DNA from: Myxococcota bacterium
Lineage (GTDB): Bacteria > Myxococcota_A > UBA9160 > UBA6930
DNA length: 64,000 bases
NCBI GenBank assembly: GCA_965223415.1
Contig: OZ245002.1
Location: 2,048,001-2,112,000, forward strand
Direction of reading: 5' to 3'
Shown: positions 1 through 64,000 of the stretch, one piece after another
Layout of the letters: every line of letters starts with the position of its first letter
How positions within the stretch are numbered: position 1 is the first letter of the stretch
Made by a program: the position numbers and the translations under genes
The notes under the pieces: generated by a model
Told to the model about the DNA's origin: nothing
Databases searched by the model: none
Seen by the model: only the letters and a program-made list of their open reading frames with translations

Positions 1-396
1 GGGGATGACCGCGAAGTCCCGGTCCTTCGTGCTCGCGGCCTCGTGCACGGTGCCGTAGCGGCGCGCTTCCTTGGCGGCCTTCTCGCTCCAGCTGCCCGTG
101 ACGAGATAGTCGGCGGTCGCGTCGTCGGCGAGCCAGTGGGCCGGCAGCTGGAAGAACTGGGTGGAGGCGCCGCCCTGGAGGAAGAGCACCGCGTAGTCGT
201 CGGGAATGCCTGCGAGCCGCCGGCACCCGGCCTCGGTCTCCTCCGCCACGGCGCTGAAGGCCTTGCCGCGATGGCTGTGCTCCATCACGCCGATGCCCGT
301 GCCGTGCAGGTCCCAGAGGGCCTCCTGCGCGTCGCGCAGGACGTCCTCGGGCAGGGTGGCCGGGCCGGCGGAGAAGTTGAGGGTGCGGTCGCTCAT
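1..396 (-). CDS. serC: Phosphoserine aminotransferase (5' part; runs off window start)
   Basis: Manual translation [16 protein letters not shown]...[11 protein letters not shown]...[12 protein letters not shown]...[17 protein letters not shown] and FLQGGA are SerC motifs. Confidence 0.93.
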
Positions 397-443
397 GGGG
401 GCGGGGATCCTAGCCGGTCACCCTTATTTCAGCTGTCTGCGGT

Positions 444-461
444 ATTGCAGTTCTCTGCAAT
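444..461. promoter_or_regulatory. Putative TetR operator palindrome
   Basis: ATTGCAG-TTCT-CTGCAAT perfect inverted repeat 18 nt upstream of the tetR ATG. Confidence 0.6.
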
Positions 462-479
462 CCATGGTATCCAGGGGTC

Positions 480-1052
480 ATGAACCGCTTCGAGCAGCGC
501 CGCCAGCGCAACCGCGCCGCCCTCCTGGAGGCCGCGATCGAGCTCTTCCAGGCCCAGGGCCTGCGGGCCACCAAGCTGGAGGACATCTGCGAGCGGGCGG
601 ATGTCTCCCCGCGGACCTTCTTCAACCATTTCGAGACCCGCGAGCACCTCTACCGGGCCATCGCCCGGCAGCGGGCGGAGCAGCTGGCCCAGCTGTTCGA
701 CGGGCGGGCCGAAGACGCGCGTCCCTGCGCCCAGCAGCTGCCCGAGCTCTTCGGCGCGATCGGCGCCTACCTCGGGGAGCGGCCGGCCTGGCGGGAGATG
801 GTCGCCGAGATGCTCTCGCAGCGCTTCGAGGACGGCGGCGAGACGGCCCGGATCGGCCAGGCGCTGCAGCGCTTCGTCGAGCGGGGCATCGCCCGCGGCG
901 ACGTGGCCGACCGGCACTCCCCCGAGCTCCTCGCCGAGCTGCTGCTCGGTGCCCTGATCCACGCGCTCGGCCGCTGGTGCGCGAACGAAGACCACGACCT
1001 GGAGGAAGACCTCGGGCGGGCGGCCTGCGCCCTGCTCGAGCTCTTCGCCTGA
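480..1052 (+). CDS. TetR/AcrR family transcriptional regulator
   Basis: N-terminal HTH LLEAAIELF...ICERADVSPRTFFNHF. Confidence 0.92.
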   Translation: MNRFEQRRQRNRAALLEAAIELFQAQGLRATKLEDICERADVSPRTFFNHFETREHLYRAIARQRAEQLAQLFDGRAEDARPCAQQLPELFGAIGAYLGERPAWREMVAEMLSQRFEDGGETARIGQALQRFVERGIARGDVADRHSPELLAELLLGALIHALGRWCANEDHDLEEDLGRAACALLELFA

Positions 1053-1065
1053 TGGAGGACTCCCC

Positions 1066-2487
1066 ATGACCGAGAAGACCCTCGACACCTTCATGAACGA
1101 TCCGATCGGGTACTTCGATCAGTCGATCACCCGGATGCACATGATCCCGCGCGACGAGCTGGAAGGCCTCCAGCGCGAGGCGATGCGCCGGCGCTTCGCC
1201 GAGCACCGCGAGAGCATCGAGATCGTCCGCAACCTGGCGGACCGCCTCGAGATCAAGGAGGTGCGCGAGTTCGACGACATGGCGCCGCTCTTCTTCGCGC
1301 ACACCGCGTTCAAGTCCTATCCGTCGTCGCTGCTCGACAAGAAGCGCTTTGACCTGATGACGGGCTGGCTGCAGAAGCAGACCAGCAAGGACCTCTCCGG
1401 CGTCGACTGCGAGGGCTGCGAAGGCATCGACGACTGGATCGACCGGCTCGACGAAGGCTCCGAGCTGCGGGTGATCACCTCGTCGGGAACGACCGGCACG
1501 ATCAGCATCATCCCCAAGGACGCGGCCGGCGGCTTCTACACCATGCGGCTCTGGCGCCTCTTCCTCTTCCAGCGCTTCGGCGAGGAGCCGAAGCCCGACG
1601 AGATCGACCCGGTGGTCGACGTGATCTGGCCCAACTACGCGAAGGGCAAGCTCGGCCACCTGCGCATGGTGGAGCTGATGAAGCGCGAGTTCACCGGCGA
1701 CGACGAGAGCCGCTTCCACCCGCTCTATCCCGACGCGATCAGCTCGGACCTGATGTTCCTGGCGAGCAAGCTCCGCGCGGCCGCCTCCCGTGGCGAGCTC
1801 GACCGGGTCGAGATCGATCCGAAGCTCGTGGCGCGCAAGACCGAGTTCGAGGCGATGGAGGCGCGGCGCGGCCAGGACATGAACGACTTCTTCGCCCGCA
1901 TGACCTCACAGCTCGCCGGCAAGCGGGTGTTCATGACCGGCACCTACGCGCTCATGTACGAGCTGGCCAAGGGCGCCCTCGAGCGCGGCGTGAAGAACGT
2001 CTTCGCGAAGAACTCGGCGATCCTGACCGGCGGCGGCCTGAAGGGCATGGTCCTGCCCGACGACTACATGGAGGTGATCAAGGACTTCCTGGGCGTCGAC
2101 CGCATCCAGGAGGGCTACGGCATGTCCGAGATCAGCGCGCTGCACTGGGCCTGCGACGAGGGCCGCTACCACGTCCAGCCCTGGGTCATCCCCTACGTGC
2201 TCGACCCGGACACCAGCGAGCCCCTGCCGCGGGAAGGTGTGCAGACCGGACGCGCCGCCTTCTACGACTTCCTCAACCAGAGCCACTGGGGCGGCATCAT
2301 CTCCGGCGACGAGATCACCGTCGATTGGAGCACGCCCTGCCCGTGTGGCCTGGCGAGCGTGCCGATCGCCCACGACATCATGCGCTACAGCGAGAAGCAG
2401 GGCGTGGAGGACGATCGCATCACCTGCAACGCCACCCAGGACGTGCACGACGAGGCGGTGAACTTCCTCAAGGAGATCGAGGCATGA
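1066..2487 (+). CDS. LuxE-like acyl-protein synthetase / ANL-type adenylating enzyme
   Basis: TSSGTTG P-loop, TGGGLKG, GYGMSE, VLDPDT motifs; coupled to a LuxC-like gene. Confidence 0.7.
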   Translation: MTEKTLDTFMNDPIGYFDQSITRMHMIPRDELEGLQREAMRRRFAEHRESIEIVRNLADRLEIKEVREFDDMAPLFFAHTAFKSYPSSLLDKKRFDLMTGWLQKQTSKDLSGVDCEGCEGIDDWIDRLDEGSELRVITSSGTTGTISIIPKDAAGGFYTMRLWRLFLFQRFGEEPKPDEIDPVVDVIWPNYAKGKLGHLRMVELMKREFTGDDESRFHPLYPDAISSDLMFLASKLRAAASRGELDRVEIDPKLVARKTEFEAMEARRGQDMNDFFARMTSQLAGKRVFMTGTYALMYELAKGALERGVKNVFAKNSAILTGGGLKGMVLPDDYMEVIKDFLGVDRIQEGYGMSEISALHWACDEGRYHVQPWVIPYVLDPDTSEPLPREGVQTGRAAFYDFLNQSHWGGIISGDEITVDWSTPCPCGLASVPIAHDIMRYSEKQGVEDDRITCNATQDVHDEAVNFLKEIEA

Positions 2488-3944
2488 GCGACTTCCGGGT
2501 TCCGCTCTTCCTGCGCGGCGAGGTGATCGAGGAGAGTTGGGTCTCCTTCGGGGGGCGCTACGGAGGTGCCTCCTTCGAGGCGCCGGACCCGGCCGCCCAT
2601 GCGGATCGCCTTCCGCTCGGCAGCCCCCTCGACCTGGCCGACCTGTACGAGATCTCCTTCGACGAGATCCTGGACGTGCTCGAGGAGCTGGGCCGCGCCC
2701 TCGACTTCGAGAAGAACGCGCACGTCCGGAAGGCCTACGAAGCGGGGCTCGTGGCCGCGAACTACCCGGCCTCGATCCTGAAGAACAGCTACACCACCCT
2801 GCCCTACGCCTTCGATCGCGAAGCGATCCGCGAGCTGGCCGAGACGCGCATTGGCATCGACCACCTGGAGGGCTGGGTGCCGCGCACGCTTCGGGACGGC
2901 CGGGAGATCCGCGTGCGCGCCTTCGGGGCGCGGGCGCTGCACATCCCGGCGGGCAACGGTGGGCTCGTCTCCGCGATCACGATCATCCGCAATGCGATCA
3001 CCCGCAGCGACGCCATCGTGAAGGTGCCGTCGAACGATCCGCTCACGGCCGTGGCCATTGCCCGCACCCTGGCCGACGTCGCGCCGAACCACCCGCTGAC
3101 GAAGCACCTGGCCGTCGCCTACTGGAAGGGCGGCGACACGGCCGTGGAGGAGAAGCTCTTCCGCCCCGAGCACGTCGAGAAGGTGGTGGCGTGGGGTGGC
3201 TTCCGCTCGGTCAAGCACGTGACCCGCTACATCCAGCCTGGCCTCGAGATGATCGCCCTCGATCCCAAGCGGAGCGCCACGATCATCGGGCCCGAAGCCT
3301 TCGAGAGCGACGCCAACCTTGACGAGGTGGCCGCACGAGCGGCCTGCGACATTGGCATGGCGAACCAGGAGGCCTGCGCGAGCGCGCGGGTGGTCTACGT
3401 GCTGTGCGGGAGCGACGCCCAGGGCATCGAGGCCGCCAACCGGCTCGGCGAGCGCATCTACGCGAAGCTCCTCGAGCTGCCCGAGCACATCAGCACGAAG
3501 CCCCGCAGCTTCGACCGGGAGCTGCGCGATCACCTGGAGGCGTCGCGCATGACCGGGGACTGGTACCGGGTGATCGGCGGCGAGGAGAACGAAGGCGCGA
3601 TCATCGTGTCCCAGATGGACGAGGCGGTGGACTACGCGCCCCTGCTCTCGGGCCGCGTCGCCAACCTCGTGCCCGTGGACGACGTGAAGAAGGTGACCGA
3701 CGCGGTGAACGCCTACACCCAGACCGTGGGCATCTATCCCGAGCGCCTGAAGCGCGAGCTGCGCGACCAGCTGCCGCTGTTCGGCGCCCAGCGCCTCACC
3801 TCCCTGGGGTACGCCTGCCACGTGACGACCGCCATGCCCCAGGACGCCATCGAGCCCCTGCGCCGCATGTGCAAGTGGATCGTGGACGAGGAGTGCGATC
3901 CGGAGAAGGTGTTCCCGATGTGGAAGGCGCCGGCGAGCGCCTAG
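2484..3944 (+). CDS. LuxC-like acyl-CoA reductase
   Basis: ATGA overlap with upstream gene; HIPAGN, YWKGG, AWGG and NQEACAS (catalytic Cys) motifs. Confidence 0.85.
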   Translation: MSDFRVPLFLRGEVIEESWVSFGGRYGGASFEAPDPAAHADRLPLGSPLDLADLYEISFDEILDVLEELGRALDFEKNAHVRKAYEAGLVAANYPASILKNSYTTLPYAFDREAIRELAETRIGIDHLEGWVPRTLRDGREIRVRAFGARALHIPAGNGGLVSAITIIRNAITRSDAIVKVPSNDPLTAVAIARTLADVAPNHPLTKHLAVAYWKGGDTAVEEKLFRPEHVEKVVAWGGFRSVKHVTRYIQPGLEMIALDPKRSATIIGPEAFESDANLDEVAARAACDIGMANQEACASARVVYVLCGSDAQGIEAANRLGERIYAKLLELPEHISTKPRSFDRELRDHLEASRMTGDWYRVIGGEENEGAIIVSQMDEAVDYAPLLSGRVANLVPVDDVKKVTDAVNAYTQTVGIYPERLKRELRDQLPLFGAQRLTSLGYACHVTTAMPQDAIEPLRRMCKWIVDEECDPEKVFPMWKAPASA

Positions 3945-6895
3945 GTTTCTGCGGGCGGGAGCACCCGGTCGTACACCTCGCGGATCGCGTCGGTGTGGCG
4001 AGCGTAGTCGTCGAGGAGCGGGAGGCGCGCGGTGCCGCTGCGTTCGGAGACGGCGTAGCCCAGGGAGCGGGCCACCGAATCGAGATCGGCGCGGTCGCGC
4101 TCGAGATCGGCGATCGAGCGGTTCTCGACCACGCGCAGGCGGCTCGAGAGGCGCTGGAGGAATGCCCAGCCCTCGGCGAGGACGCGGGCGTCCTCCTCGG
4201 GGAGGAGACCCTTCGCGGCGAGATCGGCGAGGGTCTGCTCGGTGCGCCGCGGGGCGAGGAGCTCCGGGTGCTCGGCACCGTGCCGCAGCTGCAGCCACTG
4301 GCAGGTGCTCTCCACGTCGAGGAGGCCGCCGCGGCCGGTCTTCAGGTTGCGGCGGCCCTCGGTCTCCTGGGCGAGCTCCTGCTGGATGCGGCCGCGGATG
4401 CGCCGGATCTCGGCGCCGGCGCCTTCCGGGAGCGGCGCCGAGAGGAACGCGCGGCGCAGGGCCTCGAAGCGCTCGGCCAGGGCGTCGCTGCCCACGACCG
4501 GGCGCGCGCGCAGCAGCGCCTGCCGCTCCCAGATGGCGGCGACGTCGGTGCCGGTCTCGCCGCGGTGATAGCGCTCGAAGGACGCCAGGGAGGTGACGAG
4601 CATGCCCTGGTTGCCGGAGGGGCGGAGCCGCGCGTCCACCTCGTAGCAGACGCCCTGGGCGGTGCGGGTCTGGAGCGCCCAGCCGAGCTTCTGGGCGAGG
4701 CGCACGTAGGCCTCCTGGGCCTCCATCACGCGCAGCGGATCGCCTCCGGGCAGGTCGTAGAGGAAGATGACGTCGAGGTCGCTGCCGTAGCCGAGCTCGC
4801 GGCTGCCGAGCTTGCCCATGCCGACGACGAGGAACTCTCCCTCTTCGACCCAGGCCGCGCTCTTCGGCGTGCGGGCGAGCTGGGCGTGGGCGACGCGCAG
4901 GGCGTCCTCGAGGCAGACCTCGGCCAGGTCGCTGAGCGCAGTCTCGACCTGGGCCGCGTCGACGACGCCCGACAGGTCGAGGAGCCCGATGTTCACCAGC
5001 TCGCGCTGCTGGAAGAGGCGCAGGGCGGCCAGGTCGGTCTCCTCGTCGGCGCCACCGCGACGCTCGCCCTCCTGGCGGCCCAGGAGCGCCAGGCCTTCAC
5101 GCAGCTCGTCCTTGCCGAGCAGGAGCTTCTTCGGATCGTCGAAGAGCGGCTCGATCAGCTCGGGCAGGCTGGCGACGACGCTCGAGAGGGTGCGCGACGC
5201 GGCGAAGAGCGAGACCAGGCGCGCGATCAGCTCCGGGCGGTCCGCCAGGAGGCCGTAGTAGAAGGTGCGCGCGCCTACGCCCTCGGCGAAGCGCTCCAGG
5301 TTGGCCATGGCGCGTTCCGGATCGGCGCTGCGGTCGACCTCAGTGGCGAAGCGCTGGGCCAGCGCCTCGAGGAGCTGGCGGTTCTCGGGGCCGACGGCGA
5401 TGCGCGGCGCCGCGCGGGCGAAGAGGTCGAGCACGCGGCCGGCGCCGCTCTCGCGGAACAGTGCCTCGAAGTGCTTGCGCACCTTGCCGGTGTGGAGGGC
5501 CAGGGCTTCGTCGAGGCGGGCGCAGGCGTCGTCGCCCGGGAAGAGGGTGCGCGCCAGGCGCTCCCGGGCGGGCCCCGGAGGCGGCAGGCGATGGGTCTGG
5601 CGCTCCCCTTCCATCTGGATCCGGTTCTCGACGCGGCGCAGGAAGCGGTAGGCCGCGAGCAGCTCGTCGCGGGCCTTCGGCGGAAGCGCGCCGACGTCGG
5701 CCAGCGCGTCCAGGGCGCGCGGCGCCGAGCGGCCGCGCACCTGGGGGATGCGACCGCCGTGCAGGAGCTGGAGCGCCTGGGCCACGAACTCCACGTCTCG
5801 GATGCCGCCGGTGCCGATCTTCACGTGGAAGCGCTCCGGGTCGCCGGCGTGGGCATCCTCGATCTTGGCCTTCATCTCGCGGATGGCGTCGACGGTCTTC
5901 AGGTCGACGGAGGACTGGTAGATCATCGGGTCGATGGCGCGGGCCAGCTGCCAGCCCAGCTCGACATCCCCGGCGACCGGACGCGCCTTCATGAAGGCGG
6001 CCTTCTCCCAGGTGGCAGCCCAGCCGTCGTAGTAGTCGGCGAGTGCGTTGGAGGAGGAGACGATGGCGCCCTGGCCGCCCTCGGGACGGAGGTCGAGATC
6101 GATGCGCTCGAGGAACCCCTCCGGCGTCGGCCCGACCAGTTTGCCGAAGCGGACAGCGAGGCGCGTGAAGTACTCGAGGGGGGAGAGGTCGTCGGGGCCG
6201 CCGGCGAGGGGCTCGCTACCGGGCGGTGGGCTCTCGTAGACGTAGACCAGGTCGACGTCGCTCGAGTAGTTGAGCTCCTCGCCGCCGAGCTTGCCGAGGC
6301 CGAGCACGACGAAGCGCAGGGGGTGCTCGGTGCCGTCGGCGCCGCGCCAGACCGGCGGGCCGAGCCCGGCTTCGAGCTCCGCGGCCACGTGGCGGAGCGC
6401 GGCCGCCAGCAGCACCTCGGCGAGGGAGGAGAGCTCGGCCAGGGTCTCGCCGACCTGCTCGACGGGGACGAGGCTCCCGTCCGCCTCCCGGGCGCTGATG
6501 CGCAGGAGCTCGTCGTACTTGAAGCGGCGCAGCTCGTCGGCGACGCCGGCGGGTGTGGCCTCGGCGAGGCGGGCGCCGAGGCGCGTCGCGAGCTCGTCGC
6601 GGGTGGCGGGCCGGGCGAGGTCGTCGGCGGCGAGGGCCAGCAGGCACGCGGGCCTCGTGCGCAGGGTCGCGGCGAGAAAGGGAGCGGTGCCGCAGCAGCC
6701 CGCGAGGACGCGGCGGAGGTTCTCCGGGTGGGCGCCCACGGCGCGAGCCAGGGCCTCGGCGTCGTGGGCCGCCGCGGCCTCGAGCACGTCGGTCGCCCGG
6801 CGCAGAGTGGCCTCGGGCTCCGGGCCCGGGGCCAGGGCGGCTTCCAGGCCGAGCATTTCGAGGGCGCGGGCAGCAGCGTCGGCCGAGGTCGTCAC
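3941..6895 (-). CDS. glnE: Bifunctional glutamine synthetase adenylyltransferase/deadenylylase
   Basis: Two nucleotidyltransferase domains: GKLGGEELNYSSDVD...DLRPEG and GKLGSRELGYGSDLD...DARLRPSG; 984 aa. Confidence 0.95.
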   Translation of the reverse strand: MTTSADAAARALEMLGLEAALAPGPEPEATLRRATDVLEAAAAHDAEALARAVGAHPENLRRVLAGCCGTAPFLAATLRTRPACLLALAADDLARPATRDELATRLGARLAEATPAGVADELRRFKYDELLRISAREADGSLVPVEQVGETLAELSSLAEVLLAAALRHVAAELEAGLGPPVWRGADGTEHPLRFVVLGLGKLGGEELNYSSDVDLVYVYESPPPGSEPLAGGPDDLSPLEYFTRLAVRFGKLVGPTPEGFLERIDLDLRPEGGQGAIVSSSNALADYYDGWAATWEKAAFMKARPVAGDVELGWQLARAIDPMIYQSSVDLKTVDAIREMKAKIEDAHAGDPERFHVKIGTGGIRDVEFVAQALQLLHGGRIPQVRGRSAPRALDALADVGALPPKARDELLAAYRFLRRVENRIQMEGERQTHRLPPPGPARERLARTLFPGDDACARLDEALALHTGKVRKHFEALFRESGAGRVLDLFARAAPRIAVGPENRQLLEALAQRFATEVDRSADPERAMANLERFAEGVGARTFYYGLLADRPELIARLVSLFAASRTLSSVVASLPELIEPLFDDPKKLLLGKDELREGLALLGRQEGERRGGADEETDLAALRLFQQRELVNIGLLDLSGVVDAAQVETALSDLAEVCLEDALRVAHAQLARTPKSAAWVEEGEFLVVGMGKLGSRELGYGSDLDVIFLYDLPGGDPLRVMEAQEAYVRLAQKLGWALQTRTAQGVCYEVDARLRPSGNQGMLVTSLASFERYHRGETGTDVAAIWERQALLRARPVVGSDALAERFEALRRAFLSAPLPEGAGAEIRRIRGRIQQELAQETEGRRNLKTGRGGLLDVESTCQWLQLRHGAEHPELLAPRRTEQTLADLAAKGLLPEEDARVLAEGWAFLQRLSSRLRVVENRSIADLERDRADLDSVARSLGYAVSERSGTARLPLLDDYARHTDAIREVYDRVLPPAET

Positions 6896-6921
6896 GGCGG
6901 GAATATGTAGGATGGCGCTGC

Positions 6922-7296
6922 ATGAGCAACGGGACCGAAGTGTTGGAGCGGGTCGCCCAGGCCGGCGGGCGCCTGCTGCGGGTCGAGCGGGAGCCCGCGC
7001 CCGGGCCGGGCGGCGCGCTGCGCTCGCGGCGGCTGCGGCTCACCTTCGACGTGGGCGCGGTGGAGCTGCGGGCGGCGCCGGAGGGGCTCGCCGCGGGGGA
7101 TGGCGGGGATCGGCCGGGCCTGCTTGGCGCAGACGAGGACGAGCCCTGGTGGACGGTGATCGGCAATCCCCTCACCCGGGTCGCGCCCCACGAGGAGCGA
7201 GGCTGTCTGGTGCAGTTCCGGCAGGACGAGGCCTCGCCGAAGCTGATGATCCTGGTGCCGGACGGGGATACGGTGGAGGTTCGCGTGGTGATCTGA
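6922..7296 (+). CDS. Hypothetical protein (124 aa)
   Basis: ATG at 6922 divergent from glnE; host-like codon usage. Confidence 0.6.
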   Translation: MSNGTEVLERVAQAGGRLLRVEREPAPGPGGALRSRRLRLTFDVGAVELRAAPEGLAAGDGGDRPGLLGADEDEPWWTVIGNPLTRVAPHEERGCLVQFRQDEASPKLMILVPDGDTVEVRVVI

Positions 7297-7372
7297 GGGG
7301 TTGCGAGCTGAGTTGCGCATCCCGGACGGGTGCCCCGTGACACCCGGTGGCCCGAGCGGGCCACTCCCTCGT

Positions 7373-7624
7373 ATGGCCAGGAAGCATCGCGTCCTTCGTA
7401 AGGGTCCCCGGACCGTCCTCCCCAGCTCGTTTCTGATCAAGGCGCTGGCCGTCCAGGGCCGCCGCTACGAGTGCGACAACTGCGGCGACACCATGTTCGT
7501 CCGCTACGAGTCGGGCCTCTGCCCCCTCTGCTACAACGGTCGCCGCAGCCCCGGGGACCTTCCCCTCCGCGCCCTCCCCGAGCACCTCGCCCTCGCCGGC
7601 CTCCCCGACGACCTCGAGCGTTAA
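7373..7624 (+). CDS. Small putative zinc-ribbon protein
   Basis: CDNC-x12-CPLC in an 83-aa ORF. Confidence 0.6.
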   Translation: MARKHRVLRKGPRTVLPSSFLIKALAVQGRRYECDNCGDTMFVRYESGLCPLCYNGRRSPGDLPLRALPEHLALAGLPDDLER

Positions 7625-7655
7625 GATAGGGGCCGGTTCCATTCGTTAAGTTGTT
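7620..7655 (+). repeat. Left arm of 36-bp inverted repeat flanking the histidine phosphatase gene
   Basis: GTTAAGATAGGGGCCGGTTCCATTCGTTAAGTTGTT; reverse complement at 8268-8303 with 2 mismatches. Confidence 0.92.
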
Positions 7656-7661
7656 CGCCCT

Positions 7662-8264
7662 ATGGCGATCTATCTGATTCGCCACGGGGAGACGGCGCTC
7701 AACGCGAACCGGACGGTGCAGGTGCCGGAGACGCCGCTGTCCGAGCATGGGCTGGCGCAGGCGGCGCGGCTGGCGGCGCGCCTGGCAGGCGAGGAGATCG
7801 CCTGCGTGCTGGCGAGCGACTACGCGCGGGCGGCGATGACCGCGGAGGCGGTGCAGCGCGCCACCGGCGCGCCGCTCGAGTCCGAGCCCCTGCTGCGCGA
7901 GCGCAACCTCGGAGACCTGCGCGGCCGGCCCTACGCCGAGTTCGACTTCGATCCGTTCGCGCCGGACTACGCCCCGCCGAACGGCGAGAGCTGGGAGGCG
8001 TTCCACGAGCGCGTCGACCGGGCCTGGGAGCGGGTCGCCGAGACCCGGGCCCGGGTCGGGGGCAACCTGGCCGTCGTCACCCACGGGCTCGTCTGCATGT
8101 CCGTCGTTTCGCGGATCGTCGCTGAGGGAAGCTCCGCGAGCCAGCTCGGAGGCTGGATCAACACCTCGGTGACCATCCTGGAGAGCGAGCCGCCGTGGAC
8201 CGTGCGCCTGCTCAACTGCGCCCGCCACCTCGACGACGACGCCGAGGCCAAGGGCCCCGCGTAG
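7662..8264 (+). CDS. Histidine phosphatase (phosphoglycerate mutase family)
   Basis: LIRHGET, SDYARA, LRERNLG, PNGES, VTHG motifs. Confidence 0.92.
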   Translation: MAIYLIRHGETALNANRTVQVPETPLSEHGLAQAARLAARLAGEEIACVLASDYARAAMTAEAVQRATGAPLESEPLLRERNLGDLRGRPYAEFDFDPFAPDYAPPNGESWEAFHERVDRAWERVAETRARVGGNLAVVTHGLVCMSVVSRIVAEGSSASQLGGWINTSVTILESEPPWTVRLLNCARHLDDDAEAKGPA

Positions 8265-8267
8265 CGC

Positions 8268-8303
8268 AACAACTTAACGAATGGAACCGGCCCCTTACTT
8301 AAC
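8268..8303 (-). repeat. Right arm of 36-bp inverted repeat
   Basis: AACAACTTAACGAATGGAACCGGCCCCTTACTTAAC. Confidence 0.92.
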
Positions 8304-9440
8304 GGCGCCGGTGTCGCGGAGCTTCTGGACGTCTTCGGGGGTGAGGCCCCAGGCGGTGAGGCCTTCGGCGGTGTGCTGGCCCGGGTGGGGGGCAGGGCCG
8401 GAGATCTCGGGGGCGGTGCGGCTGAAGCGCGGGGCGGGCGCGGGCTGGGGGATGCCGGCGACCTCGGTGAAGGTGCCACGCAGCTTGTTGTGGGGGTGCT
8501 CGTAGGCCTCGCCGATGTTGAGCACCGGCGCGTAGCAGACGTCGGTCCCCTCCATGATCTCGTTCCACTCGTCGCGCGTCTTGGACTTGAAGATCGCGGT
8601 CAGGCGCTCCTTCATCGCGCCCCACTGGCCGCGGTCCATCTGGTGCGGGAGCTCCTCGCCCTCGAGGCCGGAGAGGCGGATCAGCTCGGCGTAGAACTGG
8701 GGCTCGATCGAGCCGATCGAGACGTACTCGCCGTCCTTCGTCTCGTAGGTGTCGTAGAAGTGGGCGCCGGTGTCGAGCAGGTTCGTGCCGCGCTCGTCGT
8801 TCCAGGCGCCGATCTGGCGGAAGCCGTGCATCATCGCCATCAGCACGGCGGAGCCATCGACCATGGCTGCGTCGACCACCTGGCCCCCGCCGGACGTCGC
8901 GCGCTCGACCAGCGCCGCCACGATGCCGAAGGCCAGGAACATGCCGCCGCCGCCGAAATCGCCAACCAGGTTGAGGGGTGCCAGCGGCTTCTCGCCCTTG
9001 CGGCCGATGTGCCCGAGCGTCCCCGAGAGGGCGATGTAGTTGATGTCGTGGCCCGCGGCCTGGGACATCGGCCCCTCCTGGCCGAAGCCGGTCATGCGGC
9101 CGTAGACGAGGCGCGGATTGCGCTCCAGGCAGACGTCCGGCCCGAGGCCCAGCCGCTCCATCACCCCCGGGCGAAATCCCTCCATCAGGACGTCCGCCTG
9201 GTCGACGAGACGGAGGATGGTGGCGACACCCTCGGGGTGCTTGAGATCCACGCCCACGCTGCGGCGGCCGCGGTTGAGCAGATCCGCCGAGGGTGTGTCC
9301 GGGATCTCGTCTCGGACCGAGCCGGCCCGATCGATACGGAGCACGTCGGCCCCCATGTCGGCGAGCATCATCGCGCAGAAGGGCCCGGGGCCGATTCCCG
9401 CGATCTCGATCACCTTGATTCCGCTGAGGGGGCCAGACAT
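8295..9440 (-). CDS. CaiB/BaiF family CoA-transferase / alpha-methylacyl-CoA racemase
   Basis: GPLSGIKVIEIAGIGPGPF, EGFRPGV, GHDINY, NLVGDFGGG. Confidence 0.93.
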   Translation of the reverse strand: MSGPLSGIKVIEIAGIGPGPFCAMMLADMGADVLRIDRAGSVRDEIPDTPSADLLNRGRRSVGVDLKHPEGVATILRLVDQADVLMEGFRPGVMERLGLGPDVCLERNPRLVYGRMTGFGQEGPMSQAAGHDINYIALSGTLGHIGRKGEKPLAPLNLVGDFGGGGMFLAFGIVAALVERATSGGGQVVDAAMVDGSAVLMAMMHGFRQIGAWNDERGTNLLDTGAHFYDTYETKDGEYVSIGSIEPQFYAELIRLSGLEGEELPHQMDRGQWGAMKERLTAIFKSKTRDEWNEIMEGTDVCYAPVLNIGEAYEHPHNKLRGTFTEVAGIPQPAPAPRFSRTAPEISGPAPHPGQHTAEGLTAWGLTPEDVQKLRDTGAVK

Positions 9441-9475
9441 CACAGAACTCCTTGCGAGGGGCGGCGATGATACCG

Positions 9476-9787
9476 CTACTGAGGCAGCTCGAGCCTCGGC
9501 TCCAGGGGGTGGGGTCGGTAGAGGATCACCGTATGCCCCACCAATCCGCACAGCTCGGCCCCGGCGCGCTCCGCCAGGTCCCGGGCGGCCGCCTTCTTGT
9601 CTTCCGGCTGGGTGAGGCGGACCTTGATCAGCTCGTGGGCCAGGAGCGCCTGGTCGACGGCGCCAAGCACCGCCTGGCTGAGCCCCGCCTCGCCCACCTG
9701 GACCACCGGGCGCAGGGAGTGAGCGCGCGCACGAAGCCACTTGCGCTGGGCGCCGCCGAGGGAGGGATGGGGGTTTTCCTGGGCCAC
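9476..9787 (-). CDS. yhbY: YhbY/CRM RNA-binding protein
   Basis: LRARAHSLRPVVQVG...HELIKV...GHTVILYR. Confidence 0.9.
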   Translation of the reverse strand: MAQENPHPSLGGAQRKWLRARAHSLRPVVQVGEAGLSQAVLGAVDQALLAHELIKVRLTQPEDKKAAARDLAERAGAELCGLVGHTVILYRPHPLEPRLELPQ

Positions 9788-9820
9788 GGGGAGCGGGACA
9801 GGCTAGCATGCGCCCCCGTC

Positions 9821-10498
9821 GTGCCCCGGATCCTGCTCGCGCTTGTTCTGCTGCTCGCCGCCGCCTGCGCGAGCCCCCCGCCTCCGGCGGCACCGGCTGC
9901 GAACGGGGTGCCGCCCCCCGCGCCGGAATCCGCCGCCGCGCCTCCTGCCGCCATCCCCGAGGCCGAAGCGGTGCCCGAGCCCGCTCCGCCCGATCCGCTG
10001 CTGGCAAGCGTGGAGGCGGTTCTCGCCGAGCGCGCGCCCGCGCTCTCGCCGGCGGAGCGCGCTGCCGTCGCCGCCGAGATCGTCCGCGCCGAGCGCGATG
10101 ACGAGCTGCCGGCCCTTCTCGTGCTGGCGCTGATCGAGCAGGAGAGCCGCTTCGACCCGGGCGCCGTCGGCCCCCGGGGCTCCCTCGGCCTGATGCAGAT
10201 CCGGCCCTTCGTCGGTGCGGACGTGTCGCACCGTCATCGCCTGGGCTTCCACCGCACGCCCGACCTGCTCGAGCCGGCGCTCAACGTCGCCATCGGGACG
10301 CGCTTCCTCGCCGAGCTCCACGGCGAGTTCGACGACATCGAGCTCGCCCTCGCCGCCTACCATATCGGCCCCACGCGCGTCCGCGCCCGCGCCAAGCACG
10401 GCTGGCGCCCCCGCGGCCCCTACGTCCGCCGCGTGATGGGCCGCTACCAGGCCCTGCGCGTCCAGGCCGGCGAGCACGCCACCGCCTTCGGCGGCTGA
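9821..10498 (+). CDS. Lytic transglycosylase (SLT domain) lipoprotein
   Basis: Lipobox LAAAC; QESRF, GLMQI, AYHIG motifs; GTG start estimated. Confidence 0.85.
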   Translation: MPRILLALVLLLAAACASPPPPAAPAANGVPPPAPESAAAPPAAIPEAEAVPEPAPPDPLLASVEAVLAERAPALSPAERAAVAAEIVRAERDDELPALLVLALIEQESRFDPGAVGPRGSLGLMQIRPFVGADVSHRHRLGFHRTPDLLEPALNVAIGTRFLAELHGEFDDIELALAAYHIGPTRVRARAKHGWRPRGPYVRRVMGRYQALRVQAGEHATAFGG

Positions 10499-10509
10499 CC
10501 CGAGGGGAG

Positions 10510-10588
10510 ACTGCAAGAGGGGGGACGTTCCTTGCATCTTGCGTTCTGTAAGAACGCAAGATGCAAGGAACGTCCCCCCTCTTGCAGT
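10510..10588. repeat. REP/REPIN-like perfect palindrome, copy 1
   Basis: 38-bp perfect arms, 3-nt loop GTA; intergenic; related to 51182-51255. Confidence 0.93.
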
Positions 10589-10599
10589 ACGTTCTTGGC

Positions 10600-11955
10600 A
10601 TGGAGCGGGACTTCGATCTCTTCGTGCTCGGCGCTGGCTCGGGCGGGGTGCGGGCGAGTCGGGTGAGCGCGGGCTACGGCGCGCGCGTGGCGGTGGCGGA
10701 GGACGACCGGCTCGGCGGCACCTGCGTCAACGTGGGGTGCATCCCGAAGAAGCTCTTCGTACTGGCGTCGCACTTCTCCGAGGAGTTCGAGGATGCGGCG
10801 GCCTACGGCTGGGCCGTCGGGCCGCGGAGCTTCGACTGGCCGACCCTGATCCAGAACAAGGACACGGAGATCACGCGGCTGAACGGCGTCTACGGGCGCC
10901 TGCTCGAGCAGGCCGGCGTCACCCGCATCGACGGCCGCGCGACGATCGTCGACGCCCATACCGTCGAGGTCGGCGGCGCGCGCTACACCGCGGAGCACAT
11001 CCTCGTCGCCACCGGCTCCTGGCCGCACCTGCCCGAGATCGCCGGCATCGAGCACGCCATCTCGTCGAACGAGGCCTTCTCCCTGGAGGAGCTTCCGCGG
11101 CGCGCCGCGATCGTCGGCGGCGGCTACATCGGCGTCGAGTTCGCGGGCATCTTCCACGGGCTCGGTGTCGAGACCACTCAGATCTACCGCGGCCCGCTCT
11201 TCCTGCGCGGCTTCGACGACGACCTGCGCGCGACCCTCGCCGACGAGATGCGCAAGAAGGGCACCGACCTGCGCTTCGAGACCGACGTCCGCGAGATCTG
11301 CCGCGAAGACGACGGCCTGCACCTCCAGCTGACGACCGGCGACAGCCTCGTCGTCGACCAGGTGCTCTACGCCACCGGCCGCCTGCCGAAGACGAAGGAC
11401 CTGGGCCTCGAGAAGGCCGGCGTGGAGCTCGGGAAGAAGGGTGAGATCCTGGTGGACGCGTACTCGCGCAGCAGCGTCTCGAGCATCTGGGCCCTCGGCG
11501 ACGTGACCGACCGCCTCAACCTGACCCCGATGGCCATCGCCGAGGGCATCGCCTTCGCGCGCACCGTCTTCGGCGGCGAGCCGACGAAGCCCGACCACGC
11601 CGACGTTCCCACCGCCGTCTTCAGCCAGCCGCCGATCGGCACCACCGGCCTCACCGAAGCCGAGGCCCGCGAGCGCCTCGGCGACGTCGACGTCTACCGC
11701 ACCACCTTCCGCGCGCTGAAGCACACCCTGACCGGCCGGGACGAGAAGATCCTGATGAAGCTCCTCGTCGATCCCACCACGGACCGCGTCGTCGGCGCCC
11801 ACATGATCGGCGCCGACGCGCCGGAGATCCTGCAGGGCGTGGGCATCGCCGTGAAGCTCGGCGCCACGAAGGCGCAGTTCGACGCCACCATTCCGATCCA
11901 TCCGACGTCGGCCGAGGAGTTCGTGACCTTGCGGGAGAAGGTGCAGGACGGGTGA
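10600..11955 (+). CDS. gor: Glutathione-disulfide reductase
   Basis: [33 protein letters not shown]. Confidence 0.93.
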
Positions 11956-12602
11956 GGCGCGCCGAGAAGGCCGAGCGCATCCACAAGATCCTGGACCGGC
12001 TCTATCCCCAGCCGCCGGTTCCGCTCGACCACGTCGACCCGTTCTCGCTGCTCGTGGCCGTGCTGCTCTCCGCCCAGTGCACCGACGAGCGGGTGAACCG
12101 GGTGACGCCGGGCCTGTTCGCGATCGGGCCCGATGCCGTGGCCATGGCTCGCCTTCCCGTCGCGCGAATCCAGGCGAAGATCCGCTCCTGCGGCCTGGCG
12201 CCGCAGAAAGCGCGGAACCTCAAGGCCCTCTCCCGGCAGCTCCTCGCCGAGCACGGGGGCCAGGTGCCCGCGAGCTTCGAGGCCCTGGAGGCGCTGCCCG
12301 GCGTCGGCCACAAGACCGCCAGCGTGGTGATGGCCCAGGCCTTCGGCGTGCCCGCCTTCCCGGTGGATACGCACATCCACCGGCTGGCGGCGCGCTGGGG
12401 CCTCTCGAGCGGCCGCAACGTCGAGCAGACCGAGCGCGACCTGAAACGCGTCTTCCCCCGCGAGGCGTGGAACCGTCTGCACCTGCAGATCATCTTCTTC
12501 GGCCGTGAGCACTGCCCCGCCCGCGGCCACGACCTGGCGACCTGCGCCATCTGCGGCTGGGCCGCCAGCAAGCGGCGCATCGCCGAAGAGGCGCGACGTT
12601 AG
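11952..12602 (+). CDS. nth: Endonuclease III
   Basis: [17 protein letters not shown] (HhH), VDTH, C-terminal Cys motif. Confidence 0.92.
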
Positions 12603-12622
12603 GCGCCAGGCGACGCCCTGGA

Positions 12623-13597
12623 TCACGGCTCCAGGATCACCCGCTGGGTCATGTAGGCGACGTAGCAGAGCCCGAGCAGCACGGCCTCGGCGCGAATGAT
12701 GCGCTGGCCGCGCGTGTAGGACGTGACCAGCAGCATGAGGGAGAGGAACCCGACCACCGCGAGATCCATCCCTCCGCCCGCCGGCACCGGAACGGCGCGC
12801 ACGCTGGCGCTGGCGCCCAGCACGAGCAGGAGGTTGAAGATGTTCGATCCCACCACGTTGCCGATCGCCAGGTCCGGGAAGCCCTTCGCCGTGGCGATGA
12901 GCGAGGCCGTGAGCTCCGGCAGGCTCGTGCCCACCGCGATGAGCGTCAGGCCGATGATCGCCTCCGACACGCCGATGGCTCGGGCCAGGCCGACGCCCCC
13001 GTCGACCGTGAGCTGCGCGCCGTAGATCAGGCCTGCGAGCCCGGCGGCGGTGAGCGCCAGGGCCAGGCCGACGCCGAACGTGGGCGTGAGCTCCGGCTCC
13101 AGGGCGTCGGGATCGTTGCGCCGGCGCTGCTCGATCACGTCGTTCACCGTGTAGTAGACGAAGACCGAGAAGAGCAGCAGCAGTACGAGACCGTCGGTGC
13201 GGTCGTAGAAGTTGTCGCCGCCGCGCAGCCAGGCGTCCATGCCCAGCACAGCGGCCACCGCGGTGGCGAGCAGCATCATGGGCAGCTCGCGGACGATCAC
13301 CGGCGACTGGACCTGCAGGGGCTTGAAGAGCGCCGTAGCCGCCACGATGAGCCCGATGTTGGCCATGTTCGAGCCCATGATGTTCCCGAACGACATGGCG
13401 CCGTTGCCCCGCACCGCTGCTGTGATGTTCACCGCCAGCTCCGGCGCACTGGTGCCGAAGGCCACCACGGTGAGGCCGATCGCCAGGGGCGAGACGCCGA
13501 GCCGCCGCGCCAGCGCCGAGGCGCCACGGATCATCACGTCACCGCCGCCCAGGAGGAGGGCCAGGCCGAGGAGGGTGGTGAGGAGATCCTGGATCAA
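12623..13597 (-). CDS. Calcium/sodium antiporter (YrbG-like)
   Basis: Two alpha repeats GTSAPE...GNIMGSN and GTSLPE...GNVVGSN; TTG start estimated. Confidence 0.9.
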   Translation of the reverse strand: MIQDLLTTLLGLALLLGGGDVMIRGASALARRLGVSPLAIGLTVVAFGTSAPELAVNITAAVRGNGAMSFGNIMGSNMANIGLIVAATALFKPLQVQSPVIVRELPMMLLATAVAAVLGMDAWLRGGDNFYDRTDGLVLLLLFSVFVYYTVNDVIEQRRRNDPDALEPELTPTFGVGLALALTAAGLAGLIYGAQLTVDGGVGLARAIGVSEAIIGLTLIAVGTSLPELTASLIATAKGFPDLAIGNVVGSNIFNLLLVLGASASVRAVPVPAGGGMDLAVVGFLSLMLLVTSYTRGQRIIRAEAVLLGLCYVAYMTQRVILEP

Positions 13598-13670
13598 GGC
13601 TCGTAGCGGGTGGGCCCGTTCCTGGCGCGCGAGGGAGGAGCAAGGGGGCGCCCAGCATACGGCACGGTGT

Positions 13671-14324
13671 CTACCGGGTGAAGACCCCGCCGGAGGGCTC
13701 GTCGAGTCGCCGGGCGAGCACCAGCCAGAGTGGATCCGCCCCTGCCGGCGAGCGATCCATCCCCACGGCCGCGGCGAAGCCACCCGCACGCTCGAAGTAG
13801 GCCGCAACCGCCGCCATGCGCCCCGGCGGCGGCAGGACGTGGAACGCGCGGATCGCCTTGGTGGGGAAACAGCGGTGGGACATGGCCACCAGGGCAATGC
13901 CGCCGGGCCGCAGCACCCGCGCGAGCTCGCGGAACACCTCGACCGGCCGCGCGAGGTATTGGATCGAGACCGCGCAGAGTGCCGCATCGAAACGCGCATC
14001 CGGGTAGGGGAGAAGCGGGTTCACGTTCAGATCGTGAACGCGCCACGCGTCGAGCCGCGGGTTCGCGCGAAGCTCCTGCTCGTTCATGCCCAGCCCCTCG
14101 ACGCGACCGAGCGGCAGCCCCTCCGCCGGCGGCAGGTGGGAGACCCAGGATGACATGAGGTCGAGGACGTCGCTGCCCGGCGCCAGGTGCTCGCGGTAGG
14201 CGGCGGTGAGGGCGGCGATCGTCGCAGCGTCGATGTGGGTGACGAGGCGGGGCTGCGCGTAGAAGTGGGCGTCGGGGGATTCGTCCTGGCGGTCGAAGAA
14301 GCCCTCGGGGAAATCGGGGGGCAT
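13671..14324 (-). CDS. Class I SAM-dependent methyltransferase
   Basis: FYAQPRLVTHID, LDLMSSWVSH, ARVLRPGG. Confidence 0.85.
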   Translation of the reverse strand: MPPDFPEGFFDRQDESPDAHFYAQPRLVTHIDAATIAALTAAYREHLAPGSDVLDLMSSWVSHLPPAEGLPLGRVEGLGMNEQELRANPRLDAWRVHDLNVNPLLPYPDARFDAALCAVSIQYLARPVEVFRELARVLRPGGIALVAMSHRCFPTKAIRAFHVLPPPGRMAAVAAYFERAGGFAAAVGMDRSPAGADPLWLVLARRLDEPSGGVFTR

Positions 14325-14335
14325 CGCGTCCGAGA

Positions 14336-15373
14336 TTACCCGAGCGGCCCCTTCGACGGGCCGGTGCGCCGCTCCGCGGGCCATGGCTGCAGGTCCAGGG
14401 GGCTGCGCACTCCGAAGCCGCCGCGGTTCAGCACGTGGGTGTAGACCATCGTCGTGCTGACACTGCGGTGGCCCAGGAGCTCCTGGACCGTGCGGATATC
14501 GTGGCCGCTCTCGAGGAGGTGAGTCGCGAAGCTGTGGCGGAGGGTGTGGCAGCTGACACGCTTGGCGAGCCCCGCGCGCTGCGCCGCATTCTTCACGGCG
14601 CGCTGTACCGGCGCTTCGCTGAGATGGTGCCGTCGGTCGCCGCCGCCACGGGGATCTCGGGAGCGGCGAGCCGCAGGAAAGACCCAGAACCACGTCCAGC
14701 TCCGCGCGGCCTTCGGGAACTTTCGCGCCAATGCGTCGGGCAGGAACACGCCGGGGCGCCCGTCCGCGACGTCGCGTTCGCGGAGGACGCGCGCTGCTTC
14801 GAGCTGGGCACGCAACGGCTCCACCAGCGCATCGGGCAGCATCGTCCTGCGATCGCGGCGGCCCTTGCCGTCCCTCACCAGGACCTCGCGGCGAGCGAAG
14901 TCCAGATCCTTCACGCGGAGACGCAGTGCCTCGAGCAGCCTGAGGCCCGAGCCGTAGAGCAACCCAGCGACGAGGGAGGAAGTGCCCGTGAGCTCCGCCA
15001 GCAGCGCCTGCGTCTCGCTGACGCTGAGGACGACCGGGAGGCGGCGCGGCTTGCGGGCGCGAACCGGAGCGAGGCTGCCGAGATCACGCCCCAGGACCTC
15101 GCGGTAGAGGAACAGCAGGGCGCCAAGCGCCTGGTTCTGCGTGGACGGCGCCACGTCTTGCTCGACGGCGAGCCACGTGAGGAACGCCGACACCTCGGCG
15201 GCACCCATGTCCGCGGGGTGACGCGTCCCCTGATGGAGGATGAAGCGCCGGATCCACCCGACGTACGCCTCTTCCGTCCGGAGGCTGTAGCCGCGAACCC
15301 GGATCGCGTCCCGAACCTGATCGAGCAACCGCGGCGGCTGCCCTTCTCCCCGTTCCGGGGAGCGTTTCGGCAT
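14336..15373 (-). CDS. intI: Integron integrase
   Basis: [41 protein letters not shown], plus the integron-specific insertion [13 protein letters not shown]...WVFPA. Confidence 0.97.
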
Positions 15374-15639
15374 GGTGTGGAACGACCCTGTCGCCCGGCC
15401 CGACGGGAGGGCCGCGGCGCGGGTGGGGTGGTCAATCGAGGCTACCAGCTTCGCGGGGCGGGGCCAGCGGGGGAGTCCCGAGAGCGGGCTCCGCCACGAG
15501 ACGCCGCCGCCTGTCGCACGAATTCGTTTCGAGAGACCCAGCTCGCCCGAATTGACTTCGAGCGCTCAGTATTCCCGAGGGGGCCGCAGCGAGACCCCGA
15601 GCGCGTCCAGTTCGGTGTAGACTCACTAGGGAGAATTGG

Positions 15640-15667
15640 TTCGGTGAGACCTACTATCTAGTTGGGC
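15640..15667 (+). other. Putative attI site
   Basis: GTTGGGC core at 15661-15667 divergent from intI; GTTGGGCGGCAGG is complementary to CCTGCCGCCCAAC at the end of cassette 1; left limit uncertain. Confidence 0.75.
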
Positions 15668-15680
15668 GGCAGGGAGTTCG

Positions 15681-16406
15681 ATGAAGCGAGACTTCATCAT
15701 TTCCGAGATCAAGCGCACAGCCTCCGACAACGACGGGGTCCCTCTCGGCCAGCGCGCCTTCGCCACCACAACGGGGATCCGCAGGCACGACTGGTATGGG
15801 CGTTTCTGGCCGAACTGGAGCGCCGCGCTCTCAGACGCCGGTTTCGAGCCCAACGTCTGGCAGGACAAGATTCCCGAAGACCTCCTGCTCGAGAAACTCG
15901 TCGAACTCATCTCTGAACTCGACAAATTCCCCACCGACGCGGAGCTTCGGCAAAAACGACGCGAGAATCCGAGCTTTCCAAGCCACAGCACCATGCATCG
16001 GCTCGGTCCCAGAGCCGAAAGGGCTCGGCGAATCATCGACTACTGCTCGACCGACGAGGACCTCTCCACGGTTGTAGCTATCTGCACCTCCATCGCTGAG
16101 CAAGCAGTCCCGCCGGCCAATGTGCCCGCCGACCCCAGCGAAGCTGAAGAGTTCGGAACCGTCTACCTCATCAAATCCGGACGTCATTACAAAGTCGGAA
16201 GAACCAATGCATTTGGGCGTCGCGAGCGCGAAATCGAGCTCCAGCTTCCCGATAAGGCGCAGACGGTTCATACCATCACCACGGACGATCCTGTCGGAAT
16301 CGAAGCCTACTGGCACCGCCGATTCGCCGATCGTCGCAAGAACGGAGAGTGGTTCGAGCTGTCGCCCGAAGACATTCGAGCCTTCAAGAGGCGAACCTTC
16401 ATGTAG
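15681..16406 (+). CDS. Cassette 1: GIY-YIG (T5orf172-like) nuclease with N-terminal helical repeats
   Basis: VYLIKSG..YKVGRT...E..WHRRF...NGEWF; lower GC than host genes. Confidence 0.85.
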   Translation: MKRDFIISEIKRTASDNDGVPLGQRAFATTTGIRRHDWYGRFWPNWSAALSDAGFEPNVWQDKIPEDLLLEKLVELISELDKFPTDAELRQKRRENPSFPSHSTMHRLGPRAERARRIIDYCSTDEDLSTVVAICTSIAEQAVPPANVPADPSEAEEFGTVYLIKSGRHYKVGRTNAFGRREREIELQLPDKAQTVHTITTDDPVGIEAYWHRRFADRRKNGEWFELSPEDIRAFKRRTFM

Positions 16407-16414
16407 CGCCTGCC

Positions 16415-16550
16415 GCCCAACAAGGCGCTGCAGCTGACGAGCCACAGCTCGTTCCAATCGACCCGTGGTAGTGTTTGGCATCGAATTTGGAAGCTTCGAG
16501 CGGGCTGCAGAGGCGCTGTGGCTCGCAGCTGAGCGCCAGGTCCGTTAGCC
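16415..16550 (+). other. attC site 1 (R' core hit by IS110, then IS1380)
   Basis: R'' GCCCAAC, L'' GCAGCTGAC, L' GCAGCTGAG, R' GTTAG|; removing both ISs restores GTTAGGC. Confidence 0.92.
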
Positions 16551-18073
16551 CTGATCCGGCATTGCGAGGTGTAGGGAAAGCCCGGAATTGAAAGTGGCTC
16601 CGTCGGTGTGCTTGATGGAAGTGCCAACCACCATCATGCCTCCGAGGAGCCACATTCGTGAAGCTAAGCAGACACCGGATTCGAGCCCGCGTCAAGGGCG
16701 AATTGTCGATCGCCTTCACGGATGAGGCGCTGACGAGCTACGGCGGGCTGGAGCTGTTCCGGCGCTTCTTCGACCGCTTTTGGGCAGAGCGCCTGAAAGC
16801 GGCCTTTGCGGATCGGGCGTTCGACTCGGACTACGGATCCTTCCGCTGCATGCTGGTGGTGGTGGGGATGCTGCTGCTGGGAGGGAGCCGTCTCTCGCAT
16901 GTCCGGGTGCTCGATCGGGATCCGTTGTTTCGGCGGTTCGTCCGATTGCAGCGGCTTCCGGACGAGCGGACCCTGGCGAGGAACCTGAAGGAGCTGACGT
17001 CGGGCTACCGCGATCGTCTGAACGAACTGCTGCGGGACATGGCCTATGGAACCCACACAGGGCTCGGCTTGGAGCGGGCCACGATCGAGCTGGACGGCAC
17101 CGTGCTTCGGACGGGCGAGTACGTGGACGGCGCCGAGCGCGGCTTCAACCCACATCACCCGAAGGACCCGTCCTACTACCCGCTGACGGCGCACCTGGCG
17201 CAGACGAGCCAGCTGCTCGGCGTATGGAACCGGCCGGGCAATGTGAACGATGCGGTGGGCGCTGCGGAGAAGCTGGCCTTTCTCCTGGGCGACGCGAAGC
17301 GGCGCCTCGATCGGGTCCCGATCGAGGTGCGGCTCGATGGCGCCTTCTTCCAGAAGGCCGTTCTCGAGGTTCTCACGGCCTCTCGCGTGGAGTACGCCCT
17401 CAAGGTCCCCATGTGGCGCTGGCTCGGCGTGCGTGAGAAGATCGCCGCCCGGAAGCGTTGGCACCGCGTCAACGCGAGCGTCGACGCCTTCTCCGTCGTC
17501 CACCGGATCCCACAGTGGAAGCGCTGCGAGCGGATCGTGGTGTTCCGCAAGAAGGTCTCCGGGCGAAGCGCGAAGAACTTCCAGCTCGACCTCTTCACCC
17601 CGGACGATGGCCACTACGAGTACTCGATGGTCGCGACGAACAAGCGGACCAGCGAGGCCGCCGTCTGGGCCTTCATGGCCGGACGCGGCGGCCACGAGAA
17701 GACGCTGGCCGAGCTCAAACAGCACCTGGCGTTCGCCACCATCCCGACCCAGGACTGGGACGCCAACAGCAACTGGCAGCTGCTCAGTGCCCTGACCCAC
17801 AACCTGGTGCGGGACTTCCAAGCCACGCTTGGCCTGCCAGAGCGACCCAACGGCCGAAAGCGGACCGCCCGGCTCCGCTTCCCCTCGCTCCGCACGCTCC
17901 GCTTCGAGCTGATCCAGCTCCCTGGCCGCATCGCTCGGCCTGCCGGACGCGCTTCGCTCCGAATCGCCGCGTCCTCGCGCAGCCGCTCCACCATCCGGGC
18001 CGCCGAGACCGCGCTCGCCGCGTGAGCCCGCCAGACCTACGCTCGGATCCGTGATCTCAATGCCGGATCAGGG
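16549..18073 (+). mobile_element. IS1380-family insertion sequence
   Basis: 16-bp perfect TIR CCCTGATCCGGCATTG; 4-bp TSD TTAG at 16545-16548 and 18074-18077. Confidence 0.92.
16658..18025 (+). CDS. IS1380-family DDE transposase
   Basis: LTSYGGL, ELDGT, RPGN, RLDGAF, RGGHE..AELK. Confidence 0.9.
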   Translation: MKLSRHRIRARVKGELSIAFTDEALTSYGGLELFRRFFDRFWAERLKAAFADRAFDSDYGSFRCMLVVVGMLLLGGSRLSHVRVLDRDPLFRRFVRLQRLPDERTLARNLKELTSGYRDRLNELLRDMAYGTHTGLGLERATIELDGTVLRTGEYVDGAERGFNPHHPKDPSYYPLTAHLAQTSQLLGVWNRPGNVNDAVGAAEKLAFLLGDAKRRLDRVPIEVRLDGAFFQKAVLEVLTASRVEYALKVPMWRWLGVREKIAARKRWHRVNASVDAFSVVHRIPQWKRCERIVVFRKKVSGRSAKNFQLDLFTPDDGHYEYSMVATNKRTSEAAVWAFMAGRGGHEKTLAELKQHLAFATIPTQDWDANSNWQLLSALTHNLVRDFQATLGLPERPNGRKRTARLRFPSLRTLRFELIQLPGRIARPAGRASLRIAASSRSRSTIRAAETALAA

Positions 18074-18092
18074 TTAGATACTCCCTTCGTCG

Positions 18093-19088
18093 TCAACCCT
18101 TCGTGGCGAAGAATTTCTCGCCAAGGAAGTCCTGGTCGTGGCGGAGCATGCCGTAGATGGCGTGGAGCAGCTTCCGCATGACGGCGACGAGTGCTTGCAT
18201 CTTGGTTTTGCCCTTGGAGAGCAGCTTCTCGTAGAAGGCCTTCACGTTCGGTTCCCAGCGTGCAGCGACCATCGCAGGAAGAAAGAGTGCGCGGCGAAGG
18301 TGGGCGTTGCCGGTCTTGCTGATGCGAGCTGGCTTGTGCACAGAGGTGCCCGATTGAAACTGTCGGGGGTCGAGGCCCGCATGCGCGACCCATTGCCGGG
18401 TCGTCATGTCCTTGGGCAAGGTGCCTAGCTCGGCGAGCAACTGGATGCCGGCTGCGTCGGCGATACCCTTGATCGATGTGATGTGGCCGAAGTCTCTGGC
18501 GAGCTCGGGGCTCTGCTCGATCACCTTCAACGCTTGCTTGCGCAGCCGATCGATTCGCCCCTCCAGGAGCTCGATCAGTTCGCGGATGTCTTGCTTCACG
18601 AACTCACTGAGCTCCTCGCTCTGGTCGTTGGCATGGAGCCGGTTCTTCTCCTGCGTCACGGTCTTGCTCAGAGCCTCCACGCGGCGGGAGAGGGCCCGTA
18701 CCTCCAGAATTCGGGGGTCCGGCGGAGTCCAGGCGGAAAACTCCATGCGCATTCCGAACTCGAGAATCGTTTCCGCATCGAGCGCATCCGTCTTGGAGCG
18801 TTGAAGCGATGCCTTGGCGAACGCGGCAATGGCCCGCGGGTTCGCCACCATCACCTGGGACGCCTTCGCACGGTGAAGCGCGAACGCGAGGTCGAGGCCG
18901 TACACCCCGGTCGATTCCAGGACGACGCGCGCCGTCGCATTCCCCTTCGTGGCCCACCGAATCAGCCTCTGGTGGCCCTTGGGATCGTTCGCAAAGACCA
19001 GCCCGCCCTCGCGAGTTCCGTTCCGGTCGATGGCGACGACGAGCTCCTTCGCCCCGACGTCCACGCCCACGTAATGACACTTCTTCAA
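18093..19088 (-). CDS. IS110 DEDD recombinase/transposase (331 aa)
   Basis: TTG start after GGAGG; GVDV, LESTG, KTDALDA (DEDD); QSGTS serine; GNAHLR; MRKL. Confidence 0.95.
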   Translation of the reverse strand: MKKCHYVGVDVGAKELVVAIDRNGTREGGLVFANDPKGHQRLIRWATKGNATARVVLESTGVYGLDLAFALHRAKASQVMVANPRAIAAFAKASLQRSKTDALDAETILEFGMRMEFSAWTPPDPRILEVRALSRRVEALSKTVTQEKNRLHANDQSEELSEFVKQDIRELIELLEGRIDRLRKQALKVIEQSPELARDFGHITSIKGIADAAGIQLLAELGTLPKDMTTRQWVAHAGLDPRQFQSGTSVHKPARISKTGNAHLRRALFLPAMVAARWEPNVKAFYEKLLSKGKTKMQALVAVMRKLLHAIYGMLRHDQDFLGEKFFATKG

Positions 19089-19139
19089 GGTCTCTCCTCC
19101 CCGTGATAAGCTGGGACCCGGGTCTCCCGACCCTGCACA

Positions 19140-19305
19140 TTCACCTACGGACCTTGTAGACGCAGGCTCTCGGGCCTCGGATACTCCACGGCATGGGTGA
19201 CGAGGGCGGGAGGCCCATCTAACGGACAAGCTCTCTGGCTTCAGGCAGCGACGGCCTTTCCCGGGAACCCATCTCGGAGTCTCACTCAGGCCCGAAGAGC
19301 CTGCT
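19140..19305 (-). ncRNA. Predicted bridge RNA of IS110 element A
   Basis: 5' hairpin, then loop with guides UCGCUGCCU (19243-19251) and GUCCGUUAG (19219-19227) matching the target, then loop with GGAGUAUC (19180-19187) and UACAAG (19153-19158) matching the donor; RNA ends approximate. Confidence 0.88.
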
Positions 19306-19324
19306 CAGAGGTACAAGGCGGCTC

Positions 19325-19711
19325 ATGCGGAGTTCGTTGCTTGCACTTGCGGTTCTGCTGACGGCTTGTAGCGATCCTTGGGAGTGCAAACTCGACCTCC
19401 GAGAACAGCTATCGGAGATCTCCACAACGGAGGTGCGTCTCCGCGACGTCACCGATTTCGATTGGACCACGGTGAGCGTCTTCGGCCCTTACACTCCCGG
19501 CGAGGAGATTAGGAAGCTCGGCGTCACCTATGAACCATCTCCCCTGGGGTTCGATCACGTACCTGAGTCTGCTGCCGAGCTCGTCTTCCTAAGCGAGGAT
19601 CAGCCGGTCTGTCGGCATACATGGTTTCACCATGACTCACGATACAGCTTCCGTGCCTGGGAAGAGTTCGATCCAACAGATCCCGTCTTGGTTCCCTATC
19701 GAACTCCCTAA
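19325..19711 (+). CDS. Cassette 2: hypothetical lipoprotein
   Basis: Lipobox LLTAC; FDW..V..FGPY motif; ATG just after the restored GTTAGGC. Confidence 0.8.
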   Translation: MRSSLLALAVLLTACSDPWECKLDLREQLSEISTTEVRLRDVTDFDWTTVSVFGPYTPGEEIRKLGVTYEPSPLGFDHVPESAAELVFLSEDQPVCRHTWFHHDSRYSFRAWEEFDPTDPVLVPYRTP

Positions 19712-20358
19712 GCATCTGAACGATCCGGCTGATGGTTGACAGAAGTCCAGGTACATCCTTTACACGCCTGTGATCGTTCCGGTTCGCTGATCGTACCTTC
19801 CGAGGAGGGTGCGGTAGTAGATGATGTTCCAGAGCCCGTCGCCGATCTCTTCGAGTCCGATGGTCTCGCCGGCCAGGGCATGGGAGAGAAACGGCAGCCG
19901 GGGCTGCATGCGGAAGGTGCCGGCGTTGTTGACGCGTCGCACCTCGAGGTGGGCCGGATACTCGGGCTCGGGGAGACTCTCTGGGTAGCTGCGCTTGGCC
20001 GGGCTCCAGAGCTCGTCCGGGACCTGATCGCCGATGCCTTCGTGGGGCCGCTCGGCGTTGTAGCGGTCGCGAAAGCGGTCGAAGCGCCGCTGCTGGGATC
20101 GTCGGGTGGCTGCCGGAGGCCGAGCCGTCTCCTTCTTCAGCTCGCGGTGCATCCGTTCGTGAGCTCCGTTCTCCTGCGGGCTCGCGGGTCGGATCCGTTG
20201 GTGGACGATGCCGAGCTTCATCCACCAGACGTTCAGCTCGCAGAGGCCGTGGATGCCGGTTGTCGCAGGACGTGATATTCGAGGGCTAAGAGGACACGTA
20301 GATTTGCGCACCTCCTGTTGAGCCGCTGCGCGGCACGTTCCCCGTGAGGGAGGGGGGC

Positions 20359-21630
20359 GTGGGGCAGCGGCGACTGAGGCAGGAGGAAGTGATGACGATC
20401 GAAGTGCTGCACGAGCGGGGGTGCTCGAACCGGGAGATCGCCCGCCAGCTGGGGATCCGGGAGAGCGCGGTGCGCTACCGGCTGAAGCGGCTGGCGGAGG
20501 GGGCGCGAGACGGCCGGAGCGGGAAGCCCTTCCTGGCCGAGGCGGTCCACGAGGTGATCGCGGAGTGGCTGGAGGCGAGCTCGGGAGGCCGTGGCGTGAA
20601 CCTGCAGGAGCTTCACGAGTTCCTGGTGGAGGAGCACGGGTACACGGGGAGCTCCAAGAGCGTGCAGCGGTACGTGCGGGCCCGGTTCCCGAGACCGAAG
20701 GTGCGGAGCCGGCGTCGGGTGGAGACACCGCCCGGGGCGCAGGGTCAGGTGGACTGGGGCGAGTTTCCGGGCGTGCGGATCGGGGGCCAGGAGGTGGACC
20801 TGCATGCCTTCCACCTGGTGCTCTCGCACTCGCGGCGAGAAGCGGTGGTGTGGTCGGAGCGGGCGGACACGCTGGCGTGGCTGGACGTGCACAACCGGGC
20901 CTTCGAGCGGCTGGGCGGGGTGCCGGCGGTGCTGCGGGTCGACAACGTGAAGACAGCGGTGGCGAAGGGGGCGGGGCCATGGGGGACGGTGAACCCGGCT
21001 TACGCGAGCTATGCCGGGGCCCTTCGCTTCCACGTGGACGCCACCCGTCCCCGCCAGCCGCAGGAGAAGGGGAAGGTGGAGCGTCGGATCCTGGGGCACC
21101 GGCGGGGCTTCGATCCGCGTCGGCGGGAGCACGAGAGCCTGGAGTCGCTGCAAGCGTGGACGGACGGCCAGGTGGCGCGCTCGAGCCACCGGCGGCAGTG
21201 CCCGGCGACGGGCACGACGGTCTTCCAGGCGTGGGAGGCGGAGAAGCCCCATCTCGGGGCCCTGCCCGAGCGGCTTCCCGAGCCCTTCGACCTGGCCGTG
21301 ATGCGACGTGTCGGGCGCGACGCCACGGTGCGCTTCGAGGGGCGTACCTACAGCGTCCCCTTCCGCTTCGTCGAGCAGAGCGTCGAGGTGCGCGGCTGCG
21401 CCCGGCAGGTGCAGGTCTGGGCCGAGGGCTCGGTGGTGGCCGCGCACCCGCGCCACACGCGAAGCCGCCTGCTGCTGGACCCGAGCCACTACGAGGGGCC
21501 GAGCACGGAGGGGGTGGAGGCGCCCGTACCGCTCGGGCGCATGGGTCGACGCCTCCAGGAGCTGTGGGCGATGGAGCCGGAGCAGCGGCCGATCGACCTC
21601 TATGCCGATCTGGCGGAGGTGGCGCGATGA
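20359..21630 (+). CDS. istA: IS21 transposase
   Basis: HTH, ETPPG.QGQVDWG, VDNVK, KGKVER; start estimated. Confidence 0.93.
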   Translation: MGQRRLRQEEVMTIEVLHERGCSNREIARQLGIRESAVRYRLKRLAEGARDGRSGKPFLAEAVHEVIAEWLEASSGGRGVNLQELHEFLVEEHGYTGSSKSVQRYVRARFPRPKVRSRRRVETPPGAQGQVDWGEFPGVRIGGQEVDLHAFHLVLSHSRREAVVWSERADTLAWLDVHNRAFERLGGVPAVLRVDNVKTAVAKGAGPWGTVNPAYASYAGALRFHVDATRPRQPQEKGKVERRILGHRRGFDPRRREHESLESLQAWTDGQVARSSHRRQCPATGTTVFQAWEAEKPHLGALPERLPEPFDLAVMRRVGRDATVRFEGRTYSVPFRFVEQSVEVRGCARQVQVWAEGSVVAAHPRHTRSRLLLDPSHYEGPSTEGVEAPVPLGRMGRRLQELWAMEPEQRPIDLYADLAEVAR

Positions 21631-22427
21631 CGGCGGGAAACCCGGTGCCCAAGAAGGGCGGCAAGGTGGATCTCGACCCGACCCGCGAGCGGCTCGTGCG
21701 CCTCGGCCTCCATCACGCGGCCGAGCACATCGGCGAGGAGCTGGCCCGAGCGACCAAGGACGACCTCGTGCCCCACCGCTTCCTCGACCTGCTGCTCGAG
21801 GCCGAGCTGCAGCACCGCGAGGAGCGGAGGATGAAGACCTCGCTCCGTCTCTCGGGCCTTCCCACGGGGCAGACCCTCGGCAACTTCGACTTCGCCTTCC
21901 AGCCGAGTGTGGAGCGGAGCCGGATCGAGACGCTGGGCACCTGCGCGTGGATCCGGGCCAAGGAGAGTCTGCTGATCCAGGGTCCGCCGGGAGTGGGCAA
22001 GACCCACCTGGCGGTGGCCCTGGGGGTGCGGGCCGTGGAGAACGGCTTCTCCGTGGCCTTCCATCGCCTCGAGGACCTGCTGGCGGCCCTCAAGCGCGAC
22101 GCCGAGATCAGCCCGCAACGGCTGCGGCGGCGCAAGCACATGAACGTGGCGCTCCTCGTCATCGACGAGGTCGGCTTCGAGCCCATGACGCGCCAGGAGG
22201 CGAGCCTCTTCTTCCGGCTCGTCTCCTACCGCTATGGGAGGGGCTCGATCCTGATCACCACGAACAAGGGCATCGCCGACTGGCCCGAGGTGCTGGCGGG
22301 CGACGAGGTGCTGGCCACCGCCATCCTCGATCGCCTCCTCCACCACAGCCAGGTGCTCAACATCTCGGGGCGGAGCTACCGGCTCCGCGAGCTCGAGCAG
22401 GCCGCGGGGCAAAGCGCCCAGCGTTGA
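21627..22427 (+). CDS. istB: IS21 helper ATPase
   Basis: GPPGVGKTHLA, IDEVG, AILDRLLHH, GRSYR. Confidence 0.95.
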   Translation: MTAGNPVPKKGGKVDLDPTRERLVRLGLHHAAEHIGEELARATKDDLVPHRFLDLLLEAELQHREERRMKTSLRLSGLPTGQTLGNFDFAFQPSVERSRIETLGTCAWIRAKESLLIQGPPGVGKTHLAVALGVRAVENGFSVAFHRLEDLLAALKRDAEISPQRLRRRKHMNVALLVIDEVGFEPMTRQEASLFFRLVSYRYGRGSILITTNKGIADWPEVLAGDEVLATAILDRLLHHSQVLNISGRSYRLRELEQAAGQSAQR

Positions 22428-23311
22428 GGCCCCAGAGGGCGGCCTGACGGCCGTGCTCTCCTTCGGAGAGCGGAAGAGAAGAAGGAAGAACCGAACATCA
22501 ACCCAGGGGGGTGCGCAAAACTAGCCGTCCTCTTAGCGCGCAAGAGATGACGTCCCTCGACACCGGTCGAGGCGAAGGGCGCACCGTTGTCGCTGCGGAT
22601 CGCCTCGGGAAGCCCGACCTCGCGGAACAGCCGTCGGAAGACGGGCTTCGCATGCTCCGTCCTCACGGAGGGCAGCCCTCGGCACACGAGGAGCTTCCGG
22701 CTGAAGTGGTCGGTCACCGTGAGCGGGTAGCAGTAGACGCCTGTCGAGGGACGTCATCTCTTGTGCGAAACTGGCCCTTGAAGTCGACGGGCCAGACCTC
22801 GTTCGGCCGCTCCGTCTGGAGCGGGGCGGCACCCGGATGGTCCCACTTCCGCCGCCGGCGGTTCTTGCGCAGCTTCCCGTGGCGATCGAGGATCGCGTTG
22901 ATCGTGCTCTGGGCCGGCAGCGCTCTTCGCGGGTGCCGCCGGGCCAGCACCAGGCGAAGCTTCTTCGCCCCCCAGCCGTACTGGGCCCGAAGCGCCAGGA
23001 CCTCCCGCTCCACGGCCTCGGGCGTCCGATGCGGGCAGCTCCTGGGCCTTCGCGAGCGCTCCTCGAGGCCCTCGCCCGCCTCGGCCCGCTCGAGCCACTT
23101 GTAGCCCGTGGGCCGGCTGACCCCGTAGCGCTCGCAGAGCTCCTTCATCCCCCACTGGCCGCTCGCATGATCGGCCACGAAGGCCTTCCGCTGTTCCGTC
23201 CGATTCGTTTGCATCCAAGGCATCCCTGGGTGTAAACGATGTACCCGGACTTCTGTAAACCATGTCCCCGGACCGTACCGTCCGCCGCCTAACCAGCGGC
23301 TGCAGCTGACC

Positions 23312-23557
23312 CGTTTAGGGAGTGTCAACTCCAATGATCGCGAAGCACGTGTGGGTCTTGGTGGTGTCCTCCAACGGAATCGGCTTGCGTCCCTGCGGGT
23401 TCGGGTTCAGTCCAAACGCGTTGTCGGCCTCGTGGGCTCAATGAGGGGTTCGGGGCGACGGTGGTGAATCGGGGCCAAGGGCTCATGGGCCGCAGTCAGC
23501 TGCCCGCCTACCGTCTTCGTTGGAACACAAGCGAGAAGGGGTCCTGGGGGAGCGGGG
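23312..23557 (-). ncRNA. Candidate guide (bridge/seek) RNA region of element B copy 1
   Basis: Non-coding end downstream of the transposase, with GCAGCUGAC (23495-23503) identical to the attC sequence abutting the insertion point. Confidence 0.6.
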
Positions 23558-24607
23558 CTACGCCATGCCAAGGCACCTCCGGAGATCGAAGGCCTCGCCG
23601 CGGGTGAGCGTGACCCAGACGCTGACGAGGAGTCTGCGAGCCAAGGCCATGCGGACCTTGTTCTTGTGGACGCGGGTCCGCATCGTCTTCGCCCAGGCAC
23701 GAACCAACGGGTCGTCCTTCATCAGGCGAACCGCCCATTGGCTGACGATCCAGCGGAGCTCGGCCTGGCCTTGGCGGGTCATGCGGCCGTGGTGGGCGTG
23801 GTCGGCTGACTGGTTCACCTTGGGGGTGAAGCCGGCGAAGGCCGAGACCGCACGGGGGCCTCGGAATCGGTGCGGGTCGCCGATCTCGGCGAGCAGCGTG
23901 GCAGCCGATTGCGTCCCGATGCTCGGGAGCTCCTGCTCGAGGGCCTGGACGTCGGGATCCTCTCGCCCGATCCGTCGGATCTCCCGATCGAGAGCCAGCA
24001 CCTGGCCCTGCAGGCTATCGAGCACCTGGAGCAGGGCCTTGAAGGCGGTCTGCATCTCCAGGGTCGGCAGGGTGACGGTGCGGAGCTTCTCCCGGCTCGG
24101 CTTGGTATAGAGCGCGCTCGTGGGAGCGGGAATCCGGTAGGCGTTCAGGAAGCCCCGGAGCTGGTTCACGGCCTGTTGGCGCATCTGGACGAGGCGGTGG
24201 CGGACCCGAAGGAGCTTCCTCCTCCCGTACTCCTCGTCGCTCGGGTAGTAGGTCGTTGCCACCCGATCCAGATCACCGAGCCAGAGCCGGCGTGCAATCT
24301 CGGCTGCATCTCGCCGGTCCGTCTTCTTGCCGAGCTTCTTCAGGTCGAGCTTGCGCGGATCACAGACCAGAACGTCGAGCTGCGCCTCTCGGCAGGCGTT
24401 GACGAACCACCGGTTGAGGCCCAACGCCTCGACGGCTACGCGGCAATGGGGTCCGAAGAACTTCAGCCGCTCCACGACCCCGAGGCCCTGTTCAAGGCTC
24501 TCGGAGCGGATCCTCTCCTCGGCGATCTTCTCACCCCGCGCATCCAGCACGCAGATCTGGATCACGGTGCGATGCAAGTCGATCCCAGCGAAGTACTCTG
24601 TCGTCAT
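23558..24607 (-). CDS. IS110/IS1111 transposase (349 aa), copy 1
   Basis: GIDLH, VEA, KTDRRDA (DEDD); NQSA serine; ARRL. Confidence 0.93.
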   Translation of the reverse strand: MTTEYFAGIDLHRTVIQICVLDARGEKIAEERIRSESLEQGLGVVERLKFFGPHCRVAVEALGLNRWFVNACREAQLDVLVCDPRKLDLKKLGKKTDRRDAAEIARRLWLGDLDRVATTYYPSDEEYGRRKLLRVRHRLVQMRQQAVNQLRGFLNAYRIPAPTSALYTKPSREKLRTVTLPTLEMQTAFKALLQVLDSLQGQVLALDREIRRIGREDPDVQALEQELPSIGTQSAATLLAEIGDPHRFRGPRAVSAFAGFTPKVNQSADHAHHGRMTRQGQAELRWIVSQWAVRLMKDDPLVRAWAKTMRTRVHKNKVRMALARRLLVSVWVTLTRGEAFDLRRCLGMA

Positions 24608-24765
24608 GGTCAGTCTCCTTGGGGAGTGTTTGTTGGAACACAGCCAAGGTGGCTGTTCCTCGGTGGACACCCAAAACCGGCCATAGAAGGACGTCTGAAA
24701 AGCGGCCATAGGGGCTGACGCCCAGGACGTTGACGACGGCGAGGGACCTGCGATCCCCCGCCGCC

Positions 24766-26355
24766 ATGGCGAACCTTCTGGGCAACGAGAAACGCGAGCA
24801 GATTCTGGCACTTGGCCGCCTCGGCTGGTCGCTTCGGCGGATCGAGGAGGCGACGGGCGTGCGCCGGGAGACGGCGAGCCGTTACCTCCGGGCCGCGGGG
24901 ATCGCGGTGCGATCTCCTGGTCGCTGGGGGCACGGGGCCCCAAACCCGGCCATAGAGGCGTCCACCGACTCGAAGGCCCCGGCAAAAGCGGCCAAAGAGG
25001 CGTCCACCGATCCGGCCTGGCCGCCGATGCCGGGCCGGAGCCCCCAGGCCAGCGCCTGCGAGCCCTACCGCGAGTGGATCGAGGCGGGCGTGCGCCAGGG
25101 CCGGACGGCGATGGCGATCTGGCAGGACCTAGTCGATGACCACGGCTTCGCCTTCAGCTATGCGAGTGTGAAGCGCTTCGTGGCGAAGCAGCGAGCCGCG
25201 GCGCCGCGCGAGGCGCACCCGGTGATCGAGACGGCACCGGGAGAAGAGGGCCAGGTCGACTACGGCGACGGGCCGATGGTGCGGCATCCCGGGTCGGGGA
25301 AGTACCGGCGCACGAGGCTGTTCGTCTTCACCCTGGGCTACAGCCGCAAGTGCGTTCGGCTGCTCGTGTGGAAGTCGAGCAGCCAGGTCTGGTCGGAGCT
25401 GCACGAGAAGGCCTTCCGCCGGCTGGGCGGTGCACCGCGCACCGTCGTCCTCGACAACCTCAAGGAGGGCGTTCTCAAGCCCGACGTCTACGACCCCGCG
25501 CTCAACCCCCTCTACCGCGATGTGCTCGCCCACTACGGCGTGACGGCGCTTCCGTGCCGGGTGCGCCACCCCGATCGCAAGGGGAAGGTCGAGTCCGGGG
25601 TGCGCCACGCGCAGCAGAAGGTCCGCGGGATGCGCTTCGAGTCGCTCGAGCAGGCCCAGGCCTACCTCGACCGCTGGGAGCGCCGATGGGCCGACACCCG
25701 CATCCACGGCACGACCAAGCGCCAGGTGGCGGCGATGTACGAAGAGGAGAAGCCGCACCTGCTCGGGCTTCCCATCGAGCCCTTCCGCTACTACCAGCAC
25801 GGCGAGCGCACGGTGCACCTCGACGGGGCCATCGAGGTGGAGGGGGCCTACTACCACGCGCCGCCGGGCTGGCTGGGGCGGCGGGTGGCCGTCCAATGGG
25901 ACGGGCTGCGGGTGCGGATGCTCGATCTGCAGACGGGGGAGCTGCTGCGCGAGCACGTCCGCCAGAGGCGGGGGCGCCGCAGGATGCGGGAGGAGGACCG
26001 CCCGAAGCGGACGCCGGCCACGACCCTCCAGCTGCTCGCGCGGGCCCGGCGCGCCGGCGTCCACGTGGGCGAGGTGTGTGAGGCGATCCATCGCCTGGAC
26101 GGCGAGCCCGGGGTGCGTCGCATCCTGGGCGTGCTCTCCCTGTGCAAGCGCCACGGCATCCCTCGCGTCGACGATGCCTGCGCCACCGCCCTGGCCCTCG
26201 AGCTGCCCACCTACGCGTTCGTCAAGCGCTACCTGGAGCGTCAGCCCGAGCTGCCGCTCTCGCTCAAGCAGGTGGACCCGCTCATCCGCCAGCTCACCCA
26301 CTACCGCGATCTCATCGATCGCCGCACCGAGGAGACCTCTCGTGAATCTGACTGA
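24766..26355 (+). CDS. istA: IS21 transposase
   Basis: ETAPGEEGQVDYG, LDNLKEGV, KGKVES. Confidence 0.93.
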   Translation: MANLLGNEKREQILALGRLGWSLRRIEEATGVRRETASRYLRAAGIAVRSPGRWGHGAPNPAIEASTDSKAPAKAAKEASTDPAWPPMPGRSPQASACEPYREWIEAGVRQGRTAMAIWQDLVDDHGFAFSYASVKRFVAKQRAAAPREAHPVIETAPGEEGQVDYGDGPMVRHPGSGKYRRTRLFVFTLGYSRKCVRLLVWKSSSQVWSELHEKAFRRLGGAPRTVVLDNLKEGVLKPDVYDPALNPLYRDVLAHYGVTALPCRVRHPDRKGKVESGVRHAQQKVRGMRFESLEQAQAYLDRWERRWADTRIHGTTKRQVAAMYEEEKPHLLGLPIEPFRYYQHGERTVHLDGAIEVEGAYYHAPPGWLGRRVAVQWDGLRVRMLDLQTGELLREHVRQRRGRRRMREEDRPKRTPATTLQLLARARRAGVHVGEVCEAIHRLDGEPGVRRILGVLSLCKRHGIPRVDDACATALALELPTYAFVKRYLERQPELPLSLKQVDPLIRQLTHYRDLIDRRTEETSRESD

Positions 26356-27103
26356 ACTCGATCCCGCACTGCGCAAGCTCCGGCTCTCGGGCATGGCCGA
26401 GCATCTGGAGATGCGGCTCCTCGAAGCCCAGAAGGGCGAGTGGGCGGCCATCGACCTGCTCTCGGCGCTCGTCCAGGACGAGCTCGAGCGCCGGCAGGAC
26501 CGACTGCTGGCCCGGCGCATCAAGCAGGCCCGCTTCCGCGACGCCAACCGGACCCTCAACGGCTTCGACTTCCGCTTCAATACGAAGATCGATCGCGCCC
26601 TGGTCTTCGAGCTCGCCACGGGCCGCTTCCTCGAGCAAGCCGAGGACGCTGTCTTCCTCGGCCCGCCGGGCACGGGCAAGAGCCATCTCGCCCAGGCGAT
26701 CGGCCTCGCCGTCATCCACCAGGGCCATCGCGTCGCCTACCGCGAGGTCCACGTCCTCCTCGAGGAACTCGCTGATGCGACCCTCGACGGCACCCGCAAG
26801 GAGTACCTGGCCGAGATCGCGAGAGTGCCGCTGCTCATCCTCGACGACCTCGGCATGCGCAAGCTCCCCACCACGGCCGCCGAGGACCTCCTCGAGCTGA
26901 TCATGCGCCGCTACGAGCGCACCAGCACCCTCGTCACCTCGAACCGACCCGTCGACGACTGGGGCCGGCTCCTCGGCGACACGGCAGCCGTCACCGCCAT
27001 GCTCGACCGCCTCCTCCACCACGGCCACCTGCTCAAGTGCGGACCCCGCAGCTGGCGCACCAAGAAGACCACCGCCTTGCCGAAGGAGGCCCCGGCGCGG
27101 TAG
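26342..27103 (+). CDS. istB: IS21 helper ATPase
   Basis: GPPGTGKSHLA, LDDLG, AMLDRLLHH, SWR. Confidence 0.95.
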   Translation: MNLTELDPALRKLRLSGMAEHLEMRLLEAQKGEWAAIDLLSALVQDELERRQDRLLARRIKQARFRDANRTLNGFDFRFNTKIDRALVFELATGRFLEQAEDAVFLGPPGTGKSHLAQAIGLAVIHQGHRVAYREVHVLLEELADATLDGTRKEYLAEIARVPLLILDDLGMRKLPTTAAEDLLELIMRRYERTSTLVTSNRPVDDWGRLLGDTAAVTAMLDRLLHHGHLLKCGPRSWRTKKTTALPKEAPAR

Positions 27104-27318
27104 AACCCCTCTGTCCTGGGCGCGGCCCTTTGGCCGCCTTTGAGACGTCCACCTTTGGCCGGTTTTCAGACGTCCACCGAGGGCTGTTCTCCAAGGAGCT
27201 GACCTCCCTATACCCTCCGGGCACCCGCGCGTTCCAACCGGGGCGTGGTACCCTTAGGGTTCCACTCAGGCGCCTCAGCGAGCCTCGGGGCCGGCCCGGC
27301 AGCTGAGCCGCCTGTCCG

Positions 27319-27540
27319 TTAGGCGGCGTTGGGCTTCCAGCGCATGGATGGCCGCTTCTTCGTGCGAGCGCACTCGCCGAGATAGAGATTGATCAGTGTT
27401 TGGTACGGGATGTCCGTCTCTTCCGACAGCTCACGGAAGTACGCGAGCGTCTCCTCGTCCAGACGAATTGTGATCTGCTTCTTCAGTCGCCTGGCGTACG
27501 GGTTCCTCTTTCCCTTCGAGAAGTCGTAGTTCTTTCTCAT
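27319..27540 (-). CDS. brnA: Cassette 3: BrnA/CopG-like antitoxin
   Basis: MRKNYDFSKG.RNPY...KKQITIRLD...YF...PYQTLIN; stop TAA lies inside GTTAGGC. Confidence 0.88.
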   Translation of the reverse strand: MRKNYDFSKGKRNPYARRLKKQITIRLDEETLAYFRELSEETDIPYQTLINLYLGECARTKKRPSMRWKPNAA

Positions 27541-27827
27541 CGCTTCCACCGCCTCTCGTAGTCTCGTCTCTCGGCCCTGTTGGCGCGCCGCGCCGAGATG
27601 ACGCGAATCACGTGGTCTTCCTCTCGGTAGCAGTGGCAAACCACCAGGGCCCGGAGTGCAGCCGAAAGCCCAATCATCACGAAGCGGTCCTCGGCTTCAT
27701 CCGGGTCCTCGATCAAGATCGCAGCTTCGTCGTAGAAGACCGTCCGCGCTTCCTCGAACGAAACACCGTGTTTCTTCTGATTGGCCTTGTCCTTCTTCGG
27801 GTCCCAGTCGAAGTCGATATCGGCCAT
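27537..27827 (-). CDS. brnT: Cassette 3: BrnT family ribonuclease toxin
   Basis: FDWDPKK...N.KKHGVSFEEA..VF...IRVISARRA. Confidence 0.92.
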   Translation of the reverse strand: MADIDFDWDPKKDKANQKKHGVSFEEARTVFYDEAAILIEDPDEAEDRFVMIGLSAALRALVVCHCYREEDHVIRVISARRANRAERRDYERRWKR

Positions 27828-27892
27828 CCGACCCTAGTGTAGTTATACTGTAGTGGAACGCAACGCCGCCTAACCAGCGGCTGCAGCTGACC

Positions 27893-28138
27893 CGTTTAGG
27901 GAGTGTCAACTCCAATGATCGCGAAGCACGTGTGGGTCTTGGTGGTGTCCTCCAACGGAATCGGCTTGCGTCCCTGCGGGTTCGGGTTCAGTCCAAACGC
28001 GTTGTCGGCCTCGTGGGCTCAATGAGGGGTTCGGGGCGACGGTGGTGAATCGGGGCCAAGGGCTCATGGGCCGCAGTCAGCTGCCCGCCTACCGTCTTCG
28101 TTGGAACACAAGCGAGAAGGGGTCCTGGGGGAGCGGGG
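27893..28138 (-). ncRNA. Candidate guide RNA region of element B copy 2
   Basis: Same as copy 1; target-matching 9-mer at 28076-28084. Confidence 0.6.
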
Positions 28139-29188
28139 CTACGCCATGCCAAGGCACCTCCGGAGATCGAAGGCCTCGCCGCGGGTGAGCGTGACCCAGA
28201 CGCTGACGAGGAGTCTGCGAGCCAAGGCCATGCGGACCTTGTTCTTGTGGACGCGGGTCCGCATCGTCTTCGCCCAGGCACGAACCAACGGGTCGTCCTT
28301 CATCAGGCGAACCGCCCATTGGCTGACGATCCAGCGGAGCTCGGCCTGGCCTTGGCGGGTCATGCGGCCGTGGTGGGCGTGGTCGGCTGACTGGTTCACC
28401 TTGGGGGTGAAGCCGGCGAAGGCCGAGACCGCACGGGGGCCTCGGAATCGGTGCGGGTCGCCGATCTCGGCGAGCAGCGTGGCAGCCGATTGCGTCCCGA
28501 TGCTCGGGAGCTCCTGCTCGAGGGCCTGGACGTCGGGATCCTCTCGCCCGATCCGTCGGATCTCCCGATCGAGAGCCAGCACCTGGCCCTGCAGGCTATC
28601 GAGCACCTGGAGCAGGGCCTTGAAGGCGGTCTGCATCTCCAGGGTCGGCAGGGTGACGGTGCGGAGCTTCTCCCGGCTCGGCTTGGTATAGAGCGCGCTC
28701 GTGGGAGCGGGAATCCGGTAGGCGTTCAGGAAGCCCCGGAGCTGGTTCACGGCCTGTTGGCGCATCTGGACGAGGCGGTGGCGGACCCGAAGGAGCTTCC
28801 TCCTCCCGTACTCCTCGTCGCTCGGGTAGTAGGTCGTTGCCACCCGATCCAGATCACCGAGCCAGAGCCGGCGTGCAATCTCGGCTGCATCTCGCCGGTC
28901 CGTCTTCTTGCCGAGCTTCTTCAGGTCGAGCTTGCGCGGATCACAGACCAGAACGTCGAGCTGCGCCTCTCGGCAGGCGTTGACGAACCACCGGTTGAGG
29001 CCCAACGCCTCGACGGCTACGCGGCAATGGGGTCCGAAGAACTTCAGCCGCTCCACGACCCCGAGGCCCTGTTCAAGGCTCTCGGAGCGGATCCTCTCCT
29101 CGGCGATCTTCTCACCCCGCGCATCCAGCACGCAGATCTGGATCACGGTGCGATGCAAGTCGATCCCAGCGAAGTACTCTGTCGTCAT
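28139..29188 (-). CDS. IS110/IS1111 transposase (349 aa), copy 2
   Basis: Identical protein to 23558-24607. Confidence 0.94.
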   Translation of the reverse strand: MTTEYFAGIDLHRTVIQICVLDARGEKIAEERIRSESLEQGLGVVERLKFFGPHCRVAVEALGLNRWFVNACREAQLDVLVCDPRKLDLKKLGKKTDRRDAAEIARRLWLGDLDRVATTYYPSDEEYGRRKLLRVRHRLVQMRQQAVNQLRGFLNAYRIPAPTSALYTKPSREKLRTVTLPTLEMQTAFKALLQVLDSLQGQVLALDREIRRIGREDPDVQALEQELPSIGTQSAATLLAEIGDPHRFRGPRAVSAFAGFTPKVNQSADHAHHGRMTRQGQAELRWIVSQWAVRLMKDDPLVRAWAKTMRTRVHKNKVRMALARRLLVSVWVTLTRGEAFDLRRCLGMA

Positions 29189-29503
29189 GGTCAGTCTCCT
29201 TGGGGAGTGTTTGTTGGAACACAGCCAAGGTGGCTGTTCTCCAAGGAGCTGACCTCCCTATACCCTCCGGGGAACCGCCCCTTCCAATCGGGCCATGGTA
29301 CCCTGGGGTTCCCATGGCGCGCTCTCGCCATCCGACAGGTGTCGGTTCTTCTGGCTCTTCACGGCGTCTCCGTGGCCTGGGGTTGGCGGTCAGCGCTGTC
29401 GGCTGCGGCGGAAGCGCGAGCGGCTCTCGTAGAGCCATGCAGCACGCCCGTTGGGCAGCATGACCCTCCCTGGCACCAAGCCAAGCACTACTGGGAACCA
29501 GCT

Positions 29504-29968
29504 ATGGCAACGCTCCATCTGATGGTTGGCCTTCCGTGCTCTGGCAAGACGACGCTGGCACGCACCCTCGAACACAGGTACTCGGCGCTTCGCCTCACGC
29601 CGGATGAGTGGCAGGTGCGCCTCTTCGGGCAGGATGCGGCGGATCCGCGGCACGACGCCCGTCACAGCCTCATTGAGGCGCTGCAATGGGAGGTTGCCGA
29701 AAGGGCGTTGGTATTGGGCATCAGTGTCATCCTCGATTTCGGCTTCTGGGCGCATGAAGAACGAGAGGATTTCCGATCACGAGCCGAGCAGCTTGGGGCC
29801 AGTAGCGAAGTGCATTTCCTCGATGTACCGAGCGACGAGTTGCTTCGGCGGCTGGCCAACCGAAACGCACGACCGGAATTGGCGTTCCATATCCCCGAAG
29901 AGATGATGATGTCGTGGATAGAGTCCTTCCAGAGGCCGGACGAGGACGAACTGGAGCGTAGAGATTGA
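29504..29968 (+). CDS. AAA/P-loop kinase (probable cassette 4)
   Basis: MVGLPCSGKTT, TPDEW, VILDFGFW..EER. Confidence 0.88.
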   Translation: MATLHLMVGLPCSGKTTLARTLEHRYSALRLTPDEWQVRLFGQDAADPRHDARHSLIEALQWEVAERALVLGISVILDFGFWAHEEREDFRSRAEQLGASSEVHFLDVPSDELLRRLANRNARPELAFHIPEEMMMSWIESFQRPDEDELERRD

Positions 29969-29996
29969 CAACGGAACCCGGCCAGGAGAGCGCTCC

Positions 29997-30026
29997 GCCT
30001 AATCAGCGGGCCGCGGCAGATCGGGG
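29997..30026 (+). other. Decayed attC left arm
   Basis: GCCTAATCAGCGGGCCGCGGCAGATCGGGG aligns to GCCTAACCAGCGGCTGCAGCTGACCGGGG; AAC mutated to AAT. Confidence 0.65.
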
Positions 30027-30140
30027 CAGCGGATCACGCTGCGGCAGCCAAGCCTTCTGAATCGGGGATTCCGCCCTCCGAGGGACCCCTGGGTTACACT
30101 TCGATGCCTGAACGAACCCGGTCTGTCAGAGCAACGAAAG

Positions 30141-30653
30141 ATGTTCGAGACACTTCGGAACTTCGCAGAGATCGGGATTGCGATCGCCGGCTTCAGCGCG
30201 ATCGCTTCCGCCCTCAGATCGCGGGTCTCTGCCGCCTGGCCCGAGCGCGACCGCCTGGCCCTCGTATCGCTTCTCGAGACTTCGGCGTTGGTCGTGTTGT
30301 TCGCGATCGTTCCACAGGTGCTCCATCAGATCCTGGAGAACGAGCGCGGCCTCTGGGTCAGCTCCAACCTCGGTTACGCTGCGTTTCACTCCTTCCACTA
30401 CGTCATTCAGCTGCGACGCATCGGCTTCTCCGGCGGAGCGAGCGAGACCCTTCACCCGGTGAGCCGCCTGGCGGGTGGCACCATGTTTCTCGGCGGCATT
30501 CTGCTGGTAGCGACACAGGTAGCACTCGTTGCCTTCGGCGATCCGCGTCAGCTCCGATTCATCTACCTCGTCGCGTTGACCTGGCACTCCTGTGTGGCGG
30601 CCGTGATGTTCGGAAGCCTGATCCTTCGATCCTTGAGGGGCAATGATGCTTGA
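30141..30653 (+). CDS. Hypothetical membrane protein
   Basis: Several TM segments; AEIGIAIAGFS motif resembles 33517-34047. Confidence 0.75.
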   Translation: MFETLRNFAEIGIAIAGFSAIASALRSRVSAAWPERDRLALVSLLETSALVVLFAIVPQVLHQILENERGLWVSSNLGYAAFHSFHYVIQLRRIGFSGGASETLHPVSRLAGGTMFLGGILLVATQVALVAFGDPRQLRFIYLVALTWHSCVAAVMFGSLILRSLRGNDA

Positions 30654-30992
30654 CGAGGCGATGCAGGTCGTAGCCAATCTGAGGCGCCGCGCCCGACTAG
30701 CCCATCCTCTCGGCGTCGGGGAATCACGCGAAGCAACCATGGACAAGGTCAATCTCGCTCAGAAGACTCCCGCTCCGCGGAATCGCCCGACCGGCTGAAA
30801 CGCGTCGCGGGCGGCCGAGCGCTCCCGAGACGCCAGAGCCCGGGCTTGCGATCGCTGCATCACTGCAACGACGCGTTGCGAGCCCGCAACGCCAGTGGCG
30901 TCCCGATGGCTCTCGATCGATGCCAGCTGGCACGCGGTTTGCTGCATCGGGGAGGAGAGCTTCCAATCTGCACCCATCGTGGGAGGACCTCC

Positions 30993-31385
30993 ATGTCGGC
31001 GGAGCGCGTGTTTCTCTGGGTCGCCGGCCCACTGTTCCTCGCAATCGGAGCCGCCTATCTCGTCTCGCCGGTGGCCATGGCGGCGGTCACCGAGCTGGGC
31101 GTGGCCACCGCCACCGCCACGATCGACGTCCGGGGCTACTACGGAGGGCAGCTCGCCGGCATCGGCGCTCTCGTGCTGCTCGGCGCAGTCCGGCCTGCCT
31201 ACGCCCCTGCCGCCTTCCTCGTCGTCGCGTCTTCCCTCGGAGGCACCGGCCTCGGGCGGCTCGTCGGGCTCGCAGCAGCAGACGCCGCGCCGCCGCTCAT
31301 GGTCTCGGCAACGATTCTCGAGCTGGCCTCCGCAGTGACGGCTCTTCTCCTGGCTCGCCGCACCTTCGACCTGCCTGCCGCCTAG
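30993..31385 (+). CDS. DUF4345-like membrane protein
   Basis: DVRGYYGG...GRLVG; GGAGG RBS. Confidence 0.75.
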   Translation: MSAERVFLWVAGPLFLAIGAAYLVSPVAMAAVTELGVATATATIDVRGYYGGQLAGIGALVLLGAVRPAYAPAAFLVVASSLGGTGLGRLVGLAAADAAPPLMVSATILELASAVTALLLARRTFDLPAA

Positions 31386-31680
31386 CCAGCAGCGCCAGGT
31401 GACCGGCAACCGCCGTGGTACACTGGGTCGACCCACGAGGCTGAGCGGCTTCGGCCCGGCGGCGTCCTCGTCAACTACGGCCTCGTCGCGACGGAGACCG
31501 TCGCGGTCTTCTCGGGCCACCTGGAGGCCTGGCGCATGGTTCCTACCCGGTGCATCCAAGGTGTCTTGCTCTTCCTGTTCGTGTCGGCCTACCACGATCG
31601 GTTCCTGCGGCGCTGGGTCGCCGTGTAGCAGCCAGGCACGAATCGTCTTGGCAGGACGCAGATCGAAACGAACGGACGCC

Positions 31681-32361
31681 GTGTGGGCGGCCGCGTTCTG
31701 CATCTTCCTCGCCTGCTCGACCCTCCCCGACTACGCGCGCCCCAGGGGTGAGCTCCTCGATCCGTCCGCCTATCACGCTACGGACGTCATCCGTTATCGG
31801 GAGCTGTCGCGCGCCGATTTCCGCGGCGATTCCCCGCCTCGACGCGTCGCCTCACACGCGTCGAAGCTCGGTGCGTTCACCTGCGCGAACATCGTGGCGA
31901 CGCCTACCACGGTCATGCCGACCATCACCCCCGATCCCCCGTCCGGCGGGTTCGTCGCCCGAGCACCTGCCCTGCGGTACCGGGCGGAGATGGATCGCGG
32001 GTGCTCATGGTGGAACCCCGACGGTGCGGAGAGCTCCGAGACGTACACGTTGCAACACGAGCAGATCCACTTCGCGATCGTCGAGCTCGAAGCCAGGCGG
32101 CTGGACGAGGAGGCGAGGGGGCTCCTCGGGCGGGGGAGCTCGCCCGAGGCCGCCGCGGCCGCCCTCCAGCGCAGCATCAACGCTGCACTCCAAGCTGCCC
32201 TGAGCCGAGGACTCAGCCGCAGCACCCGATTCGACGAGGACACCTCGCTCGTTCACGATCCGAGAGCTCAATCGCGATGGAACCAGCGCGTGGTCGAGGA
32301 GCTCGGCCAGCTCGACGAGCCAGGGCGGTCCCTGCACGACCCAGCCGCGAGGATCCCATGA
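31681..32361 (+). CDS. DUF922-like Zn-protease lipoprotein
   Basis: Lipobox FLAC; LSRADFRG; LQHEQIHF (HExxH); start estimated. Confidence 0.65.
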   Translation: MWAAAFCIFLACSTLPDYARPRGELLDPSAYHATDVIRYRELSRADFRGDSPPRRVASHASKLGAFTCANIVATPTTVMPTITPDPPSGGFVARAPALRYRAEMDRGCSWWNPDGAESSETYTLQHEQIHFAIVELEARRLDEEARGLLGRGSSPEAAAAALQRSINAALQAALSRGLSRSTRFDEDTSLVHDPRAQSRWNQRVVEELGQLDEPGRSLHDPAARIP

Positions 32362-32760
32362 GCTCCACGACCACCGGGCACGTCCTTCGAGTGTTCATCG
32401 TCCTCGCCGTCGCAGCGTGCGCCACCCCGTTGGAGCGGCTGCAACGCACCGAGGCCGTGCCCTTTGCCGAGAGTTGGCTCGACCATCTGGACGCGGGACG
32501 GCAGGAGCCGGCGTGGGACGCGACGGCCGACCTTGCGAGGCTCCGGTACGAGAAGGCACGAAGGCTCAAGCTGTGGTTCGGTGCCAGAGGCGCGCTCGGG
32601 GAGCGCATCTCGCGGCGCGTCGGTATGCGTCCGGATTCGCCACGGCCTCGACGATCAGGGGGCCGCCCTCTCCCTCCGCCGCGCGCTCCCCGGCGTAGCC
32701 GGGCAGATCGCCCGAGTTGGCGCGCGTGACGCGTTCGAGCTTCGAACGCGACATGCCGGG
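32358..32760 (+). pseudogene. Degenerate DUF4019-like lipoprotein
   Basis: AESWLDHLDAG...W...RGALGERISR, then frame breakdown. Confidence 0.4.
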
Positions 32761-32851
32761 ATGCGATCGCACCGCACTCGCGCGGCCTCAGGTTCGCGCC
32801 CTGGCCCCCCGATGTCTCGATGGAGTCCTTCTCCCCCATCGAGGTTCCACC

Positions 32852-33064
32852 ATGCGAGAGATCTGGGCCCCGGTCTGGTTCGCTACGGCACTGTGCGCCA
32901 TCGCCCTCATCGCAACCGTCCTGTACAAGTGGGAGCCCGCAGCACCCGCCTTCTTCTCCTTCCTCCCCGTGGTCTTCCTGCAGATGGGCCGCAGCATCCA
33001 GGGCCTCCATCGGCGGATCGAAGACCTCGAGCGCTCCCAGGAGCAGGACGAGCACGGCGTCTAA
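32852..33064 (+). CDS. Small membrane protein
   Basis: Two TM segments plus LHRRIEDLE tail; stop within GTCTAAC. Confidence 0.65.
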   Translation: MREIWAPVWFATALCAIALIATVLYKWEPAAPAFFSFLPVVFLQMGRSIQGLHRRIEDLERSQEQDEHGV

Positions 33065-33102
33065 CCGCAGCCCGGGTACCCTCACGTCGAGGGAGGCCCG
33101 CG

Positions 33103-33392
33103 ATGCCCGCACTCCTCATCGCCGAGATGACGTGGAAGAGCACCGAGTGGCTCCCTGACGATCTCGCCGTGGTCCCTGATCTCGTGAAGAAGCACGGGGC
33201 CGGTACGTGGTACGGACCGGCGAGATCGAGCGGCTCGAAGGGACACGGGACGAGACGGACGGCATCGTCGTCCTCGAGTTTCCCGATCGGGACGCGGCGC
33301 TGGCGTTCATCGACGATCCCGAGTACGAGGGCCCGAAGAAGGCCCGCCTGGCCAATACCCTTTCCGAGACGATTCTCGTACCGCTGAAGTGA
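33103..33392 (+). pseudogene. DUF1330 protein, frameshifted
   Basis: One extra G near 33200 restores KHGGRYVVRTGEIERLEG...VVLEFPD. Confidence 0.8.
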
Positions 33393-33516
33393 AGGCGCAG
33401 GCATGGCCATTCACCGCGGTCTTCGGTCTCGCCAAGGCCGGCGGCCGAATCGCGAACCCCCTGGGCGAGCAGTGGACTCCGTTCGGCCGACGACGTGGTA
33501 GCCTGGGACGCGAGAC

Positions 33517-34047
33517 ATGACGGCGAAGGACGAGCTCCTGACGATCGTTGAGATCAGCGTCGCGCTGATCGGTTTCTCGGGTCTGATCTTCGTGTTCCGG
33601 TCCCGGGACATCACGGAGCTCGAGGTTCGAGACCTCTCCGCGCTAGCCATGATCCTGGGCGCCGGTGGCTTGACGCTCGTGTTCGCGCTGCTGCCGCTGC
33701 CCTTCTCCTACCTCGGCCTGGCGGAGCCCCAGCTCTGGCGTCTCTGCTCCGGGTTGTTTGCTGCCGGGATGCTCGGCGCGGGCACCGCGTTCCTTCTCGT
33801 CAACCGGAGACTGGTAGCCAAGGGTCATGCCGAGCGGACGCCACGTCTCAACCGGCTCACCCTGTTCTCGGCGTTCCTGACGGCGGTCCTTCTCGGACTG
33901 GTCGCGGCGGGAACGTTCCCGGCGGGTCCGGCGGTATACCTGCTGGGACTCGTCGTCTGCATCCTGCATTGCCTCGTCTACGTCGCGTTCATGCTGGTGG
34001 TCGCGCGCCGATTCGACACTCCCCGGCGAGTTGATCGGCATTCGTGA
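33517..34047 (+). CDS. Hypothetical membrane protein
   Basis: VEISVALIGFSG; multiple TM segments. Confidence 0.75.
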   Translation: MTAKDELLTIVEISVALIGFSGLIFVFRSRDITELEVRDLSALAMILGAGGLTLVFALLPLPFSYLGLAEPQLWRLCSGLFAAGMLGAGTAFLLVNRRLVAKGHAERTPRLNRLTLFSAFLTAVLLGLVAAGTFPAGPAVYLLGLVVCILHCLVYVAFMLVVARRFDTPRRVDRHS

Positions 34048-34088
34048 TACGCTGGGCGCCAGCCACAGGGGCGAGGGAAGGCCGCGCG

Positions 34089-34625
34089 ATGTCAGAGAAC
34101 GGTGACCGACCCGAAGCCGCTCCGGGCACCACACTTGATCCCGCCCAGCAGCTCTACCTGGCACAGAGCCTCCAGTCCGAGCAGAACCTGGTCCTGGCGG
34201 TCGCCGCCGGACTGGCCGCGGCGCTCGTCGGCGCGGCGCTGTGGGCGGGGGTTACGTTGGCATCCGGGTACCAGATCGGCTTCATGGCGGTCGGGGTGGG
34301 CTTTCTCGTGGGGCTCGTCGTACGCGTCGCCGGAAAGGGAATCTCGCCTCCGTTCGGCGTCGTCGGTGCGGTTTGTTCCCTGCTCGGGTGCGCGCTGGGC
34401 AACCTTCTCGCGGTCGTGGCGATCGTCGCCGACAGTGAAGGGGTGCCCTTCGGATCCGTTCTCGGACAGCTGAGCTCCGACGTCATCGCGGAGCTGATGG
34501 TGGCAACCTTCAACCCGATGGACCTGCTCTTCTACGGGATCGCGATCTACGAGGGGTATCGCCTCTCTTTCCGTCAAGTCTCGGCGGAAGAGCTGCAGAC
34601 AAGGCTGGGCGGCCCAGCTGCCTGA
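34089..34625 (+). CDS. Hypothetical membrane protein
   Basis: Gly/Ala-rich TM segments; DLLFYGIAIYEGY. Confidence 0.75.
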   Translation: MSENGDRPEAAPGTTLDPAQQLYLAQSLQSEQNLVLAVAAGLAAALVGAALWAGVTLASGYQIGFMAVGVGFLVGLVVRVAGKGISPPFGVVGAVCSLLGCALGNLLAVVAIVADSEGVPFGSVLGQLSSDVIAELMVATFNPMDLLFYGIAIYEGYRLSFRQVSAEELQTRLGGPAA

Positions 34626-34642
34626 AACAGCCGGAGGGATCC

Positions 34643-35026
34643 ATGACGGAAGGGTCTTCCTTCGTTCCGGAGGGCTGGCCGAGGGTCGTCCCGCGAATCG
34701 TCGTCGGGGACCCGCAGGGGCTGGTGCGCTTCGTCCAGGAAGTCTTCGCGGCGAAAGGTGGGTTCAACGCCGATCGTCCGAGCGAGCTCTGGATCGGCGG
34801 CTCGGTGATCATGATCAGCAGTCCGCTCGCTCGGGAGGTGATGACGGCCTTCCTCTACGTCTACGTGGAGGATGTGGACGCCACCTACCGGAAGGCCATC
34901 GCGGCGGGAGCGACGTCCCTCGAGGAGCCCACCGACATGCCCTACGGCGACCGCCGGGCCATGCTGCGAGACCCGTGGGACAACACCTGGCAGATCGCCA
35001 CCCACGGCGGACGCTTCACGCCGTGA
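34643..35026 (+). CDS. VOC/glyoxalase (PhnB-like) protein
   Basis: LYVYVEDVDATY..A..AGA...PYGDR...DPWDNTW. Confidence 0.88.
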   Translation: MTEGSSFVPEGWPRVVPRIVVGDPQGLVRFVQEVFAAKGGFNADRPSELWIGGSVIMISSPLAREVMTAFLYVYVEDVDATYRKAIAAGATSLEEPTDMPYGDRRAMLRDPWDNTWQIATHGGRFTP

Positions 35027-35775
35027 GTGGAGCGCGCGCCCTGTACGACGAGATCGGCATCGGCTACGTCGAGCATCGCCGGCCGGACCCGCGAATCGCC
35101 GCCGCGATCGACGCGGCGCTGGGAGGGGCGGGCTCGGTGCTCAACGTCGGGGCGGGCACGGGGTCCTACGAGCCGCTGGATCGCCCGGTCGTCGCCGTCG
35201 AACCGTCGATCGCGATGATTCGCCAGCGCGCGCCGCGCAGCGCGCAAGCGATCCGCGCTTCGGCCCCCGAGCTGCCCTTCCCGAACGGTGCCTTCGATGC
35301 CGCACTGTCCGTCCTCACCGTGCACCACTGGCCCGACCGCGTCCGCGGGCTCCGGGAGATGCTGCGCGTCGCACGCAACCGCGTGGTGATCGTCACCTGG
35401 GATCCGGCCACCTACGGGTTCTGGCTCATCGACGACTACTTCCCCGAGATTCGCGAGATCGATCGGCGGGGCCTTCCATCCCTCGACGAGCTGCTCGACG
35501 AGATGGTGGAGCCACGGGTCCTCCCTCTCCCCGTTCCCCATGACTGCACCGACGGTTTCCTGGGCGCCTACTGGCGCCGGCCTCGGGCCTACCTCGATCC
35601 GGGTGTGCGCGGCGCCATCTCGGCGTTCGCGAAGCTCGAAGGGGTGGAGGCTCGTCTCGCGCGACTGCGCCGCGATCTGGACGACGGCAGCTGGGAGCAG
35701 CGGAACGGGCATCTGTCGAGCCGTTCCGAGCTCGACATCGGGTACCGCCTCCTCGTCAGCCGTGGCTCTGGGTGA
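35023..35775 (+). CDS. Class I SAM-dependent methyltransferase
   Basis: RRPDPRIA, VLNVGAGTGSYEP, TVHHW. Confidence 0.9.
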   Translation: MSGARALYDEIGIGYVEHRRPDPRIAAAIDAALGGAGSVLNVGAGTGSYEPLDRPVVAVEPSIAMIRQRAPRSAQAIRASAPELPFPNGAFDAALSVLTVHHWPDRVRGLREMLRVARNRVVIVTWDPATYGFWLIDDYFPEIREIDRRGLPSLDELLDEMVEPRVLPLPVPHDCTDGFLGAYWRRPRAYLDPGVRGAISAFAKLEGVEARLARLRRDLDDGSWEQRNGHLSSRSELDIGYRLLVSRGSG

Positions 35776-36637
35776 TCGGTGGTCCATCCGCCAGGCGTGC
35801 AGCGATCCGCGCCGTCGACGCCACGTCATCCGCGTCGAGGAGCGCGAAGCGTGCGAAGGCCCAGCCCCGGAGTCGCACCTCGTCGATTCCCAGGAGGCCT
35901 GCGAGTCGCGCGACCAGCTCCCGGGGCGCTTCGCTCATCCGCTCGCGGCAATTCAGCAGGTGCTGGGTGGCGTCGTAGCACGGGTCTCCGACGAAGGGCT
36001 TCGGGTCGATGACGAGCCAGGGCTGTCGCTCGGCCGAGAGGACGTTGCCGGCGTGGAGGTCCGTCGCGAGCACGACGTGCTCGCGCTGGGAGCCGGCCAG
36101 CTCCTCGAACGCGGCGAGGCCTTCGCGGATGCGGGCTTCGTCGCTCCAGCCCTCCTCGCGCTCGCGGATCTCCGTGCACCAGGAGTCGATCATGCGAGCC
36201 AACGGCCTGAAGGGACGTGACGGCGGCGGAGGTCTCCACAGCCTGCGAAGCAGGCCCGCCAGGATCTCGTCCTGATCGCGCTCGGGAAGGGTGCGCAGGT
36301 GCCGGCCCGGCCGGCATCGCTCGAGCACCATCGCATGGGCCTCACGATCGGCGTCCACGAGGAGGACGGTCGGGTCTCCGTGCCAGAAGGCGAGTCCGTC
36401 GATCTCGTGCATGGCCTCCATGTGCGGGTAGCCGAGCTTGAGCATCACGTCTCGGCCGTCGGCGGTCGTGGCCGGCGTGACCCAGGCGCAGCTGGCTTCG
36501 CTCTCGACCGGCTCCCCTACGCTGAGAGCCAACCGGGCGGTCAGGGCTTCGATAAGGGAAGGGAGCCCGTCGATCCACGCGGCCCCTTCAGGGGTCGTGC
36601 CGAGGGTCCGGTGGAGGTGGGAGGGAATCGTGGCCAT
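35756..36637 (-). CDS. Aminoglycoside/hydroxyurea kinase family (APH(6)-like)
   Basis: LERCRPG, TDLHAGNVL, WLVIDPKPFVGD; substrate unknown. Confidence 0.85.
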   Translation of the reverse strand: MATIPSHLHRTLGTTPEGAAWIDGLPSLIEALTARLALSVGEPVESEASCAWVTPATTADGRDVMLKLGYPHMEAMHEIDGLAFWHGDPTVLLVDADREAHAMVLERCRPGRHLRTLPERDQDEILAGLLRRLWRPPPPSRPFRPLARMIDSWCTEIREREEGWSDEARIREGLAAFEELAGSQREHVVLATDLHAGNVLSAERQPWLVIDPKPFVGDPCYDATQHLLNCRERMSEAPRELVARLAGLLGIDEVRLRGWAFARFALLDADDVASTARIAARLADGPPITQSHG

Positions 36638-36720
36638 GGGCTCTCGGGCGAGGGTACCGGGCGCCGCGTGGTAGGATGCGCCCACCCAACGAAGCAGCGC
36701 GTCCCAAGGGAGACATCGAG

Positions 36721-37149
36721 ATGCCCCAATCCGCGATCTTCGGGCCCGTCCTGGCAACGCTGGCCCTCACCTTCGTCGTCTGGATCGTCCTCTTCGCGCG
36801 CCGAATCCCCTTCATCAACGCCAGCGGGGCGACGCCGGAGCAGCTCGCGACGCCCGGCCATCTCGCGGAGATCCAGCCGCCCGAGGTGTCGAACCCGTCG
36901 GACAATTTCAAGAACCTCTTCGAGATCCCGGTCCTGTTCTACGTCCTGGCCGGCTACCTCTTCGCGACGGAGCAGGTGGACGGCCTCCACGTCGCGGCCG
37001 GTTGGGTGTTCTTCGGCTTTCGTGTCCTACACAGCGCGGTCCACTGCACGGTCAACATCGTGATGCTGCGCTTCGTTCTCTACCTGCTCTCGACCCTCGC
37101 CGTCTGGTTCATCGCCGCGCGGGCGATTCTCGGGCACCTGAGTGGGTGA
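36721..37149 (+). CDS. MAPEG family protein
   Basis: NFKNLFEIPVLFY...FRVLHSAVH. Confidence 0.88.
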   Translation: MPQSAIFGPVLATLALTFVVWIVLFARRIPFINASGATPEQLATPGHLAEIQPPEVSNPSDNFKNLFEIPVLFYVLAGYLFATEQVDGLHVAAGWVFFGFRVLHSAVHCTVNIVMLRFVLYLLSTLAVWFIAARAILGHLSG

Positions 37150-37524
37150 TCAACCGTAGTGCCGAATCTCGATCAGGTGGCGGTTCGGGTCGAACAGGTA
37201 GAGTGACGCGCCGGCGCCCCGGGCGCCGATCTCCTCGCCTGGGCCCTTCCCGTTGCCCACCGCGTGGAAGGAATCGCCGAACTCGACACCGGCTTCCCGG
37301 ACCCGGCGGAACACCTCGTCGAACTCGGCTCGCGGCATGGCGAAGGCCAGGTGCTCGCCGCCCTCGGTGCCCCAGGCCGCGAGCTGGAGTGTGAGATCCG
37401 GCGTCACCCGGAGCACCGAGAAGGGCTCGTTCTCTCCCTCGCCGGCGAGGCCGAGCACCTCGGTGTAGAAGCGCACGCTCTCGTCGCGATCGTTCACTTT
37501 CAGGATCAGGTGGTCGAGCTGCAC
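37150..37524 (-). CDS. VOC family protein
   Basis: LDHLILKV...FYTEVLG...HLAF...DPNRHLIE. Confidence 0.88.
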   Translation of the reverse strand: MQLDHLILKVNDRDESVRFYTEVLGLAGEGENEPFSVLRVTPDLTLQLAAWGTEGGEHLAFAMPRAEFDEVFRRVREAGVEFGDSFHAVGNGKGPGEEIGARGAGASLYLFDPNRHLIEIRHYG

Positions 37525-37527
37525 GGC

Positions 37528-38019
37528 TCAGTGGACCTCCCTCAGGCGGCCGGACTCGACCTCGTAGACGAAGCCGCGCACTGCTCCGACGTGGGGGAGA
37601 AACGGGCTCGCGGACAGGTCGGCGACGGAGCGGCGCACGTTCTCCTCGAGATCCCGGAAGGCGCCCAGGGCGAAGGGGAGGCGGACGCCGACCTCCTGGT
37701 GGATGGCCTCGGCGACCTCCCCATCCTCGAAGGACATCATCCCGCAGCCGGTGTGCTGGACGATCATGATCTCCCGGGTGCCGAGCATGCGCTGCGAGAT
37801 CGTGAGCGACCGCACGACGTCGTCGGTGACGATACCCCCGGCGTTGCGGACGACGTGGGCATCGCCCTCCTCGAGGCCGAGCATCGCCGCGGGGTCGATC
37901 CGCGCGTCCATGCACGTCACGATGGCGATCTCCCGGCCGGGGGGGGCCGCGAGCTGGCCCTTCGAGAAGCCGGCGGCGTACTTCACGTTTGCCTGGAGAC
38001 AAGCGTCGATGGCACTCAT
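37528..38019 (-). CDS. Beta-class carbonic anhydrase
   Basis: CMDARID, RNAGG, HTGCG. Confidence 0.93.
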   Translation of the reverse strand: MSAIDACLQANVKYAAGFSKGQLAAPPGREIAIVTCMDARIDPAAMLGLEEGDAHVVRNAGGIVTDDVVRSLTISQRMLGTREIMIVQHTGCGMMSFEDGEVAEAIHQEVGVRLPFALGAFRDLEENVRRSVADLSASPFLPHVGAVRGFVYEVESGRLREVH

Positions 38020-38063
38020 GCGATTTGGGTAGCATCTGAGAGCCCGATCCGGGAGGGAGCCTT

Positions 38064-38745
38064 CTGGTCACGCACCTCCTCTTCGATTTCTTCGGCACCC
38101 TCGTCGGCTACTCGCCGAGCCGGACGGAGCAGGGTTTCGCGCGAACTCACGCGCTCCTACGAGAGGCCGGCGTGGCGCGCGGATACGAGGCGTTCCTCAC
38201 CCTCTGGGTGCAGGCGTCGGAGGATCTCGGGCGTCAGGCGGCACGCGACCACCGGGAGTACTCGATGATCGAGCTGGGCCGGGAGTTCACCCGGCGCGCG
38301 ACGGGAAGGCAGGACGATACGCTGGCCCGGTCGCTCGCAGCGACCTATGTCTCGGAATGGAACCGAGGCGTCTCGTACCTCGAAGGCCTGCCGGCTCTCC
38401 TCGACCGCCTGAGCGAGGAGTTCGTCCTCGCCGTCGTCACCAACAGCCACGATCCGGCGCTTGTGCCCGGTCACCTCGAGCGCATGGGCGTCGCGAATCG
38501 CTTCGAATGGGTGGTCACGTCCGTGGAGCACGGGCGACGAAAGCCCAGCCCCTCGATCTTCAGGCACGTGCTGGACGAAGTGGGCGCGGGAGCCGAGGCG
38601 TGCCTCTTCGTCGGTGACGACTACCATGCCGACTATCAGGGTGCGCGGGCCGCGGGTCTTGGGGCCCTCCTGATCGATCCGGACGCGCACGCGTCGGTTC
38701 CGCCCGACGCCCGCCTCGATTCGATCTTGGAGCTGGGCGGCCTGA
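38064..38745 (+). CDS. HAD family hydrolase (probable CTG start; no stop at natural end, frame reads on to 39227)
   Basis: LLFDFFGTLV, VTNS, RKPSPSIF, FVGDD...DYQGA. Confidence 0.75.
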
Positions 38746-38767
38746 TACCTCCAGAGGGAGAACGACG

Positions 38768-39334
38768 ATGCTTCGCGGTTCGTGCGCATGCGGGAAGGTT
38801 CGCTACGAGCTCCGCGGTGAGCTGGTCGGGCCCGTCGGTCACTGCCACTGCTGGCAGTGCCGGAAGCACTCCGGAGCCAGCTTCGGGACGACGAGTGCGA
38901 TCAAGGCGGAGGAGCTTCGCTTCGTGGAAGGGGAGGAGCGGCTCTCGAGCTGGGAATCGAGTCCCGGCACGACGGCGGCTGTCGCGCGGATTCGCGCGGT
39001 GGGCCGCGGCGAGATCAGCGAGGACTCCTACCGGCTCTTCGAGGGGGGATCGCGCCCGGAGCTCGACGCGAAGCTCACCGGACACGACGCGAACCTGCTG
39101 GAGCTTCCCGTTCTGTTCTACGCCGTGGGTCTCGGCATCTTCGCCGCCGGGCGGGTCGACGCCGTGTTCGTCGGGCTGTGCAGGGCCTACGTCGCGGTCC
39201 GCTTCGTCCACGCGACGGTGCACCTGACCGGAAATCGCCCGGCGCACCGGGCCGCGGTGTTCGGCACCGGCGTGATCCTGCTCGTGGTGATCTGGGTCCG
39301 CCTCCTCATCCTCCTGTCCGGCGGCGGGAGCTGA
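38768..39334 (+). pseudogene. In-frame chimera: GFA N-terminus fused to MAPEG C-terminus
   Basis: GSCACG...CHCWQCRK...ESSPG, then NLLELPVLFY...RFVHATVH; distal GFA CxxC absent. Confidence 0.75.
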
Positions 39335-39335
39335 G

Positions 39336-39662
39336 GTGGTTGCCAAGGACACGGACGAACTGGTCCTGGAGGTGGCGGTCCTCCAGGTACGCCCCGGCGA
39401 AGCGGAGCGCTTCGAGGAGGCCTTCTGCGAGGCCCAGGAGATCCTCGCCTCTGCGGGCGGGTACCGGGGCCACGAGCTGCGCAGCTGCGTGGGGGCGGCG
39501 AACCGCTACCTGCTGCTCGTCTGGTGGGACGACCTCGAATCGCACACCGAGGGCTTTCGCGGCTCTCCTGACTACGAGCGTTGGAAGGACCTGCTCCACC
39601 GGTTCTACGATCCGTTCCCGCAGGTCGAACACTACCGCTCGCGCTTTCGGAGGACGCCATGA
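39336..39662 (+). CDS. Antibiotic biosynthesis monooxygenase family
   Basis: LEVAVL.V.PG....FE...HTEGFRGS...LLHRFYDPFP.VEHY. Confidence 0.88.
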   Translation: MVAKDTDELVLEVAVLQVRPGEAERFEEAFCEAQEILASAGGYRGHELRSCVGAANRYLLLVWWDDLESHTEGFRGSPDYERWKDLLHRFYDPFPQVEHYRSRFRRTP

Positions 39663-40021
39663 TCGAGACCCACGGCCTGACGCACATCAGCCTGTCCGTC
39701 GAAGACCCCGACCGTTCGCTCGCCTTCTACCAGGCCCTGTTCGGGGTTCGCGAGTGCCACCGCGAGGAGAACAGCATCCAGGTGCAGGGCCCCGGACCCC
39801 ACGACATCCTGGTGTTCGAGCGGCGCGCCAGCCACGGCCAGCCCGGCGGCATCGACCACTTCGGTTTTCGGCTCCGGGATCCGGGCCAGATCGGCGAGGC
39901 GGTCCGCCAGGCCGAGGCGGCCGGCGCGAAGATCCTCCGTCACGGGGAGTTCGAGCCGGGCATGCCCTACCTCTACTTGGAGGACCCGGACGGCTACGTC
40001 ATCGAGATCTGGTACGAGTAG
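39659..40021 (+). CDS. VOC family protein
   Basis: LTHISLSV.D..RS..FY...HFGF...DPDGYVIEIW. Confidence 0.88.
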   Translation: MIETHGLTHISLSVEDPDRSLAFYQALFGVRECHREENSIQVQGPGPHDILVFERRASHGQPGGIDHFGFRLRDPGQIGEAVRQAEAAGAKILRHGEFEPGMPYLYLEDPDGYVIEIWYE

Positions 40022-40564
40022 TCAGACCGGCTCGAGGGGCTCCGGCGGCCCATCCGGAAGGGCGACGTGGATCGGATGCCCCGCCTTCACGTCGCCGCCG
40101 GCGACGACGATCGCCATCACGCCGGCCTTTCGCACGAGTCGGCCCCCGGCATTCCGATCGAGGGTGGCGGCCATCAGCCCGGGCGCGATCTCGTCGAGCT
40201 GGGCGCAGGGGTTGCGCAAGCCCGTCACCTCGACGACGGCGTCCTCGCCGAGGCGCAGGCGCGTGCCGCGGGGGAGGGCGAGCAGGTCGAGGCCGCGGGT
40301 CGTGACGTTCTCGCCCAGGAGGCCGGGCGCCACCTCGAAGCCGGCGGCGCGCAGCTCGAGCAGGAGCTCCTCGTGCAGGAGGTGCACCTGGCGAAGGTTC
40401 GGCTGGGTGGGGTCGCGAGCCACCCGCGAGCGATGCCGGACGGTGAAACCGAAGTGGGCGTCGCCCTCGACGCCCCGGCCCCGGGCGAGTCGGATGCCGA
40501 CCCGGATGGGCTTGTCCACTCCGTGGCTCGCGCTGCTGCTCACCGAGACGACGAAGGCACTCAC
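40022..40564 (-). CDS. MOSC domain protein
   Basis: GVEGDAH, RQVHL, GENVTT, RNPCAQL. Confidence 0.88.
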   Translation of the reverse strand: MSAFVVSVSSSASHGVDKPIRVGIRLARGRGVEGDAHFGFTVRHRSRVARDPTQPNLRQVHLLHEELLLELRAAGFEVAPGLLGENVTTRGLDLLALPRGTRLRLGEDAVVEVTGLRNPCAQLDEIAPGLMAATLDRNAGGRLVRKAGVMAIVVAGGDVKAGHPIHVALPDGPPEPLEPV

Positions 40565-40823
40565 GCACGCGAGTGTAGGGAACCCGCGTGATACGATGGC
40601 GGCATGGCGGCACCGCCGGGGAGCTGACAACAGCTGGAGCGCCGGGCACCGGAGCTGGCCCGGGCTGCTCGGCGCCTGGTCTGGCGGGATCGTCCCCGAC
40701 ACCGCGAGGCCCAGGAGGCCGGACGCGATCGCTTCTACGAGGGGTACCTCTCCACGTGGTCGACCCGGTCCGGGAGAGCTCCTTCCGCCGCTGAGGGTGG
40801 TACGATTTCGGCGAGGAGGCCCG

Positions 40824-41312
40824 ATGAACGAGCTCGAGGAGATCGCCCCCGCCTTCGTGGAGATGGCGCACCAGATCGTCTGGTGCAGCGCCGCCACGGT
40901 CGATCGGGAGGGTCGCCCGCGCTCCCGGGTGCTCCATCCGATCTGGGACTGGGACGGCCGCGAGCTGGTCGGCTGGATCGGCACCGGGCCGACCCCGACC
41001 AAGCGTGCCCACCTGGAGAAGAGCCCTCACCTGTCCCTCAACTACTGGGCCCCGACCCAGGACACCTGTGTCGCCGAGTGCCGGGCGAGCTGGGCCTTCG
41101 ACCACGAGACGCGCACGCGGGTCTGGGACCTGCTGAAGAACGCGCCATCTCCCGTGGGCTACGACCCGGCCATCATCCCCGGCTGGGACGATCCCACCTG
41201 CGACGCCTTCGCCGCGCTGCGGCTCGAGCCCTGGCGCTTGCGGGTCTTTCCTGGGACGGTGCTGATCGGCCAGGGCGGAGACGTCCTCACCTGGCAGGAG
41301 GGCGGCCGCTGA
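40824..41312 (+). CDS. Pyridoxamine 5'-phosphate oxidase-like protein
   Basis: [15 protein letters not shown]...K..HL...P. Confidence 0.82.
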
Positions 41313-41782
41313 GCACGATCCGCGCCGAGCGCCTCACCGCGGACATCGACGACGAGGTCGTCGTGTTCCTGATCGGCATGCGCATCAACAAGCGCTGGAA
41401 GGTTCACAAGTGGCTCCCGGTGGCGCGAGCGATGGGCCGCATGATCGCCGAGATCGAGGCGGATCCGGAATCGGGCTTCCTCGGCGTGGAGAGCTGGAAG
41501 GGCAATCCTTCGGTCATGGTCCAGTACTGGCGATCCTTCGAGCATCTCGAGCGCTACGCCGTCGACAAGGCCCGTGAGCACCAGCCGGCCTGGGCCGCCT
41601 TCAACAAGGCGGTGGGCTCGAACGGGGACGTCGGCATCTGGCACGAGACCTATCGCGTTCGCGTGGGCGACTACGAGTGCGTCTACAACAACATGCCCCT
41701 CTTCGGCCTGGCCAGGGCCACGCGGGCCGTACCCGCGACCGGTCGGTGGGAATCGGCGCCGCGCCGCATGGCGGGTGCGTGA
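41309..41782 (+). CDS. DUF4188 family protein (probable CTG start)
   Basis: [26 protein letters not shown]. Confidence 0.82.
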
Positions 41783-42297
41783 ACGTGTCCCGAAGCCACC
41801 TGCTCGTATTCGCGCTGCTGGCATTCGGCTCGGTGGGTTGCGACCACGCGACGAAGCAGCTGGCCCAGGAGACCCTGGCCGGGGTCGCACCGATCTCGCT
41901 CGTCGGCGACACCCTGCGCTTCGAGCTCGCGGAGAACCACGGCGCTTTCCTGAGCCTGGGCGAGGGGCTTCCGCCCGCCCTTCGCAGCGCACTCCTGATC
42001 GGCGGCGTGCCGATCCTGCTCGCCTTGGTGGTGGGCATCGCCCTCCGCCGCGGGCCGGGCTCCCACGCCGAGCTGGGCGGCCTGGCCCTGATCACCGGTG
42101 GCGGTCTCGCCAACTGGCTCGACCGGCTCCTCCACGATGGCGCCGTCACCGACTTCGTGAGCATCGGTGTCCCGGGCCTGCGCACGGGCATCTTCAACCT
42201 GGCCGACGTCGTGATCGTGTTGGGGTTCCTACTCTTCGCCTTCGGAGGGCATCGCGAGCACGCGGACGAAGGAGCCGAATCCGTGGAGGAAACATGA
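41779..42297 (+). CDS. lspA: Lipoprotein signal peptidase II
   Basis: [20 protein letters not shown]...VTDF, FNLAD. Confidence 0.88.
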
Positions 42298-42677
42298 ACG
42301 ACATCGATCTCCTGGCCGTGCTGGTCGCATCGGTGGCCAGCTTCGCCTTCGGTGCCCTGTGGTACTCGAAGCCCCTCTTCCTCGATAGCTGGATCGCCGC
42401 CAACGAGGCGGAGCCGGAGCCGAGCCCGCCGGTCTTCGCATTGGGCTTCGCCGCCACGCTGGTCTCGGCGACCGCGTTCGCCGTGTGGCTCGGCGAGAGC
42501 CCGGGCCTGGGCGAGGCGGTGATCCAGGGCCTGGTGGTCGGCGGCTGCCTGGTCGCGGCCAGCCTGGGCATCAACTACCCGTTCGCCGGGCGCAGCCCGC
42601 TGCTGTGGCTGATCGATGGCGGCTTCCACACCGCGCGCTTCGCCCTGATCGGCGCGGTCCTCGCCCTGTGGCCGTGA
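42294..42677 (+). CDS. DUF1761 membrane protein
   Basis: FGALWYS..LF...W; LWLIDGGFH. Confidence 0.82.
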   Translation: MNDIDLLAVLVASVASFAFGALWYSKPLFLDSWIAANEAEPEPSPPVFALGFAATLVSATAFAVWLGESPGLGEAVIQGLVVGGCLVAASLGINYPFAGRSPLLWLIDGGFHTARFALIGAVLALWP

Positions 42678-43105
42678 TGCCGACGCGCGAGCAGCTTCTC
42701 CATTGGGCGCGCGGCTACGTCGCCCTCTGGAACGAAGGGGACAAGGACGCGTGGGTCGAGAACTGGCGGACGGTCCTGTCCGGCGATGTCCGGATGCTCG
42801 ATCCGGTCGGGACGCCGGAGAAGAAGGGCTTCCAGGAGTGCTGCCTCGACGCCTGGGACCTCTTCCAGCCGAGGGTCCGCTTCCGGATTCCGCCGGGGCA
42901 GCTCTTCATTTGCGACAACGAGGTCGCCTGGCTGCTCGAGAACCACATCACGACCGACGGCAAGGAGAGCCTCGCCTACAGCATCGAGACCTACCGCTTC
43001 GAGCCGGACGGCTCGGTCCTGATTCGCACCTACTACCGGGTGCCGGACCATTCGGCGGGAGAGCTGGGCGAGATGTTCCAGACGTACCTGCCCGAGGGAG
43101 GCTAG
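42677..43105 (+). CDS. SnoaL/NTF2-like protein
   Basis: YV..WN.GD..AW...DPVGTP..G. Confidence 0.75.
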   Translation: MPTREQLLHWARGYVALWNEGDKDAWVENWRTVLSGDVRMLDPVGTPEKKGFQECCLDAWDLFQPRVRFRIPPGQLFICDNEVAWLLENHITTDGKESLAYSIETYRFEPDGSVLIRTYYRVPDHSAGELGEMFQTYLPEGG

Positions 43106-43704
43106 TCGGCCATCGCTCGCTGAAGGGCGGGGCGGGCCTCGAGGCGCTCGAGATACCCGGTGAGCTTCGGATGCCCGCCGAGCACGCCGACGAAGCGGGC
43201 GATTGCGAGGGTGAAGCCGGTCATGATGTCGGCGCCGCTGAAGTCGTCACCGAGGAGCCAGGGGCCATCACCCAGCCCGTCCTCGAGGAACCGCAGCGCG
43301 GAGCCGGCACGACCGCGAGCGTCCTCCATCACTTCGGGAACTCGCTCGTGATCGCCCCGGTAGAAGACGTGCCAGATGAGGGTGCCGAGGGGCGGGTAGG
43401 CGGTGCCCTCGGAGTAGTGGACCCACTGCAGGAAGCGCCCCCGCTCCGGCGAGCCGGGCGGCGGCGCCAGGCGGCCCTCGCCGTAGCGCTCCAAGACGTA
43501 CTCGAGGATCGCGCCGGACTCGCAGAAGGTGGCGTCGTCGTCGACCAGTACCGGAAACTTGCCCGTCGGCGTGCCCTGGCTGAAGAAGCCGCCGGAGGGC
43601 GGTTGGAAGGGGCGCCTCTCCAGGCGATGGGGCAGCTCGAGCTCTTCGAGGAGCCAGCGGATGCGGACCGAGCGGGTGCGCGGCGCGTGGTAGAGGGTGA
43701 GCAT
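43102..43704 (-). CDS. Glutathione S-transferase
   Basis: TRSVRIRWLLEEL, GKFPVL, ESGAI, FSGADI. Confidence 0.92.
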   Translation of the reverse strand: MLTLYHAPRTRSVRIRWLLEELELPHRLERRPFQPPSGGFFSQGTPTGKFPVLVDDDATFCESGAILEYVLERYGEGRLAPPPGSPERGRFLQWVHYSEGTAYPPLGTLIWHVFYRGDHERVPEVMEDARGRAGSALRFLEDGLGDGPWLLGDDFSGADIMTGFTLAIARFVGVLGGHPKLTGYLERLEARPALQRAMAD

Positions 43705-43777
43705 GTCCCTGCTGTAGTCCAGGAGCGGGGGCCCGGGCAAGCCGTGGTAGCCTCGCATCCTCTCGAAGGAGGCGATC

Positions 43778-44182
43778 ATGGCCAAGGAGCACCTGCAGCC
43801 CCCGGATCTCTTCGCCAGCGAGAAGCTGGGCTTCACCCAGGTGGTGACGTCGCCGCCCGGCAAGCTGGTCTTCGTGTCGGGGCAGACGGCCTGGAACGAG
43901 AAGATGGAGGTGGAGGGCGGCGACGACCTGCAGGAGCAGACGGGGCACGCCCTCGAGAACCTGCGGCGCGCCCTGGCCGCGGCCGGCGCCGGCCCCGCCG
44001 ACCTGACCAGCCTTCGCCTCTACATCGTCGATTACACGCCGGAGGACATGCGCGCGATCGGTCGCCCGCTGGCGGCGTTCCTCGAGGGTGTGAAGCCGCC
44101 GGCCCAGACGCTCCTGGGCGTGCAGGCCCTGGCGCTGCCCGACCTGCGGATCGAGATCGAGGCAACGGCGCTGGTCGAATGA
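43778..44182 (+). CDS. RidA family protein
   Basis: VFVSGQ, PAQTLLGV..L...IEIEA. Confidence 0.88.
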   Translation: MAKEHLQPPDLFASEKLGFTQVVTSPPGKLVFVSGQTAWNEKMEVEGGDDLQEQTGHALENLRRALAAAGAGPADLTSLRLYIVDYTPEDMRAIGRPLAAFLEGVKPPAQTLLGVQALALPDLRIEIEATALVE

Positions 44183-44421
44183 TGCGCATCCGCCTCTCGG
44201 ACGAGCGGCGTTCCGCACTGATCGAGGTCACCCAGGCCTTCTTCGCCGATCGCTTCGACGACGAGCTGAGCGAGTGGCAGGCGGGGCTGGTGCTCGACTT
44301 CTTCGCCGAGCGCTTGGGGCCGCAGGTCTACAACCAGGCAATCCGCGACGCGCACGGCTTCATGCAGGACAAGCTGGTCGATCTCGAAGGCGAGTTCTAC
44401 GAACCGGAAGAGGAGCAGTGA
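44179..44421 (+). CDS. DUF2164 family protein
   Basis: LDFF...LGP..YNQAI.DA. Confidence 0.82.
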   Translation: MMRIRLSDERRSALIEVTQAFFADRFDDELSEWQAGLVLDFFAERLGPQVYNQAIRDAHGFMQDKLVDLEGEFYEPEEEQ

Positions 44422-44819
44422 GGCTCGCCCTGGCCGGAGGGGCAGCGCTCATCCTCGGCTTCGTCGGCGTGACCTGGCTCGCTCTCGAGGCCTCTGAGGT
44501 GGCCGTGCTGGAGACCCGCGTGCCGGACGGCAGCGTTCGCCGTACCCACGTCTGGTTCGTGGAGCCGGACGGCGAGCTCTGGATCGAAGCGGGCACGCCC
44601 CAGAACCCGTGGCTGACGGACGTAGGCCGTGCTCCGGAGTTGCGCTTCGCGGCCGAGGACCGCGCCGGCCGCTACCGGGCGCGGGTGTTGGAGGGGCGCG
44701 AGCCCGCGCAGCGGGTGCGGAGGCTGCTGCGCGAGAAGTACGGCTGGCGAGACGCGTGGGTCGGCATGATGGTGGACGCCTCCCGGTCGATCGCGGTGCG
44801 GCTGGAGCCTCTTCCGTGA
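44418..44819 (+). CDS. Membrane-anchored split-barrel (nitroreductase-like) protein
   Basis: EVAVLET...T.VWFV...W...KYG; similar to 47915-48310. Confidence 0.6.
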   Translation: MRLALAGGAALILGFVGVTWLALEASEVAVLETRVPDGSVRRTHVWFVEPDGELWIEAGTPQNPWLTDVGRAPELRFAAEDRAGRYRARVLEGREPAQRVRRLLREKYGWRDAWVGMMVDASRSIAVRLEPLP

Positions 44820-45211
44820 ACGTCACGCACCGGGGCGGCTGCCACTGCGGGCGGGTACGCTTCGAGGTCGACGCGCCCGCGGACCTCGAGCTCCACGAGT
44901 GCAACTGCTCCATCTGCGGCAAGGTCGGTTACCTGCACCTGACCGTGCCCCGCAGCCGTTTCCGTCTCCTCTCCGGCGAGGAGGAGCTCACCGCCTATAC
45001 CTTCAACACGGGAGTGGCCCGCCACCTCTTCTGCTCGGTCTGCGGCGTGAAGTCCTTCTACGTGCCGCGCTCCCACCCGGCGGGCTACAGCGTGAACGGC
45101 CGCTGTCTCGATCCGGAGACGGTCGCGAGCCGCGCCGTCCTGCCCTTCGACGGCGCCGACTGGGAGGCTCACGTCGACGAGCTGCCGCCGCTCCCGGAGG
45201 ACGAGACCTGA
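44816..45211 (+). CDS. GFA family protein
   Basis: GGCHCG, CNCSIC, FCSVCG, PRSHP. Confidence 0.92.
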   Translation: MNVTHRGGCHCGRVRFEVDAPADLELHECNCSICGKVGYLHLTVPRSRFRLLSGEEELTAYTFNTGVARHLFCSVCGVKSFYVPRSHPAGYSVNGRCLDPETVASRAVLPFDGADWEAHVDELPPLPEDET

Positions 45212-45246
45212 CGCGATCGTACGGTGGCCCCTAGACTGGGGGCCCC

Positions 45247-45780
45247 TTGGACACGATTCCCGACGCCCTCCTCGACCGGCCCGTCACCGGCGCGAACCTC
45301 ATGCCGGGCCGGCTGCGCGACCAGCTGCACGGGCCGACCCTGCTCGTCTTCCTCCGCCACTTCGGCTGCATCTTCTGTCGCGAAGCCGTGGGAGACCTGC
45401 GCGCTGCCGTCGAGGGCGACGAGAGCTATCCGGACGTGATCTTCTTCGCCCAGGCGAGCCCGATCGAGGCGCGGGCCTTCCTGCGGCGCTACTGGCCGAC
45501 GGCCCGGGTGGTGTCGGATCCAGGGCTCTCCTTCTACGACGACTTCGGCGTGGGGCGCGCGAGCCTGCTGCAGTCGTTCTCGCCCCGGGTGTTCGCGGCC
45601 CAGCGCCGCGCCGCCGCCAAGGGCTACGAGAACGGGCCGCGAAGCGGTGACGTCTGGAGGATGCCGGCGGCCTTCGTCGTGGACGGCGAGCGCATCCTCT
45701 GGCGCTACGAGCCGCGCCATGCCGCGGACCATCCGGACTTCGCGTCGATTCCCGCTCAGCTGGCCGCGGCGCCCGCCTAG
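45247..45780 (+). CDS. Peroxiredoxin-like (AhpC/TSA) redox protein
   Basis: FLRHFGCIFCRE, SDP...Y, HAADHP. Confidence 0.8.
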   Translation: MDTIPDALLDRPVTGANLMPGRLRDQLHGPTLLVFLRHFGCIFCREAVGDLRAAVEGDESYPDVIFFAQASPIEARAFLRRYWPTARVVSDPGLSFYDDFGVGRASLLQSFSPRVFAAQRRAAAKGYENGPRSGDVWRMPAAFVVDGERILWRYEPRHAADHPDFASIPAQLAAAPA

Positions 45781-45782
45781 CG

Positions 45783-46412
45783 ATGGCCTTGGCGATCGGG
45801 GTCGGTGCCGCGGCGGTGGCGGCGCTCCTTGCGTCCCAACGCGCGGGCTTCCGCCCCGGCGTGGTCGTATCGAAGCTCCTGGCGGCCTCCGCGTTCGTCG
45901 CGGCCGCTCTCGGATGGGGAGCGCTGGCGACTCCGTACGGCCAGATGGTGCTCGCGGGTCTCGTCCTGTGCTGGCTGGGGGATGCGCTCCTGCTGCCGCT
46001 GGGGCAGAGCCGCTGGTTCCAGGCGGGCATCGGCGCGTTCCTGGCGGGTCACCTGGCCTATGCGGTCGCGTTCCTCCAGGGTCCGCTCTCCCCGCCGGCC
46101 CTGGTCCTGGCCGCGCTGGGCCTGGCGATCTTCGCGTGGTGGGTGCGGCGCTGGCTGGGTCCGCACCTCCCGGCCGAGTTCGAACTGCCGGTAACGGCCT
46201 ACCTGGCAGTCATCTCGGCGATGGTGGTGCTGGCCATCGCCTCCTCCGCGGCCACGGGCCGCCCGGAAGCCGCCGTCGGGGCCGTGGGGTTCGCGCTCTC
46301 GGACGTGTCCGTCGCGCGGGATCGCTTCGTGGCGCCTGGCTTCGTGAACGGCGCGTGGGGCCTGCCCCTCTACTTCGGCTCGCAGTTCCTGCTCGCGTCG
46401 ACGGTCGCCTGA
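45783..46412 (+). CDS. YhhN/lysoplasmalogenase family
   Basis: LGDALL, AFLAGHLAY, FALSD. Confidence 0.85.
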   Translation: MALAIGVGAAAVAALLASQRAGFRPGVVVSKLLAASAFVAAALGWGALATPYGQMVLAGLVLCWLGDALLLPLGQSRWFQAGIGAFLAGHLAYAVAFLQGPLSPPALVLAALGLAIFAWWVRRWLGPHLPAEFELPVTAYLAVISAMVVLAIASSAATGRPEAAVGAVGFALSDVSVARDRFVAPGFVNGAWGLPLYFGSQFLLASTVA

Positions 46413-46429
46413 GGTCTACCCTGGGAGAC

Positions 46430-46843
46430 GTGAGCGATCTGCGCGTGCGTCGAGAGGCCCTGGTCCGCCGGCACATGGAGGCGGAGAACGTCCACGACTT
46501 CGACGCGGTGATCGAGACCTTCGCCCGTCCGCGCTACGAGCTGATCGGAACCGATCGGGTGCACGACGGCGAGGCGGAGGTGCGGGCCTACTTCCGCGAG
46601 ACCCGCACCGCGTTTCCCGATCAGCGCAACGAGCTGATCGCCCTCCACCATGCCGACGACGCGGTGATCGCGGAGTTCTGGCTGCTGGGCACCCACGAAG
46701 GCCCCCTCGGCTCGCTCCCGCCGACCGGCCGCAGCTTCCGCTGCCGCATGACCGCCTTCTTCCTGTTCGAAGGCGAAGGCCTCGTCTGCGAGCGCGTCTA
46801 CTTCGACTCCGGAACCATCCTCCGCCAGCTCACCGGCTCCTGA
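46430..46843 (+). CDS. SnoaL-like ester cyclase
   Basis: AFPD, GTHEG...PPTGR, ERVYFD. Confidence 0.85.
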   Translation: MSDLRVRREALVRRHMEAENVHDFDAVIETFARPRYELIGTDRVHDGEAEVRAYFRETRTAFPDQRNELIALHHADDAVIAEFWLLGTHEGPLGSLPPTGRSFRCRMTAFFLFEGEGLVCERVYFDSGTILRQLTGS

Positions 46844-47286
46844 TGCGACGTCCAGCGGTAGAGGATGTCGGGCTCGCTCTCGGGCGGGGGGCTGGTGGCG
46901 AAGGCGATGGGGTGGAAGCCGAAGCGCTCGTAGAAGGCGCGGGCCCCGGTGTTGCGGCGGTGGGTGAAGAGCGTGAGCTCGGAAGGGGAGAGCTCGCGGG
47001 CCCTGGCGAGCAGCACGCGGCCGATTCCGGCGCTCTGGGCGGTGGGGTCGACGTAGAGGTGCTCGACGCGCACGCCCGCGAGTGCGAGGAAGCCCAGCAA
47101 TCTGCGGCCCCCCCGCGCTACCCACACGTCGCTCTCCCGTGCGATCACGTCGCGCATCTGGGCATGATCCTCGGCCGGGGTGTACCCCATGCGCTGCTCG
47201 AGCCAGGGCTGGGCACCCTCCCGGGAGCGGCGCCACAGGGCCGCAAGCTCCGCCGTGTCCGCCGAGTCGAGCGGCTCGAGCGTCAT
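46798..47286 (-). CDS. GNAT acetyltransferase
   Basis: LYVDP.AQSAGIG, N..A..FYERFGF. Confidence 0.88.
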   Translation of the reverse strand: MTLEPLDSADTAELAALWRRSREGAQPWLEQRMGYTPAEDHAQMRDVIARESDVWVARGGRRLLGFLALAGVRVEHLYVDPTAQSAGIGRVLLARARELSPSELTLFTHRRNTGARAFYERFGFHPIAFATSPPPESEPDILYRWTSHQEPVSWRRMVPESK

Positions 47287-47852
47287 GGCTCCGCGGACGT
47301 GATGCGCGGTGCGGTCCAACTCCGGTCCTCCTGCTCCGTGTCCTCCAGGGTACGCTGCTGCTCACGACCCAGCAGGGCGCGCTTCCGCCACACGCCGCCG
47401 ACGAAGCCCCCGAGCGAGCCGTCCCCGCGCACGACCCGGTGGCAGGGGACGAGGAGCGGTACCGGGTTCGTGGCGCAGGCGCTGCCCACCGCCCGGGCGG
47501 CGCCCGGCGCGCCGAGCGCTCGCGCCACCTCGCGATAGCTGCGCGTCTCGCCGCTGGGAATGCGGGTGAGCGCCTGCCAGACCCGACGCTGGAATCGGCT
47601 GCCGCGCACGTCCAGGGGAACGGTCTCCCGGGGTGGCCGGCCTCCCACGACGGCGAGCAGCGCGTCCATCCAGGGGCGCAGGCCTTCGGGATCGGGCCGG
47701 CGGCCCGCGCACGGGAACTCGCGCCGAAGCAGTTCGAGGAGCTCGGCCTCGTCCCGACCGAAGCGGACCAGGCACACACCGCGGCTCGAAGCGACGAGCA
47801 GCAGCTCGCCCAGATCGGTGCTCCGGGTGGCGTAGCGAAGGGAGGTGTCCAT
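47283..47852 (-). CDS. Methylated-DNA--protein-cysteine methyltransferase
   Basis: FQRRVW..L..IP.G...SY, RAVG.AC..NP, PCHRV. Confidence 0.93.
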   Translation of the reverse strand: MDTSLRYATRSTDLGELLLVASSRGVCLVRFGRDEAELLELLRREFPCAGRRPDPEGLRPWMDALLAVVGGRPPRETVPLDVRGSRFQRRVWQALTRIPSGETRSYREVARALGAPGAARAVGSACATNPVPLLVPCHRVVRGDGSLGGFVGGVWRKRALLGREQQRTLEDTEQEDRSWTAPRITSAEP

Positions 47853-47914
47853 GCCGTGGAGGATCGTCCCTGCCGAAGCCCGGGGCTGGCGGAATTCGGA
47901 CGTCTTCCTCGGGC

Positions 47915-48310
47915 TCAGCGCGGATCGAGCCGGACCGGAACCGCTTCGCGCCCGACGAGGAAGCGGACCCAGCGGTCGGCCAGGCCGTACTTCCCGGCCA
48001 TCAGGCCGAGCAGGCTCTCGCGTTCCGCCACGACCGGGACGGCGGTGTAGCTCGCCCACTCGCCCTCGATCTGCACCCGCACGGCAGGATCGCTGCGCAC
48101 GCGGGCGAGCCAGGCTGCGTCGCCGCTGCCGGCAAGGAGCCAGCGGCGGCCCTGGTGCCGGGCGAACCACAGGCGCGTCGTCTCGACCGCGCCGTTCCCG
48201 GCGCTCGTCTCCAGCACCGCGACCTCGCCGCTCTCCACGAGTGCGCAGTGGCCGAGGTAGGCGGCGCCGAGCAGCAGCAGGAGGGCCACGAGCACACGGG
48301 CGATCTTCAT
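47915..48310 (-). CDS. Membrane-anchored split-barrel (nitroreductase-like) protein
   Basis: EVAVLET...TRLWF...W..RV..DP...KYG. Confidence 0.6.
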   Translation of the reverse strand: MKIARVLVALLLLLGAAYLGHCALVESGEVAVLETSAGNGAVETTRLWFARHQGRRWLLAGSGDAAWLARVRSDPAVRVQIEGEWASYTAVPVVAERESLLGLMAGKYGLADRWVRFLVGREAVPVRLDPR

Positions 48311-48361
48311 GGGCGGCCTCCGGCGCGTTCCTCCACGGTAGCGCTGCGGTAGCGTGGTTCC

Positions 48362-49222
48362 ATGGTCGATCCCGCCGCCTCCGCACGGGCGGCCTACGCG
48401 CGGGAGCTCGCCGAAGCCGTGGGCTTCCGCACTCCGGGCCTCGAGGCGGCGTTCGCGGCGGTGCCCCGCGACGCCTTCGTCGGGCGCGGCCCGTGGCAGG
48501 TGATCGAGCTGGAGCTCGGAGGCGAGCCCACCCGGACCCCCGACGACGATCCGGCCCACCTGCACCGCAACGTGCTGGTGGTGCTGGACGCCGAGCGCGA
48601 GATCAACAGCGGCGAGCCGCGGCTGCTGGCGGGCTGGCTCGACACCCTCGGTCTCGCACCGGGCCGGCGCATGCTCCACGTCGGCTGCGGCGTCGGCTAC
48701 TACACGGCCGTGGCGGCGCAGCTCGTCGGCTCGAGCGGTCGCGTGCTCGGAGTGGAGGCGGAGCCCGACCTGGCATCGCGGGCACGCAACAGCCTCGCGC
48801 CGTGGCCCTGGGCCGAGGTGGTGGAAGGGGACGCTTCGCGGCTCGGCGGCACGCGCTTCGAGGCGATCCTGACGAACGCCGGCGTGACGCACGTGCCACC
48901 CGTGTGGTGCGACGCGCTCGCCGAAGGAGGTCGCTGGCTCCTGCCGATGACCGTGGACCTGCCGGCCTCGAAGTTCGGCGCCGGCTGGTCCCTCGTGATC
49001 GAACGCCGCCCGGGGCTGCGCTGGGGCGCGGCCTTCCAGGCGCCGGTGGGCATCTTCCCCTGTCTCGGTGCCCGCGACGAGCACGCCCAGCAAGCGCTCC
49101 GGAAGGCGTTCGAAGCCGGCGGCCACGATGCAGTGTGCAGCCTGCGCCTCGATCTCCACGATCCCGAGCCGAGCTGCTGGCTGCACGGTGAGGACGGGTG
49201 CCTGAGTCGGCTACCGGTCTAG
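48362..49222 (+). CDS. Protein-L-isoaspartate O-methyltransferase family
   Basis: AFAAVPR..F, LHVGCGVGYYTA. Confidence 0.85.
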   Translation: MVDPAASARAAYARELAEAVGFRTPGLEAAFAAVPRDAFVGRGPWQVIELELGGEPTRTPDDDPAHLHRNVLVVLDAEREINSGEPRLLAGWLDTLGLAPGRRMLHVGCGVGYYTAVAAQLVGSSGRVLGVEAEPDLASRARNSLAPWPWAEVVEGDASRLGGTRFEAILTNAGVTHVPPVWCDALAEGGRWLLPMTVDLPASKFGAGWSLVIERRPGLRWGAAFQAPVGIFPCLGARDEHAQQALRKAFEAGGHDAVCSLRLDLHDPEPSCWLHGEDGCLSRLPV

Positions 49223-49332
49223 ACTCGGGAGAATGGCGGTCCTCCCCCGGGCGAGACGCTTCGAGCTCCGCTGGGTGTTTGACGGCGGCTCCAGCGGGGC
49301 CAATCCTTTGCGGGCGTCCATCGGAGGGGCAC

Positions 49333-49707
49333 ATGGGATTCCTGCTTCGCATGGCGATCACGGCGCTGGGCCTGTGGCTGGCCGCGCGCTGGGTACCGGG
49401 GCTCCGGATTCCGGCCGACGCGACGCTGGCGATCGCAGCCCTGCTGCTGGGGTTCGTCAACGCGACGGTGCGACCGATCGCCGTGTTCCTCACCTTTCCG
49501 ATCACCGTGGTCACGCTCGGTCTCTTCCTCTGGGTCGTGAACGCGGGCATGCTCGGGCTGGTCGCGTGGGTACTGCGCGATTTCCAGATCGCCGGGCTGG
49601 GCTCGGCGCTGCTCGGCTCCCTGGTCGTCAGCGTCACGAGCTGGCTCGGCTCCTGGTTCATCGGGCCGAAGGGACGCTACGAGGTGATGGTGGTGCGGCG
49701 TGGCTGA
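49333..49707 (+). CDS. Phage holin family (YvlD-like) membrane protein
   Basis: LLG.VNA.VRP....LT.P....TLGLF..VVNA. Confidence 0.85.
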   Translation: MGFLLRMAITALGLWLAARWVPGLRIPADATLAIAALLLGFVNATVRPIAVFLTFPITVVTLGLFLWVVNAGMLGLVAWVLRDFQIAGLGSALLGSLVVSVTSWLGSWFIGPKGRYEVMVVRRG

Positions 49708-50140
49708 CCGGGCTCGGAAGCCGCCAAACATCGACGAGGTGGGCAACCTGGTGCTGCTGAAGCAGGTGCTGGATCTGCTGGCGGCGCCCGGCCCGGCACA
49801 GCTCGCCGCCTATCCTGTGGATCGCGAGGCCGGGCGGGAGATCGCCCTCTTGTTCGATGACGCGCTCGCGCGGGTGCGGCCCGTCTTCTGGCCGAGCTTC
49901 CCGCCCGAGGCGCGCGATGCGTTGCTCGCCATCCGACGCGGGCTCGACGCGGCGCCCCGCTCGGACGAGGCGGTGCTGGAAGGCGAAGCCTGGCGCGAGC
50001 TCCGCGAGCTGGCCGCCCGGGCCACGCCGATCCCGAGCTGGCTGCCTTCGGCGCCGCGAGGCTGGCGCGACCAGATCGTCCGCCACCGCGGCAGGCTCCG
50101 GCTGCGCCGCCAGGTGCAGGAGGAGCTGGCATGCCCGTAG
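49700..50140 (+). CDS. Hypothetical protein
   Basis: Overlap-coupled to both neighbours. Confidence 0.55.
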   Translation: MADRARKPPNIDEVGNLVLLKQVLDLLAAPGPAQLAAYPVDREAGREIALLFDDALARVRPVFWPSFPPEARDALLAIRRGLDAAPRSDEAVLEGEAWRELRELAARATPIPSWLPSAPRGWRDQIVRHRGRLRLRRQVQEELACP

Positions 50141-50523
50141 CCATCACAGCGCTCTACGCCGCGCTCCTCGGTGGGCTGCAGATCGTGCTGCAGCAGCTGG
50201 TGGGTCGCGAGCGGCTGCGGGTGGGCGTCTCGCTGGGCGACGGCGACGACGTGGGGCTTCGCGAGGCGATGCGGCGCCACGGCAACTTCCTGGAGCAGGT
50301 GCCGCTCGCCCTGCTCCTGATCGCTCTGGCCGAGCTGAACGGCGCCGCGCCAGCGTGGATCCACGGCCTCGGCGGGGGCCTGCTGGTGAGCCGGCTCGCG
50401 CACCCCTGGGGCGTGAAGCAGGAGGACGCGCGGCAGCTCCCGCGTTTCCTCGGAGCCCTCGGCACCCTGCTCGTGCAGATCGCCGCGGTGGCGCTCCTGC
50501 TCTGGCAGGTGGTCGGTGGCTGA
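50131..50523 (+). CDS. MAPEG family protein
   Basis: RRHGNFLEQVP, RLAH. Confidence 0.9.
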   Translation: MPVAITALYAALLGGLQIVLQQLVGRERLRVGVSLGDGDDVGLREAMRRHGNFLEQVPLALLLIALAELNGAAPAWIHGLGGGLLVSRLAHPWGVKQEDARQLPRFLGALGTLLVQIAAVALLLWQVVGG

Positions 50524-51175
50524 GATGCGCGTCGAGTCGCTGAACCGGAGCGGGGTGGAGACGGTTTGCTTCGCCGACGGCGGCGAGATCCGGAGCGGCA
50601 TCTGCAAGCGGCCGCAGCAGGGGCCCGTGCGGGTCGGCCCGGAAGGTCTGACGGGCGACGAGGTGCACGATCGCCGGTTCCACGGCGGGCCGAATCGCGC
50701 GCTGCACGCGTTCGCCCTCGAGGGCTACCGGGCGCTCGAGGAGGCGTCCGGCGCAGCCCTGCCCGTGCCCTGCTTCGGCGAGAACCTCACCGTCGGCGGC
50801 CTCACCGAGGTGGATGTCCGGCCCGGCGATGTCTGGCAGGTCGGGAGCGCACGGCTCCAGGTGACGATGCCCACCGAGCGCTGCGCCCATCCGGGCCGGC
50901 TGGCCGGGCATCCGCGCATCTTGTCGTGGGTCGTTCGCGACGGGCGCTGCGGCTGGTACCTGCGCGTCCTCGAGCCGGGCCTGCTGGAGACGGGCGACGC
51001 CATCGCCCGGGCCGAGCGCGGCCCCGAGGGCCCGACGCTTCTCGACCTCCACATCTGGATGCGCGACCAGGCCGGCGACCCGGACATCCTGCGCCAGATC
51101 GAGGCCCACCCCGCCCTTGCCCCCGAGTGGAAGGAGCGCATGCGCATCCTCCACGCCCGCCGCCGCAAGCCCTGA
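50516..51175 (+). CDS. MOSC domain protein (YiiM-like)
   Basis: SGICK, GL.GD....R.HGG, FGENL, GWYLRVLEPG. Confidence 0.9.
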   Translation: MAEMRVESLNRSGVETVCFADGGEIRSGICKRPQQGPVRVGPEGLTGDEVHDRRFHGGPNRALHAFALEGYRALEEASGAALPVPCFGENLTVGGLTEVDVRPGDVWQVGSARLQVTMPTERCAHPGRLAGHPRILSWVVRDGRCGWYLRVLEPGLLETGDAIARAERGPEGPTLLDLHIWMRDQAGDPDILRQIEAHPALAPEWKERMRILHARRRKP

Positions 51176-51181
51176 CCCGGA

Positions 51182-51255
51182 AACGCAAGAGTGGGGACGT
51201 TCCTTGCATCTTGCGCAAAAGCGCAAGATGCAAGGAACGTCCCCACTCTTGCGTT
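51182..51255. repeat. REP/REPIN-like perfect palindrome, copy 2
   Basis: 35-bp perfect arms, AAAA loop; shares GCAAGAG(G/T)GGGGACGTTCCTTGCATCTTGCG with copy 1. Confidence 0.93.
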
Positions 51256-51274
51256 CTCTATGCTTGGTGGCGGG

Positions 51275-51778
51275 ATGGAAGCGGAAGCGGTCACCTGGGC
51301 GTTGCTGGTGCTCTCGTTCCTGCTGGTCGTGGTGGGACTGGCGGGGATGATCCTGCCCGCGATCCCCGGGGCGCCGGTCCTGTTCGGAGGGTTGGCGCTC
51401 GCGGCCTGGGCCGAGGGGTTCGCCCACGTCGGCTACGGCACGCTCGCGGTGCTCGGGGTGCTGGCGCTGCTCAGCTACGCGGTGGACTTCGCTGCGGGTG
51501 CGTTCGGTGCCAAGCGCTTCGGCGCGTCGCGCCGGGGGATGGTCGGCGCGGCCCTCGGCGCCCTGGTCGGGCTCTTCTTCGGCCTGCCCGGTGTGTTGGT
51601 CGGGCCCTTCGCCGGTGCGGTGCTCGGGGAGCTCTCGGGCCAACGCCGCCTCGACGAGGCCGGCCGCGCCGGCGTCGGAGCGTCGCTGGGGCTCGTCCTC
51701 GGCGCCGCCGCCAAGCTGGCCCTCGCCTTCTCGATGCTCGGGATCTTCCTCGCGGTCCGCATCGCGGGCACCCTGTAG
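51275..51778 (+). CDS. DUF456 membrane protein
   Basis: G.ILPAIPG, GAKRFGAS, GPF.GA..GE. Confidence 0.85.
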   Translation: MEAEAVTWALLVLSFLLVVVGLAGMILPAIPGAPVLFGGLALAAWAEGFAHVGYGTLAVLGVLALLSYAVDFAAGAFGAKRFGASRRGMVGAALGALVGLFFGLPGVLVGPFAGAVLGELSGQRRLDEAGRAGVGASLGLVLGAAAKLALAFSMLGIFLAVRIAGTL

Positions 51779-51797
51779 GGGGTGGTAGCCTCTCGCC

Positions 51798-52457
51798 ATG
51801 GCCGCCTCTCCCCGCACCCTCGGCGCCGTCCTCCACGAGGACTTCGAGCTGCTCGATCTCTACGGCCCCCTCGAGATGTTCGGCAGCCTCGGCGACGACG
51901 TCCGCATCATCACCGTCGCCGAGAGCAAAGGCCCGGTGAAGTCGACGCCCGGTCCCTGCACTGTGGCAGAGGCCGACTTCGCGAGCTGCCCGCCCCTCGA
52001 CCTCCTGCTGGTTCCCGGTGGCATCGGCACGGTGGCCCAGCTCGCCAACGAGCCCATCCTGGGCTTCCTGCGCGAGCGTTGCGCGAAGGCGGAGGTGACG
52101 ATGTCGGTCTGCTCCGGCTCGGCGCTCCTCGCCCGCGCCGGCGTGCTCGACGGCCGCCGCGCCACGTCGAACAAGATGTTCTTCGACCTCGCTCGCGGCC
52201 AGAGCGGCGCGGTGGATTGGGTGACCGAGGCGCGCTGGGTGGAGGACGGCCCCTTCGTCACCTCGTCGGGCGTGTCCGCCGGCACGGACATGGCCCTGGC
52301 CGTGATCGCGCGCCTCTACGGCCGGGAGCGCGCAGAGCAGGTGGCCATCTACACCGAGTACGAGTGGCAGACCGACGCCGATCGCGATCCCTTCGCGAAG
52401 TACCTGAACCGGGCGGCGGAGCTGGGCCTCGTCCCCGGCGCGGACGCGAGCGGGTGA
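51798..52457 (+). CDS. DJ-1/PfpI family protein
   Basis: ELLD..GP.E.F, VPGG.G, SVCSG, TSSGVSAG.D. Confidence 0.9.
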   Translation: MAASPRTLGAVLHEDFELLDLYGPLEMFGSLGDDVRIITVAESKGPVKSTPGPCTVAEADFASCPPLDLLLVPGGIGTVAQLANEPILGFLRERCAKAEVTMSVCSGSALLARAGVLDGRRATSNKMFFDLARGQSGAVDWVTEARWVEDGPFVTSSGVSAGTDMALAVIARLYGRERAEQVAIYTEYEWQTDADRDPFAKYLNRAAELGLVPGADASG

Positions 52458-52687
52458 ACGCGACCCTGCGGCGCTTCCTCCTCTCCTGGCACTGGATCTG
52501 GGTGATCGGCGCGGCGGCGGTCGCCTGGGCGTCGCTCTGGCTGGGTGATCCCCGGCCGCTGCTGGTGGTGCTCTGGTGGATGGGCTTCGTGGCCCTCGGC
52601 GGCATCCTGTTCGCCGGCGTGATCGGTGGCCTGGTCGTGCTGGTCGTGGGGATCCGCCAGAACCTCCGCAGGAACCGGAAGGGCTGA
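52454..52687 (+). CDS. Small membrane protein
   Basis: GTGA overlap; hydrophobic. Confidence 0.6.
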   Translation: MNATLRRFLLSWHWIWVIGAAAVAWASLWLGDPRPLLVVLWWMGFVALGGILFAGVIGGLVVLVVGIRQNLRRNRKG

Positions 52688-52700
52688 GGAAAGGGAACCC

Positions 52701-53087
52701 ATGGCGACGCGCATCTTCCTCGGCCTGATGGCGGTGGTCTGGCTGCCCTACGGCCTGGTCTGTCTCCTGCAGCCCGAGACCCTCGAAGCGGGAGGCCTGA
52801 CGTTCGCCTCCGCCACCGGCTCGACCGAGGTTCGTGCCATGTACGGCGGGCTCCAGGCCGCGCTCGGCACGTGGGCGGCGTACGGGGCCTGGCGCCCCGC
52901 GGCCGCCCGCCCGGTGCTGCTGGCGCTCGCGGTGCTGACCGGCGGGCTCGCCAGTGCTCGCTTGCTCGGTGTGCTCCTCGACGGGGGCGTCGGCACCTAC
53001 ACCGGAGGTGCCCTGGTCTTCGAACTCGTCATCGTCGCGGCCAGCAGCGCCCTGCTCCGGGGCGCGCCCCGCGAGCCGGCGGCGTGA
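52701..53087 (+). CDS. DUF4345-like membrane protein
   Basis: EVRAMYGG...ARLLG...DG. Confidence 0.78.
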   Translation: MATRIFLGLMAVVWLPYGLVCLLQPETLEAGGLTFASATGSTEVRAMYGGLQAALGTWAAYGAWRPAAARPVLLALAVLTGGLASARLLGVLLDGGVGTYTGGALVFELVIVAASSALLRGAPREPAA

Positions 53088-53100
53088 GTCCCTCGCGCCC

Positions 53101-53283
53101 GTGACGGAATGGATCCGCCAGCACCCGGTGATCGCGGGCATCCTCGCCGTCGCTGCAATCGCGGGCGCCGTGGTCGGCCTGCTCTACCTCGACCCGACCT
53201 GGAGCGCCGGGCGGCGCATCGCGGCGGGTGGGCTGGCGGGCGGCGGCATCGGCTTCCTGATGACCGCGACCAGGATGCTCTGA
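53101..53283 (+). CDS. Small membrane protein
   Basis: Two TM segments; GTG start. Confidence 0.55.
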   Translation: MTEWIRQHPVIAGILAVAAIAGAVVGLLYLDPTWSAGRRIAAGGLAGGGIGFLMTATRML

Positions 53284-53811
53284 TCAGAGCTGCTCGATCT
53301 CGAGGACCGTCCACTCGTCGCCGAAGCGCTTCCGCGTCCTCAGCCGCGCGTCGGCCTCGTCGTTCGCCTGCACGTAGAGCTTGCGGGTGCGGGGGCCGCC
53401 CTCGTGTCGCAGCCGCATCAGGAACGTGAACGCAGGTGCCTCGGCGGCGGCAGCCGCGGCGGTCCTGGGCGCCGCGCGCCGCGCCGACGAGGGGTCCATC
53501 ACGAGCCCGAAGTAGGAAGGCGGCGCGTTGCGGATCGCCAGGCCCATCCCCCCCTTCGCGAGGGTCCGGAGATGGGAGGCCACGGTCCGGCGCCACACCA
53601 CCTGGGCGTCGATCTCGATGGGTTGCGGGAGCTGAGCCGGGTTCAGGTGCACCCGCACGCTCTCGCCGGGCCGGCCCGGTGCGCCCGTCTGCACGAACAG
53701 GCCGCGCCGGGAGACGTTCAAGACCATGGCCGAGGTGGAGCTGCCTCCAACCGTGACCCGGCACGGGACCCGCTTCTTGAACCTCGGATCCCGCTGTGCC
53801 TCGACGCCCAT
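53284..53811 (-). CDS. PilZ domain protein
   Basis: QRDPR...NVSRRGLFV...VVW...GMG. Confidence 0.8.
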   Translation of the reverse strand: MGVEAQRDPRFKKRVPCRVTVGGSSTSAMVLNVSRRGLFVQTGAPGRPGESVRVHLNPAQLPQPIEIDAQVVWRRTVASHLRTLAKGGMGLAIRNAPPSYFGLVMDPSSARRAAPRTAAAAAAEAPAFTFLMRLRHEGGPRTRKLYVQANDEADARLRTRKRFGDEWTVLEIEQL

Positions 53812-53905
53812 TCCGTCCTCCCCGCACCTCGACTTCGGAGACCTCGGCGTTTCCCTTGAGGCGGAGCTGGCCGGCCCGCGACCCGGGTGCCATGCTGGCC
53901 GGATC

Positions 53906-54433
53906 ATGGGTGTTCGTCGACTTGCCGCGTTCTGGGTCCTCCTCCTCGTGTTCGGCTGTGGCACTTTCGCATCATCTCCCGAACGGGTGACGGAGGGCTT
54001 CTGGGAGGCCGTCGCCCACGGCGACCTCGACGACGCGAAAGCCCACTCCACCGAGCTGGACCTGCGCCGCCTGACGAGGCTCGCCGAGCAGCACGCCATC
54101 GAGGGCGTCGAGATCGGCGAGGTCCTCACCCGCGGCGACGTCGCGGAGGTGGCGACCACCCTGCGGCGAGCGGAGGACGAGGCGATCACCTTCCACACCC
54201 AGCTCCGACGCTACGACGCAGGCTGGCGGGTCGACGCCCCGTCCAGCGCGACGGCCCTGCGCGAGGCGATCGCCGAGGAAGCGCTCTCGGACCTGCGCGA
54301 CGCCTTCAGCGAAGGCGCCGGTGCGATCGGCGAGGCGGTGGAGCAGGGCCTCGAAGAGGCGACCGACGCGATGCGCGAGGCCCTGGACGGGCTCGAGCGG
54401 GGCCGGCAGGAGCGTCGCTCGCCGGCGCCTTGA
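53906..54433 (+). CDS. Hypothetical lipoprotein
   Basis: Lipobox VFGC; GWRVD. Confidence 0.65.
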   Translation: MGVRRLAAFWVLLLVFGCGTFASSPERVTEGFWEAVAHGDLDDAKAHSTELDLRRLTRLAEQHAIEGVEIGEVLTRGDVAEVATTLRRAEDEAITFHTQLRRYDAGWRVDAPSSATALREAIAEEALSDLRDAFSEGAGAIGEAVEQGLEEATDAMREALDGLERGRQERRSPAP

Positions 54434-54439
54434 GTCTCG

Positions 54440-54985
54440 ATGCCGACCGCGTTCACCCACGCCTTGGTCGGTGGGCTCGTCGCTGGAGCCACCCGGGCCG
54501 AGCTTCCGCGCGGACGCCTCGTCCTCCTGCTCGCGACGCTGGCGGTGCTGCCGGACCTCGATGTCGTCGCCTTCTCCCTCGGCATCCCCTACGGCCACCC
54601 GCTCGGGCACCGCGGCCTCACCCACTCGCTGCCCTTCGCGCTCGCGCTGGCACCCGTCGCGACCGCACTGGTGTTCCCCCACCTCCCGCGTTTCGGGCCG
54701 ACCTGGTGGCGGGTGGTGGCGGGGGCCGCCCTGGCCTGCGCGTCCCACGGCGTTCTCGACGCCTTCACCGACGGCGGGCGCGGGGTCGGCTTCTTCGTTC
54801 CCTTCGACTCGCGGCGCTTCTTCTTCCCCTGGCGGCCGCTCATCGTGTCGCCGATCGGTGTCGGCTCCTTCCTGGGGCGGGCCACGCCGATCCTGTGGAA
54901 CGAGATCCTGTGGGTGTGGCTGCCGGCCCTGGTCCTGGCCGTCGCCTGGCGGCTCAGTCGTCGCCGGCCATCTCGGGGCGCATGA
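54440..54985 (+). CDS. YdjM-like metal-dependent hydrolase
   Basis: LPDLD, HRGLTHS, SHGVLDAFT. Confidence 0.9.
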   Translation: MPTAFTHALVGGLVAGATRAELPRGRLVLLLATLAVLPDLDVVAFSLGIPYGHPLGHRGLTHSLPFALALAPVATALVFPHLPRFGPTWWRVVAGAALACASHGVLDAFTDGGRGVGFFVPFDSRRFFFPWRPLIVSPIGVGSFLGRATPILWNEILWVWLPALVLAVAWRLSRRRPSRGA

Positions 54986-55955
54986 CCGGGCCCGCGCGGT
55001 TGCGTCCGCCTTCCTTCGCCTCGTAGAGGGAGGCGTCCGCGGCTCGCAGCACCCCGGCCGGGTCTGCGCTGCCGGAGTTCGGCGCGACCACGGCGATGCC
55101 CAGGCTCACCGTCACGACGCCGTGGCGGGACGGCTCGTGGGGAATCTGCAGGGCTTCGACGGCGCCGCGGATCCGCTCGGCGGAGGCCACGGCGTCGTCC
55201 GCTTCGGTCTCTGGAAGGGCGACCACGAACTCCTCGCCGCCGAAGCGATAGAGCACGTCCGATCCGCGGATGGCCGAGTGGGCGGCGCCCACCAGATCGC
55301 CCAGCGCCGCGTCGGCCTCCGGGTGACCGTAGTGGTCGTTGAGCTTCTTGAACTCGTCGATGTCGAACATGATGAGTGCGAAGCCGCGACCGAAGCGCTC
55401 GGCCAGGGCCTGCTGCCGGTCGAGCTCCTTGTCGAGGGCGCGCCGGTTGCCCACGCCGAGCATGGGATCGACGAGGGCCATGTGCTCCAGCCGCTCGTTC
55501 AGCATCCGGAGCTGCTCGGTGCGCATGGCGACGTGCTCCTCGAGCTGGTCGCGCTCCCGCTCGAGGGCCAGGGCCTGGGCCTGGACCAGGTTGCTCTCGG
55601 TGATGAGACCGATCATCCCGCCGTCCCCGCCGACGATGATCACGCGTCGGATCTTGCGGCGGTCGAGCAGGCGAATTGCCGCCTCCACCGACGCCTCCTC
55701 GTGGAGGGTGATCGCCGGAGAGGTCATCAGCTCGCTGGCGATGCGGGGCAGGGGCTCTCCGTGCGCCTGGTCGGCCAGGGCCTCGACCACGTCCCGCTCG
55801 CTGATCACGCCCACCGGCAGCCAGTCCTCGATCACCGGAATGCAGGAGAGCCTCTGCTTTCGCATGCTCTCCAGCACGTCCACGAGCGGCGTGTTCCTCG
55901 TCGCCGTCTCGATGTGCCGGGTCATGACCTCGGCGAGCTTCACCGGCTCCATCAT
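54954..55955 (-). CDS. CBS-pair diguanylate cyclase
   Basis: Two CBS domains, coiled coil, DIDEFK..ND.YGH, RFGGEEF. Confidence 0.92.
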   Translation of the reverse strand: MMEPVKLAEVMTRHIETATRNTPLVDVLESMRKQRLSCIPVIEDWLPVGVISERDVVEALADQAHGEPLPRIASELMTSPAITLHEEASVEAAIRLLDRRKIRRVIIVGGDGGMIGLITESNLVQAQALALERERDQLEEHVAMRTEQLRMLNERLEHMALVDPMLGVGNRRALDKELDRQQALAERFGRGFALIMFDIDEFKKLNDHYGHPEADAALGDLVGAAHSAIRGSDVLYRFGGEEFVVALPETEADDAVASAERIRGAVEALQIPHEPSRHGVVTVSLGIAVVAPNSGSADPAGVLRAADASLYEAKEGGRNRAGPVMRPEMAGDD

Positions 55956-56596
55956 CGACCTCCTTCCGCGTTGCGGCGCTTCGCATCGCGATGGCGCCGG
56001 GCTTCCTCGCGGTAGATCCAACGGCGTAGCGCGGCCTGCTCTTCCAGGTCGGCGCCGACGAACTCGAAGCCCACGATCCGGCTGGCTCCCCGCGCATCGA
56101 CGCGCACCACCCGGGCCTGTAGCTCGAAGCTCCCCTCCCCCTGGAGATGGAAGCCACAGGTGACGATCTCTCCCGGCGCGAGCTCGGACCGCTCGCGTCC
56201 AGCGGCGCCTCCGGCGCTGACGTCGACCATCTGGAGCTTCTCGCGCTCGGGCGGCTGGTCCCGTCGGCCGTGGCGCTCCACCTCGAGCGCGACGTCGTAG
56301 GTGGTGAGCCGCACGTGGGAGCGGCGCTGGCTGCGCCGCCAGGAGCCCACTCGCCGCAGGACGAGGGTCTCCGGCGGGACGAGCTCGACCCGGGCGGGGG
56401 CGACGTACTGGGCGTCGCCGGGGACGACGTGCACCATCTTCACCATCTCGCCGGGCGCTCCCGGCTCCTCGATCCCGCTGATCCAGATCAAGCCGTCACT
56501 TACGCGCACGACGATGGCGGAGCGGAGCGGGTCGCCGGCTTCGCCGAGGAGCACCAGACGACTGCCGGTCGACAGCTTCGGCGACTCCGTGCCCAT
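55952..56596 (-). CDS. PilZ domain protein (YcgR-like)
   Basis: QRRSHVR and DVSAGG c-di-GMP motifs. Confidence 0.87.
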   Translation of the reverse strand: MGTESPKLSTGSRLVLLGEAGDPLRSAIVVRVSDGLIWISGIEEPGAPGEMVKMVHVVPGDAQYVAPARVELVPPETLVLRRVGSWRRSQRRSHVRLTTYDVALEVERHGRRDQPPEREKLQMVDVSAGGAAGRERSELAPGEIVTCGFHLQGEGSFELQARVVRVDARGASRIVGFEFVGADLEEQAALRRWIYREEARRHRDAKRRNAEGGR

Positions 56597-56778
56597 GGCC
56601 GTTGGTTCGGCGCCCGATGTGCAGAAGTTGATCGGGCCAACACCCGAGACGGCTGGGCGAATCACCGAGGGGGAGATCGCGGGGGAGGTTCCTTCCTGTC
56701 GTGGTGTTCGTTCTGCAACGTCTCGTCTTGCGTTCTGGGAGACGGGGAAGCTGGTCGGGCGCGACGACGGTCCCGGCC

Positions 56779-56794
56779 GGGCACCGATCTTGCG
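56779..56794 (+). promoter_or_regulatory. Putative sigma-54 promoter
   Basis: GGCAC-N5-TTGC about 45 nt upstream of pseB. Confidence 0.6.
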
Positions 56795-56838
56795 TAGCTC
56801 CTGCGCATCCGTGACGCATCGTCAGGGCAGGGGGGAAC

Positions 56839-57792
56839 GTGCTCCAGATCCTACTCACCGGTGGAACGGGCTCCTTCGGCCACGCCTTCGCTCGGCGGAT
56901 GCTCCGGGAGCGCGACGACTGCATGATCCGCATCTACAGTCGCGACGAGCTGAAGCAGGCCGAGATGCTCCGCCGCTTCGACGACGACGAGCGTCTGCGC
57001 TTCCTCATCGGCGACGTGCGGGATCGGGTGCGCCTGCGGCGGGCAATGAGCGACGTCGACGTTGTCGTGCACGCTGCCGCCATGAAGCAGGTGCCGATCT
57101 GCGAGTACAACCCGGCCGAGGCGGTGAAGACCAACGTCATGGGCGGCATGAACGTCCTCGAATGCTGCCTGGACGCCGGTGTGCCGAAGGCGATCGCCCT
57201 CTCGACCGACAAGGCGGTGAACCCGGTCAACATCTACGGCGCCACGAAGCTGTGCATGGAGAAGCTCTTCATCCATGGCAACGCCTACGCGGGCGGCAGC
57301 GATACCCGCTTCGCGGTGGTTCGCTACGGCAACGTGGTCGGGAGCCGGGGAAGCGTGATCCCGCTCTTCCTCCAGCAGGCGGCGGACGGCGTCATGACCG
57401 TGACGGACCGCCGCATGACCCGTTTCTGGATCTCCCTGGAGCAGGCGGTGGAGCTGGTGCTGCTGGCGATGGAGGACATGCAGGGCGAGGAGACCTTCGT
57501 GCCCAAGATCCCCAGCATGCGCATCGTCGATCTGGCCAAGGCAGTCCGTTCCGACGCGATGATCAAGGAGATCGGCATCCGGCCCGGCGAGAAGATGCAC
57601 GAGGTTCTGCTCACCGCCGACGAGGCACGGCACGCCCGGGATTTCGAGACCCACTTCGTGATCGGCGGCAATCCGAAGGGCGGCCGCTCGGTGCCGGAGG
57701 GCTTCGTCTACTCGAGCGACCAGAACTCGCTCTGGCTCACGGTCGAGAGGCTCTCGGAGCTGATCGAGAGCTGGAAGGTCGGGCGTGGGTGA
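56839..57792 (+). CDS. pseB: UDP-N-acetylglucosamine 4,6-dehydratase (inverting)
   Basis: TGGTGSFG, SRDELKQ, STDKA.NP.N.YGATK, RYGNV.GSRGSV, MTRFWI. Confidence 0.92.
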   Translation: MLQILLTGGTGSFGHAFARRMLRERDDCMIRIYSRDELKQAEMLRRFDDDERLRFLIGDVRDRVRLRRAMSDVDVVVHAAAMKQVPICEYNPAEAVKTNVMGGMNVLECCLDAGVPKAIALSTDKAVNPVNIYGATKLCMEKLFIHGNAYAGGSDTRFAVVRYGNVVGSRGSVIPLFLQQAADGVMTVTDRRMTRFWISLEQAVELVLLAMEDMQGEETFVPKIPSMRIVDLAKAVRSDAMIKEIGIRPGEKMHEVLLTADEARHARDFETHFVIGGNPKGGRSVPEGFVYSSDQNSLWLTVERLSELIESWKVGRG

Positions 57793-58978
57793 GGTCGGCG
57801 ACCGTTCCCATCTTCCCTACACCCGGCACACGCTGGAGCCGGAGGATTCGCAGGCGCTGATCGATGCTCTCGAGAGCGGATGCATCACCCAGGGACCGAT
57901 CGTCCAGGACTTCGAGGCGCGGGTCGCCGCCATCGTGGGCGTGGGCCATGCAGTCGCCACGTCGAGCGGCACGACCGCCCTCGAGACCGCGCTGGCGGCC
58001 CTGGGCGTGGGGCCCGGCGCGGAGGTCGTCGTCCCCACGCTCACCTTCGTGGCGACGGCCAACGCGGTGCGCGCGCGAGGCGCCACGCCGGTCTTCGCCG
58101 ACGTGGATCCGCAGACCCTGAACCTCTCCGCGGAGACCCTCGCGCCTCACGTGAACGAGCGGACCGTGGGAGCGATCCCGGTGCACTTCGCCGGCCACCC
58201 CGCCGACGTCCCCGCGCTTCGGGAGGTGCTCGGGACCGAACGCTTCCTGCTCGAGGACGCCGCCCACGCCTTCGGGGCCGAGCTCGCCGATCGGCCGGCG
58301 GGATCACTCGGCGACGCGGCGTGCTTCTCCTTTCATCCGGCCAAGCTGGTCACGACGGCGGAAGGCGGGGCGGTCGCGACGAATTCGTCCTTCCTCGGCC
58401 GCCGCGCCCGGATGTTCCGCGAGCACGGGCTCGTCCGGGATCCGGCCCTCTTCGAGGGCCTCGACGTGCCGGAGGACCTGGCGGAGGACGGGCTCGGCCC
58501 CTGGGTCTACGAGCAGCAGAGCTGCGGCTCGAACCATCGCATGAACGAGCTCCAGGCGGCGCTCGGGCGCAGCCAGCTCACGAGGACCGGGCGCCTGCTC
58601 GAGCGGCGGCGCGCCCTGGCCGGCGCCTACGATGCGGCGCTCGCCGGCCTGGACGAGGTCGAGCCCCCCGCGGAGCGGGACGGCGCGCGTTCGGCCTGGC
58701 ACCTCTACGTGATCCGGCTGCGCCCCGGCTCGATCGGGCGAGGCGCCCTCTACCGGCGCATGCGCGAAGCGAAGATCGGCGTGCAGGTCCACTACGTGCC
58801 CGTCCATCTCCAGCCCTACCATCGCCACGAGCTGGGCACGGCCTGGGGCGACTACCCGGTGGCCGAGGACGCCTACCTGCGGATGCTCTCGCTCCCCCTG
58901 TTCCCCGGCATGGGAGAGGACGACACCTACCGGGTCGTGGACGCCCTGCGGCAAGCGCTGGCCGGGAGCCCCCGGTGA
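57785..58978 (+). CDS. pseC: DegT/DnrJ sugar aminotransferase (PseC-like)
   Basis: EDAAHA, SFHPAK..TT.EGG, QVHY.PVHLQPY. Confidence 0.82.
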   Translation: MGEVGDRSHLPYTRHTLEPEDSQALIDALESGCITQGPIVQDFEARVAAIVGVGHAVATSSGTTALETALAALGVGPGAEVVVPTLTFVATANAVRARGATPVFADVDPQTLNLSAETLAPHVNERTVGAIPVHFAGHPADVPALREVLGTERFLLEDAAHAFGAELADRPAGSLGDAACFSFHPAKLVTTAEGGAVATNSSFLGRRARMFREHGLVRDPALFEGLDVPEDLAEDGLGPWVYEQQSCGSNHRMNELQAALGRSQLTRTGRLLERRRALAGAYDAALAGLDEVEPPAERDGARSAWHLYVIRLRPGSIGRGALYRRMREAKIGVQVHYVPVHLQPYHRHELGTAWGDYPVAEDAYLRMLSLPLFPGMGEDDTYRVVDALRQALAGSPR

Positions 58979-60885
58979 GCGCGCTGGCTCCGGAAGTCCA
59001 CCGGCACGCGCTCCGGACGAACCTGGCCCGCCTGCAGGGCCGCCAGCCGGCCCTCGCCCAGGCGATCCTCGACGCCGATCCGGGCGGCGTGGAGGTGGTG
59101 GACGGAGCCAGGGGCATCCACACCGTGTCCGACCAGGGCACGCTGCTCGCCTCCGCCTACGACCCGGCGCGAGAGGGAGCGCGCCTGGCCGCGGACATGG
59201 CGGACGCTCCCACCGATCTGCTTGTCGCCGTGGGCTTCGGCCTCGGCCACCACCTCGAGGCCTTCCGCTCGCGCAATCCGTGTCCCGTCGTGGTCTACGA
59301 GCCGAAGCTCGCCCGGCTGCGGGCGGCGCTCTCGGCGCGGCCGGACCTCCGCCTGCTCGAAGAGGACGACGTCTACCTGACCGGCGATGCCGACGAGCTC
59401 CGCAACCTGATCGCCGCGCGCTACACGCCGGGGCTCCGGATCAAGGTCTTTCCCCATCCCGCACTGATGCGGCTCTCGCCGGATGCGGTGCACGAGGCGA
59501 TCGACCGGGTCTCCCGGGTCAAGGACTCGATCGATCTGGTCACGAACACGCGGATGACGATGATGGCCGATTGGGCACGGGGCACCATCGCCAACGCCCG
59601 CCACCTGACCCACCGGCCGAGCATCACGCGCCTCGCCGGCGCGTTCCGCGGCGTGCCGGCGGTGATCTGCGCTGCGGGCCCGTCGCTCGATCGGCAGCTC
59701 CCCAAGCTCGCCGCCGCCCGGGATCGGGTGCTCGTCGTCGCCATCGGTCAGACGCTGCGGGCACTCCGCCGGGCCGGGATCGAGCCCGACCTCGTGCACG
59801 TGGTGGAGAGCCAGGACGTGGCCCACCAGCTCACCGAGGCCGGCGACGTGAGCCGGCTCCACCTCGTGCTGCCGCCCCAGGCCCACCCTTCCCTCTTCAC
59901 GCTGCCCGTCCGCCAGCATTGGATCGCCTATCAATCGACGAACCCGTTCGGATGCTGGATCGGAGAGCAGCTCGGCGAGCGGGACTTCCTGCCCTCGGCA
60001 GGAACCGTGACCCAGTGCAGCCTGCACCTGGCCCGGGTGATGGGCTGCAACCCGGTCGCCGTGATCGGCCAGGATCTCGCCTTCACCGGGGGGCGCCTGT
60101 ACGCGAGCGGGTCCGCCTACCACGACGTCGGCTTCCGCACTCTCGCCGACGGGCGCTACGAGTACACGAACCTGCGCGGCAAGCTCGAGGCCCTGGGACG
60201 CGACGATCCCGGCCAGGCGATGGGCGGCGAGCTGATCTGGGTGGAGGGCTGGGACGGGAATGCCGTCCCGACGAACCAGGCCTACGCGTCCTTCCTCGAC
60301 CACTACCGGGACCTGAGTCCCTACTTCGCCCGCGAGGGCGTCAGCCTCGTGAACTGCACGGAAGGCGGCGCGCGGCTCCCGGGGCTGCTGCACCGGCCCT
60401 TCCAGGAGTTCCTGGACGAGCACGCGCGGACGCCCCACGGCGCGGGTGAGGTGCTCGCCCGGACGGCGGGCGCCTTCACGCCCGCTGCGCCGGGCCGCTT
60501 CGACCCCGGCTTCTCGAGGCTCCGGCGGGAGCTCCGCGAGCTCGGCCGCGAGTGCAGCCGCGGCCTCGAACGGGCGCGCAAGGCGCGCCGGGAGGTGGAG
60601 CGCGCCGCCGGAGAGGCCCGCCAGGTGGAGCTCCTACGGGGCGTCGCCCGGAGCCAGCGCAGGATCCATACCGTCGTTTCCCGCGTGACGCTCCTCGACG
60701 CCCTCGTCCAGCGCGAGCTCCAGGGCGTCCAGAGTGACGTCTCGCGGGCCTCCTCCGCCCATCCGACGCCGCTCCAGGTGGCGGGTGAGGCGGAACGCTT
60801 GATGGAGGCGGCCCAGCAGGCGGCCCGTCGCGGGGTCGAGCTCGTGGACACCCTCGAGCGGGAGATCGCGGACTCGCTGCCTTAG
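58975..60885 (+). CDS. Maf-family (DUF115) flagellin glycosyltransferase
   Basis: S.YDP.RE, GFGLG, AGPSLD, IGQDLAF, NCTEGGA. Confidence 0.85.
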   Translation: MSALAPEVHRHALRTNLARLQGRQPALAQAILDADPGGVEVVDGARGIHTVSDQGTLLASAYDPAREGARLAADMADAPTDLLVAVGFGLGHHLEAFRSRNPCPVVVYEPKLARLRAALSARPDLRLLEEDDVYLTGDADELRNLIAARYTPGLRIKVFPHPALMRLSPDAVHEAIDRVSRVKDSIDLVTNTRMTMMADWARGTIANARHLTHRPSITRLAGAFRGVPAVICAAGPSLDRQLPKLAAARDRVLVVAIGQTLRALRRAGIEPDLVHVVESQDVAHQLTEAGDVSRLHLVLPPQAHPSLFTLPVRQHWIAYQSTNPFGCWIGEQLGERDFLPSAGTVTQCSLHLARVMGCNPVAVIGQDLAFTGGRLYASGSAYHDVGFRTLADGRYEYTNLRGKLEALGRDDPGQAMGGELIWVEGWDGNAVPTNQAYASFLDHYRDLSPYFAREGVSLVNCTEGGARLPGLLHRPFQEFLDEHARTPHGAGEVLARTAGAFTPAAPGRFDPGFSRLRRELRELGRECSRGLERARKARREVERAAGEARQVELLRGVARSQRRIHTVVSRVTLLDALVQRELQGVQSDVSRASSAHPTPLQVAGEAERLMEAAQQAARRGVELVDTLEREIADSLP

Positions 60886-60897
60886 CCAGGTTCGAGG

Positions 60898-62376
60898 TCA
60901 GGCCCCGCCGTCACCCGGCGGAGGCTCGAAGACCTGTTGGGAGTAGCTGAAGCTGGTGTCGCCCTGATTGCGCTTCGGGGTGTGCTGCTTGTAGCCGCCG
61001 GTGCGAATCAGCTCGTCGTCGGCCAGACCGAGCTCGAGGCTCCGGTTCAGGCGCGAGCATTCCTCCTGGATCGCGTGCAGGATCGCCTCGTCCTCGAGCG
61101 CGGTCATGTTGAGGCAGATGTCCTGGCGCTCGGTAATCGAATCGAGGTAGGCGTCCTCGTCGGGGATGAACCCGTTCCGGCGGGCGTAGTCGTACATCTC
61201 GGTGTCGGGAAGCGGAAGGAGGAAGCCCACGCTCGGGTAGACGCCGTTGCGCTCGCAGAGGTCGAAGGTCTCGCGGATCGTGTCGCGAGTCTCGATCGGA
61301 TAGCCGAGCACGACGCTGGTGTTGGAGGTGATCCCGACCTCGCGCAGCAGGCGCACCTGCTCCTCGAAGTAGTCCACGCGAACCCGCTTGTTCATCATGG
61401 CGAGGATCTCGGCGTTGCCGGACTCGAGGGAGTAGCCGAGGGTGAGGCAGCCGGAATCGCGGAACTTCTGCGCGACTTCGAGGCGCCGCTCGTAGGGGAT
61501 CTGCCGGTTTCCGAACAGGTCGGTCCGCACGGCGGCGCTCCATGCGAAGCGCAGCCCGGAACCCAGGATCGCGTCCACCAGCTTCTCGGCTTGGGCGAGC
61601 TTGGTAAAGGTGAGGTCGTCCCAGAAGTTGATGTAGTTCGCGCCGTAGCCCTCGATGTTGCGGCGCACTTCCTGCAGCACGCCCTCGGCGCACCGGTGCC
61701 GATAGGGGTCGTGCTTGAAGACGATGTGGCAGAACGTGCACTTGTAGACGCAGCCGCGGGCGGTCGCGACGGGCATCGTGCGCCAGGTCGCATCGCCCTG
61801 GGTCGTGCCCCAGGCGGAGGGCGCGTCCGTCTCCGCGAAGTAGCGATCGACGTCGAAGAGGTCCCAATCGGGCATCGGCAGCTGGTCGATCGGGGCGGCC
61901 TTGCGGCGGGGCGTGTGGAGCGGCTCGCCCCGGGCGTCTCGAAGGACGATGCCCTCCACCTCGTGGAGGGCCGTGCCGCGCCGGAGTGCGTCGAGCACGG
62001 CCACGGTCGTGATCTCGCCCTCGCCGACCACCACCACATCGGCCTGCGACCGGGCCAGGAAGAGGTCCGGGACCGAGCCCGCCACCGAGTTCCCCACGAC
62101 GATCTTCGCTCCGGGAGCAGCGCGGCGCGCCATCTCCGTGAAGCCCTTCATCCACTTGTAGTGGGTGACGATCGATCCGGTGAGGATGACCTCCCAACGA
62201 TTCCGGCCCAGGAAGGCCTCGACGGCGTCGTCGTCCTGGTCGTGGACCCCGACGTCGAGAAGCTCGACCTCGTAGCCGGCTTCGCGCACCGCCGTCATCA
62301 CGTAGGCGAGACCGACCGGCAGGTAACGGGTCGCGTGGCCCGGACGCAGGTTGGGATTGACGAACAGCAGGCGCAT
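60898..62376 (-). CDS. B12-binding radical SAM protein
   Basis: P.GLAY N-terminal domain, GEGE, RGCVYKCTFC, ESGN. Confidence 0.92.
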   Translation of the reverse strand: MRLLFVNPNLRPGHATRYLPVGLAYVMTAVREAGYEVELLDVGVHDQDDDAVEAFLGRNRWEVILTGSIVTHYKWMKGFTEMARRAAPGAKIVVGNSVAGSVPDLFLARSQADVVVVGEGEITTVAVLDALRRGTALHEVEGIVLRDARGEPLHTPRRKAAPIDQLPMPDWDLFDVDRYFAETDAPSAWGTTQGDATWRTMPVATARGCVYKCTFCHIVFKHDPYRHRCAEGVLQEVRRNIEGYGANYINFWDDLTFTKLAQAEKLVDAILGSGLRFAWSAAVRTDLFGNRQIPYERRLEVAQKFRDSGCLTLGYSLESGNAEILAMMNKRVRVDYFEEQVRLLREVGITSNTSVVLGYPIETRDTIRETFDLCERNGVYPSVGFLLPLPDTEMYDYARRNGFIPDEDAYLDSITERQDICLNMTALEDEAILHAIQEECSRLNRSLELGLADDELIRTGGYKQHTPKRNQGDTSFSYSQQVFEPPPGDGGA

Positions 62377-62397
62377 GAAAGCTCCCTCGGCGGGCCG

Positions 62398-63135
62398 CTA
62401 CCAGCGGTAGGGCGTCTGGGGCACGTGCTCGTTCCAGACGAGCCAACCCGGGTGCTCGGTGAGCCAGCCCTCGACCCGGTCGAAGCCGAAGGCTTCCTCG
62501 CCCGGATGCAGGGCGTCGTAGAGGGCGGAGACCAGCCGGTAGTCGTCGGCGGTGTCCACGGCGAGCCGCCACGGGCGCCGATCCGGTGTGCGATCGAGAT
62601 ACGCGGCCGGGCCCGCCTGTCCCCGCCAGAGCCAGGGCGTCACGTGCTCGCGCTCGTAGGGGTCCCGCGCCTCGCGGTGCGCCCGGAGCAGCGCCGCCGC
62701 GGTGAAGGCCTCCGCGTCGAGACCGATCGGGTAGCCGCTCTCGAGGGCCGTCGACGCGAACGCCACGTCGAGGCCCTGGCGCAGGGCGAGCACCGACGCA
62801 CCGACCGCCGGGTCGTAGAGCGGGCAGTCCGACGTGACGCGAAGCACGACGGAGGCGCCGGTCGCATCCACCGCCAGGGCCGTTCGCGCGAGCACGTCCT
62901 CCTCCGGTCCGCGCACGACGTGCACGCCCCTGTGCAGAGAAGCGACGTCGACCACCGGCTGCTGAGCCGCGCCCTCGGGAAGGGCGACGCAGATTTCGTC
63001 GACGCCCGGCGTCCGCCCGACCCGCTCGATCACCCGCGAGAGGAGCGGGGCTCCGGCGAGGGGCAGGCACACCTTGCCCGGCAGCCGTGTCGAGGTGCCC
63101 CGCGCCTGGATCACCGCCACGACGGGCCCGCTCAC
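62398..63135 (-). CDS. SpsF-like cytidylyltransferase
   Basis: IQAR..STRLPGK, G.EEDVL.R, TSDCP, REHVT, VDT..D. Confidence 0.88.
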   Translation of the reverse strand: MSGPVVAVIQARGTSTRLPGKVCLPLAGAPLLSRVIERVGRTPGVDEICVALPEGAAQQPVVDVASLHRGVHVVRGPEEDVLARTALAVDATGASVVLRVTSDCPLYDPAVGASVLALRQGLDVAFASTALESGYPIGLDAEAFTAAALLRAHREARDPYEREHVTPWLWRGQAGPAAYLDRTPDRRPWRLAVDTADDYRLVSALYDALHPGEEAFGFDRVEGWLTEHPGWLVWNEHVPQTPYRW

Positions 63136-64000
63136 GACGCCTCTCCCAGCTGTTCCCACTGGAGGGGCTCGCCCCGCTTCAGATCGCGGAGCGCCGGGCG
63201 ACCGAGCACCGCGCCCAGGTGACGCGGCTCGAGGCCGAGGGCGGGACGGATCGAGCGCACCGCGTCACGGGTGAGCCGCTCTCCGGCTGCCACGTCCCGC
63301 ACGACGTAGAGCGAGCGCCGACACCGGCGGCTGCTCGCCTCGCAGGCAGCCGGTGCCGAACGTCCGTCGCCCAGGCCTTCCCAGGCGGCCCGCACGTCGC
63401 GCACCATCGCCGCGAACTCGTCGGGCTCCAGGCTGAAGCCCGCGTCGGGGCCGCCGTCGGCTCGCGCCAGGGTGAGGTGCTTCTCGATCAGGCTCGCGCC
63501 GAGGGCGACCGCGGCGATCGGAGCGGCGGGCCCGAGGCTGTGGTCCGACAGCCCGGTGACGACGCCGAACTCCGCCGCGAGGGTCGCCATGCGGCGCAGG
63601 TTCATCTCGCCGGGCGGGGTCGGGTAGCCGCTCACGCAGTGCAGCAGCGCCAGGTCGGTGCCGCCGGCGGCCCGGGCCGCGGCGAGGGCGCGTCGGATCT
63701 CGTCGGGCGTGGCCATGCCCGTGGAGAGGACGACCGGGCGTCCGGTCGCCGCGGCCCGCGCGATCAGCTCGAGATCGCCCAGCTCGAAGGACGCGATCTT
63801 GTAGGCTGGTGCGTCCAGCCGCTCGAGGAAGTCGACGGTCGCCGGGTCGAAGGGGGAGCTGAAGACAGCCATTCCCAGCTCGCGGCCGCGGGCGAAGAGC
63901 GCCGGGTGCCACGCGGCGGGCGTCTGGGCCTCGGCGTAGAGCTCGAACAGGTTGCGACCGCGCCAGGGGCCGTCCTCGATGTGGAACCCCGGCCCGCTCT
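63132..64000 (-). CDS. pseI: Pseudaminic acid synthase (NeuB family), 5' end outside window
   Basis: SSPFD, YKIASFE, STGMA, HCVSGYP, GLSDH, IEKH.TL.R..GGPD..FSLEP, SAF domain. Confidence 0.85.
   Translation of the reverse strand, partial: SGPGFHIEDGPWRGRNLFELYAEAQTPAAWHPALFARGRELGMAVFSSPFDPATVDFLERLDAPAYKIASFELGDLELIARAAATGRPVVLSTGMATPDEIRRALAAARAAGGTDLALLHCVSGYPTPPGEMNLRRMATLAAEFGVVTGLSDHSLGPAAPIAAVALGASLIEKHLTLARADGGPDAGFSLEPDEFAAMVRDVRAAWEGLGDGRSAPAACEASSRRCRRSLYVVRDVAAGERLTRDAVRSIRPALGLEPRHLGAVLGRPALRDLKRGEPLQWEQLGEAS

Follow-up and report, generated by a model that had tools for sequence, protein, structure and literature searches.

Integron layout and the elements beside attC1

The window, a 64,000-nt stretch of DNA, carried an integron integrase gene, intI (14336–15373, minus strand), with an open frame of 345 aa and the domains PF00589 and PF13495. 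It was the sole full-length copy in the genome (tblastn against the genome). We infer that the heptamer GTTGGGC between intI and the first ORF (15661–15667, plus strand) is the probable attI crossover and the start of cassette 1. The site attC1 (16415–16550, plus strand) began with the R'' box GCCCAAC at 16415 and had its crossover, between the G and the TT of GTT, at 16544/16545. It gave the only full-length attC profile match in the array (E 3e-21), and its bottom-strand hairpin had a z score of −3.67. The R' box (16544–16550) now reads GTTAGCC, which by sequence still fits GTTRRRY.

Next to attC1 was an IS1380-family element (16549–18073, plus strand; 1,525 bp; PF13701) with perfect 16-bp terminal inverted repeats and the sequence TTAG duplicated on both flanks. 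The genome had eight copies of it, the other seven flanked by CTAG. This element separated attC1 from element A, an IS110-group element (18078–19315, minus strand). The interval 16544–19327, which a sequence-only reading had taken as one element beside an attC, therefore holds two. The heptamer GTTAGAT at 18073–18079 was present as read. It begins with the final G of the IS1380-family element (18073); the R' box of attC1 is a different heptamer. The change proposed for this place, an insertion 3' of the crossover that turns GTTAGGC into GTTAGAT, was instead seen directly at two other attC copies (C1:2778106+ and 2534539-) and in relatives.

Downstream of element A was the ORF of cassette 2 (19325–19711, plus strand; 128 aa; no Pfam match). 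Both of the next attC sites contained element B. The site attC2 (23287–27324, plus strand) was split by an element B itself interrupted by an IS21, its R' box at 27318 being empty (GTTAGGC). The other element B (27893–29265, minus strand, ends approximate) lay just inside L'' of an attC. Element B was of the IS1111 type, with sub-terminal inverted repeats and a 246-nt 3' non-coding region, and its insertion divided the attC hairpin close to the 5' end, in agreement with the earlier claim that it breaks attC. An Rfam search of the window gave no matches. A sigma-70 scan of 15300–19800 gave no promoter, which says little in a 71% G + C genome.

Element A and its predicted bridge RNA

Element A was 1,238 bp long, complete and antisense to the cassettes. 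Its left junction was an AG core (18076–18077, plus strand; CT in the transposase direction), seen in the flanks of the six genomic copies. A second AG formed the right junction (19316–19317, plus strand), after which came GCGGC, with which cassette 2 originally began. The intact recombinase gene (18093–19088, minus strand; 331 aa, TTG start) encoded a DEDD RuvC-like domain (PF01548, E 4e-26) and a Tnp20 domain (PF02371, E 2e-20). D10, E58, D101, D104 and S246, which we take to be catalytic from what is known of IS621, were all present. The nearest solved structures were IS621 (E 2e-46) and ISCro4 (E 4e-49) (PDB 8wt6, 9t56). The element had 227 nt of non-coding sequence upstream of the gene and 15 nt downstream, and no sub-terminal inverted repeats (10–14 bases, at most 2 mismatches, end 60 bases). 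Domains, upstream non-coding region, lack of sub-terminal repeats and 2-bp core all placed it in the IS110 group, as did a computed two-loop RNA with covarying target guides.

IS621 and ISCro4 resemble element A in the DEDD and Tnp20 domains, the upstream non-coding region, the CT core, the two-loop RNA with four guides (predicted in element A) and the lack of sub-terminal inverted repeats (PMC11208160; this and the other papers are cited from excerpts). Element A differed from IS621 in its recombinase (~36% identity) and in its target, the attC R' box. REP sequences are the target of IS621.

The predicted bridge RNA corresponded to the 5' non-coding region (19089–19315, minus strand, 227 nt). 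Free folding gave this region no advantage over shuffles (z = −1.12), so the two-loop model, from which the free fold differed, was tested on an alignment instead. Its 25 pairs were 97.8% paired in 20 relatives, with compensatory changes at six pairs. A bridge RNA would be the targeting mechanism that the sequence-only reading had left unnamed.

Four guides were assigned following the layout in PMC11208160. The left target guide GCTGCCT (19243–19249, minus strand) matched the cassette start plus core, and the right target guide GTCCGTTAG, then AT (19219–19227, minus strand), the R' side of attC plus core, so that the target guides equalled 12–14 bases around the attC R' box. The left donor guide GGAGTATC (19180–19187, minus strand) matched the element's own end at 18077–18084, and the right donor guide TACAAG plus GT (19151–19158, minus strand) its other end. 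Pairing of the right target guide would extend over ~7 bases, compared with 4 for IS621. The part of the PMC11208160 supplements covered gave no match to the motif CCTAACGGA. Guide and target were identical at 318/340 positions on the right (68 loci; maximum 282 in 2,000 shuffles) and 266/305 on the left (61 loci; maximum 231 in 2,000 shuffles), a shuffle test that overstates the agreement because kin are not independent.

In 57 of 62 full elements a TTGAC motif was close to the end; 17 bases further, on the other side of the predicted circle junction, came a −10-like hexamer, a spacing like that of −35 and −10 boxes. Four contig sets listed neither a circle nor an empty-site joint for element A; contigs can miss such joints.

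The IS1111-attC group (ISKpn4, ISPst6, ISPa21, ISPa25) is likewise RNA-guided, with an IS110-superfamily recombinase, and targets attC in antisense (PMC11187229, PMC3001079, PMC11616780). Its members have sub-terminal inverted repeats of 11–13 bp and a non-coding region downstream of the gene, and insert near the attC 5' end (PMC3001079), whereas element A inserts at the 3' R' box. We rejected element A as a member of that group because it lacks the repeats, has its non-coding region 5' and uses the opposite side of attC; the attC target and the antisense orientation are shared. Element B fits the IS1111-attC layout, and the two proteins had ~26% identity over 155 residues. Group IIC-attC introns also insert into attC in antisense under RNA direction and, as element A may, can block transcription from Pc, but they are retroelements with a reverse transcriptase and insert near the attC 5' end. 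They have a demonstrated outward promoter (PMC3001079), whereas a consensus scan gave none in element A.

Genomic copies and relatives

The genome had six copies of element A, 100% identical, with six different flank pairs. Three of them occupied the attC position, and two relics were also in attC sites. Among the perfect 12-base targets in the genome, four of seven were occupied (3/5 in attC, 1/2 outside). Perfect targets were thus occupied both inside and outside attC, which suggests that the sequence, and not the hairpin, is read. Two of the six copies were at imperfect targets.

We scored 72 relatives (53–86% identity). The attC core position was identical to that of element A in 52 of them, seven were retargeted to IS1595 ends, and 13 were neither at a called attC nor at IS1595 ends. 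With the same base used in 3/6 copies and 52/72 relatives, the position beside the attC crossover is not due to chance. Guides and targets switched together in separate branches of a quick tree, which is descriptive and carries no clade test. The AT end was common to outgroups without attC targeting and is therefore older than attC targeting; we rejected it as an attC-specific adaptation, and retention of GTTRRRY is a matter of inheritance more than of demonstrated selection.

Element A belongs to a widespread lineage. A single-protein scan of genome contigs gave three loci only, and close relatives were found neither on plasmids (best 50%) nor on viral contigs (27–38%). The seven relatives at IS1595 ends resemble IS4321 and IS5075 in targeting the terminal repeat of another transposon. 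The latter two, also of the IS110 superfamily, differ in belonging to the IS1111 group and in using Tn21-family transposons.

Fate of the invaded attC sites and possible carriage by IntI

We give a probability of nearly nine in ten to the reading that element A is an active, IS621-like bridge recombination system of the IS110 group, directed by its predicted guides to the attC R' box, that the attC most likely stays recombinable, and that carriage by IntI is a side effect. By analogy with IS621, the element would exit as a circle whose joined ends form a promoter; the bridge RNA would pair with the circle junction and the target, and at the CT core the recombinase would exchange strands. The guide would read the cassette boundary, the most conserved linear sequence in the arrays of its host group, so the element would land two bases 3' of GTT, antisense, and formally make up the 5' part of the cassette that follows. 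It would spread by its own transposition, and carriage by IntI would require an intact downstream attC, which this window lacks. It is very improbable that element A finds attC by its fold, by IntI or by another host protein, with the guide match secondary. The presence of three of six copies and two relics in attC, a tiny share of the genome, would agree with this, but a perfect non-attC target was occupied (C1:4166329), the other two non-attC copies matched the guides in part, and relatives with changed guides were at changed, non-attC targets.

After the insertion the upstream attC still has its R'', L'' and L' boxes and its GTT triplet, and conservation in attC is limited to AAC and GTT (PMC2727003). 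Over 17 sites, the modelled chance of AAC–GTT pairing had a median of 0.84 before and 0.60 after insertion. The models thus point to an R box that is retained but weaker, and the upstream attC most likely still recombines, if rather less often; the earlier claim that the site stays usable gains support, subject to that weakening of the R stem. At attC1 the modelled R-box pairing dropped from 0.87 to 0.03, with a loss of ~9 kcal/mol, and the R box no longer paired with the element's end in the lowest-energy fold. Because the R stem weakens and cassettes grow to 1.7–2.1 kb, the "low-cost" insertion of the sequence-only reading is doubtful. Freezing of cassettes has been proposed for IS1111-attC elements. 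That element A likewise cripples its sites, with loss of the extended R stem and at least 1.2 kb added freezing the attC upstream as well as the cassette downstream, seems improbable to us. The attC1 values speak for it, as do the 2–14 kcal/mol lost by would-be cassette circles with the element and the drop seen, where one of the two sites is a poor folder, for cassettes of at least 1,500 bp (PMC5371416). Against it are the narrow attC conservation and the lowest modelled pairing after insertion, 0.008 among the 17 sites, far higher than the tail of 1e-5 to 1e-7 reported for natural sites (PMC5371416), although our measure is looser than theirs. More likely than this freezing, yet still doubtful, is that element A is adapted to ride on IntI, GTTRRRY being kept to allow excision and reinsertion of cassettes with the element as cargo, which would aid its spread. 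A full-length attC lay directly upstream in 39/72 relatives, and complete attC-element-ORF-attC units, with two foldable flanking sites and AAC and GTT intact, occurred in three relatives (L035, L048, L080). Would-be cassette circles kept a modelled R-box pairing of 0.04–0.60 (7 units), and large cassettes are excisable if both sites fold well (PMC5371416). However, no pair of loci compared, on short contigs and in a small sample, shared the element and its downstream cassette in different contexts, and identical elements with both flanks readable had different neighbours. None of 98 junction-bearing loci was at attI, with intI in range for one site only. The AT end of the outgroups and the fact that none of this genome's three attC copies lay in a clean excisable unit also argue against such an adaptation. 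Two loci considered as attI insertions (L005 and L118) were rejected, having no intI upstream.

In the window, two foldable flanking attC or attI sites with intact AAC and GTT, as in a mobile cassette, were absent. As the downstream attC sites hold element B, IntI cannot excise the element A unit here today, and the suggestion that it could move element A as cargo fails at this locus. Under the bridge recombination reading, hitch-hiking on IntI elsewhere is plausible. We raise more tentatively that an IS110 lineage, wide-ranging and undescribed, specialises in the single array position at which insertion spares attC, making cassettes IntI-mobile carriers of a recombinase with two routes of movement, with guides that record the cassette boundary of each host, and that the same lineage was naturally reprogrammed to IS1595 ends.

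In the excerpts of PMC11187229, PMC3001079 and PMC11616780, attC-targeting IS are described only in the IS1111 group, splitting the site near its 5' end. Searches of the literature gave no report of IS110-group elements that use the R' box of attC, or the ends of IS1595, as their target; an earlier description is possible. The lineage of element A indicates that an IS621-type branch came to attC independently and at the other end of the site, immediately beyond the crossover. Whether an IS in an array immobilises the cassettes or moves along with them is a question on which experimental evidence is limited (PMC11616780), and this lineage makes it testable. It also offers a natural series of predicted bridge RNAs in which a single scaffold serves several targets (attC, the ends of IS1595 and others), together with a compact recombinase whose right guide is long by nature. 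Should relatives prove to work on integrons of other classes, a bridge RNA directed at the boundary between cassettes could insert DNA while sparing the arrays.

Element A in an eroding integron

The genome is a single contig (OZ245002.1, here C1) of 5.83 Mb with 71% G + C, and the window (C1:2048001-2112000) contains an integron. Its integrase gene intI lies at 14336-15373 on the minus strand, and the ORF of cassette 1 at 15681-16406, with a 241 aa product matching MUG113/T5orf172 and HNH-associated repeats. The recombination site attC1 has its R'' box at 16415 and its crossover, G|TT (position as in the available text of PMC8876359), at 16544/16545. Its bottom strand folds into a hairpin (z = -3.67, 0/200 shuffles as good).

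The sequence-only reading had treated 16544-19327 as one element. We found two: an IS1380-family element (16549-18073) with 16-bp terminal inverted repeats, and element A (18078-19315), bounded by two AG cores. The heptamer GTTAGAT reported at 18073-18079 is present, its G at 18073 being part of the IS1380-family element. The proposed change from GTTAGGC to GTTAGAT is real at both of element A's other attC insertions in the genome, but the R' box of attC1 is today GTTAGCC, a heptamer conforming to GTTRRRY that was left by the IS1380 insertion. The IS1380-family element has eight genomic copies: seven duplicated CTAG, found at their flanks, and the window copy, flanked by TTAG, took this duplication from the attC R' box. 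Most likely, element A inserted at attC1 before the IS1380-family element, because the reconstructed site then fully matches its guides.

Farther downstream, the ORF of cassette 2 is followed by an element containing an IS21, putatively IS481-like by its ends, and then by attC2. The latter is interrupted by element B, itself interrupted by a second IS21, and the next crossover in the array is 10,774 bp away. Two different multi-copy IS21 (20261-22562 and 24658-27182) are each nested in another IS inside the array. A toxin gene of the BrnT family (Pfam E 2.5e-29) lies with a likely antitoxin gene at 27322-27827, in a minus-strand cassette. The array is undergoing erosion, with at least six IS insertions.

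Predicted bridge RNA and its targets

The recombinase gene of element A (18093-19088, minus strand) encodes 331 aa with PF01548 and PF02371; among solved structures, ISCro4 and IS621 come closest. The non-coding regions measure 227 nt upstream of the gene and 15 nt downstream, and no sub-terminal inverted repeats were found at the element ends. This is the layout described for the IS110 group (upstream non-coding region, no sub-terminal inverted repeats) in the accessible part of PMC11187229. The upstream region has four short guide matches, in the same order as the IS621 guides in the sections available of PMC11208160: left target GCTGCCT, right target GTCCGTTAG, left donor GGAGTATC and right donor TACAAG. 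The dinucleotides AT and GT, after the right target and donor guides, match the post-insertion junctions. They fit, and may be assigned to, the "handshake" pattern, which favours insertion according to the part of PMC13626964 at hand. Element A would work like IS621, and it has the IS110-group features that could be tested.

A two-loop RNA model of 25 pairs, picked by eye, was 97.8% paired over 20 family-spanning sequences, with both sides changed in six pairs; slid controls paired at most 56%. The free fold of the upstream region was unremarkable (z = -1.12), which counts against the model.

Guides and targets changed together in the relatives. Over the five bases adjoining the core, the right guide equalled its target at 318 of 340 positions in 68 loci (332 counting G-T wobble; shuffles: mean 260, maximum 282), and the left guide at 266/305 in 61 loci, excluding L076 with its mis-picked flank (shuffles: mean 214, maximum 231), figures inflated by kinship among loci. 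A good right-guide match extends ~7 bases. Paired switches of guide and target are the stronger evidence: GGAT (IS1595 group), AGTCC (L042/L043), CCCT (L032), GGGTT (L083), and ACGTT (L055 and L090, from separate branches).

Element A has six genomic copies, 100% identical, three at attC R' boxes and three elsewhere. The 12-mer CCGTTAGGCRGC had seven pre-insertion sites in the genome; element A occupies three of the five in attC and one of the two outside. The non-attC copies at C1:4166329 and C1:1179042 lie exactly at the terminating TAG of long open reading frames, of 304 and 265 codons respectively, and left them whole; the first frame presumably resembles panB. Two copies are in imperfect target sites, and could be explained by half-match insertion, as reported for IS621 in a 2026 preprint (10.64898/2026.08.31.748434).

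Two further relics terminate at attC-derived sites, near C1:2531437 and C1:2528880. At C1:2531437-2531521 (minus strand), all that is left of element A after a deletion is its last 12 bases, abutting an attC whose first 76 bases are identical to those at C1:2773683. At C1:2528880-2529290 (minus strand), a decayed paralogue, its non-coding region and end related to those of element A, separates the left half of an attC from the start of a cassette.

Relatives at the cassette boundary

The protein search listed 120 matches (64-100% identity). An alignment of 49 of these served as query for the metagenome search, and genome and plasmid searches supplied further loci. We analysed 99 non-self loci (metagenome part: best 80 of 505 confirmed), dropped 27 for a flank shorter than 45 bases, the lack of a true junction or identity <53%, and scored 72. 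With the metagenome loci limited to these best 80 of 505, attC was called at 52 of the 72, reaching full length back to R'' at 39. Forty-eight calls were made with a profile derived from 13 empty attC sites within the same loci, and four with a folding test alone, which also passed 5/250 random genomic GTTAG sites, some of the 250 perhaps being true attC. The other 20 comprised seven at ends of IS1595-type elements and 13 partial, divergent or non-attC sites. Insertions in attC occurred in every large branch of a quick tree, down to 53% identity. Outgroups (<=51% identity) had different guides and targets, the AT end being common to most.

The seven loci at IS1595-type elements (L013, L014, L016, L017, L018, L028 and L030; 83-86% identity) are inserted at the terminal bases, and their right guide has changed from CCGTTAG to the GGATAG type; PF12762 confirmed the IS1595-type identity for L016 and L028. 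This is natural retargeting from attC to the end of another transposon. Among single loci, L096/L115 has intI and the cassette in the same orientation, with intI ~1 kb upstream of the element, which is inserted in a short attC (~60 bases). In L053 the element directly follows an attC left half (R'' + L'' only), and L063 has a junction with a TTAGA duplication.

Element B has an IS1111 layout: its inverted repeat matches at 9/10 positions, and its downstream non-coding region measures 246 nt. It inserts just inside L''. Its four copies (23287-27324 and 27868-29312; C1 near 2534600-2536040 and 2774290-2778050) are all inside attC beside L'', IS1111-attC-like, and the 3' non-coding region holds GCAGCTG, which matches the L box. 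Two IS110 targets, target_seq2459 and target_seq3248, are presumably similar to the R'' side of attC sites. They are the two rows with attC-like targets and a different RNA in the portion available of the PMC11208160 supplements (file 5), and perhaps represent a second IS110-group route to attC. The same portion has elements sharing the donor end of element A with other targets, and lacks the motif CCTAACGGA. The IS1111-attC group inserts near the 5' end of attC (PMC3001079, in part), and three of its defining features are absent from element A. The literature searched, in the sections available (including PMC9229058, PMC12444791 and PMC11616780), described no IS110-group element at R'.

Usability of attC and carriage by IntI

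In arrays, bases 3' of G|TT belong to the next cassette regardless. Recombination takes place in R', with only AAC and GTT conserved (PMC2727003, sections available). As a measure of usability, we took the ensemble probability of AAC-GTT pairing, a looser form of the "pfold" described in the accessible text of PMC5371416. Both junctions and a complete upstream attC were available for 17 relatives; among them, median pairing fell from 0.84 to 0.60 after insertion (lowest 0.008), with a median loss of 3.2 kcal/mol. At attC1 it was 0.87 before, 0.03 with the end of element A and 0.16 with today's IS1380 end. In seven would-be cassette circles, the element lowered pairing from 0.11-0.97 to 0.04-0.60 and increased length from 438-819 to 1,665-2,057 bp; two further units without intact AAC stood outside the seven. 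R box pairing in these cassettes normally covers ~10 bases, an extension lost on insertion. The proposal of an attC kept usable is supported in that modelled pairing persists; a low cost is doubtful, since pairing is weaker and cassettes are longer. The modelling suggests that an attC bearing the element probably still works, at some cost, and we consider it likely that the upstream attC remains usable.

The element was also proposed to move as IntI cargo. This does not hold at the window, where the next attC is split by element B; at the other two attC copies, the upstream attC holds element B. Complete units were found elsewhere (L035, L048 and L080). Pairwise comparison of L001-L092 gave no pair with the same element and downstream cassette but different upstream neighbours; L005 and L053 have a homologous cassette in common, with different elements. 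No element was at attI among 98 junction-bearing loci, with intI in range for one site only. The contigs are short, so these negatives weigh little. Overall, IntI carriage may matter for the spread of element A, though less likely than not.

The feature picked out by the sequence-only reading is real, and has a better explanation than the one proposed there. We conclude, with a probability of about 0.88, that element A belongs to a widespread lineage whose bridge RNA would direct it to the cassette boundary.

Follow-up and report, generated by a model that had tools for sequence, protein, structure and literature searches.

Results

ISa lies in an attC site of a chromosomal integron

The window, a stretch of 64,000 nucleotides, comes from the genome of a Myxococcota bacterium that is assembled in one contig (5.83 Mb, 71% G+C). 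It contains an integron, and between the first two cassettes of this integron lie two insertion sequences, one of which is an IS110-group element that we call ISa. The features of the locus are as follows.

14336..15373, minus strand: integron integrase gene intI (TIGR02249, 449.7 bits against a cut-off of 265)
15681-16406: first cassette, upstream of ISa
16412..16548, plus strand: attC of cassette 1, with R'' GCCGCCCAAC (16412-21), L''/L' arms that have two extrahelical bases on one side, and R' GTTAG(GC)
16540..16548, plus strand: left half of the original target, GTCCGTTAG, made of the spacer and the first 5 bases of the attC R' core; the IS1380 element now stands between it and ISa
16549..18073, plus strand: IS1380-family element (NF033539, 211 bits), lodged at the attC/ISa junction
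18078..19317, minus strand: ISa, an IS110-group insertion sequence of 1240 bp, counting the CT core once; its six copies are identical but flanked differently, and an orthologous site is empty
18091..18096, minus strand: TTGACG, candidate -35 box, read by eye; in relatives the spacing of TTGAC from the right end is constant
18093..19088, minus strand: gene of the DEDD transposase or bridge recombinase, 331 aa, TTG start with GGAGG upstream; Pfam, NCBIfam and PDB matches
19318..19322, plus strand: right half of the target, GCGGC, which completes the R' core GTTAGGC and begins cassette 2
19325-19711: cassette 2, with a lipoprotein-like ORF
27314..27327, plus strand: GTCCGTTAGGCGGC, a perfect 14-bp target without insertion, at the R' end of a further attC

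An attI-like GTTGGGC is found at about 15661, ahead of cassette 1. Sites of the attC type are bounded by inverted core motifs, RYYYAAC at R'' and GTTRRRY at R', and the attC of cassette 1 carries GCCCAAC at 16415-21 and GTTAG+GC, the latter now divided between 16544-48 and 19318-19. Its arms, GGCGCTgCAGCTGaCGAGCCA versus GGCGCT-CAGCTG-CGAGCCA, form an inverted repeat that none of 200 shuffles equals, and the partner arm ends 125 nt from the ISa insertion point. The target of ISa belongs to a real integron, with integrase gene and attI both in the window, and corresponds to the R' end of its attC sites.

The IS1380 element is delimited by terminal inverted repeats ccctgatccggcattg and by a 4-bp duplication, TTAG, at 16545-48 and 18074-77. 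Its removal together with ISa joins GTCCGTTAG (16540-48) to GCGGCTCATG (19318-27), restoring the R' core GTTAGGC with cassette 2 beginning after it, just as an initial annotation of this DNA had reconstructed it. The order of arrival affects the original target: if ISa came first, the target matches at 14/14 positions, and if the IS1380 element came first, at 10/14.

Six identical copies and an empty site define the element

Read along the window strand, the core of ISa is AG, equivalent to CT on the element's own strand, and it is present at 18076-77 and at 19316-17. The host genome harbors six copies without a single difference over 1242 nt (100% identity; 8 matches in all) and one decayed relative besides them, and AG brackets every one of the six. 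In genomes of the same genus the orthologue of one insertion site, that of copy L001, is empty; it reads CCGTTAGGCG without interruption, in G404 in the context ...TACCGTTAGGCGCGC... This empty site fixes the ends of ISa and demonstrates a single copy of the core before insertion. The core dinucleotide thus flanks the element on both sides, is single in the empty site, and is accompanied by no further duplication. The initial annotation had placed an IS110 bridge element at 18078-19317, with the guide and stem motifs described below, and our reading agrees with it base for base.

The recombinase comprises an N-terminal DEDD (RuvC-like) and a C-terminal Tnp domain (Pfam PF01548, 3.8e-26, and PF02371, 1.5e-20), scores 218 bits against NCBIfam NF033542 (cut-off 140) and matches the PDB entries of ISCro4 (4.5e-49) and IS621 (2e-46). 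By tblastn, it is 36% identical to IS621. In an excised circle, joining of the ends might create a candidate junction promoter composed of TTGACG, 17 nt and TACCTC (19308-13), read by eye, the -10 box being poor in this copy.

Conceivably, the copies are inert relics whose leader no longer serves as a functional guide RNA, and in Logan contigs of the same organism (four runs) no circle junctions or joints were seen; the Logan pieces X5-X7 are letter-identical to this genome with its own flanks and are not independent of it. We give this idea next to no likelihood, however: the six copies are identical and their reading frames intact, and among relatives the leader has changed less than the coding DNA: at 82-83% protein identity it is almost the same where the coding DNA has diverged.

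The leader carries guides that match the attC R' end

The non-coding sequence of ISa is distributed unevenly, with 229 nt upstream of the gene versus 15 nt downstream. The upstream leader contains the following elements, all on the minus strand.

19089..19315: 5' non-coding leader, predicted bridge RNA; nearly invariant in the relatives of 82-83% identity, with covariation backing the fold
19287..19303: 5' stem-loop CAGGCUCUUCGGGCCUG, from reading of the sequence
19211..19257: target-binding loop, predicted from covariation; its guides agree with the flanks found at the genomic copies and at 46 metagenome loci
19253-57 / 19211-15: outer stem of the target loop, AGGCC / GGCCU
19243-49: LTG plus core, GCUGCCU, in the target loop
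19228-41: inner stem-loop of the target loop
19219-27: RTG plus core, GUCCGUUAG, in the target loop
19126..19210: invariant helix CCCGCCCU / AGGGUCGGG around the donor loop (19203-10 / 19126-34); 8/8 pairs identical in 15/15 sequences, found by RNAalifold
19141..19200: donor-binding loop, predicted from covariation; its guides correspond to GGAGTAT-CT and CT-TGTA, the ends of ISa itself
19196-200 / 19141-45: outer stem of the donor loop, UCACC / GGUGA
19180-87: LDG GGAGUAUC, in the donor loop
19164-77: inner stem-loop of the donor loop
19153-58: RDG UACAAG, in the donor loop

According to PMC11208160, the loops of IS621 follow a rule by which the 5' side has the sequence of the top-strand left arm plus core and the 3' side complements the core plus right arm. 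In the target loop of ISa, GCUGCCU reads in the sense direction of GCCGC-CT, the left target arm with the core, matching at 7/7 positions with one G-U (U opposite G), and GUCCGUUAG is the exact complement, over 9/9 positions, of the core plus right arm CT-AACGGAC. In the donor loop, GGAGUAUC corresponds to the right end of ISa (8/8) and UACAAG complements CT-TGTA at its left end (6/6). The R'' end of the same attC palindrome reads GCCGC-CT-AAC on the other strand, identical to the R' end but for the spacer GGAC.

How often would such guides occur by chance? When the leader is shuffled 200,000 times by mononucleotides, the 9-mer turns up in 0.1% and the 7-mer in 5.6% of the shuffles. Because only 2 of these 200,000 shuffles have the two target guides correctly ordered within 45 nt, a chance origin is excluded.

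The two-loop fold put forward in the initial annotation fares differently by single sequence and by comparison. The MFE fold of the leader alone is not the two-loop fold (-98.1 kcal/mol versus -87.1 with the two-loop model enforced), its z-score is -1.12 and 29/200 shuffles fold equally well. The model is backed by 15 aligned leaders whose proteins are 34-100% identical: 90.9% of cells are paired and 11/30 pairs display a compensatory change, whereas slid controls are 16-55% paired and 0/500 shuffles do as well, a statistic that is inflated by kinship among the relatives. The inner target stem and the invariant helix also emerge independently from RNAalifold, which pairs the donor region differently. 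The predicted two-loop fold is supported by compensatory changes in relatives, then, and not by single-sequence folding. A covariance model of the clade (R1) gives a weak partial match to the IS621 leader, in the donor-loop region and at the right place and strand (E 0.19). Rfam at its gathering threshold gives 0 matches across the window, and Rfam 15 has no matching family; a match in the leader at a lax threshold (E 7.9) was dismissed as chance.

Occupied and empty targets in the host genome

The window copy and copies L003 and L004 are inserted at the full 14-bp target at attC right ends, so that 3/6 copies occupy attC sites. The other three (L001, L002, L006) lie outside attC at partial matches, which are held mainly by the core and right arm: the L001 site reads CCGTTAG|GCGGC and is located between two genes, and the left arm matches in register at 0/5 positions in L002 and 2/5 in L006. 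Only two unoccupied perfect 14-mers exist in the 5.83 Mb, at window positions 27314-27327 and at genome position 2,773,801, and both are attC right ends. Composition would predict about 0.16 perfect sites by our own arithmetic; 5 are found, and 5/5 are attC ends.

Guides and flanks covary among relatives

A protein search of 401 genomes of the phylum gave matches in 18, and three further loci came from scanning reference genomes. Among the protein-found relatives of 54-83% identity, seven have a leader that is readable, and all seven keep the ...GTTAG guide (L009, L010, L013, L014, L015, L017, L018). It is exactly GTCCGTTAG in four of them (L009, L010, L017, L018) and differs at one or two of the first four bases in L013, L014 and L015; L016 is cut before the leader and only its attC flank is readable. 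The flanks of these 54-83% relatives read CT|AACG..., and an attC partner arm is seen for L009, L016, L017 and L018, is doubtful for L015, and is missing within 400 nt of L010 and L013. An integron integrase above the cut-off is encoded in 4/5 of the relatives' host genomes, in G213 on the same contig as the element.

Relatives of at most 51% identity have other guides, and these match other flanks. L019 combines the guide GUAGCGGAG with the flank CT|CCGCT, L020 and L021 combine UAGGGGCU with TAGGGG|CT, and an element on a Salinibacter ruber plasmid has AU core guides and AT core flanks; beside L019 or L021 no attC-type repeat is found. Guide/flank covariation was the check that the initial annotation had proposed, and the flanks of L013, L015, L019, L020/L021, L025, L027 and the Salinibacter element each follow their own guides. 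On 72,556 sequenced plasmids there is no relative of more than 60% identity and thus no sign of the lineage in clinical mobile integrons.

Metagenome loci share an attC-like right flank

We also collected 49 metagenome loci, chosen by the target loop (guide) alone, with soil and sediment metagenomes among the sources. Of the 46 readable ones, most have left flanks of the form GC[CT]GC|CT. The guide-flank match is reached by 0/5000 flank permutations under strict pairing and by 1/5000 with wobble, kinship again inflating the statistic. Right flanks of at least 12 nt are available in 23 loci and have the consensus CT|AACGGAT, whose final T wobble-pairs with a guide G; the bases A, A, C and G after the core are present in 23, 22, 22 and 22 of the 23, CT|AACG as a whole in 22/23. 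The collection bears on the contrary case named in the initial annotation, copies at sites unrelated to the guides, and most flanks of these loci agree with the guides.

A strict attC detector, which required RYYYAAC and MFE pairing between AAC and GTT, accepted 5/22 flanks and was judged too strict; it was replaced by a test for a local inverted repeat versus shuffles. By this test, an attC-type partner arm stands 51-143 nt from the insertion point in 14/20 flanks of at least 70 nt, and the partner arms carry the two extra bases typical of attC, as in GGCGCT-CAGCTG-C vs GGCGCTgCAGCTGaC. No significant partner arm is detected in 6/20, two of the six being the same insertion. The test misses short attC sites such as those of L017 and L018, because its head window overlaps the partner arm.

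In a quick tree, 37/37 rows with the attC guide fall on one side of a weakly supported branch (42) and include three strongly supported subclades. This grouping is a measure of breadth and not an independent test, because the metagenome rows were selected by guide.

Does base pairing suffice to explain these flanks? A hairpin, either that of the attC or a small local one at the core, might act as a second determinant. There is precedent in ISPpu10, which is reported to need a target stem-loop in addition (bioRxiv 10.64898/2026.03.19.712850). By eye, a local hairpin could form around the core at the attC sites (GCCGCC...GGCGGC) and also at L001 and L006, with the core in its loop or at the edge of its stem. 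At L002, however, no obvious hairpin is present, and pairing alone accounts for the flank consensus; we consider a second determinant unlikely.

The integron integrase crosses over in the R' core at G|TT. The insertion point of ISa is inside this core, 4 nt 3' of the crossover, which makes the element part of the downstream cassette, and the left junction, GTTAGAT, still fits GTTRRRY. Some attC positions might therefore have been reached not by transposition, but by the integrase moving a composite cassette that begins with the element; the right flanks of L017, L018 and L062 (AACGCGC/AACGCTC) match the guide only up to the crossover side, as such movement would predict. Yet mismatch tolerance gives the same flanks, no case beside attI was seen, and 21/23 right flanks have GG at positions 4-5 after the core and so match past the crossover. 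We see a small chance that the integrase has contributed in this way.

More generally, ISa may have no special relation to integrons and simply target a GC-rich 14-mer of which attC ends are the repeated copies, in the manner of elements that target REP sequences. Half of the host copies lie outside attC, and members of the IS110 group generally sit in whatever repeat their guide matches (PMC11208160). We find this improbable, given that the guide persists over deep protein divergence, in three well-supported subclades, in different families and in metagenomes, that the flanks in those relatives are again attC R' ends, and that the perfect sites in the host genome, far in excess of the number expected, are all attC ends. 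The integron specialisation claimed in the initial annotation accordingly draws mainly on the relatives and metagenome loci; the host genome, with three of six copies in attC, tempers it.

Discussion

Taken together, ISa is very probably an IS621-type insertion sequence of the IS110 group, active now or until recently, that a bridge RNA targets to attC R' ends. By homology with IS621, we infer that this RNA would be made, be bound by the recombinase and direct insertion. We envision that the 229-nt leader encodes the bridge RNA, that the donor loop pairs with the joined element ends GGAGTAT-CT-TGTAC, and that the target loop pairs with the 14 bp GCCGC-CT-AACGGAC (element strand), LTG with the bottom and RTG with the top strand. 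On the integron strand this target would read GTCCGTTAG|GCGGC, the R' end of the attC sites of the chromosomal integron family. The DEDD recombinase would then exchange strands at the CT core, and because exchange occurs there, ISa would end up within the R' core of 7 bp, GTTAGGC, and always in antisense orientation to the array of cassettes.

Relation to known elements

IS621 of Escherichia coli and ISCro4, both with solved structures, resemble ISa in having a two-domain DEDD recombinase, a leader upstream of the gene and a CT core. In IS621, as in the ISa leader, the order is 5' stem-loop, target loop, donor loop, with LTG for the bottom and RTG for the top strand; the initial annotation had recognised this IS621-type loop order and core, and both the strand rules and the IS621 locus bear it out. 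The ends are very similar at the IS621 locus that we inspected (ACAGTAT|CT|TGTAT vs GGAGTAT|CT|TGTAC in ISa). The targets differ, IS621 being directed to ATCAGGC|CT|AC and ISa to the attC R' end, as do the right guides, RTG including the core measuring 9 nt in ISa and 4 in IS621.

Other DEDD-transposase elements are known to reside specifically in attC sites, antisense to the array, namely the IS1111-attC group (ISPa21, ISPst6, ISKpn4, ISPa25). PMC11187229 describes matches to the attC target in the seekRNA of ISKpn4, ISPst6 and ISPa25, all of the IS1111 family, and binding of the seekRNA by the transposase for ISKpn4 and ISPst6. The same text places the non-coding region upstream of the gene in the IS110 group and downstream in IS1111. 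The IS1111-attC elements accordingly have their non-coding region downstream, together with subterminal inverted repeats, whereas ISa has its leader upstream and 15 nt downstream. Insertion positions differ as well: the IS1111-attC group inserts antisense near the 5' end of attC (PMC3001079), ISa antisense in the R' core at the 3' end, a distinction that the initial annotation had drawn correctly. Because ISa departs from the group in organisation and in insertion position, it works like these elements but stands outside the group.

Members of IS110 and IS1111 that target REP sequences (ISPpu9, ISPpu10, ISPa11) likewise have a guide matched to a palindromic repeat of the host. The repeat used by ISa is, in contrast, the recombination site of another mobile system, and ISa therefore interacts with cassette traffic. 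Group IIC-attC introns, which PMC3001079 presents as mobile, specialised on attC and inserted antisense, consist of a retrohoming ribozyme and a reverse transcriptase, whereas ISa is an RNA-guided recombinase.

An RNA-programmed DEDD recombinase directed against attC is not new as a concept, given the IS1111 seekRNA of ISKpn4, ISPst6 and ISPa25, and the novelty proposed in the initial annotation is reduced to that extent. What stands is that in the literature searched we found no IS110-group element with attC specificity; bioRxiv 10.64898/2026.08.14.744561 contains none of the words 'integron', 'attC' or 'cassette'. The 'IS110' of a blaGES-5 integron paper was rejected as a precedent, the name denoting ISPa21 of the IS1111 group there. 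ISa is a canonical bridge-RNA element of a new lineage, stands for an environmental clade that is widespread, and involves no new mechanism.

Implications for integrons and for the IS110 group

The attC-R' guide recurs throughout a diverse clade, found in several bacterial families as well as in metagenomes of soil and sediment. Because it is kept so widely, the specialisation is probably a long-standing one, parallel to and separate from that of the IS1111-attC group.

Is the insertion position itself adaptive? Tentatively, and with more doubt than confidence, we consider that ISa might be a cassette hitch-hiker. If so, ISa would form the first part of the downstream cassette and leave the upstream attC undestroyed, and the integron integrase could carry it between integrons and so between hosts. 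The long 9-nt right guide would in that case read the unpaired spacer GGAC and discriminate R' from R''. With ISb, an unrelated element that is likewise RNA-guided, at the opposite end of these attC sites, the attC would be a shared niche partitioned between two guide-RNA transposons.

Whether or not it hitch-hikes, ISa offers a natural and widespread example of a two-loop bridge RNA aimed at the recombination site of another mobile system. A corollary is that attC targeting arose in the IS110 group as well as in IS1111, because a bridge RNA of the ISa type targets attC. As a natural guide/target pair, it may serve to study how the long right guide determines specificity for end and orientation within a palindrome, the role of target structure, and the effects of insertion on cassette excision and expression.

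A second element at attC sites

A further DEDD-transposase element, ISb, is present in four copies, every one of them within an attC site, and is unrelated to ISa, the IS110-group element with a bridge-RNA leader (window 18078-19317, minus strand); the two transposases share just 26% identity across 155 aa.

ISb copies
27895-29265; transposase gene 28139-29188, minus strand
23283-24658 and 27182-27263, one copy split in two pieces
Two more, adjoining L003 and L004 (identical ISa copies elsewhere in the host genome)

All four are inserted in antisense orientation on the 5' side of attC, directly past the R''-L'' arm, and at L003 and L004 a single attC is shared, with ISb at one end and ISa at the other. 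ISb has its long non-coding region (~244 nt) on the downstream side of the gene; the termini of the element look like subterminal inverted repeats (TATAGGGAG / CTCCCTAAA). In its behaviour ISb resembles members of the IS1111-attC group, but its top plasmid matches are haloarchaeal ISHvo10-like genes (~30% identity) rather than ISKpn4 or ISPa21 of that group.

Other elements and cassettes in the array

Several insertion sequences are heaped within the cassette array between 19760 and 27170, and an IS1380-family element sits precisely between the attC R' core and ISa.

Insertion sequences
16549-18073, IS1380-family element, flanked by a TTAG duplication (4 bp)
19760-20275 and 22376-23334, pieces of an rve-type (IS3/IS481-like) element, interrupted by the first IS21-like element
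Gene 20344-21630 and following, first IS21-like element
24730 to ~27170, second IS21-like element, interrupting the split ISb copy

Cassette contents
15681-16406, first cassette, MUG113/T5orf172-domain protein
27537-27827, minus strand, cassette-borne BrnT-family ribonuclease toxin domain protein (PF04365, 2.5e-29)

Relatives of ISa

The host genome also carries a decayed relative, L007 (C1:2528880-2529290), which retains the left end, the leader (99 bits by covariance model) and the gene start; its left flank again ends in GCAGCCGC-CT, and its truncation point abuts an inverted attC R'' arm. In another genome, G213, an integron integrase lies ~1.1 kb from the relative L017 (contig C272). Judged by strand, this integrase appears to be co-directional with the cassette array, unlike that of the window, which is divergent.

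Upstream of the donor loop, L025 and L027 (34-39% protein identity to ISa) apparently carry two tandem target-loop-like modules; both of those in L027 resemble the flanks, which form a short direct repeat (CTCCGTGC-CT-CCGTGG). At L015 (62.5% identity), GCCGC-AT is found at the left junction and GCCGCAU in the left guide, while CT/AG is retained at the right junction and in the right guide; the core differs between the two arms, and this difference co-varies with the guide.

Follow-up and report, generated by a model that had tools for sequence, protein, structure and literature searches.

An outlying lineage of IS1111-type insertion sequences with a predicted bridge RNA and a probably independent origin of attC targeting

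Guidance of insertion sequences to the attC sites of integrons by a seekRNA has already been published for the IS1111-attC group, as the available portion of Siddiquee et al. 2024 (PMC11187229) describes. The members of this group are ISKpn4, ISPst6, ISPa25, and ISPa21 (see also Tetu and Holmes 2008 and Post and Hall 2009, as cited in later papers), and ISPa21, ISPst6, and ISKpn4 have been stated to be monophyletic (PMC3001079). Here we describe an element in a 64,000-nt stretch of Myxococcota DNA (the window) that is real and largely of this known kind; the mechanism it would use is the published one, and what is largely new is an apparently independent lineage and a different attC base. Our main reading, to which we give a probability of about 0.87, is that an IS1111-type element homes to duplex attC by its own bridge/seek RNA, independently of ISPa21 and ISKpn4, through natural reprogramming of its guides.

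The genome holds four identical copies of this 1376-bp element (100% identity over the aligned parts), and all four lie at one base just beyond the attC L″ box. Both copies that the sequence-only reading had recognized in the window are real, although that reading did not state that copy 1 (23312-27218, minus strand) is split within its 80-nt 5′ end by a nested IS21-family element (istA and istB, 24658-27182, plus strand; Pfam rve, Mu-transpos_C_2, and IstB_IS21) with GCTGTT duplicated. Copy 2 (27893-29268, minus strand) is intact at 1376 bp. As had been read, each copy is preceded by GCGGCTGCAGCTGA-CC, with CC-GGG at the far end. The recombinase gene (28139-29188, minus strand, in copy 2; 23558-24607 in copy 1) encodes 349 amino acids with an N-terminal PF01548 and a C-terminal PF02371 domain, both above the Pfam cut-off, and with the conserved serine of IS110/IS1111 DEDD recombinases; D10, E60, D97, D100, and S267 are invariant in 38 aligned sequences. 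With the other IS110 element in the window, from which it was first noted to be unrelated, the element shares only a C-terminal match of 26%. Non-coding DNA amounts to 246 nt downstream of the gene (27893-28138, the length originally given) versus 80 nt upstream. The ends have the IS1111 arrangement, with imperfect subterminal inverted repeats of 17-18 bp (right, 27896-27913; left, 29245-29261, both already seen) and extensions of 7 bp on the left and 3 bp on the right outside them, a spacing that is the same in most relatives. These repeats exceed the 11-13 bp usual for the family and are also less perfect. An Rfam scan of positions 15000-31000 gave no match up to E 1.

At copy 1 the proximal half of the attC (23287-23311, plus strand) comprises R″ at 23287-23293, L″ at 23299-23306, and the CC at 23310-23311, and the distal part (27219-27324, plus strand) comprises the GGGC that would pair with guide 2 (27219-27222), L′ (27302-27308), and R′ (27318-27324). 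Rejoined without the element, this site folds as an attC-type hairpin. The proximal half at copy 2 (27868-27892, plus strand; R″ 27868-27874, L″ 27880-27887, CC 27891-27892) has no L′/R′ distal arm within 200 nt and is a half attC, so the original claim of two attC sites hit at the same base holds for the base but only for one complete site. R″ stands at the canonical 5-bp spacing in three of the four genomic copies, being displaced in copy 3, and the distal arm is present at all except copy 2. The crossover lies 18 bp after R″, beyond L″, and the element is inserted antisense to the cassette array. At the head of this array is an integron-integrase-like tyrosine recombinase gene (14336-15373, minus strand), named by its sequence and place alone; the attC sites of the array have 8-9 bp between L′ and R′, and a BrnT/BrnA-type toxin-antitoxin cassette (27319-27827, minus strand; Pfam PF04365 and PF14384) sits between the two targeted sites. 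An IS621-type element targets the R′ core of the same attC sites, and two of the four occupied attC carry both elements. An IS1380-like element at the first attC was considered as attC-specific and rejected, 7 of the 8 copies found sitting at CTAG elsewhere.

The 3′ end of the element is predicted to encode a full bridge/seek RNA, which we would expect to be expressed. Its conserved core (27982-28109, minus strand), a target loop followed by a donor loop, could be aligned in 99 of 112 loci. The stems covary: 87-91% of alignment cells are paired versus 28-43% when the stems are slid, and 13-15 of 20 pairs have changed on both sides. Folding of the single 3′ end was not better than that of shuffles (z 0.50), so the predicted structure is founded on the alignment. 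A GGGC...GCCC stem proposed around the 9-mer does appear in the single-sequence fold but is absent from the consensus pairs, and in the covarying structure the 9-mer is unpaired.

Four guides, all on the minus strand, are predicted within this RNA. Target guide 1, GCAGCUGAC (28076-28084), is the 9-mer that the sequence-only reading had located there and at 23495-23503, and it would pair with the attC bottom strand. Target guide 2 (28049-28056) consists of GCCC at 28053-28056, which would pair with the top strand, followed by a conserved CG and a putative handshake AU. A probable left donor guide, ACCCCUCA (28023-28030), is weakly supported by a single column of z 6.5 with neighbours at 3.4-3.6; the top score in this per-column scan, 17, is an artefact of a single observation. 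The right donor guide (27996-28003), AACG at 28000-28003 followed by a conserved CG and a putative handshake UU, equals the right end of the element; CGUUUGG had been noted as loosely resembling a donor end, and the guide that covariation supports is just 5′ of that motif. The corresponding guides of copy 1 lie at 23495-23503, 23468-23475, 23442-23449, and 23415-23422.

The 9-mer alone is weak evidence for guidance, since an exact nine-letter match to some part of the target also arises in 121 of 5000 shuffles of the 3′ end. The guide assignment is made solid by covariation in the relatives, where the two target guides, one per strand, vary with the target. Guide 1 matches its own flank at a mean of 6.15 of 8 non-core positions versus 2.93 when permuted (n = 52 clusters), in agreement with its first identification as the target guide. 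A second target guide, which had not been found by eye, matches at 4.12 of 5 versus 1.52 (n = 48). The right donor guide reaches 4.00 of 4 versus 2.48, and all 53 clusters with data match their own right end. None of 10,000 permutations gave such values in any of the three cases, although the clusters are related to one another and the permutation values overstate their independence; counts were made at 90% RNA clusters, and 80% clusters give a similar result. Among attC-borne relatives, guide 1 tracks attC variants (L014/L019, L028/L032/L036, and L016), and in L016 the second unpaired base of the attC is altered in guide and site alike. The same RNA scaffold is found in many relatives that occupy targets other than attC. 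The fit is looser elsewhere: guide 1 has more than one mismatch in 27 of the 52 clusters, and poor cases include L088 (guide 2, 1/5) and L021 (guide 1, 4/9).

This arrangement resembles both described systems. As in IS1111 seekRNAs, the target is matched twice, first by the complement of its top strand, and as in the IS1111-attC group, the element has a 3′ non-coding region and subterminal repeats with 7 + 3 extensions (both from the accessible text of PMC11187229). As described for IS621 (PMC11208160 and PMC11208158), the target loop precedes the donor loop in the predicted RNA, and in each loop an inner hairpin would lie between a long left guide and a short right one. Further likenesses to IS621 are a junction promoter, predicted here, a DEDD plus serine recombinase, and handshake-like dinucleotides that favour insertion (PMC13626964, in the portion available). 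Unlike IS621, whose RNA lies in the 5′ end (Durrant et al. 2024, PMC11208160; Hiraizumi et al. 2024, PMC11208158), this element carries its RNA in the 3′ end; it also has long subterminal repeats, and only the C-terminal half of its protein matches IS621.

Occupied and empty sites differ in their match to guide 2. At the four occupied sites it matches 4, 3, 4, and 4 of 4 letters, whereas four empty attC-type arms that match guide 1 in full match guide 2 at just 2, 2, 2, and 1; an attC of the same array without the element (16415-16550, plus strand) has 9/9 letters for guide 1 and 2/4 for guide 2. Guide 1 covers the two L″-side positions left unpaired when attC folds, which accounts for the use of the L″ arm alone, in a single orientation, despite the palindromic CAGCTG.

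An interesting question is whether the DNA structure of attC contributes as well. The guides could read sequence while the attC palindrome, by extruding as a cruciform or melting easily, makes attC preferred over equally matching linear sites, a proposal that we regard as improbable but as the strongest of the alternatives. It would account for all four insertions lying in attC-type arms while, among 66 genomic 9-mer sites outside attC, 11 that agree with guide 2 in 3-4 of its 4 letters are empty, and 10 of 20 close relatives do have R″ at the expected distance. Selection against gene disruption would suffice to explain the empty sites, however, as 8 of these sites fall within long high-GC3 frames (the remaining 3 are outside by that filter) and all 4 that have GGG are in long coding frames. 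L009, with an attC-type guide 1, sits at a site without R″ (matches 8/9 + 4/5), and the copy 2 site has no distal arm today. A broader proposal, equally speculative, is that attC is a convergent target of RNA-guided insertion sequences and that this lineage reads the two symmetry-breaking unpaired bases and needs extrusion or melting, so that guide and DNA structure act together. If this were true, the genome, with its IS621-type element at the R′ core, would serve as a natural test case for a locking of integron cassettes that is RNA-guided and layered.

The independent origin is argued by protein, tree, and position. The recombinase is 24% identical to that of ISPa21 versus 32% to that of ISHvo10 (the latter over 340 aligned positions). 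It falls outside the ISPa21/IS884/IS5075 branch, and thus outside the tight IS1111 cluster, beside ISHvo10 of Haloferax volcanii, the nearest named element found; the two group in both trees with SH-aLRT 91-92, not starred. ISHvo10 was compared by its protein. According to PMC11187229 this archaeal element lies near the IS1111 cluster, is more diverged, and, unlike the element described here, has long stretches of non-coding DNA on either side. AU tests reject a clade of the attC-borne rows with ISPa21 (p 1.7e-45) and of the whole clade with ISPa21 (p 1.4e-5). These are quick trees with long branches, computed with ISPa21 as the sole IS1111-attC member (the ISKpn4, ISPst6, and ISPa25 proteins were left out) and with L061 and L080 excluded for stops. 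The attC-borne members are nested in a clade whose other, deeper relatives have other targets. The crossover lies 18 bp after R″ versus 6 bp for ISPa21 and, by Table 1 of PMC13604230, for ISKpn4, so that, relative to the position shared by the IS1111-attC group at the start of L″, insertion is 12 bp further in, and the guide letters differ from those of the group. By its ends, then, the element is classed as an IS1111-type outlier lineage, not as a core member by protein, and the IS1111-attC elements with which it had first been compared stand as an analogy only. Because of the low identity to ISPa21, the rejected shared clade, and the 12-bp difference, attC targeting would have arisen independently in this lineage.

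The opposite view, that it is a divergent IS1111-attC member whose crossover has shifted by 12 bp, can point to the same class of site, where the element occupies the R″-proximal half and runs antisense to the cassettes with its right end toward R″, and to shared 7 + 3 ends in which a conserved C adjoins a free base. Given the closer identity to ISHvo10, the rejection of monophyly even for the whole clade, and the other targets of the deeper relatives, we consider it very unlikely.

Slightly less likely still is that the enzyme acts on a folded single-stranded attC hairpin in which the L′ arm replaces the other strand. This had been suggested for want of a second guide, which exists. A folded bottom strand would offer partners to both guides, and guide 2 (4 nt) matches 39/50 letters of the true flank and 38/50 of the mirror arm over 10 sites, a count by which duplex and hairpin are indistinguishable; one IS110 element is also reported, in the available part of 10.1101/2025.10.25.684509, with top-strand-only integration. 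However, in IS621 the strand paired with guide 2 is cut (PMC11208158, accessible text), which in a folded bottom strand would lead to the L′ arm, while all four copies and all attC-borne relatives examined sit in the L″ arm. In a folded top strand guide 1 would lose its first position and leave the eighth without a partner (6-7 of 8 remaining positions), and the same-scaffold relatives at non-attC targets further speak against a need for a hairpin. A hairpin substrate is thus unnecessary, and recognition of what is presumably duplex DNA fits best. That the 9-mer is a chance match or a captured target remnant, with the protein alone targeting, is next to negligible despite the frequency of such matches in shuffles, as neither chance nor a single capture can yield position-fixed covariation of three guides over about 50 clusters and many different targets.

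Under our main reading, guided homing to duplex attC, the element would first circularize, its joined ends building a promoter. In the predicted circle, a -10-like TATAGG (minus strand, 29257-29262) at the left repeat lies 17 bp from a -35 box TTGACA (minus strand, 27904-27909) within the right repeat, and a similar junction promoter occurs in 35 of 46 clusters having both ends. Contigs of four sequencing runs contained no joint of the element's ends and are uninformative on circles. A transcript would read through the recombinase gene to the 3′ end of the element, giving rise to the RNA, whose two-loop structure is supported by covariation. Guide 1 would then bind the bottom strand of attC from the end of L″ into the bases that follow, and guide 2 the top strand immediately beyond the crossover, a pairing shown by covariation, on a substrate that is probably double-stranded. 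The donor loop would hold the circle junction, the right guide being shown by covariation and the left one only weakly supported, and the DEDD/Ser recombinase would join the ends at the observed position 18 bp after R″, by a chemistry presumably like that of IS621.

The two-base core behaves differently from that of IS621, which pairs and prefers both bases of its CT core (in the available descriptions). A CC core had been proposed from its presence at both ends here. In the relatives it is not conserved, the second base of the target being unconstrained or missing; at the second core position the right guides have a conserved C, as part of a CG seen in 54 and 53 of 58 clusters. This bears on whether IS1111-type elements need a shared core and on one- versus two-strand exchange. 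The putative handshake letters of this element form no Watson-Crick pairs before and two after strand exchange, with a weak trend in the relatives (1.87 after versus 1.39 before, of 4; n = 31), and the same direction is described for IS621 in the accessible part of PMC13626964.

With this lineage, attC targeting would have arisen once more among the RNA-guided IS110/IS1111 elements, independently and at a new base, and the array shows that integrons are open to RNA-guided elements of two unrelated kinds, which can hit a single site at two positions. With a readable 3′ bridge RNA and dozens of natural guide-target pairs, the clade offers a test set, not a new mechanism. In the literature searched, which lay mostly outside subscription journals, neither this lineage nor an insertion at this position of attC is described. 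A phylum sample of 400 other genomes had no relative at E 1e-80, and the best plasmid matches of the recombinase are at about 30-32%. Relatives are rare among the host's kin, being found in 2 of 60 other genomes at E 1e-30, one of them a 73% fragment, and those with a named host come from Chloroflexota, Gemmatimonadota, Planctomycetota, and other environmental groups.

The intact copy of the element (copy 2) occupies 27893-29268 on the minus strand, with its recombinase gene at 28139-29188 and noncoding flanks of 246 nt downstream and 80 nt upstream of the gene. Copy 1, also on the minus strand with its recombinase gene at 23558-24607, is identical save that an IS21-family element (24658-27182) interrupts and splits its 5' end. 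Both genes encode PF01548 and PF02371 domains. Two further copies (3 and 4) are found in the genome outside the window, one of them split within the gene, and all four are 100% identical across aligned parts, preceded by GCGGCTGCAGCTGA-CC and succeeded by GGG in 4/4 cases. The flanks of the two window copies and the 9-mer at 28076-28084 described in the sequence-only reading stand, with corrections. The target sites are part of an integron-like array with an integrase-like gene at its head (about 14336-15373). In attC nomenclature we take the crossover to be 18 bp past R'', immediately beyond L''. The distal L'/R' arm is present at copies 1, 3, and 4, and the rejoined sites fold as attC-type hairpins, with R'' displaced at copy 3; no distal arm was found within 200 nt at copy 2.

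The array is heavily invaded by insertion sequences. A further stack of them lies at 19736-23280, with the second cassette on one side and the attC bearing copy 1 on the other; it includes an IS21-family element as well as fragmented integrase-core transposases. Two other attC clusters in the source genome (G000:C1, 2529271-2536023 and 2773683-2779255) are distant from the window's integrase gene, and each contains both the element and the window's other, IS621-type IS110. The L'-R' spacing is 8-9 bp in attC sites of the source genome and of relative loci L011, L012, L014, L019, L028, and L088, versus a shorter 6 bp in the plasmid attC compared; a 5-7 bp scan misses the former type.

Among 8000 scored candidates, 623 proteins matched the recombinase at E 1e-20, the best 120 of these with 53-77% identity. 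An alignment of 38 relatives was used to fetch 80 metagenome and 79 genome loci, giving 112 entries at >=43% identity (own copies counted), 99 with an alignable RNA region; the 13 left out were too short or truncated. Element ends were called from subterminal repeats, with the right ends of L026, L064, and L066 set manually, and covariation was tested with one representative for each of 58 clusters at 90% RNA identity.

A scaffold of roughly 128 nt is common to the relatives' 3' ends, and the stretches that vary within it keep fixed positions. Some exact 9-mer of the target occurs in 121/5000 shuffles of the 3' end, so the 9-mer alone proves little. Its proposed role as target guide (guide 1) is borne out across relatives, where it varies with its own flank, matching 6.15/8 noncore letters versus 2.93 with permuted flanks (n = 52 clusters; best of two registers in both sets). 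The sequence-only reading had seen no second target guide; one exists at 28053-28056 (guide 2, GCCC), matching the opposite flank at 4.12/5 letters versus 1.52 permuted (n = 48). AACG (28000-28003) matches the element's own right end at 4.00/4 letters versus 2.48 (n = 53), and a putative left donor guide is weakly supported. Each of the three scores was reached by 0/10000 permutations, values that overstate independence since the clusters are kin; 80% clusters (38) repeat the picture. Covariation among homologues had been named as a check on the 9-mer, and guides change with flanks in about 50 clusters. Guide 1 has more than one mismatch in 27/52 clusters, and guide fit is poor in a few relatives, e.g., L021 and L088.

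RNAalifold on 46 sequences yielded a target-loop outer stem with changes on both sides at 7/7 pairs, and two hand-drawn structures including inner hairpins had 87% and 91% of cells paired, versus 28-43% when slid. The GGGC...GCCC stem reported earlier is absent from the consensus pairs of the aligned RNAs. The predicted 3'-end RNA matches the bridge RNA layout in PMC11208160, and the order of its target matches is that of IS1111 seekRNAs in PMC11187229. Judged from sequence, the element appears to work like these known seekRNA/bridge RNA elements. At 29190-29254 the 5' end could fold over the ribosome-binding region via the left IR (GGTCAG-TCTCCTTGG versus CCAAGGAG-CTGACC), and an 11-letter 5'-end stretch, GTTGGAACACA, is repeated in the RNA's 5' stem (28100-28111); translational control is possible.

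The 9-mer occurs 66 times in the genome, including 4 empty attC-type arms. Guide 2 matches 4, 3, 4, and 4 of 4 letters at the four occupied sites and 2, 2, 2, and 1 at the empty arms. A structural preference for attC may add to guide matching, as 11 non-attC 9-mer sites with 3 or 4 letters matching guide 2 all stay empty. However, long high-GC3 frames contain 8 of these 11, among them each of the four GGG sites, and selection can explain, as far as these frames indicate, the emptiness of most.

Action on a folded attC hairpin, suggested when the second guide was unseen, is not needed now that guide 2 is found, and duplex attC is the favoured substrate from the sequence comparisons. Over 10 sites the mirror arm of the folded site fits guide 2 as well as the true flank does (38/50 versus 39/50 letters), so guide 2 cannot decide between them, but guide 1 covers both L''-side bases that lack a partner in the folded site, and in relative L016 one of these is altered in guide and site alike. 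In IS621 the strand pairing with guide 2 is cut, according to PMC11208158; by this geometry a folded bottom strand would be cut in the L' arm, whereas the insertions examined are all in the L'' arm. The same RNA scaffold also serves many non-attC targets, and relative L009 has an attC-type guide 1 but a target site without R''.

The CC at both ends holds for this element but is not a conserved core among relatives. Where a right flank was available (52 clusters), the guide-1 match is separated from the element by one base in 20, none in 15, and two or three in 3 (14 unclear), and the in-between base is unlike the element's own in 6/20. This base also differs in the ISKpn4 target (PMC13604230, Table 1) and in the ISPa21 site examined here, which makes the free base an IS1111 trait, in keeping with PMC11187229, where IS1111 elements are described as having 7+3 ends and no duplication. 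A free core base and top-strand-first integration, reported in 10.1101/2025.10.25.684509, would fit together. The gap is 0 to 3 bases in relatives L008, L013, L015, L016, and L017, varying even among close, mostly attC-borne relatives, and may reflect flexible register, imprecise joining, or misassembly.

RNA-guided attC targeting by IS1111 elements is already published, ISKpn4 and ISPst6 co-purifying with seekRNAs that match both strands (PMC11187229). As ISPa21 we take the IS110 gene flanked by smr and qacE-delta1 on plasmid pME-1a, per PMC7232449, in a record without that name. Protein identity to the element's recombinase is 24% for ISPa21, 32% for ISHvo10, and 26% (C-terminal part only) for the window's other IS110. 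Quick trees separate the element's clade from ISPa21, IS884, and IS5075, and AU tests reject joining it with ISPa21 (p 1.7e-45 and 1.4e-5, with long branches calling for caution). The crossover lies 6 bp after R'' in ISPa21 versus 18 bp in the element. On these comparisons with ISPa21 (identity, trees, AU tests, and crossover), the element is not one of the known attC-targeting IS1111 elements. Among 20 close relatives (65-76%), R'' is at the expected distance in 10, not in 5, and the flank is too short in 5; both attC arms are present in 6. No attC was seen near more distant relatives inspected by eye, which suggests that attC targeting arose within the clade. The element thus appears to be a new, independently attC-targeting lineage of seekRNA/bridge RNA elements; a literature search found no report of this lineage or of insertion at this attC position.

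The IS621-type element (18070-19317, minus strand) has a 5' noncoding end and CT at both ends, with five more copies on G000:C1. It lies in attC R' cores in 3/6 copies, and two attC bearing it also bear the IS1111-type element. Candidate guides found by eye (19243-19250, 19219-19225, 19180-19187, and 19153-19159) spell the attC R' core and the element's own ends. Adjoining it is an element with Pfam DDE_Tnp_1_4 (about 16549-18072), which we take to be IS1380-like and which occupies the first attC at its R' core; attC specificity was rejected for it, as 7 of the 8 copies found are at CTAG elsewhere.

Ten relatives at 53-56% identity (L027, L030, L033, L034, L038, L040, L043, L054, L083, and L090) share a target starting CTAG-CCC, which presumably resembles a terminal repeat from a different family of insertion sequences. 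Relatives L091, L092, L093, and L110, from one Planctomycetota genome, and L042, L047, L081, and L108 adjoin short, REP-like palindromic repeats, and insertion beside them would mean that the same RNA scaffold has been naturally redirected to a different class of repeat.
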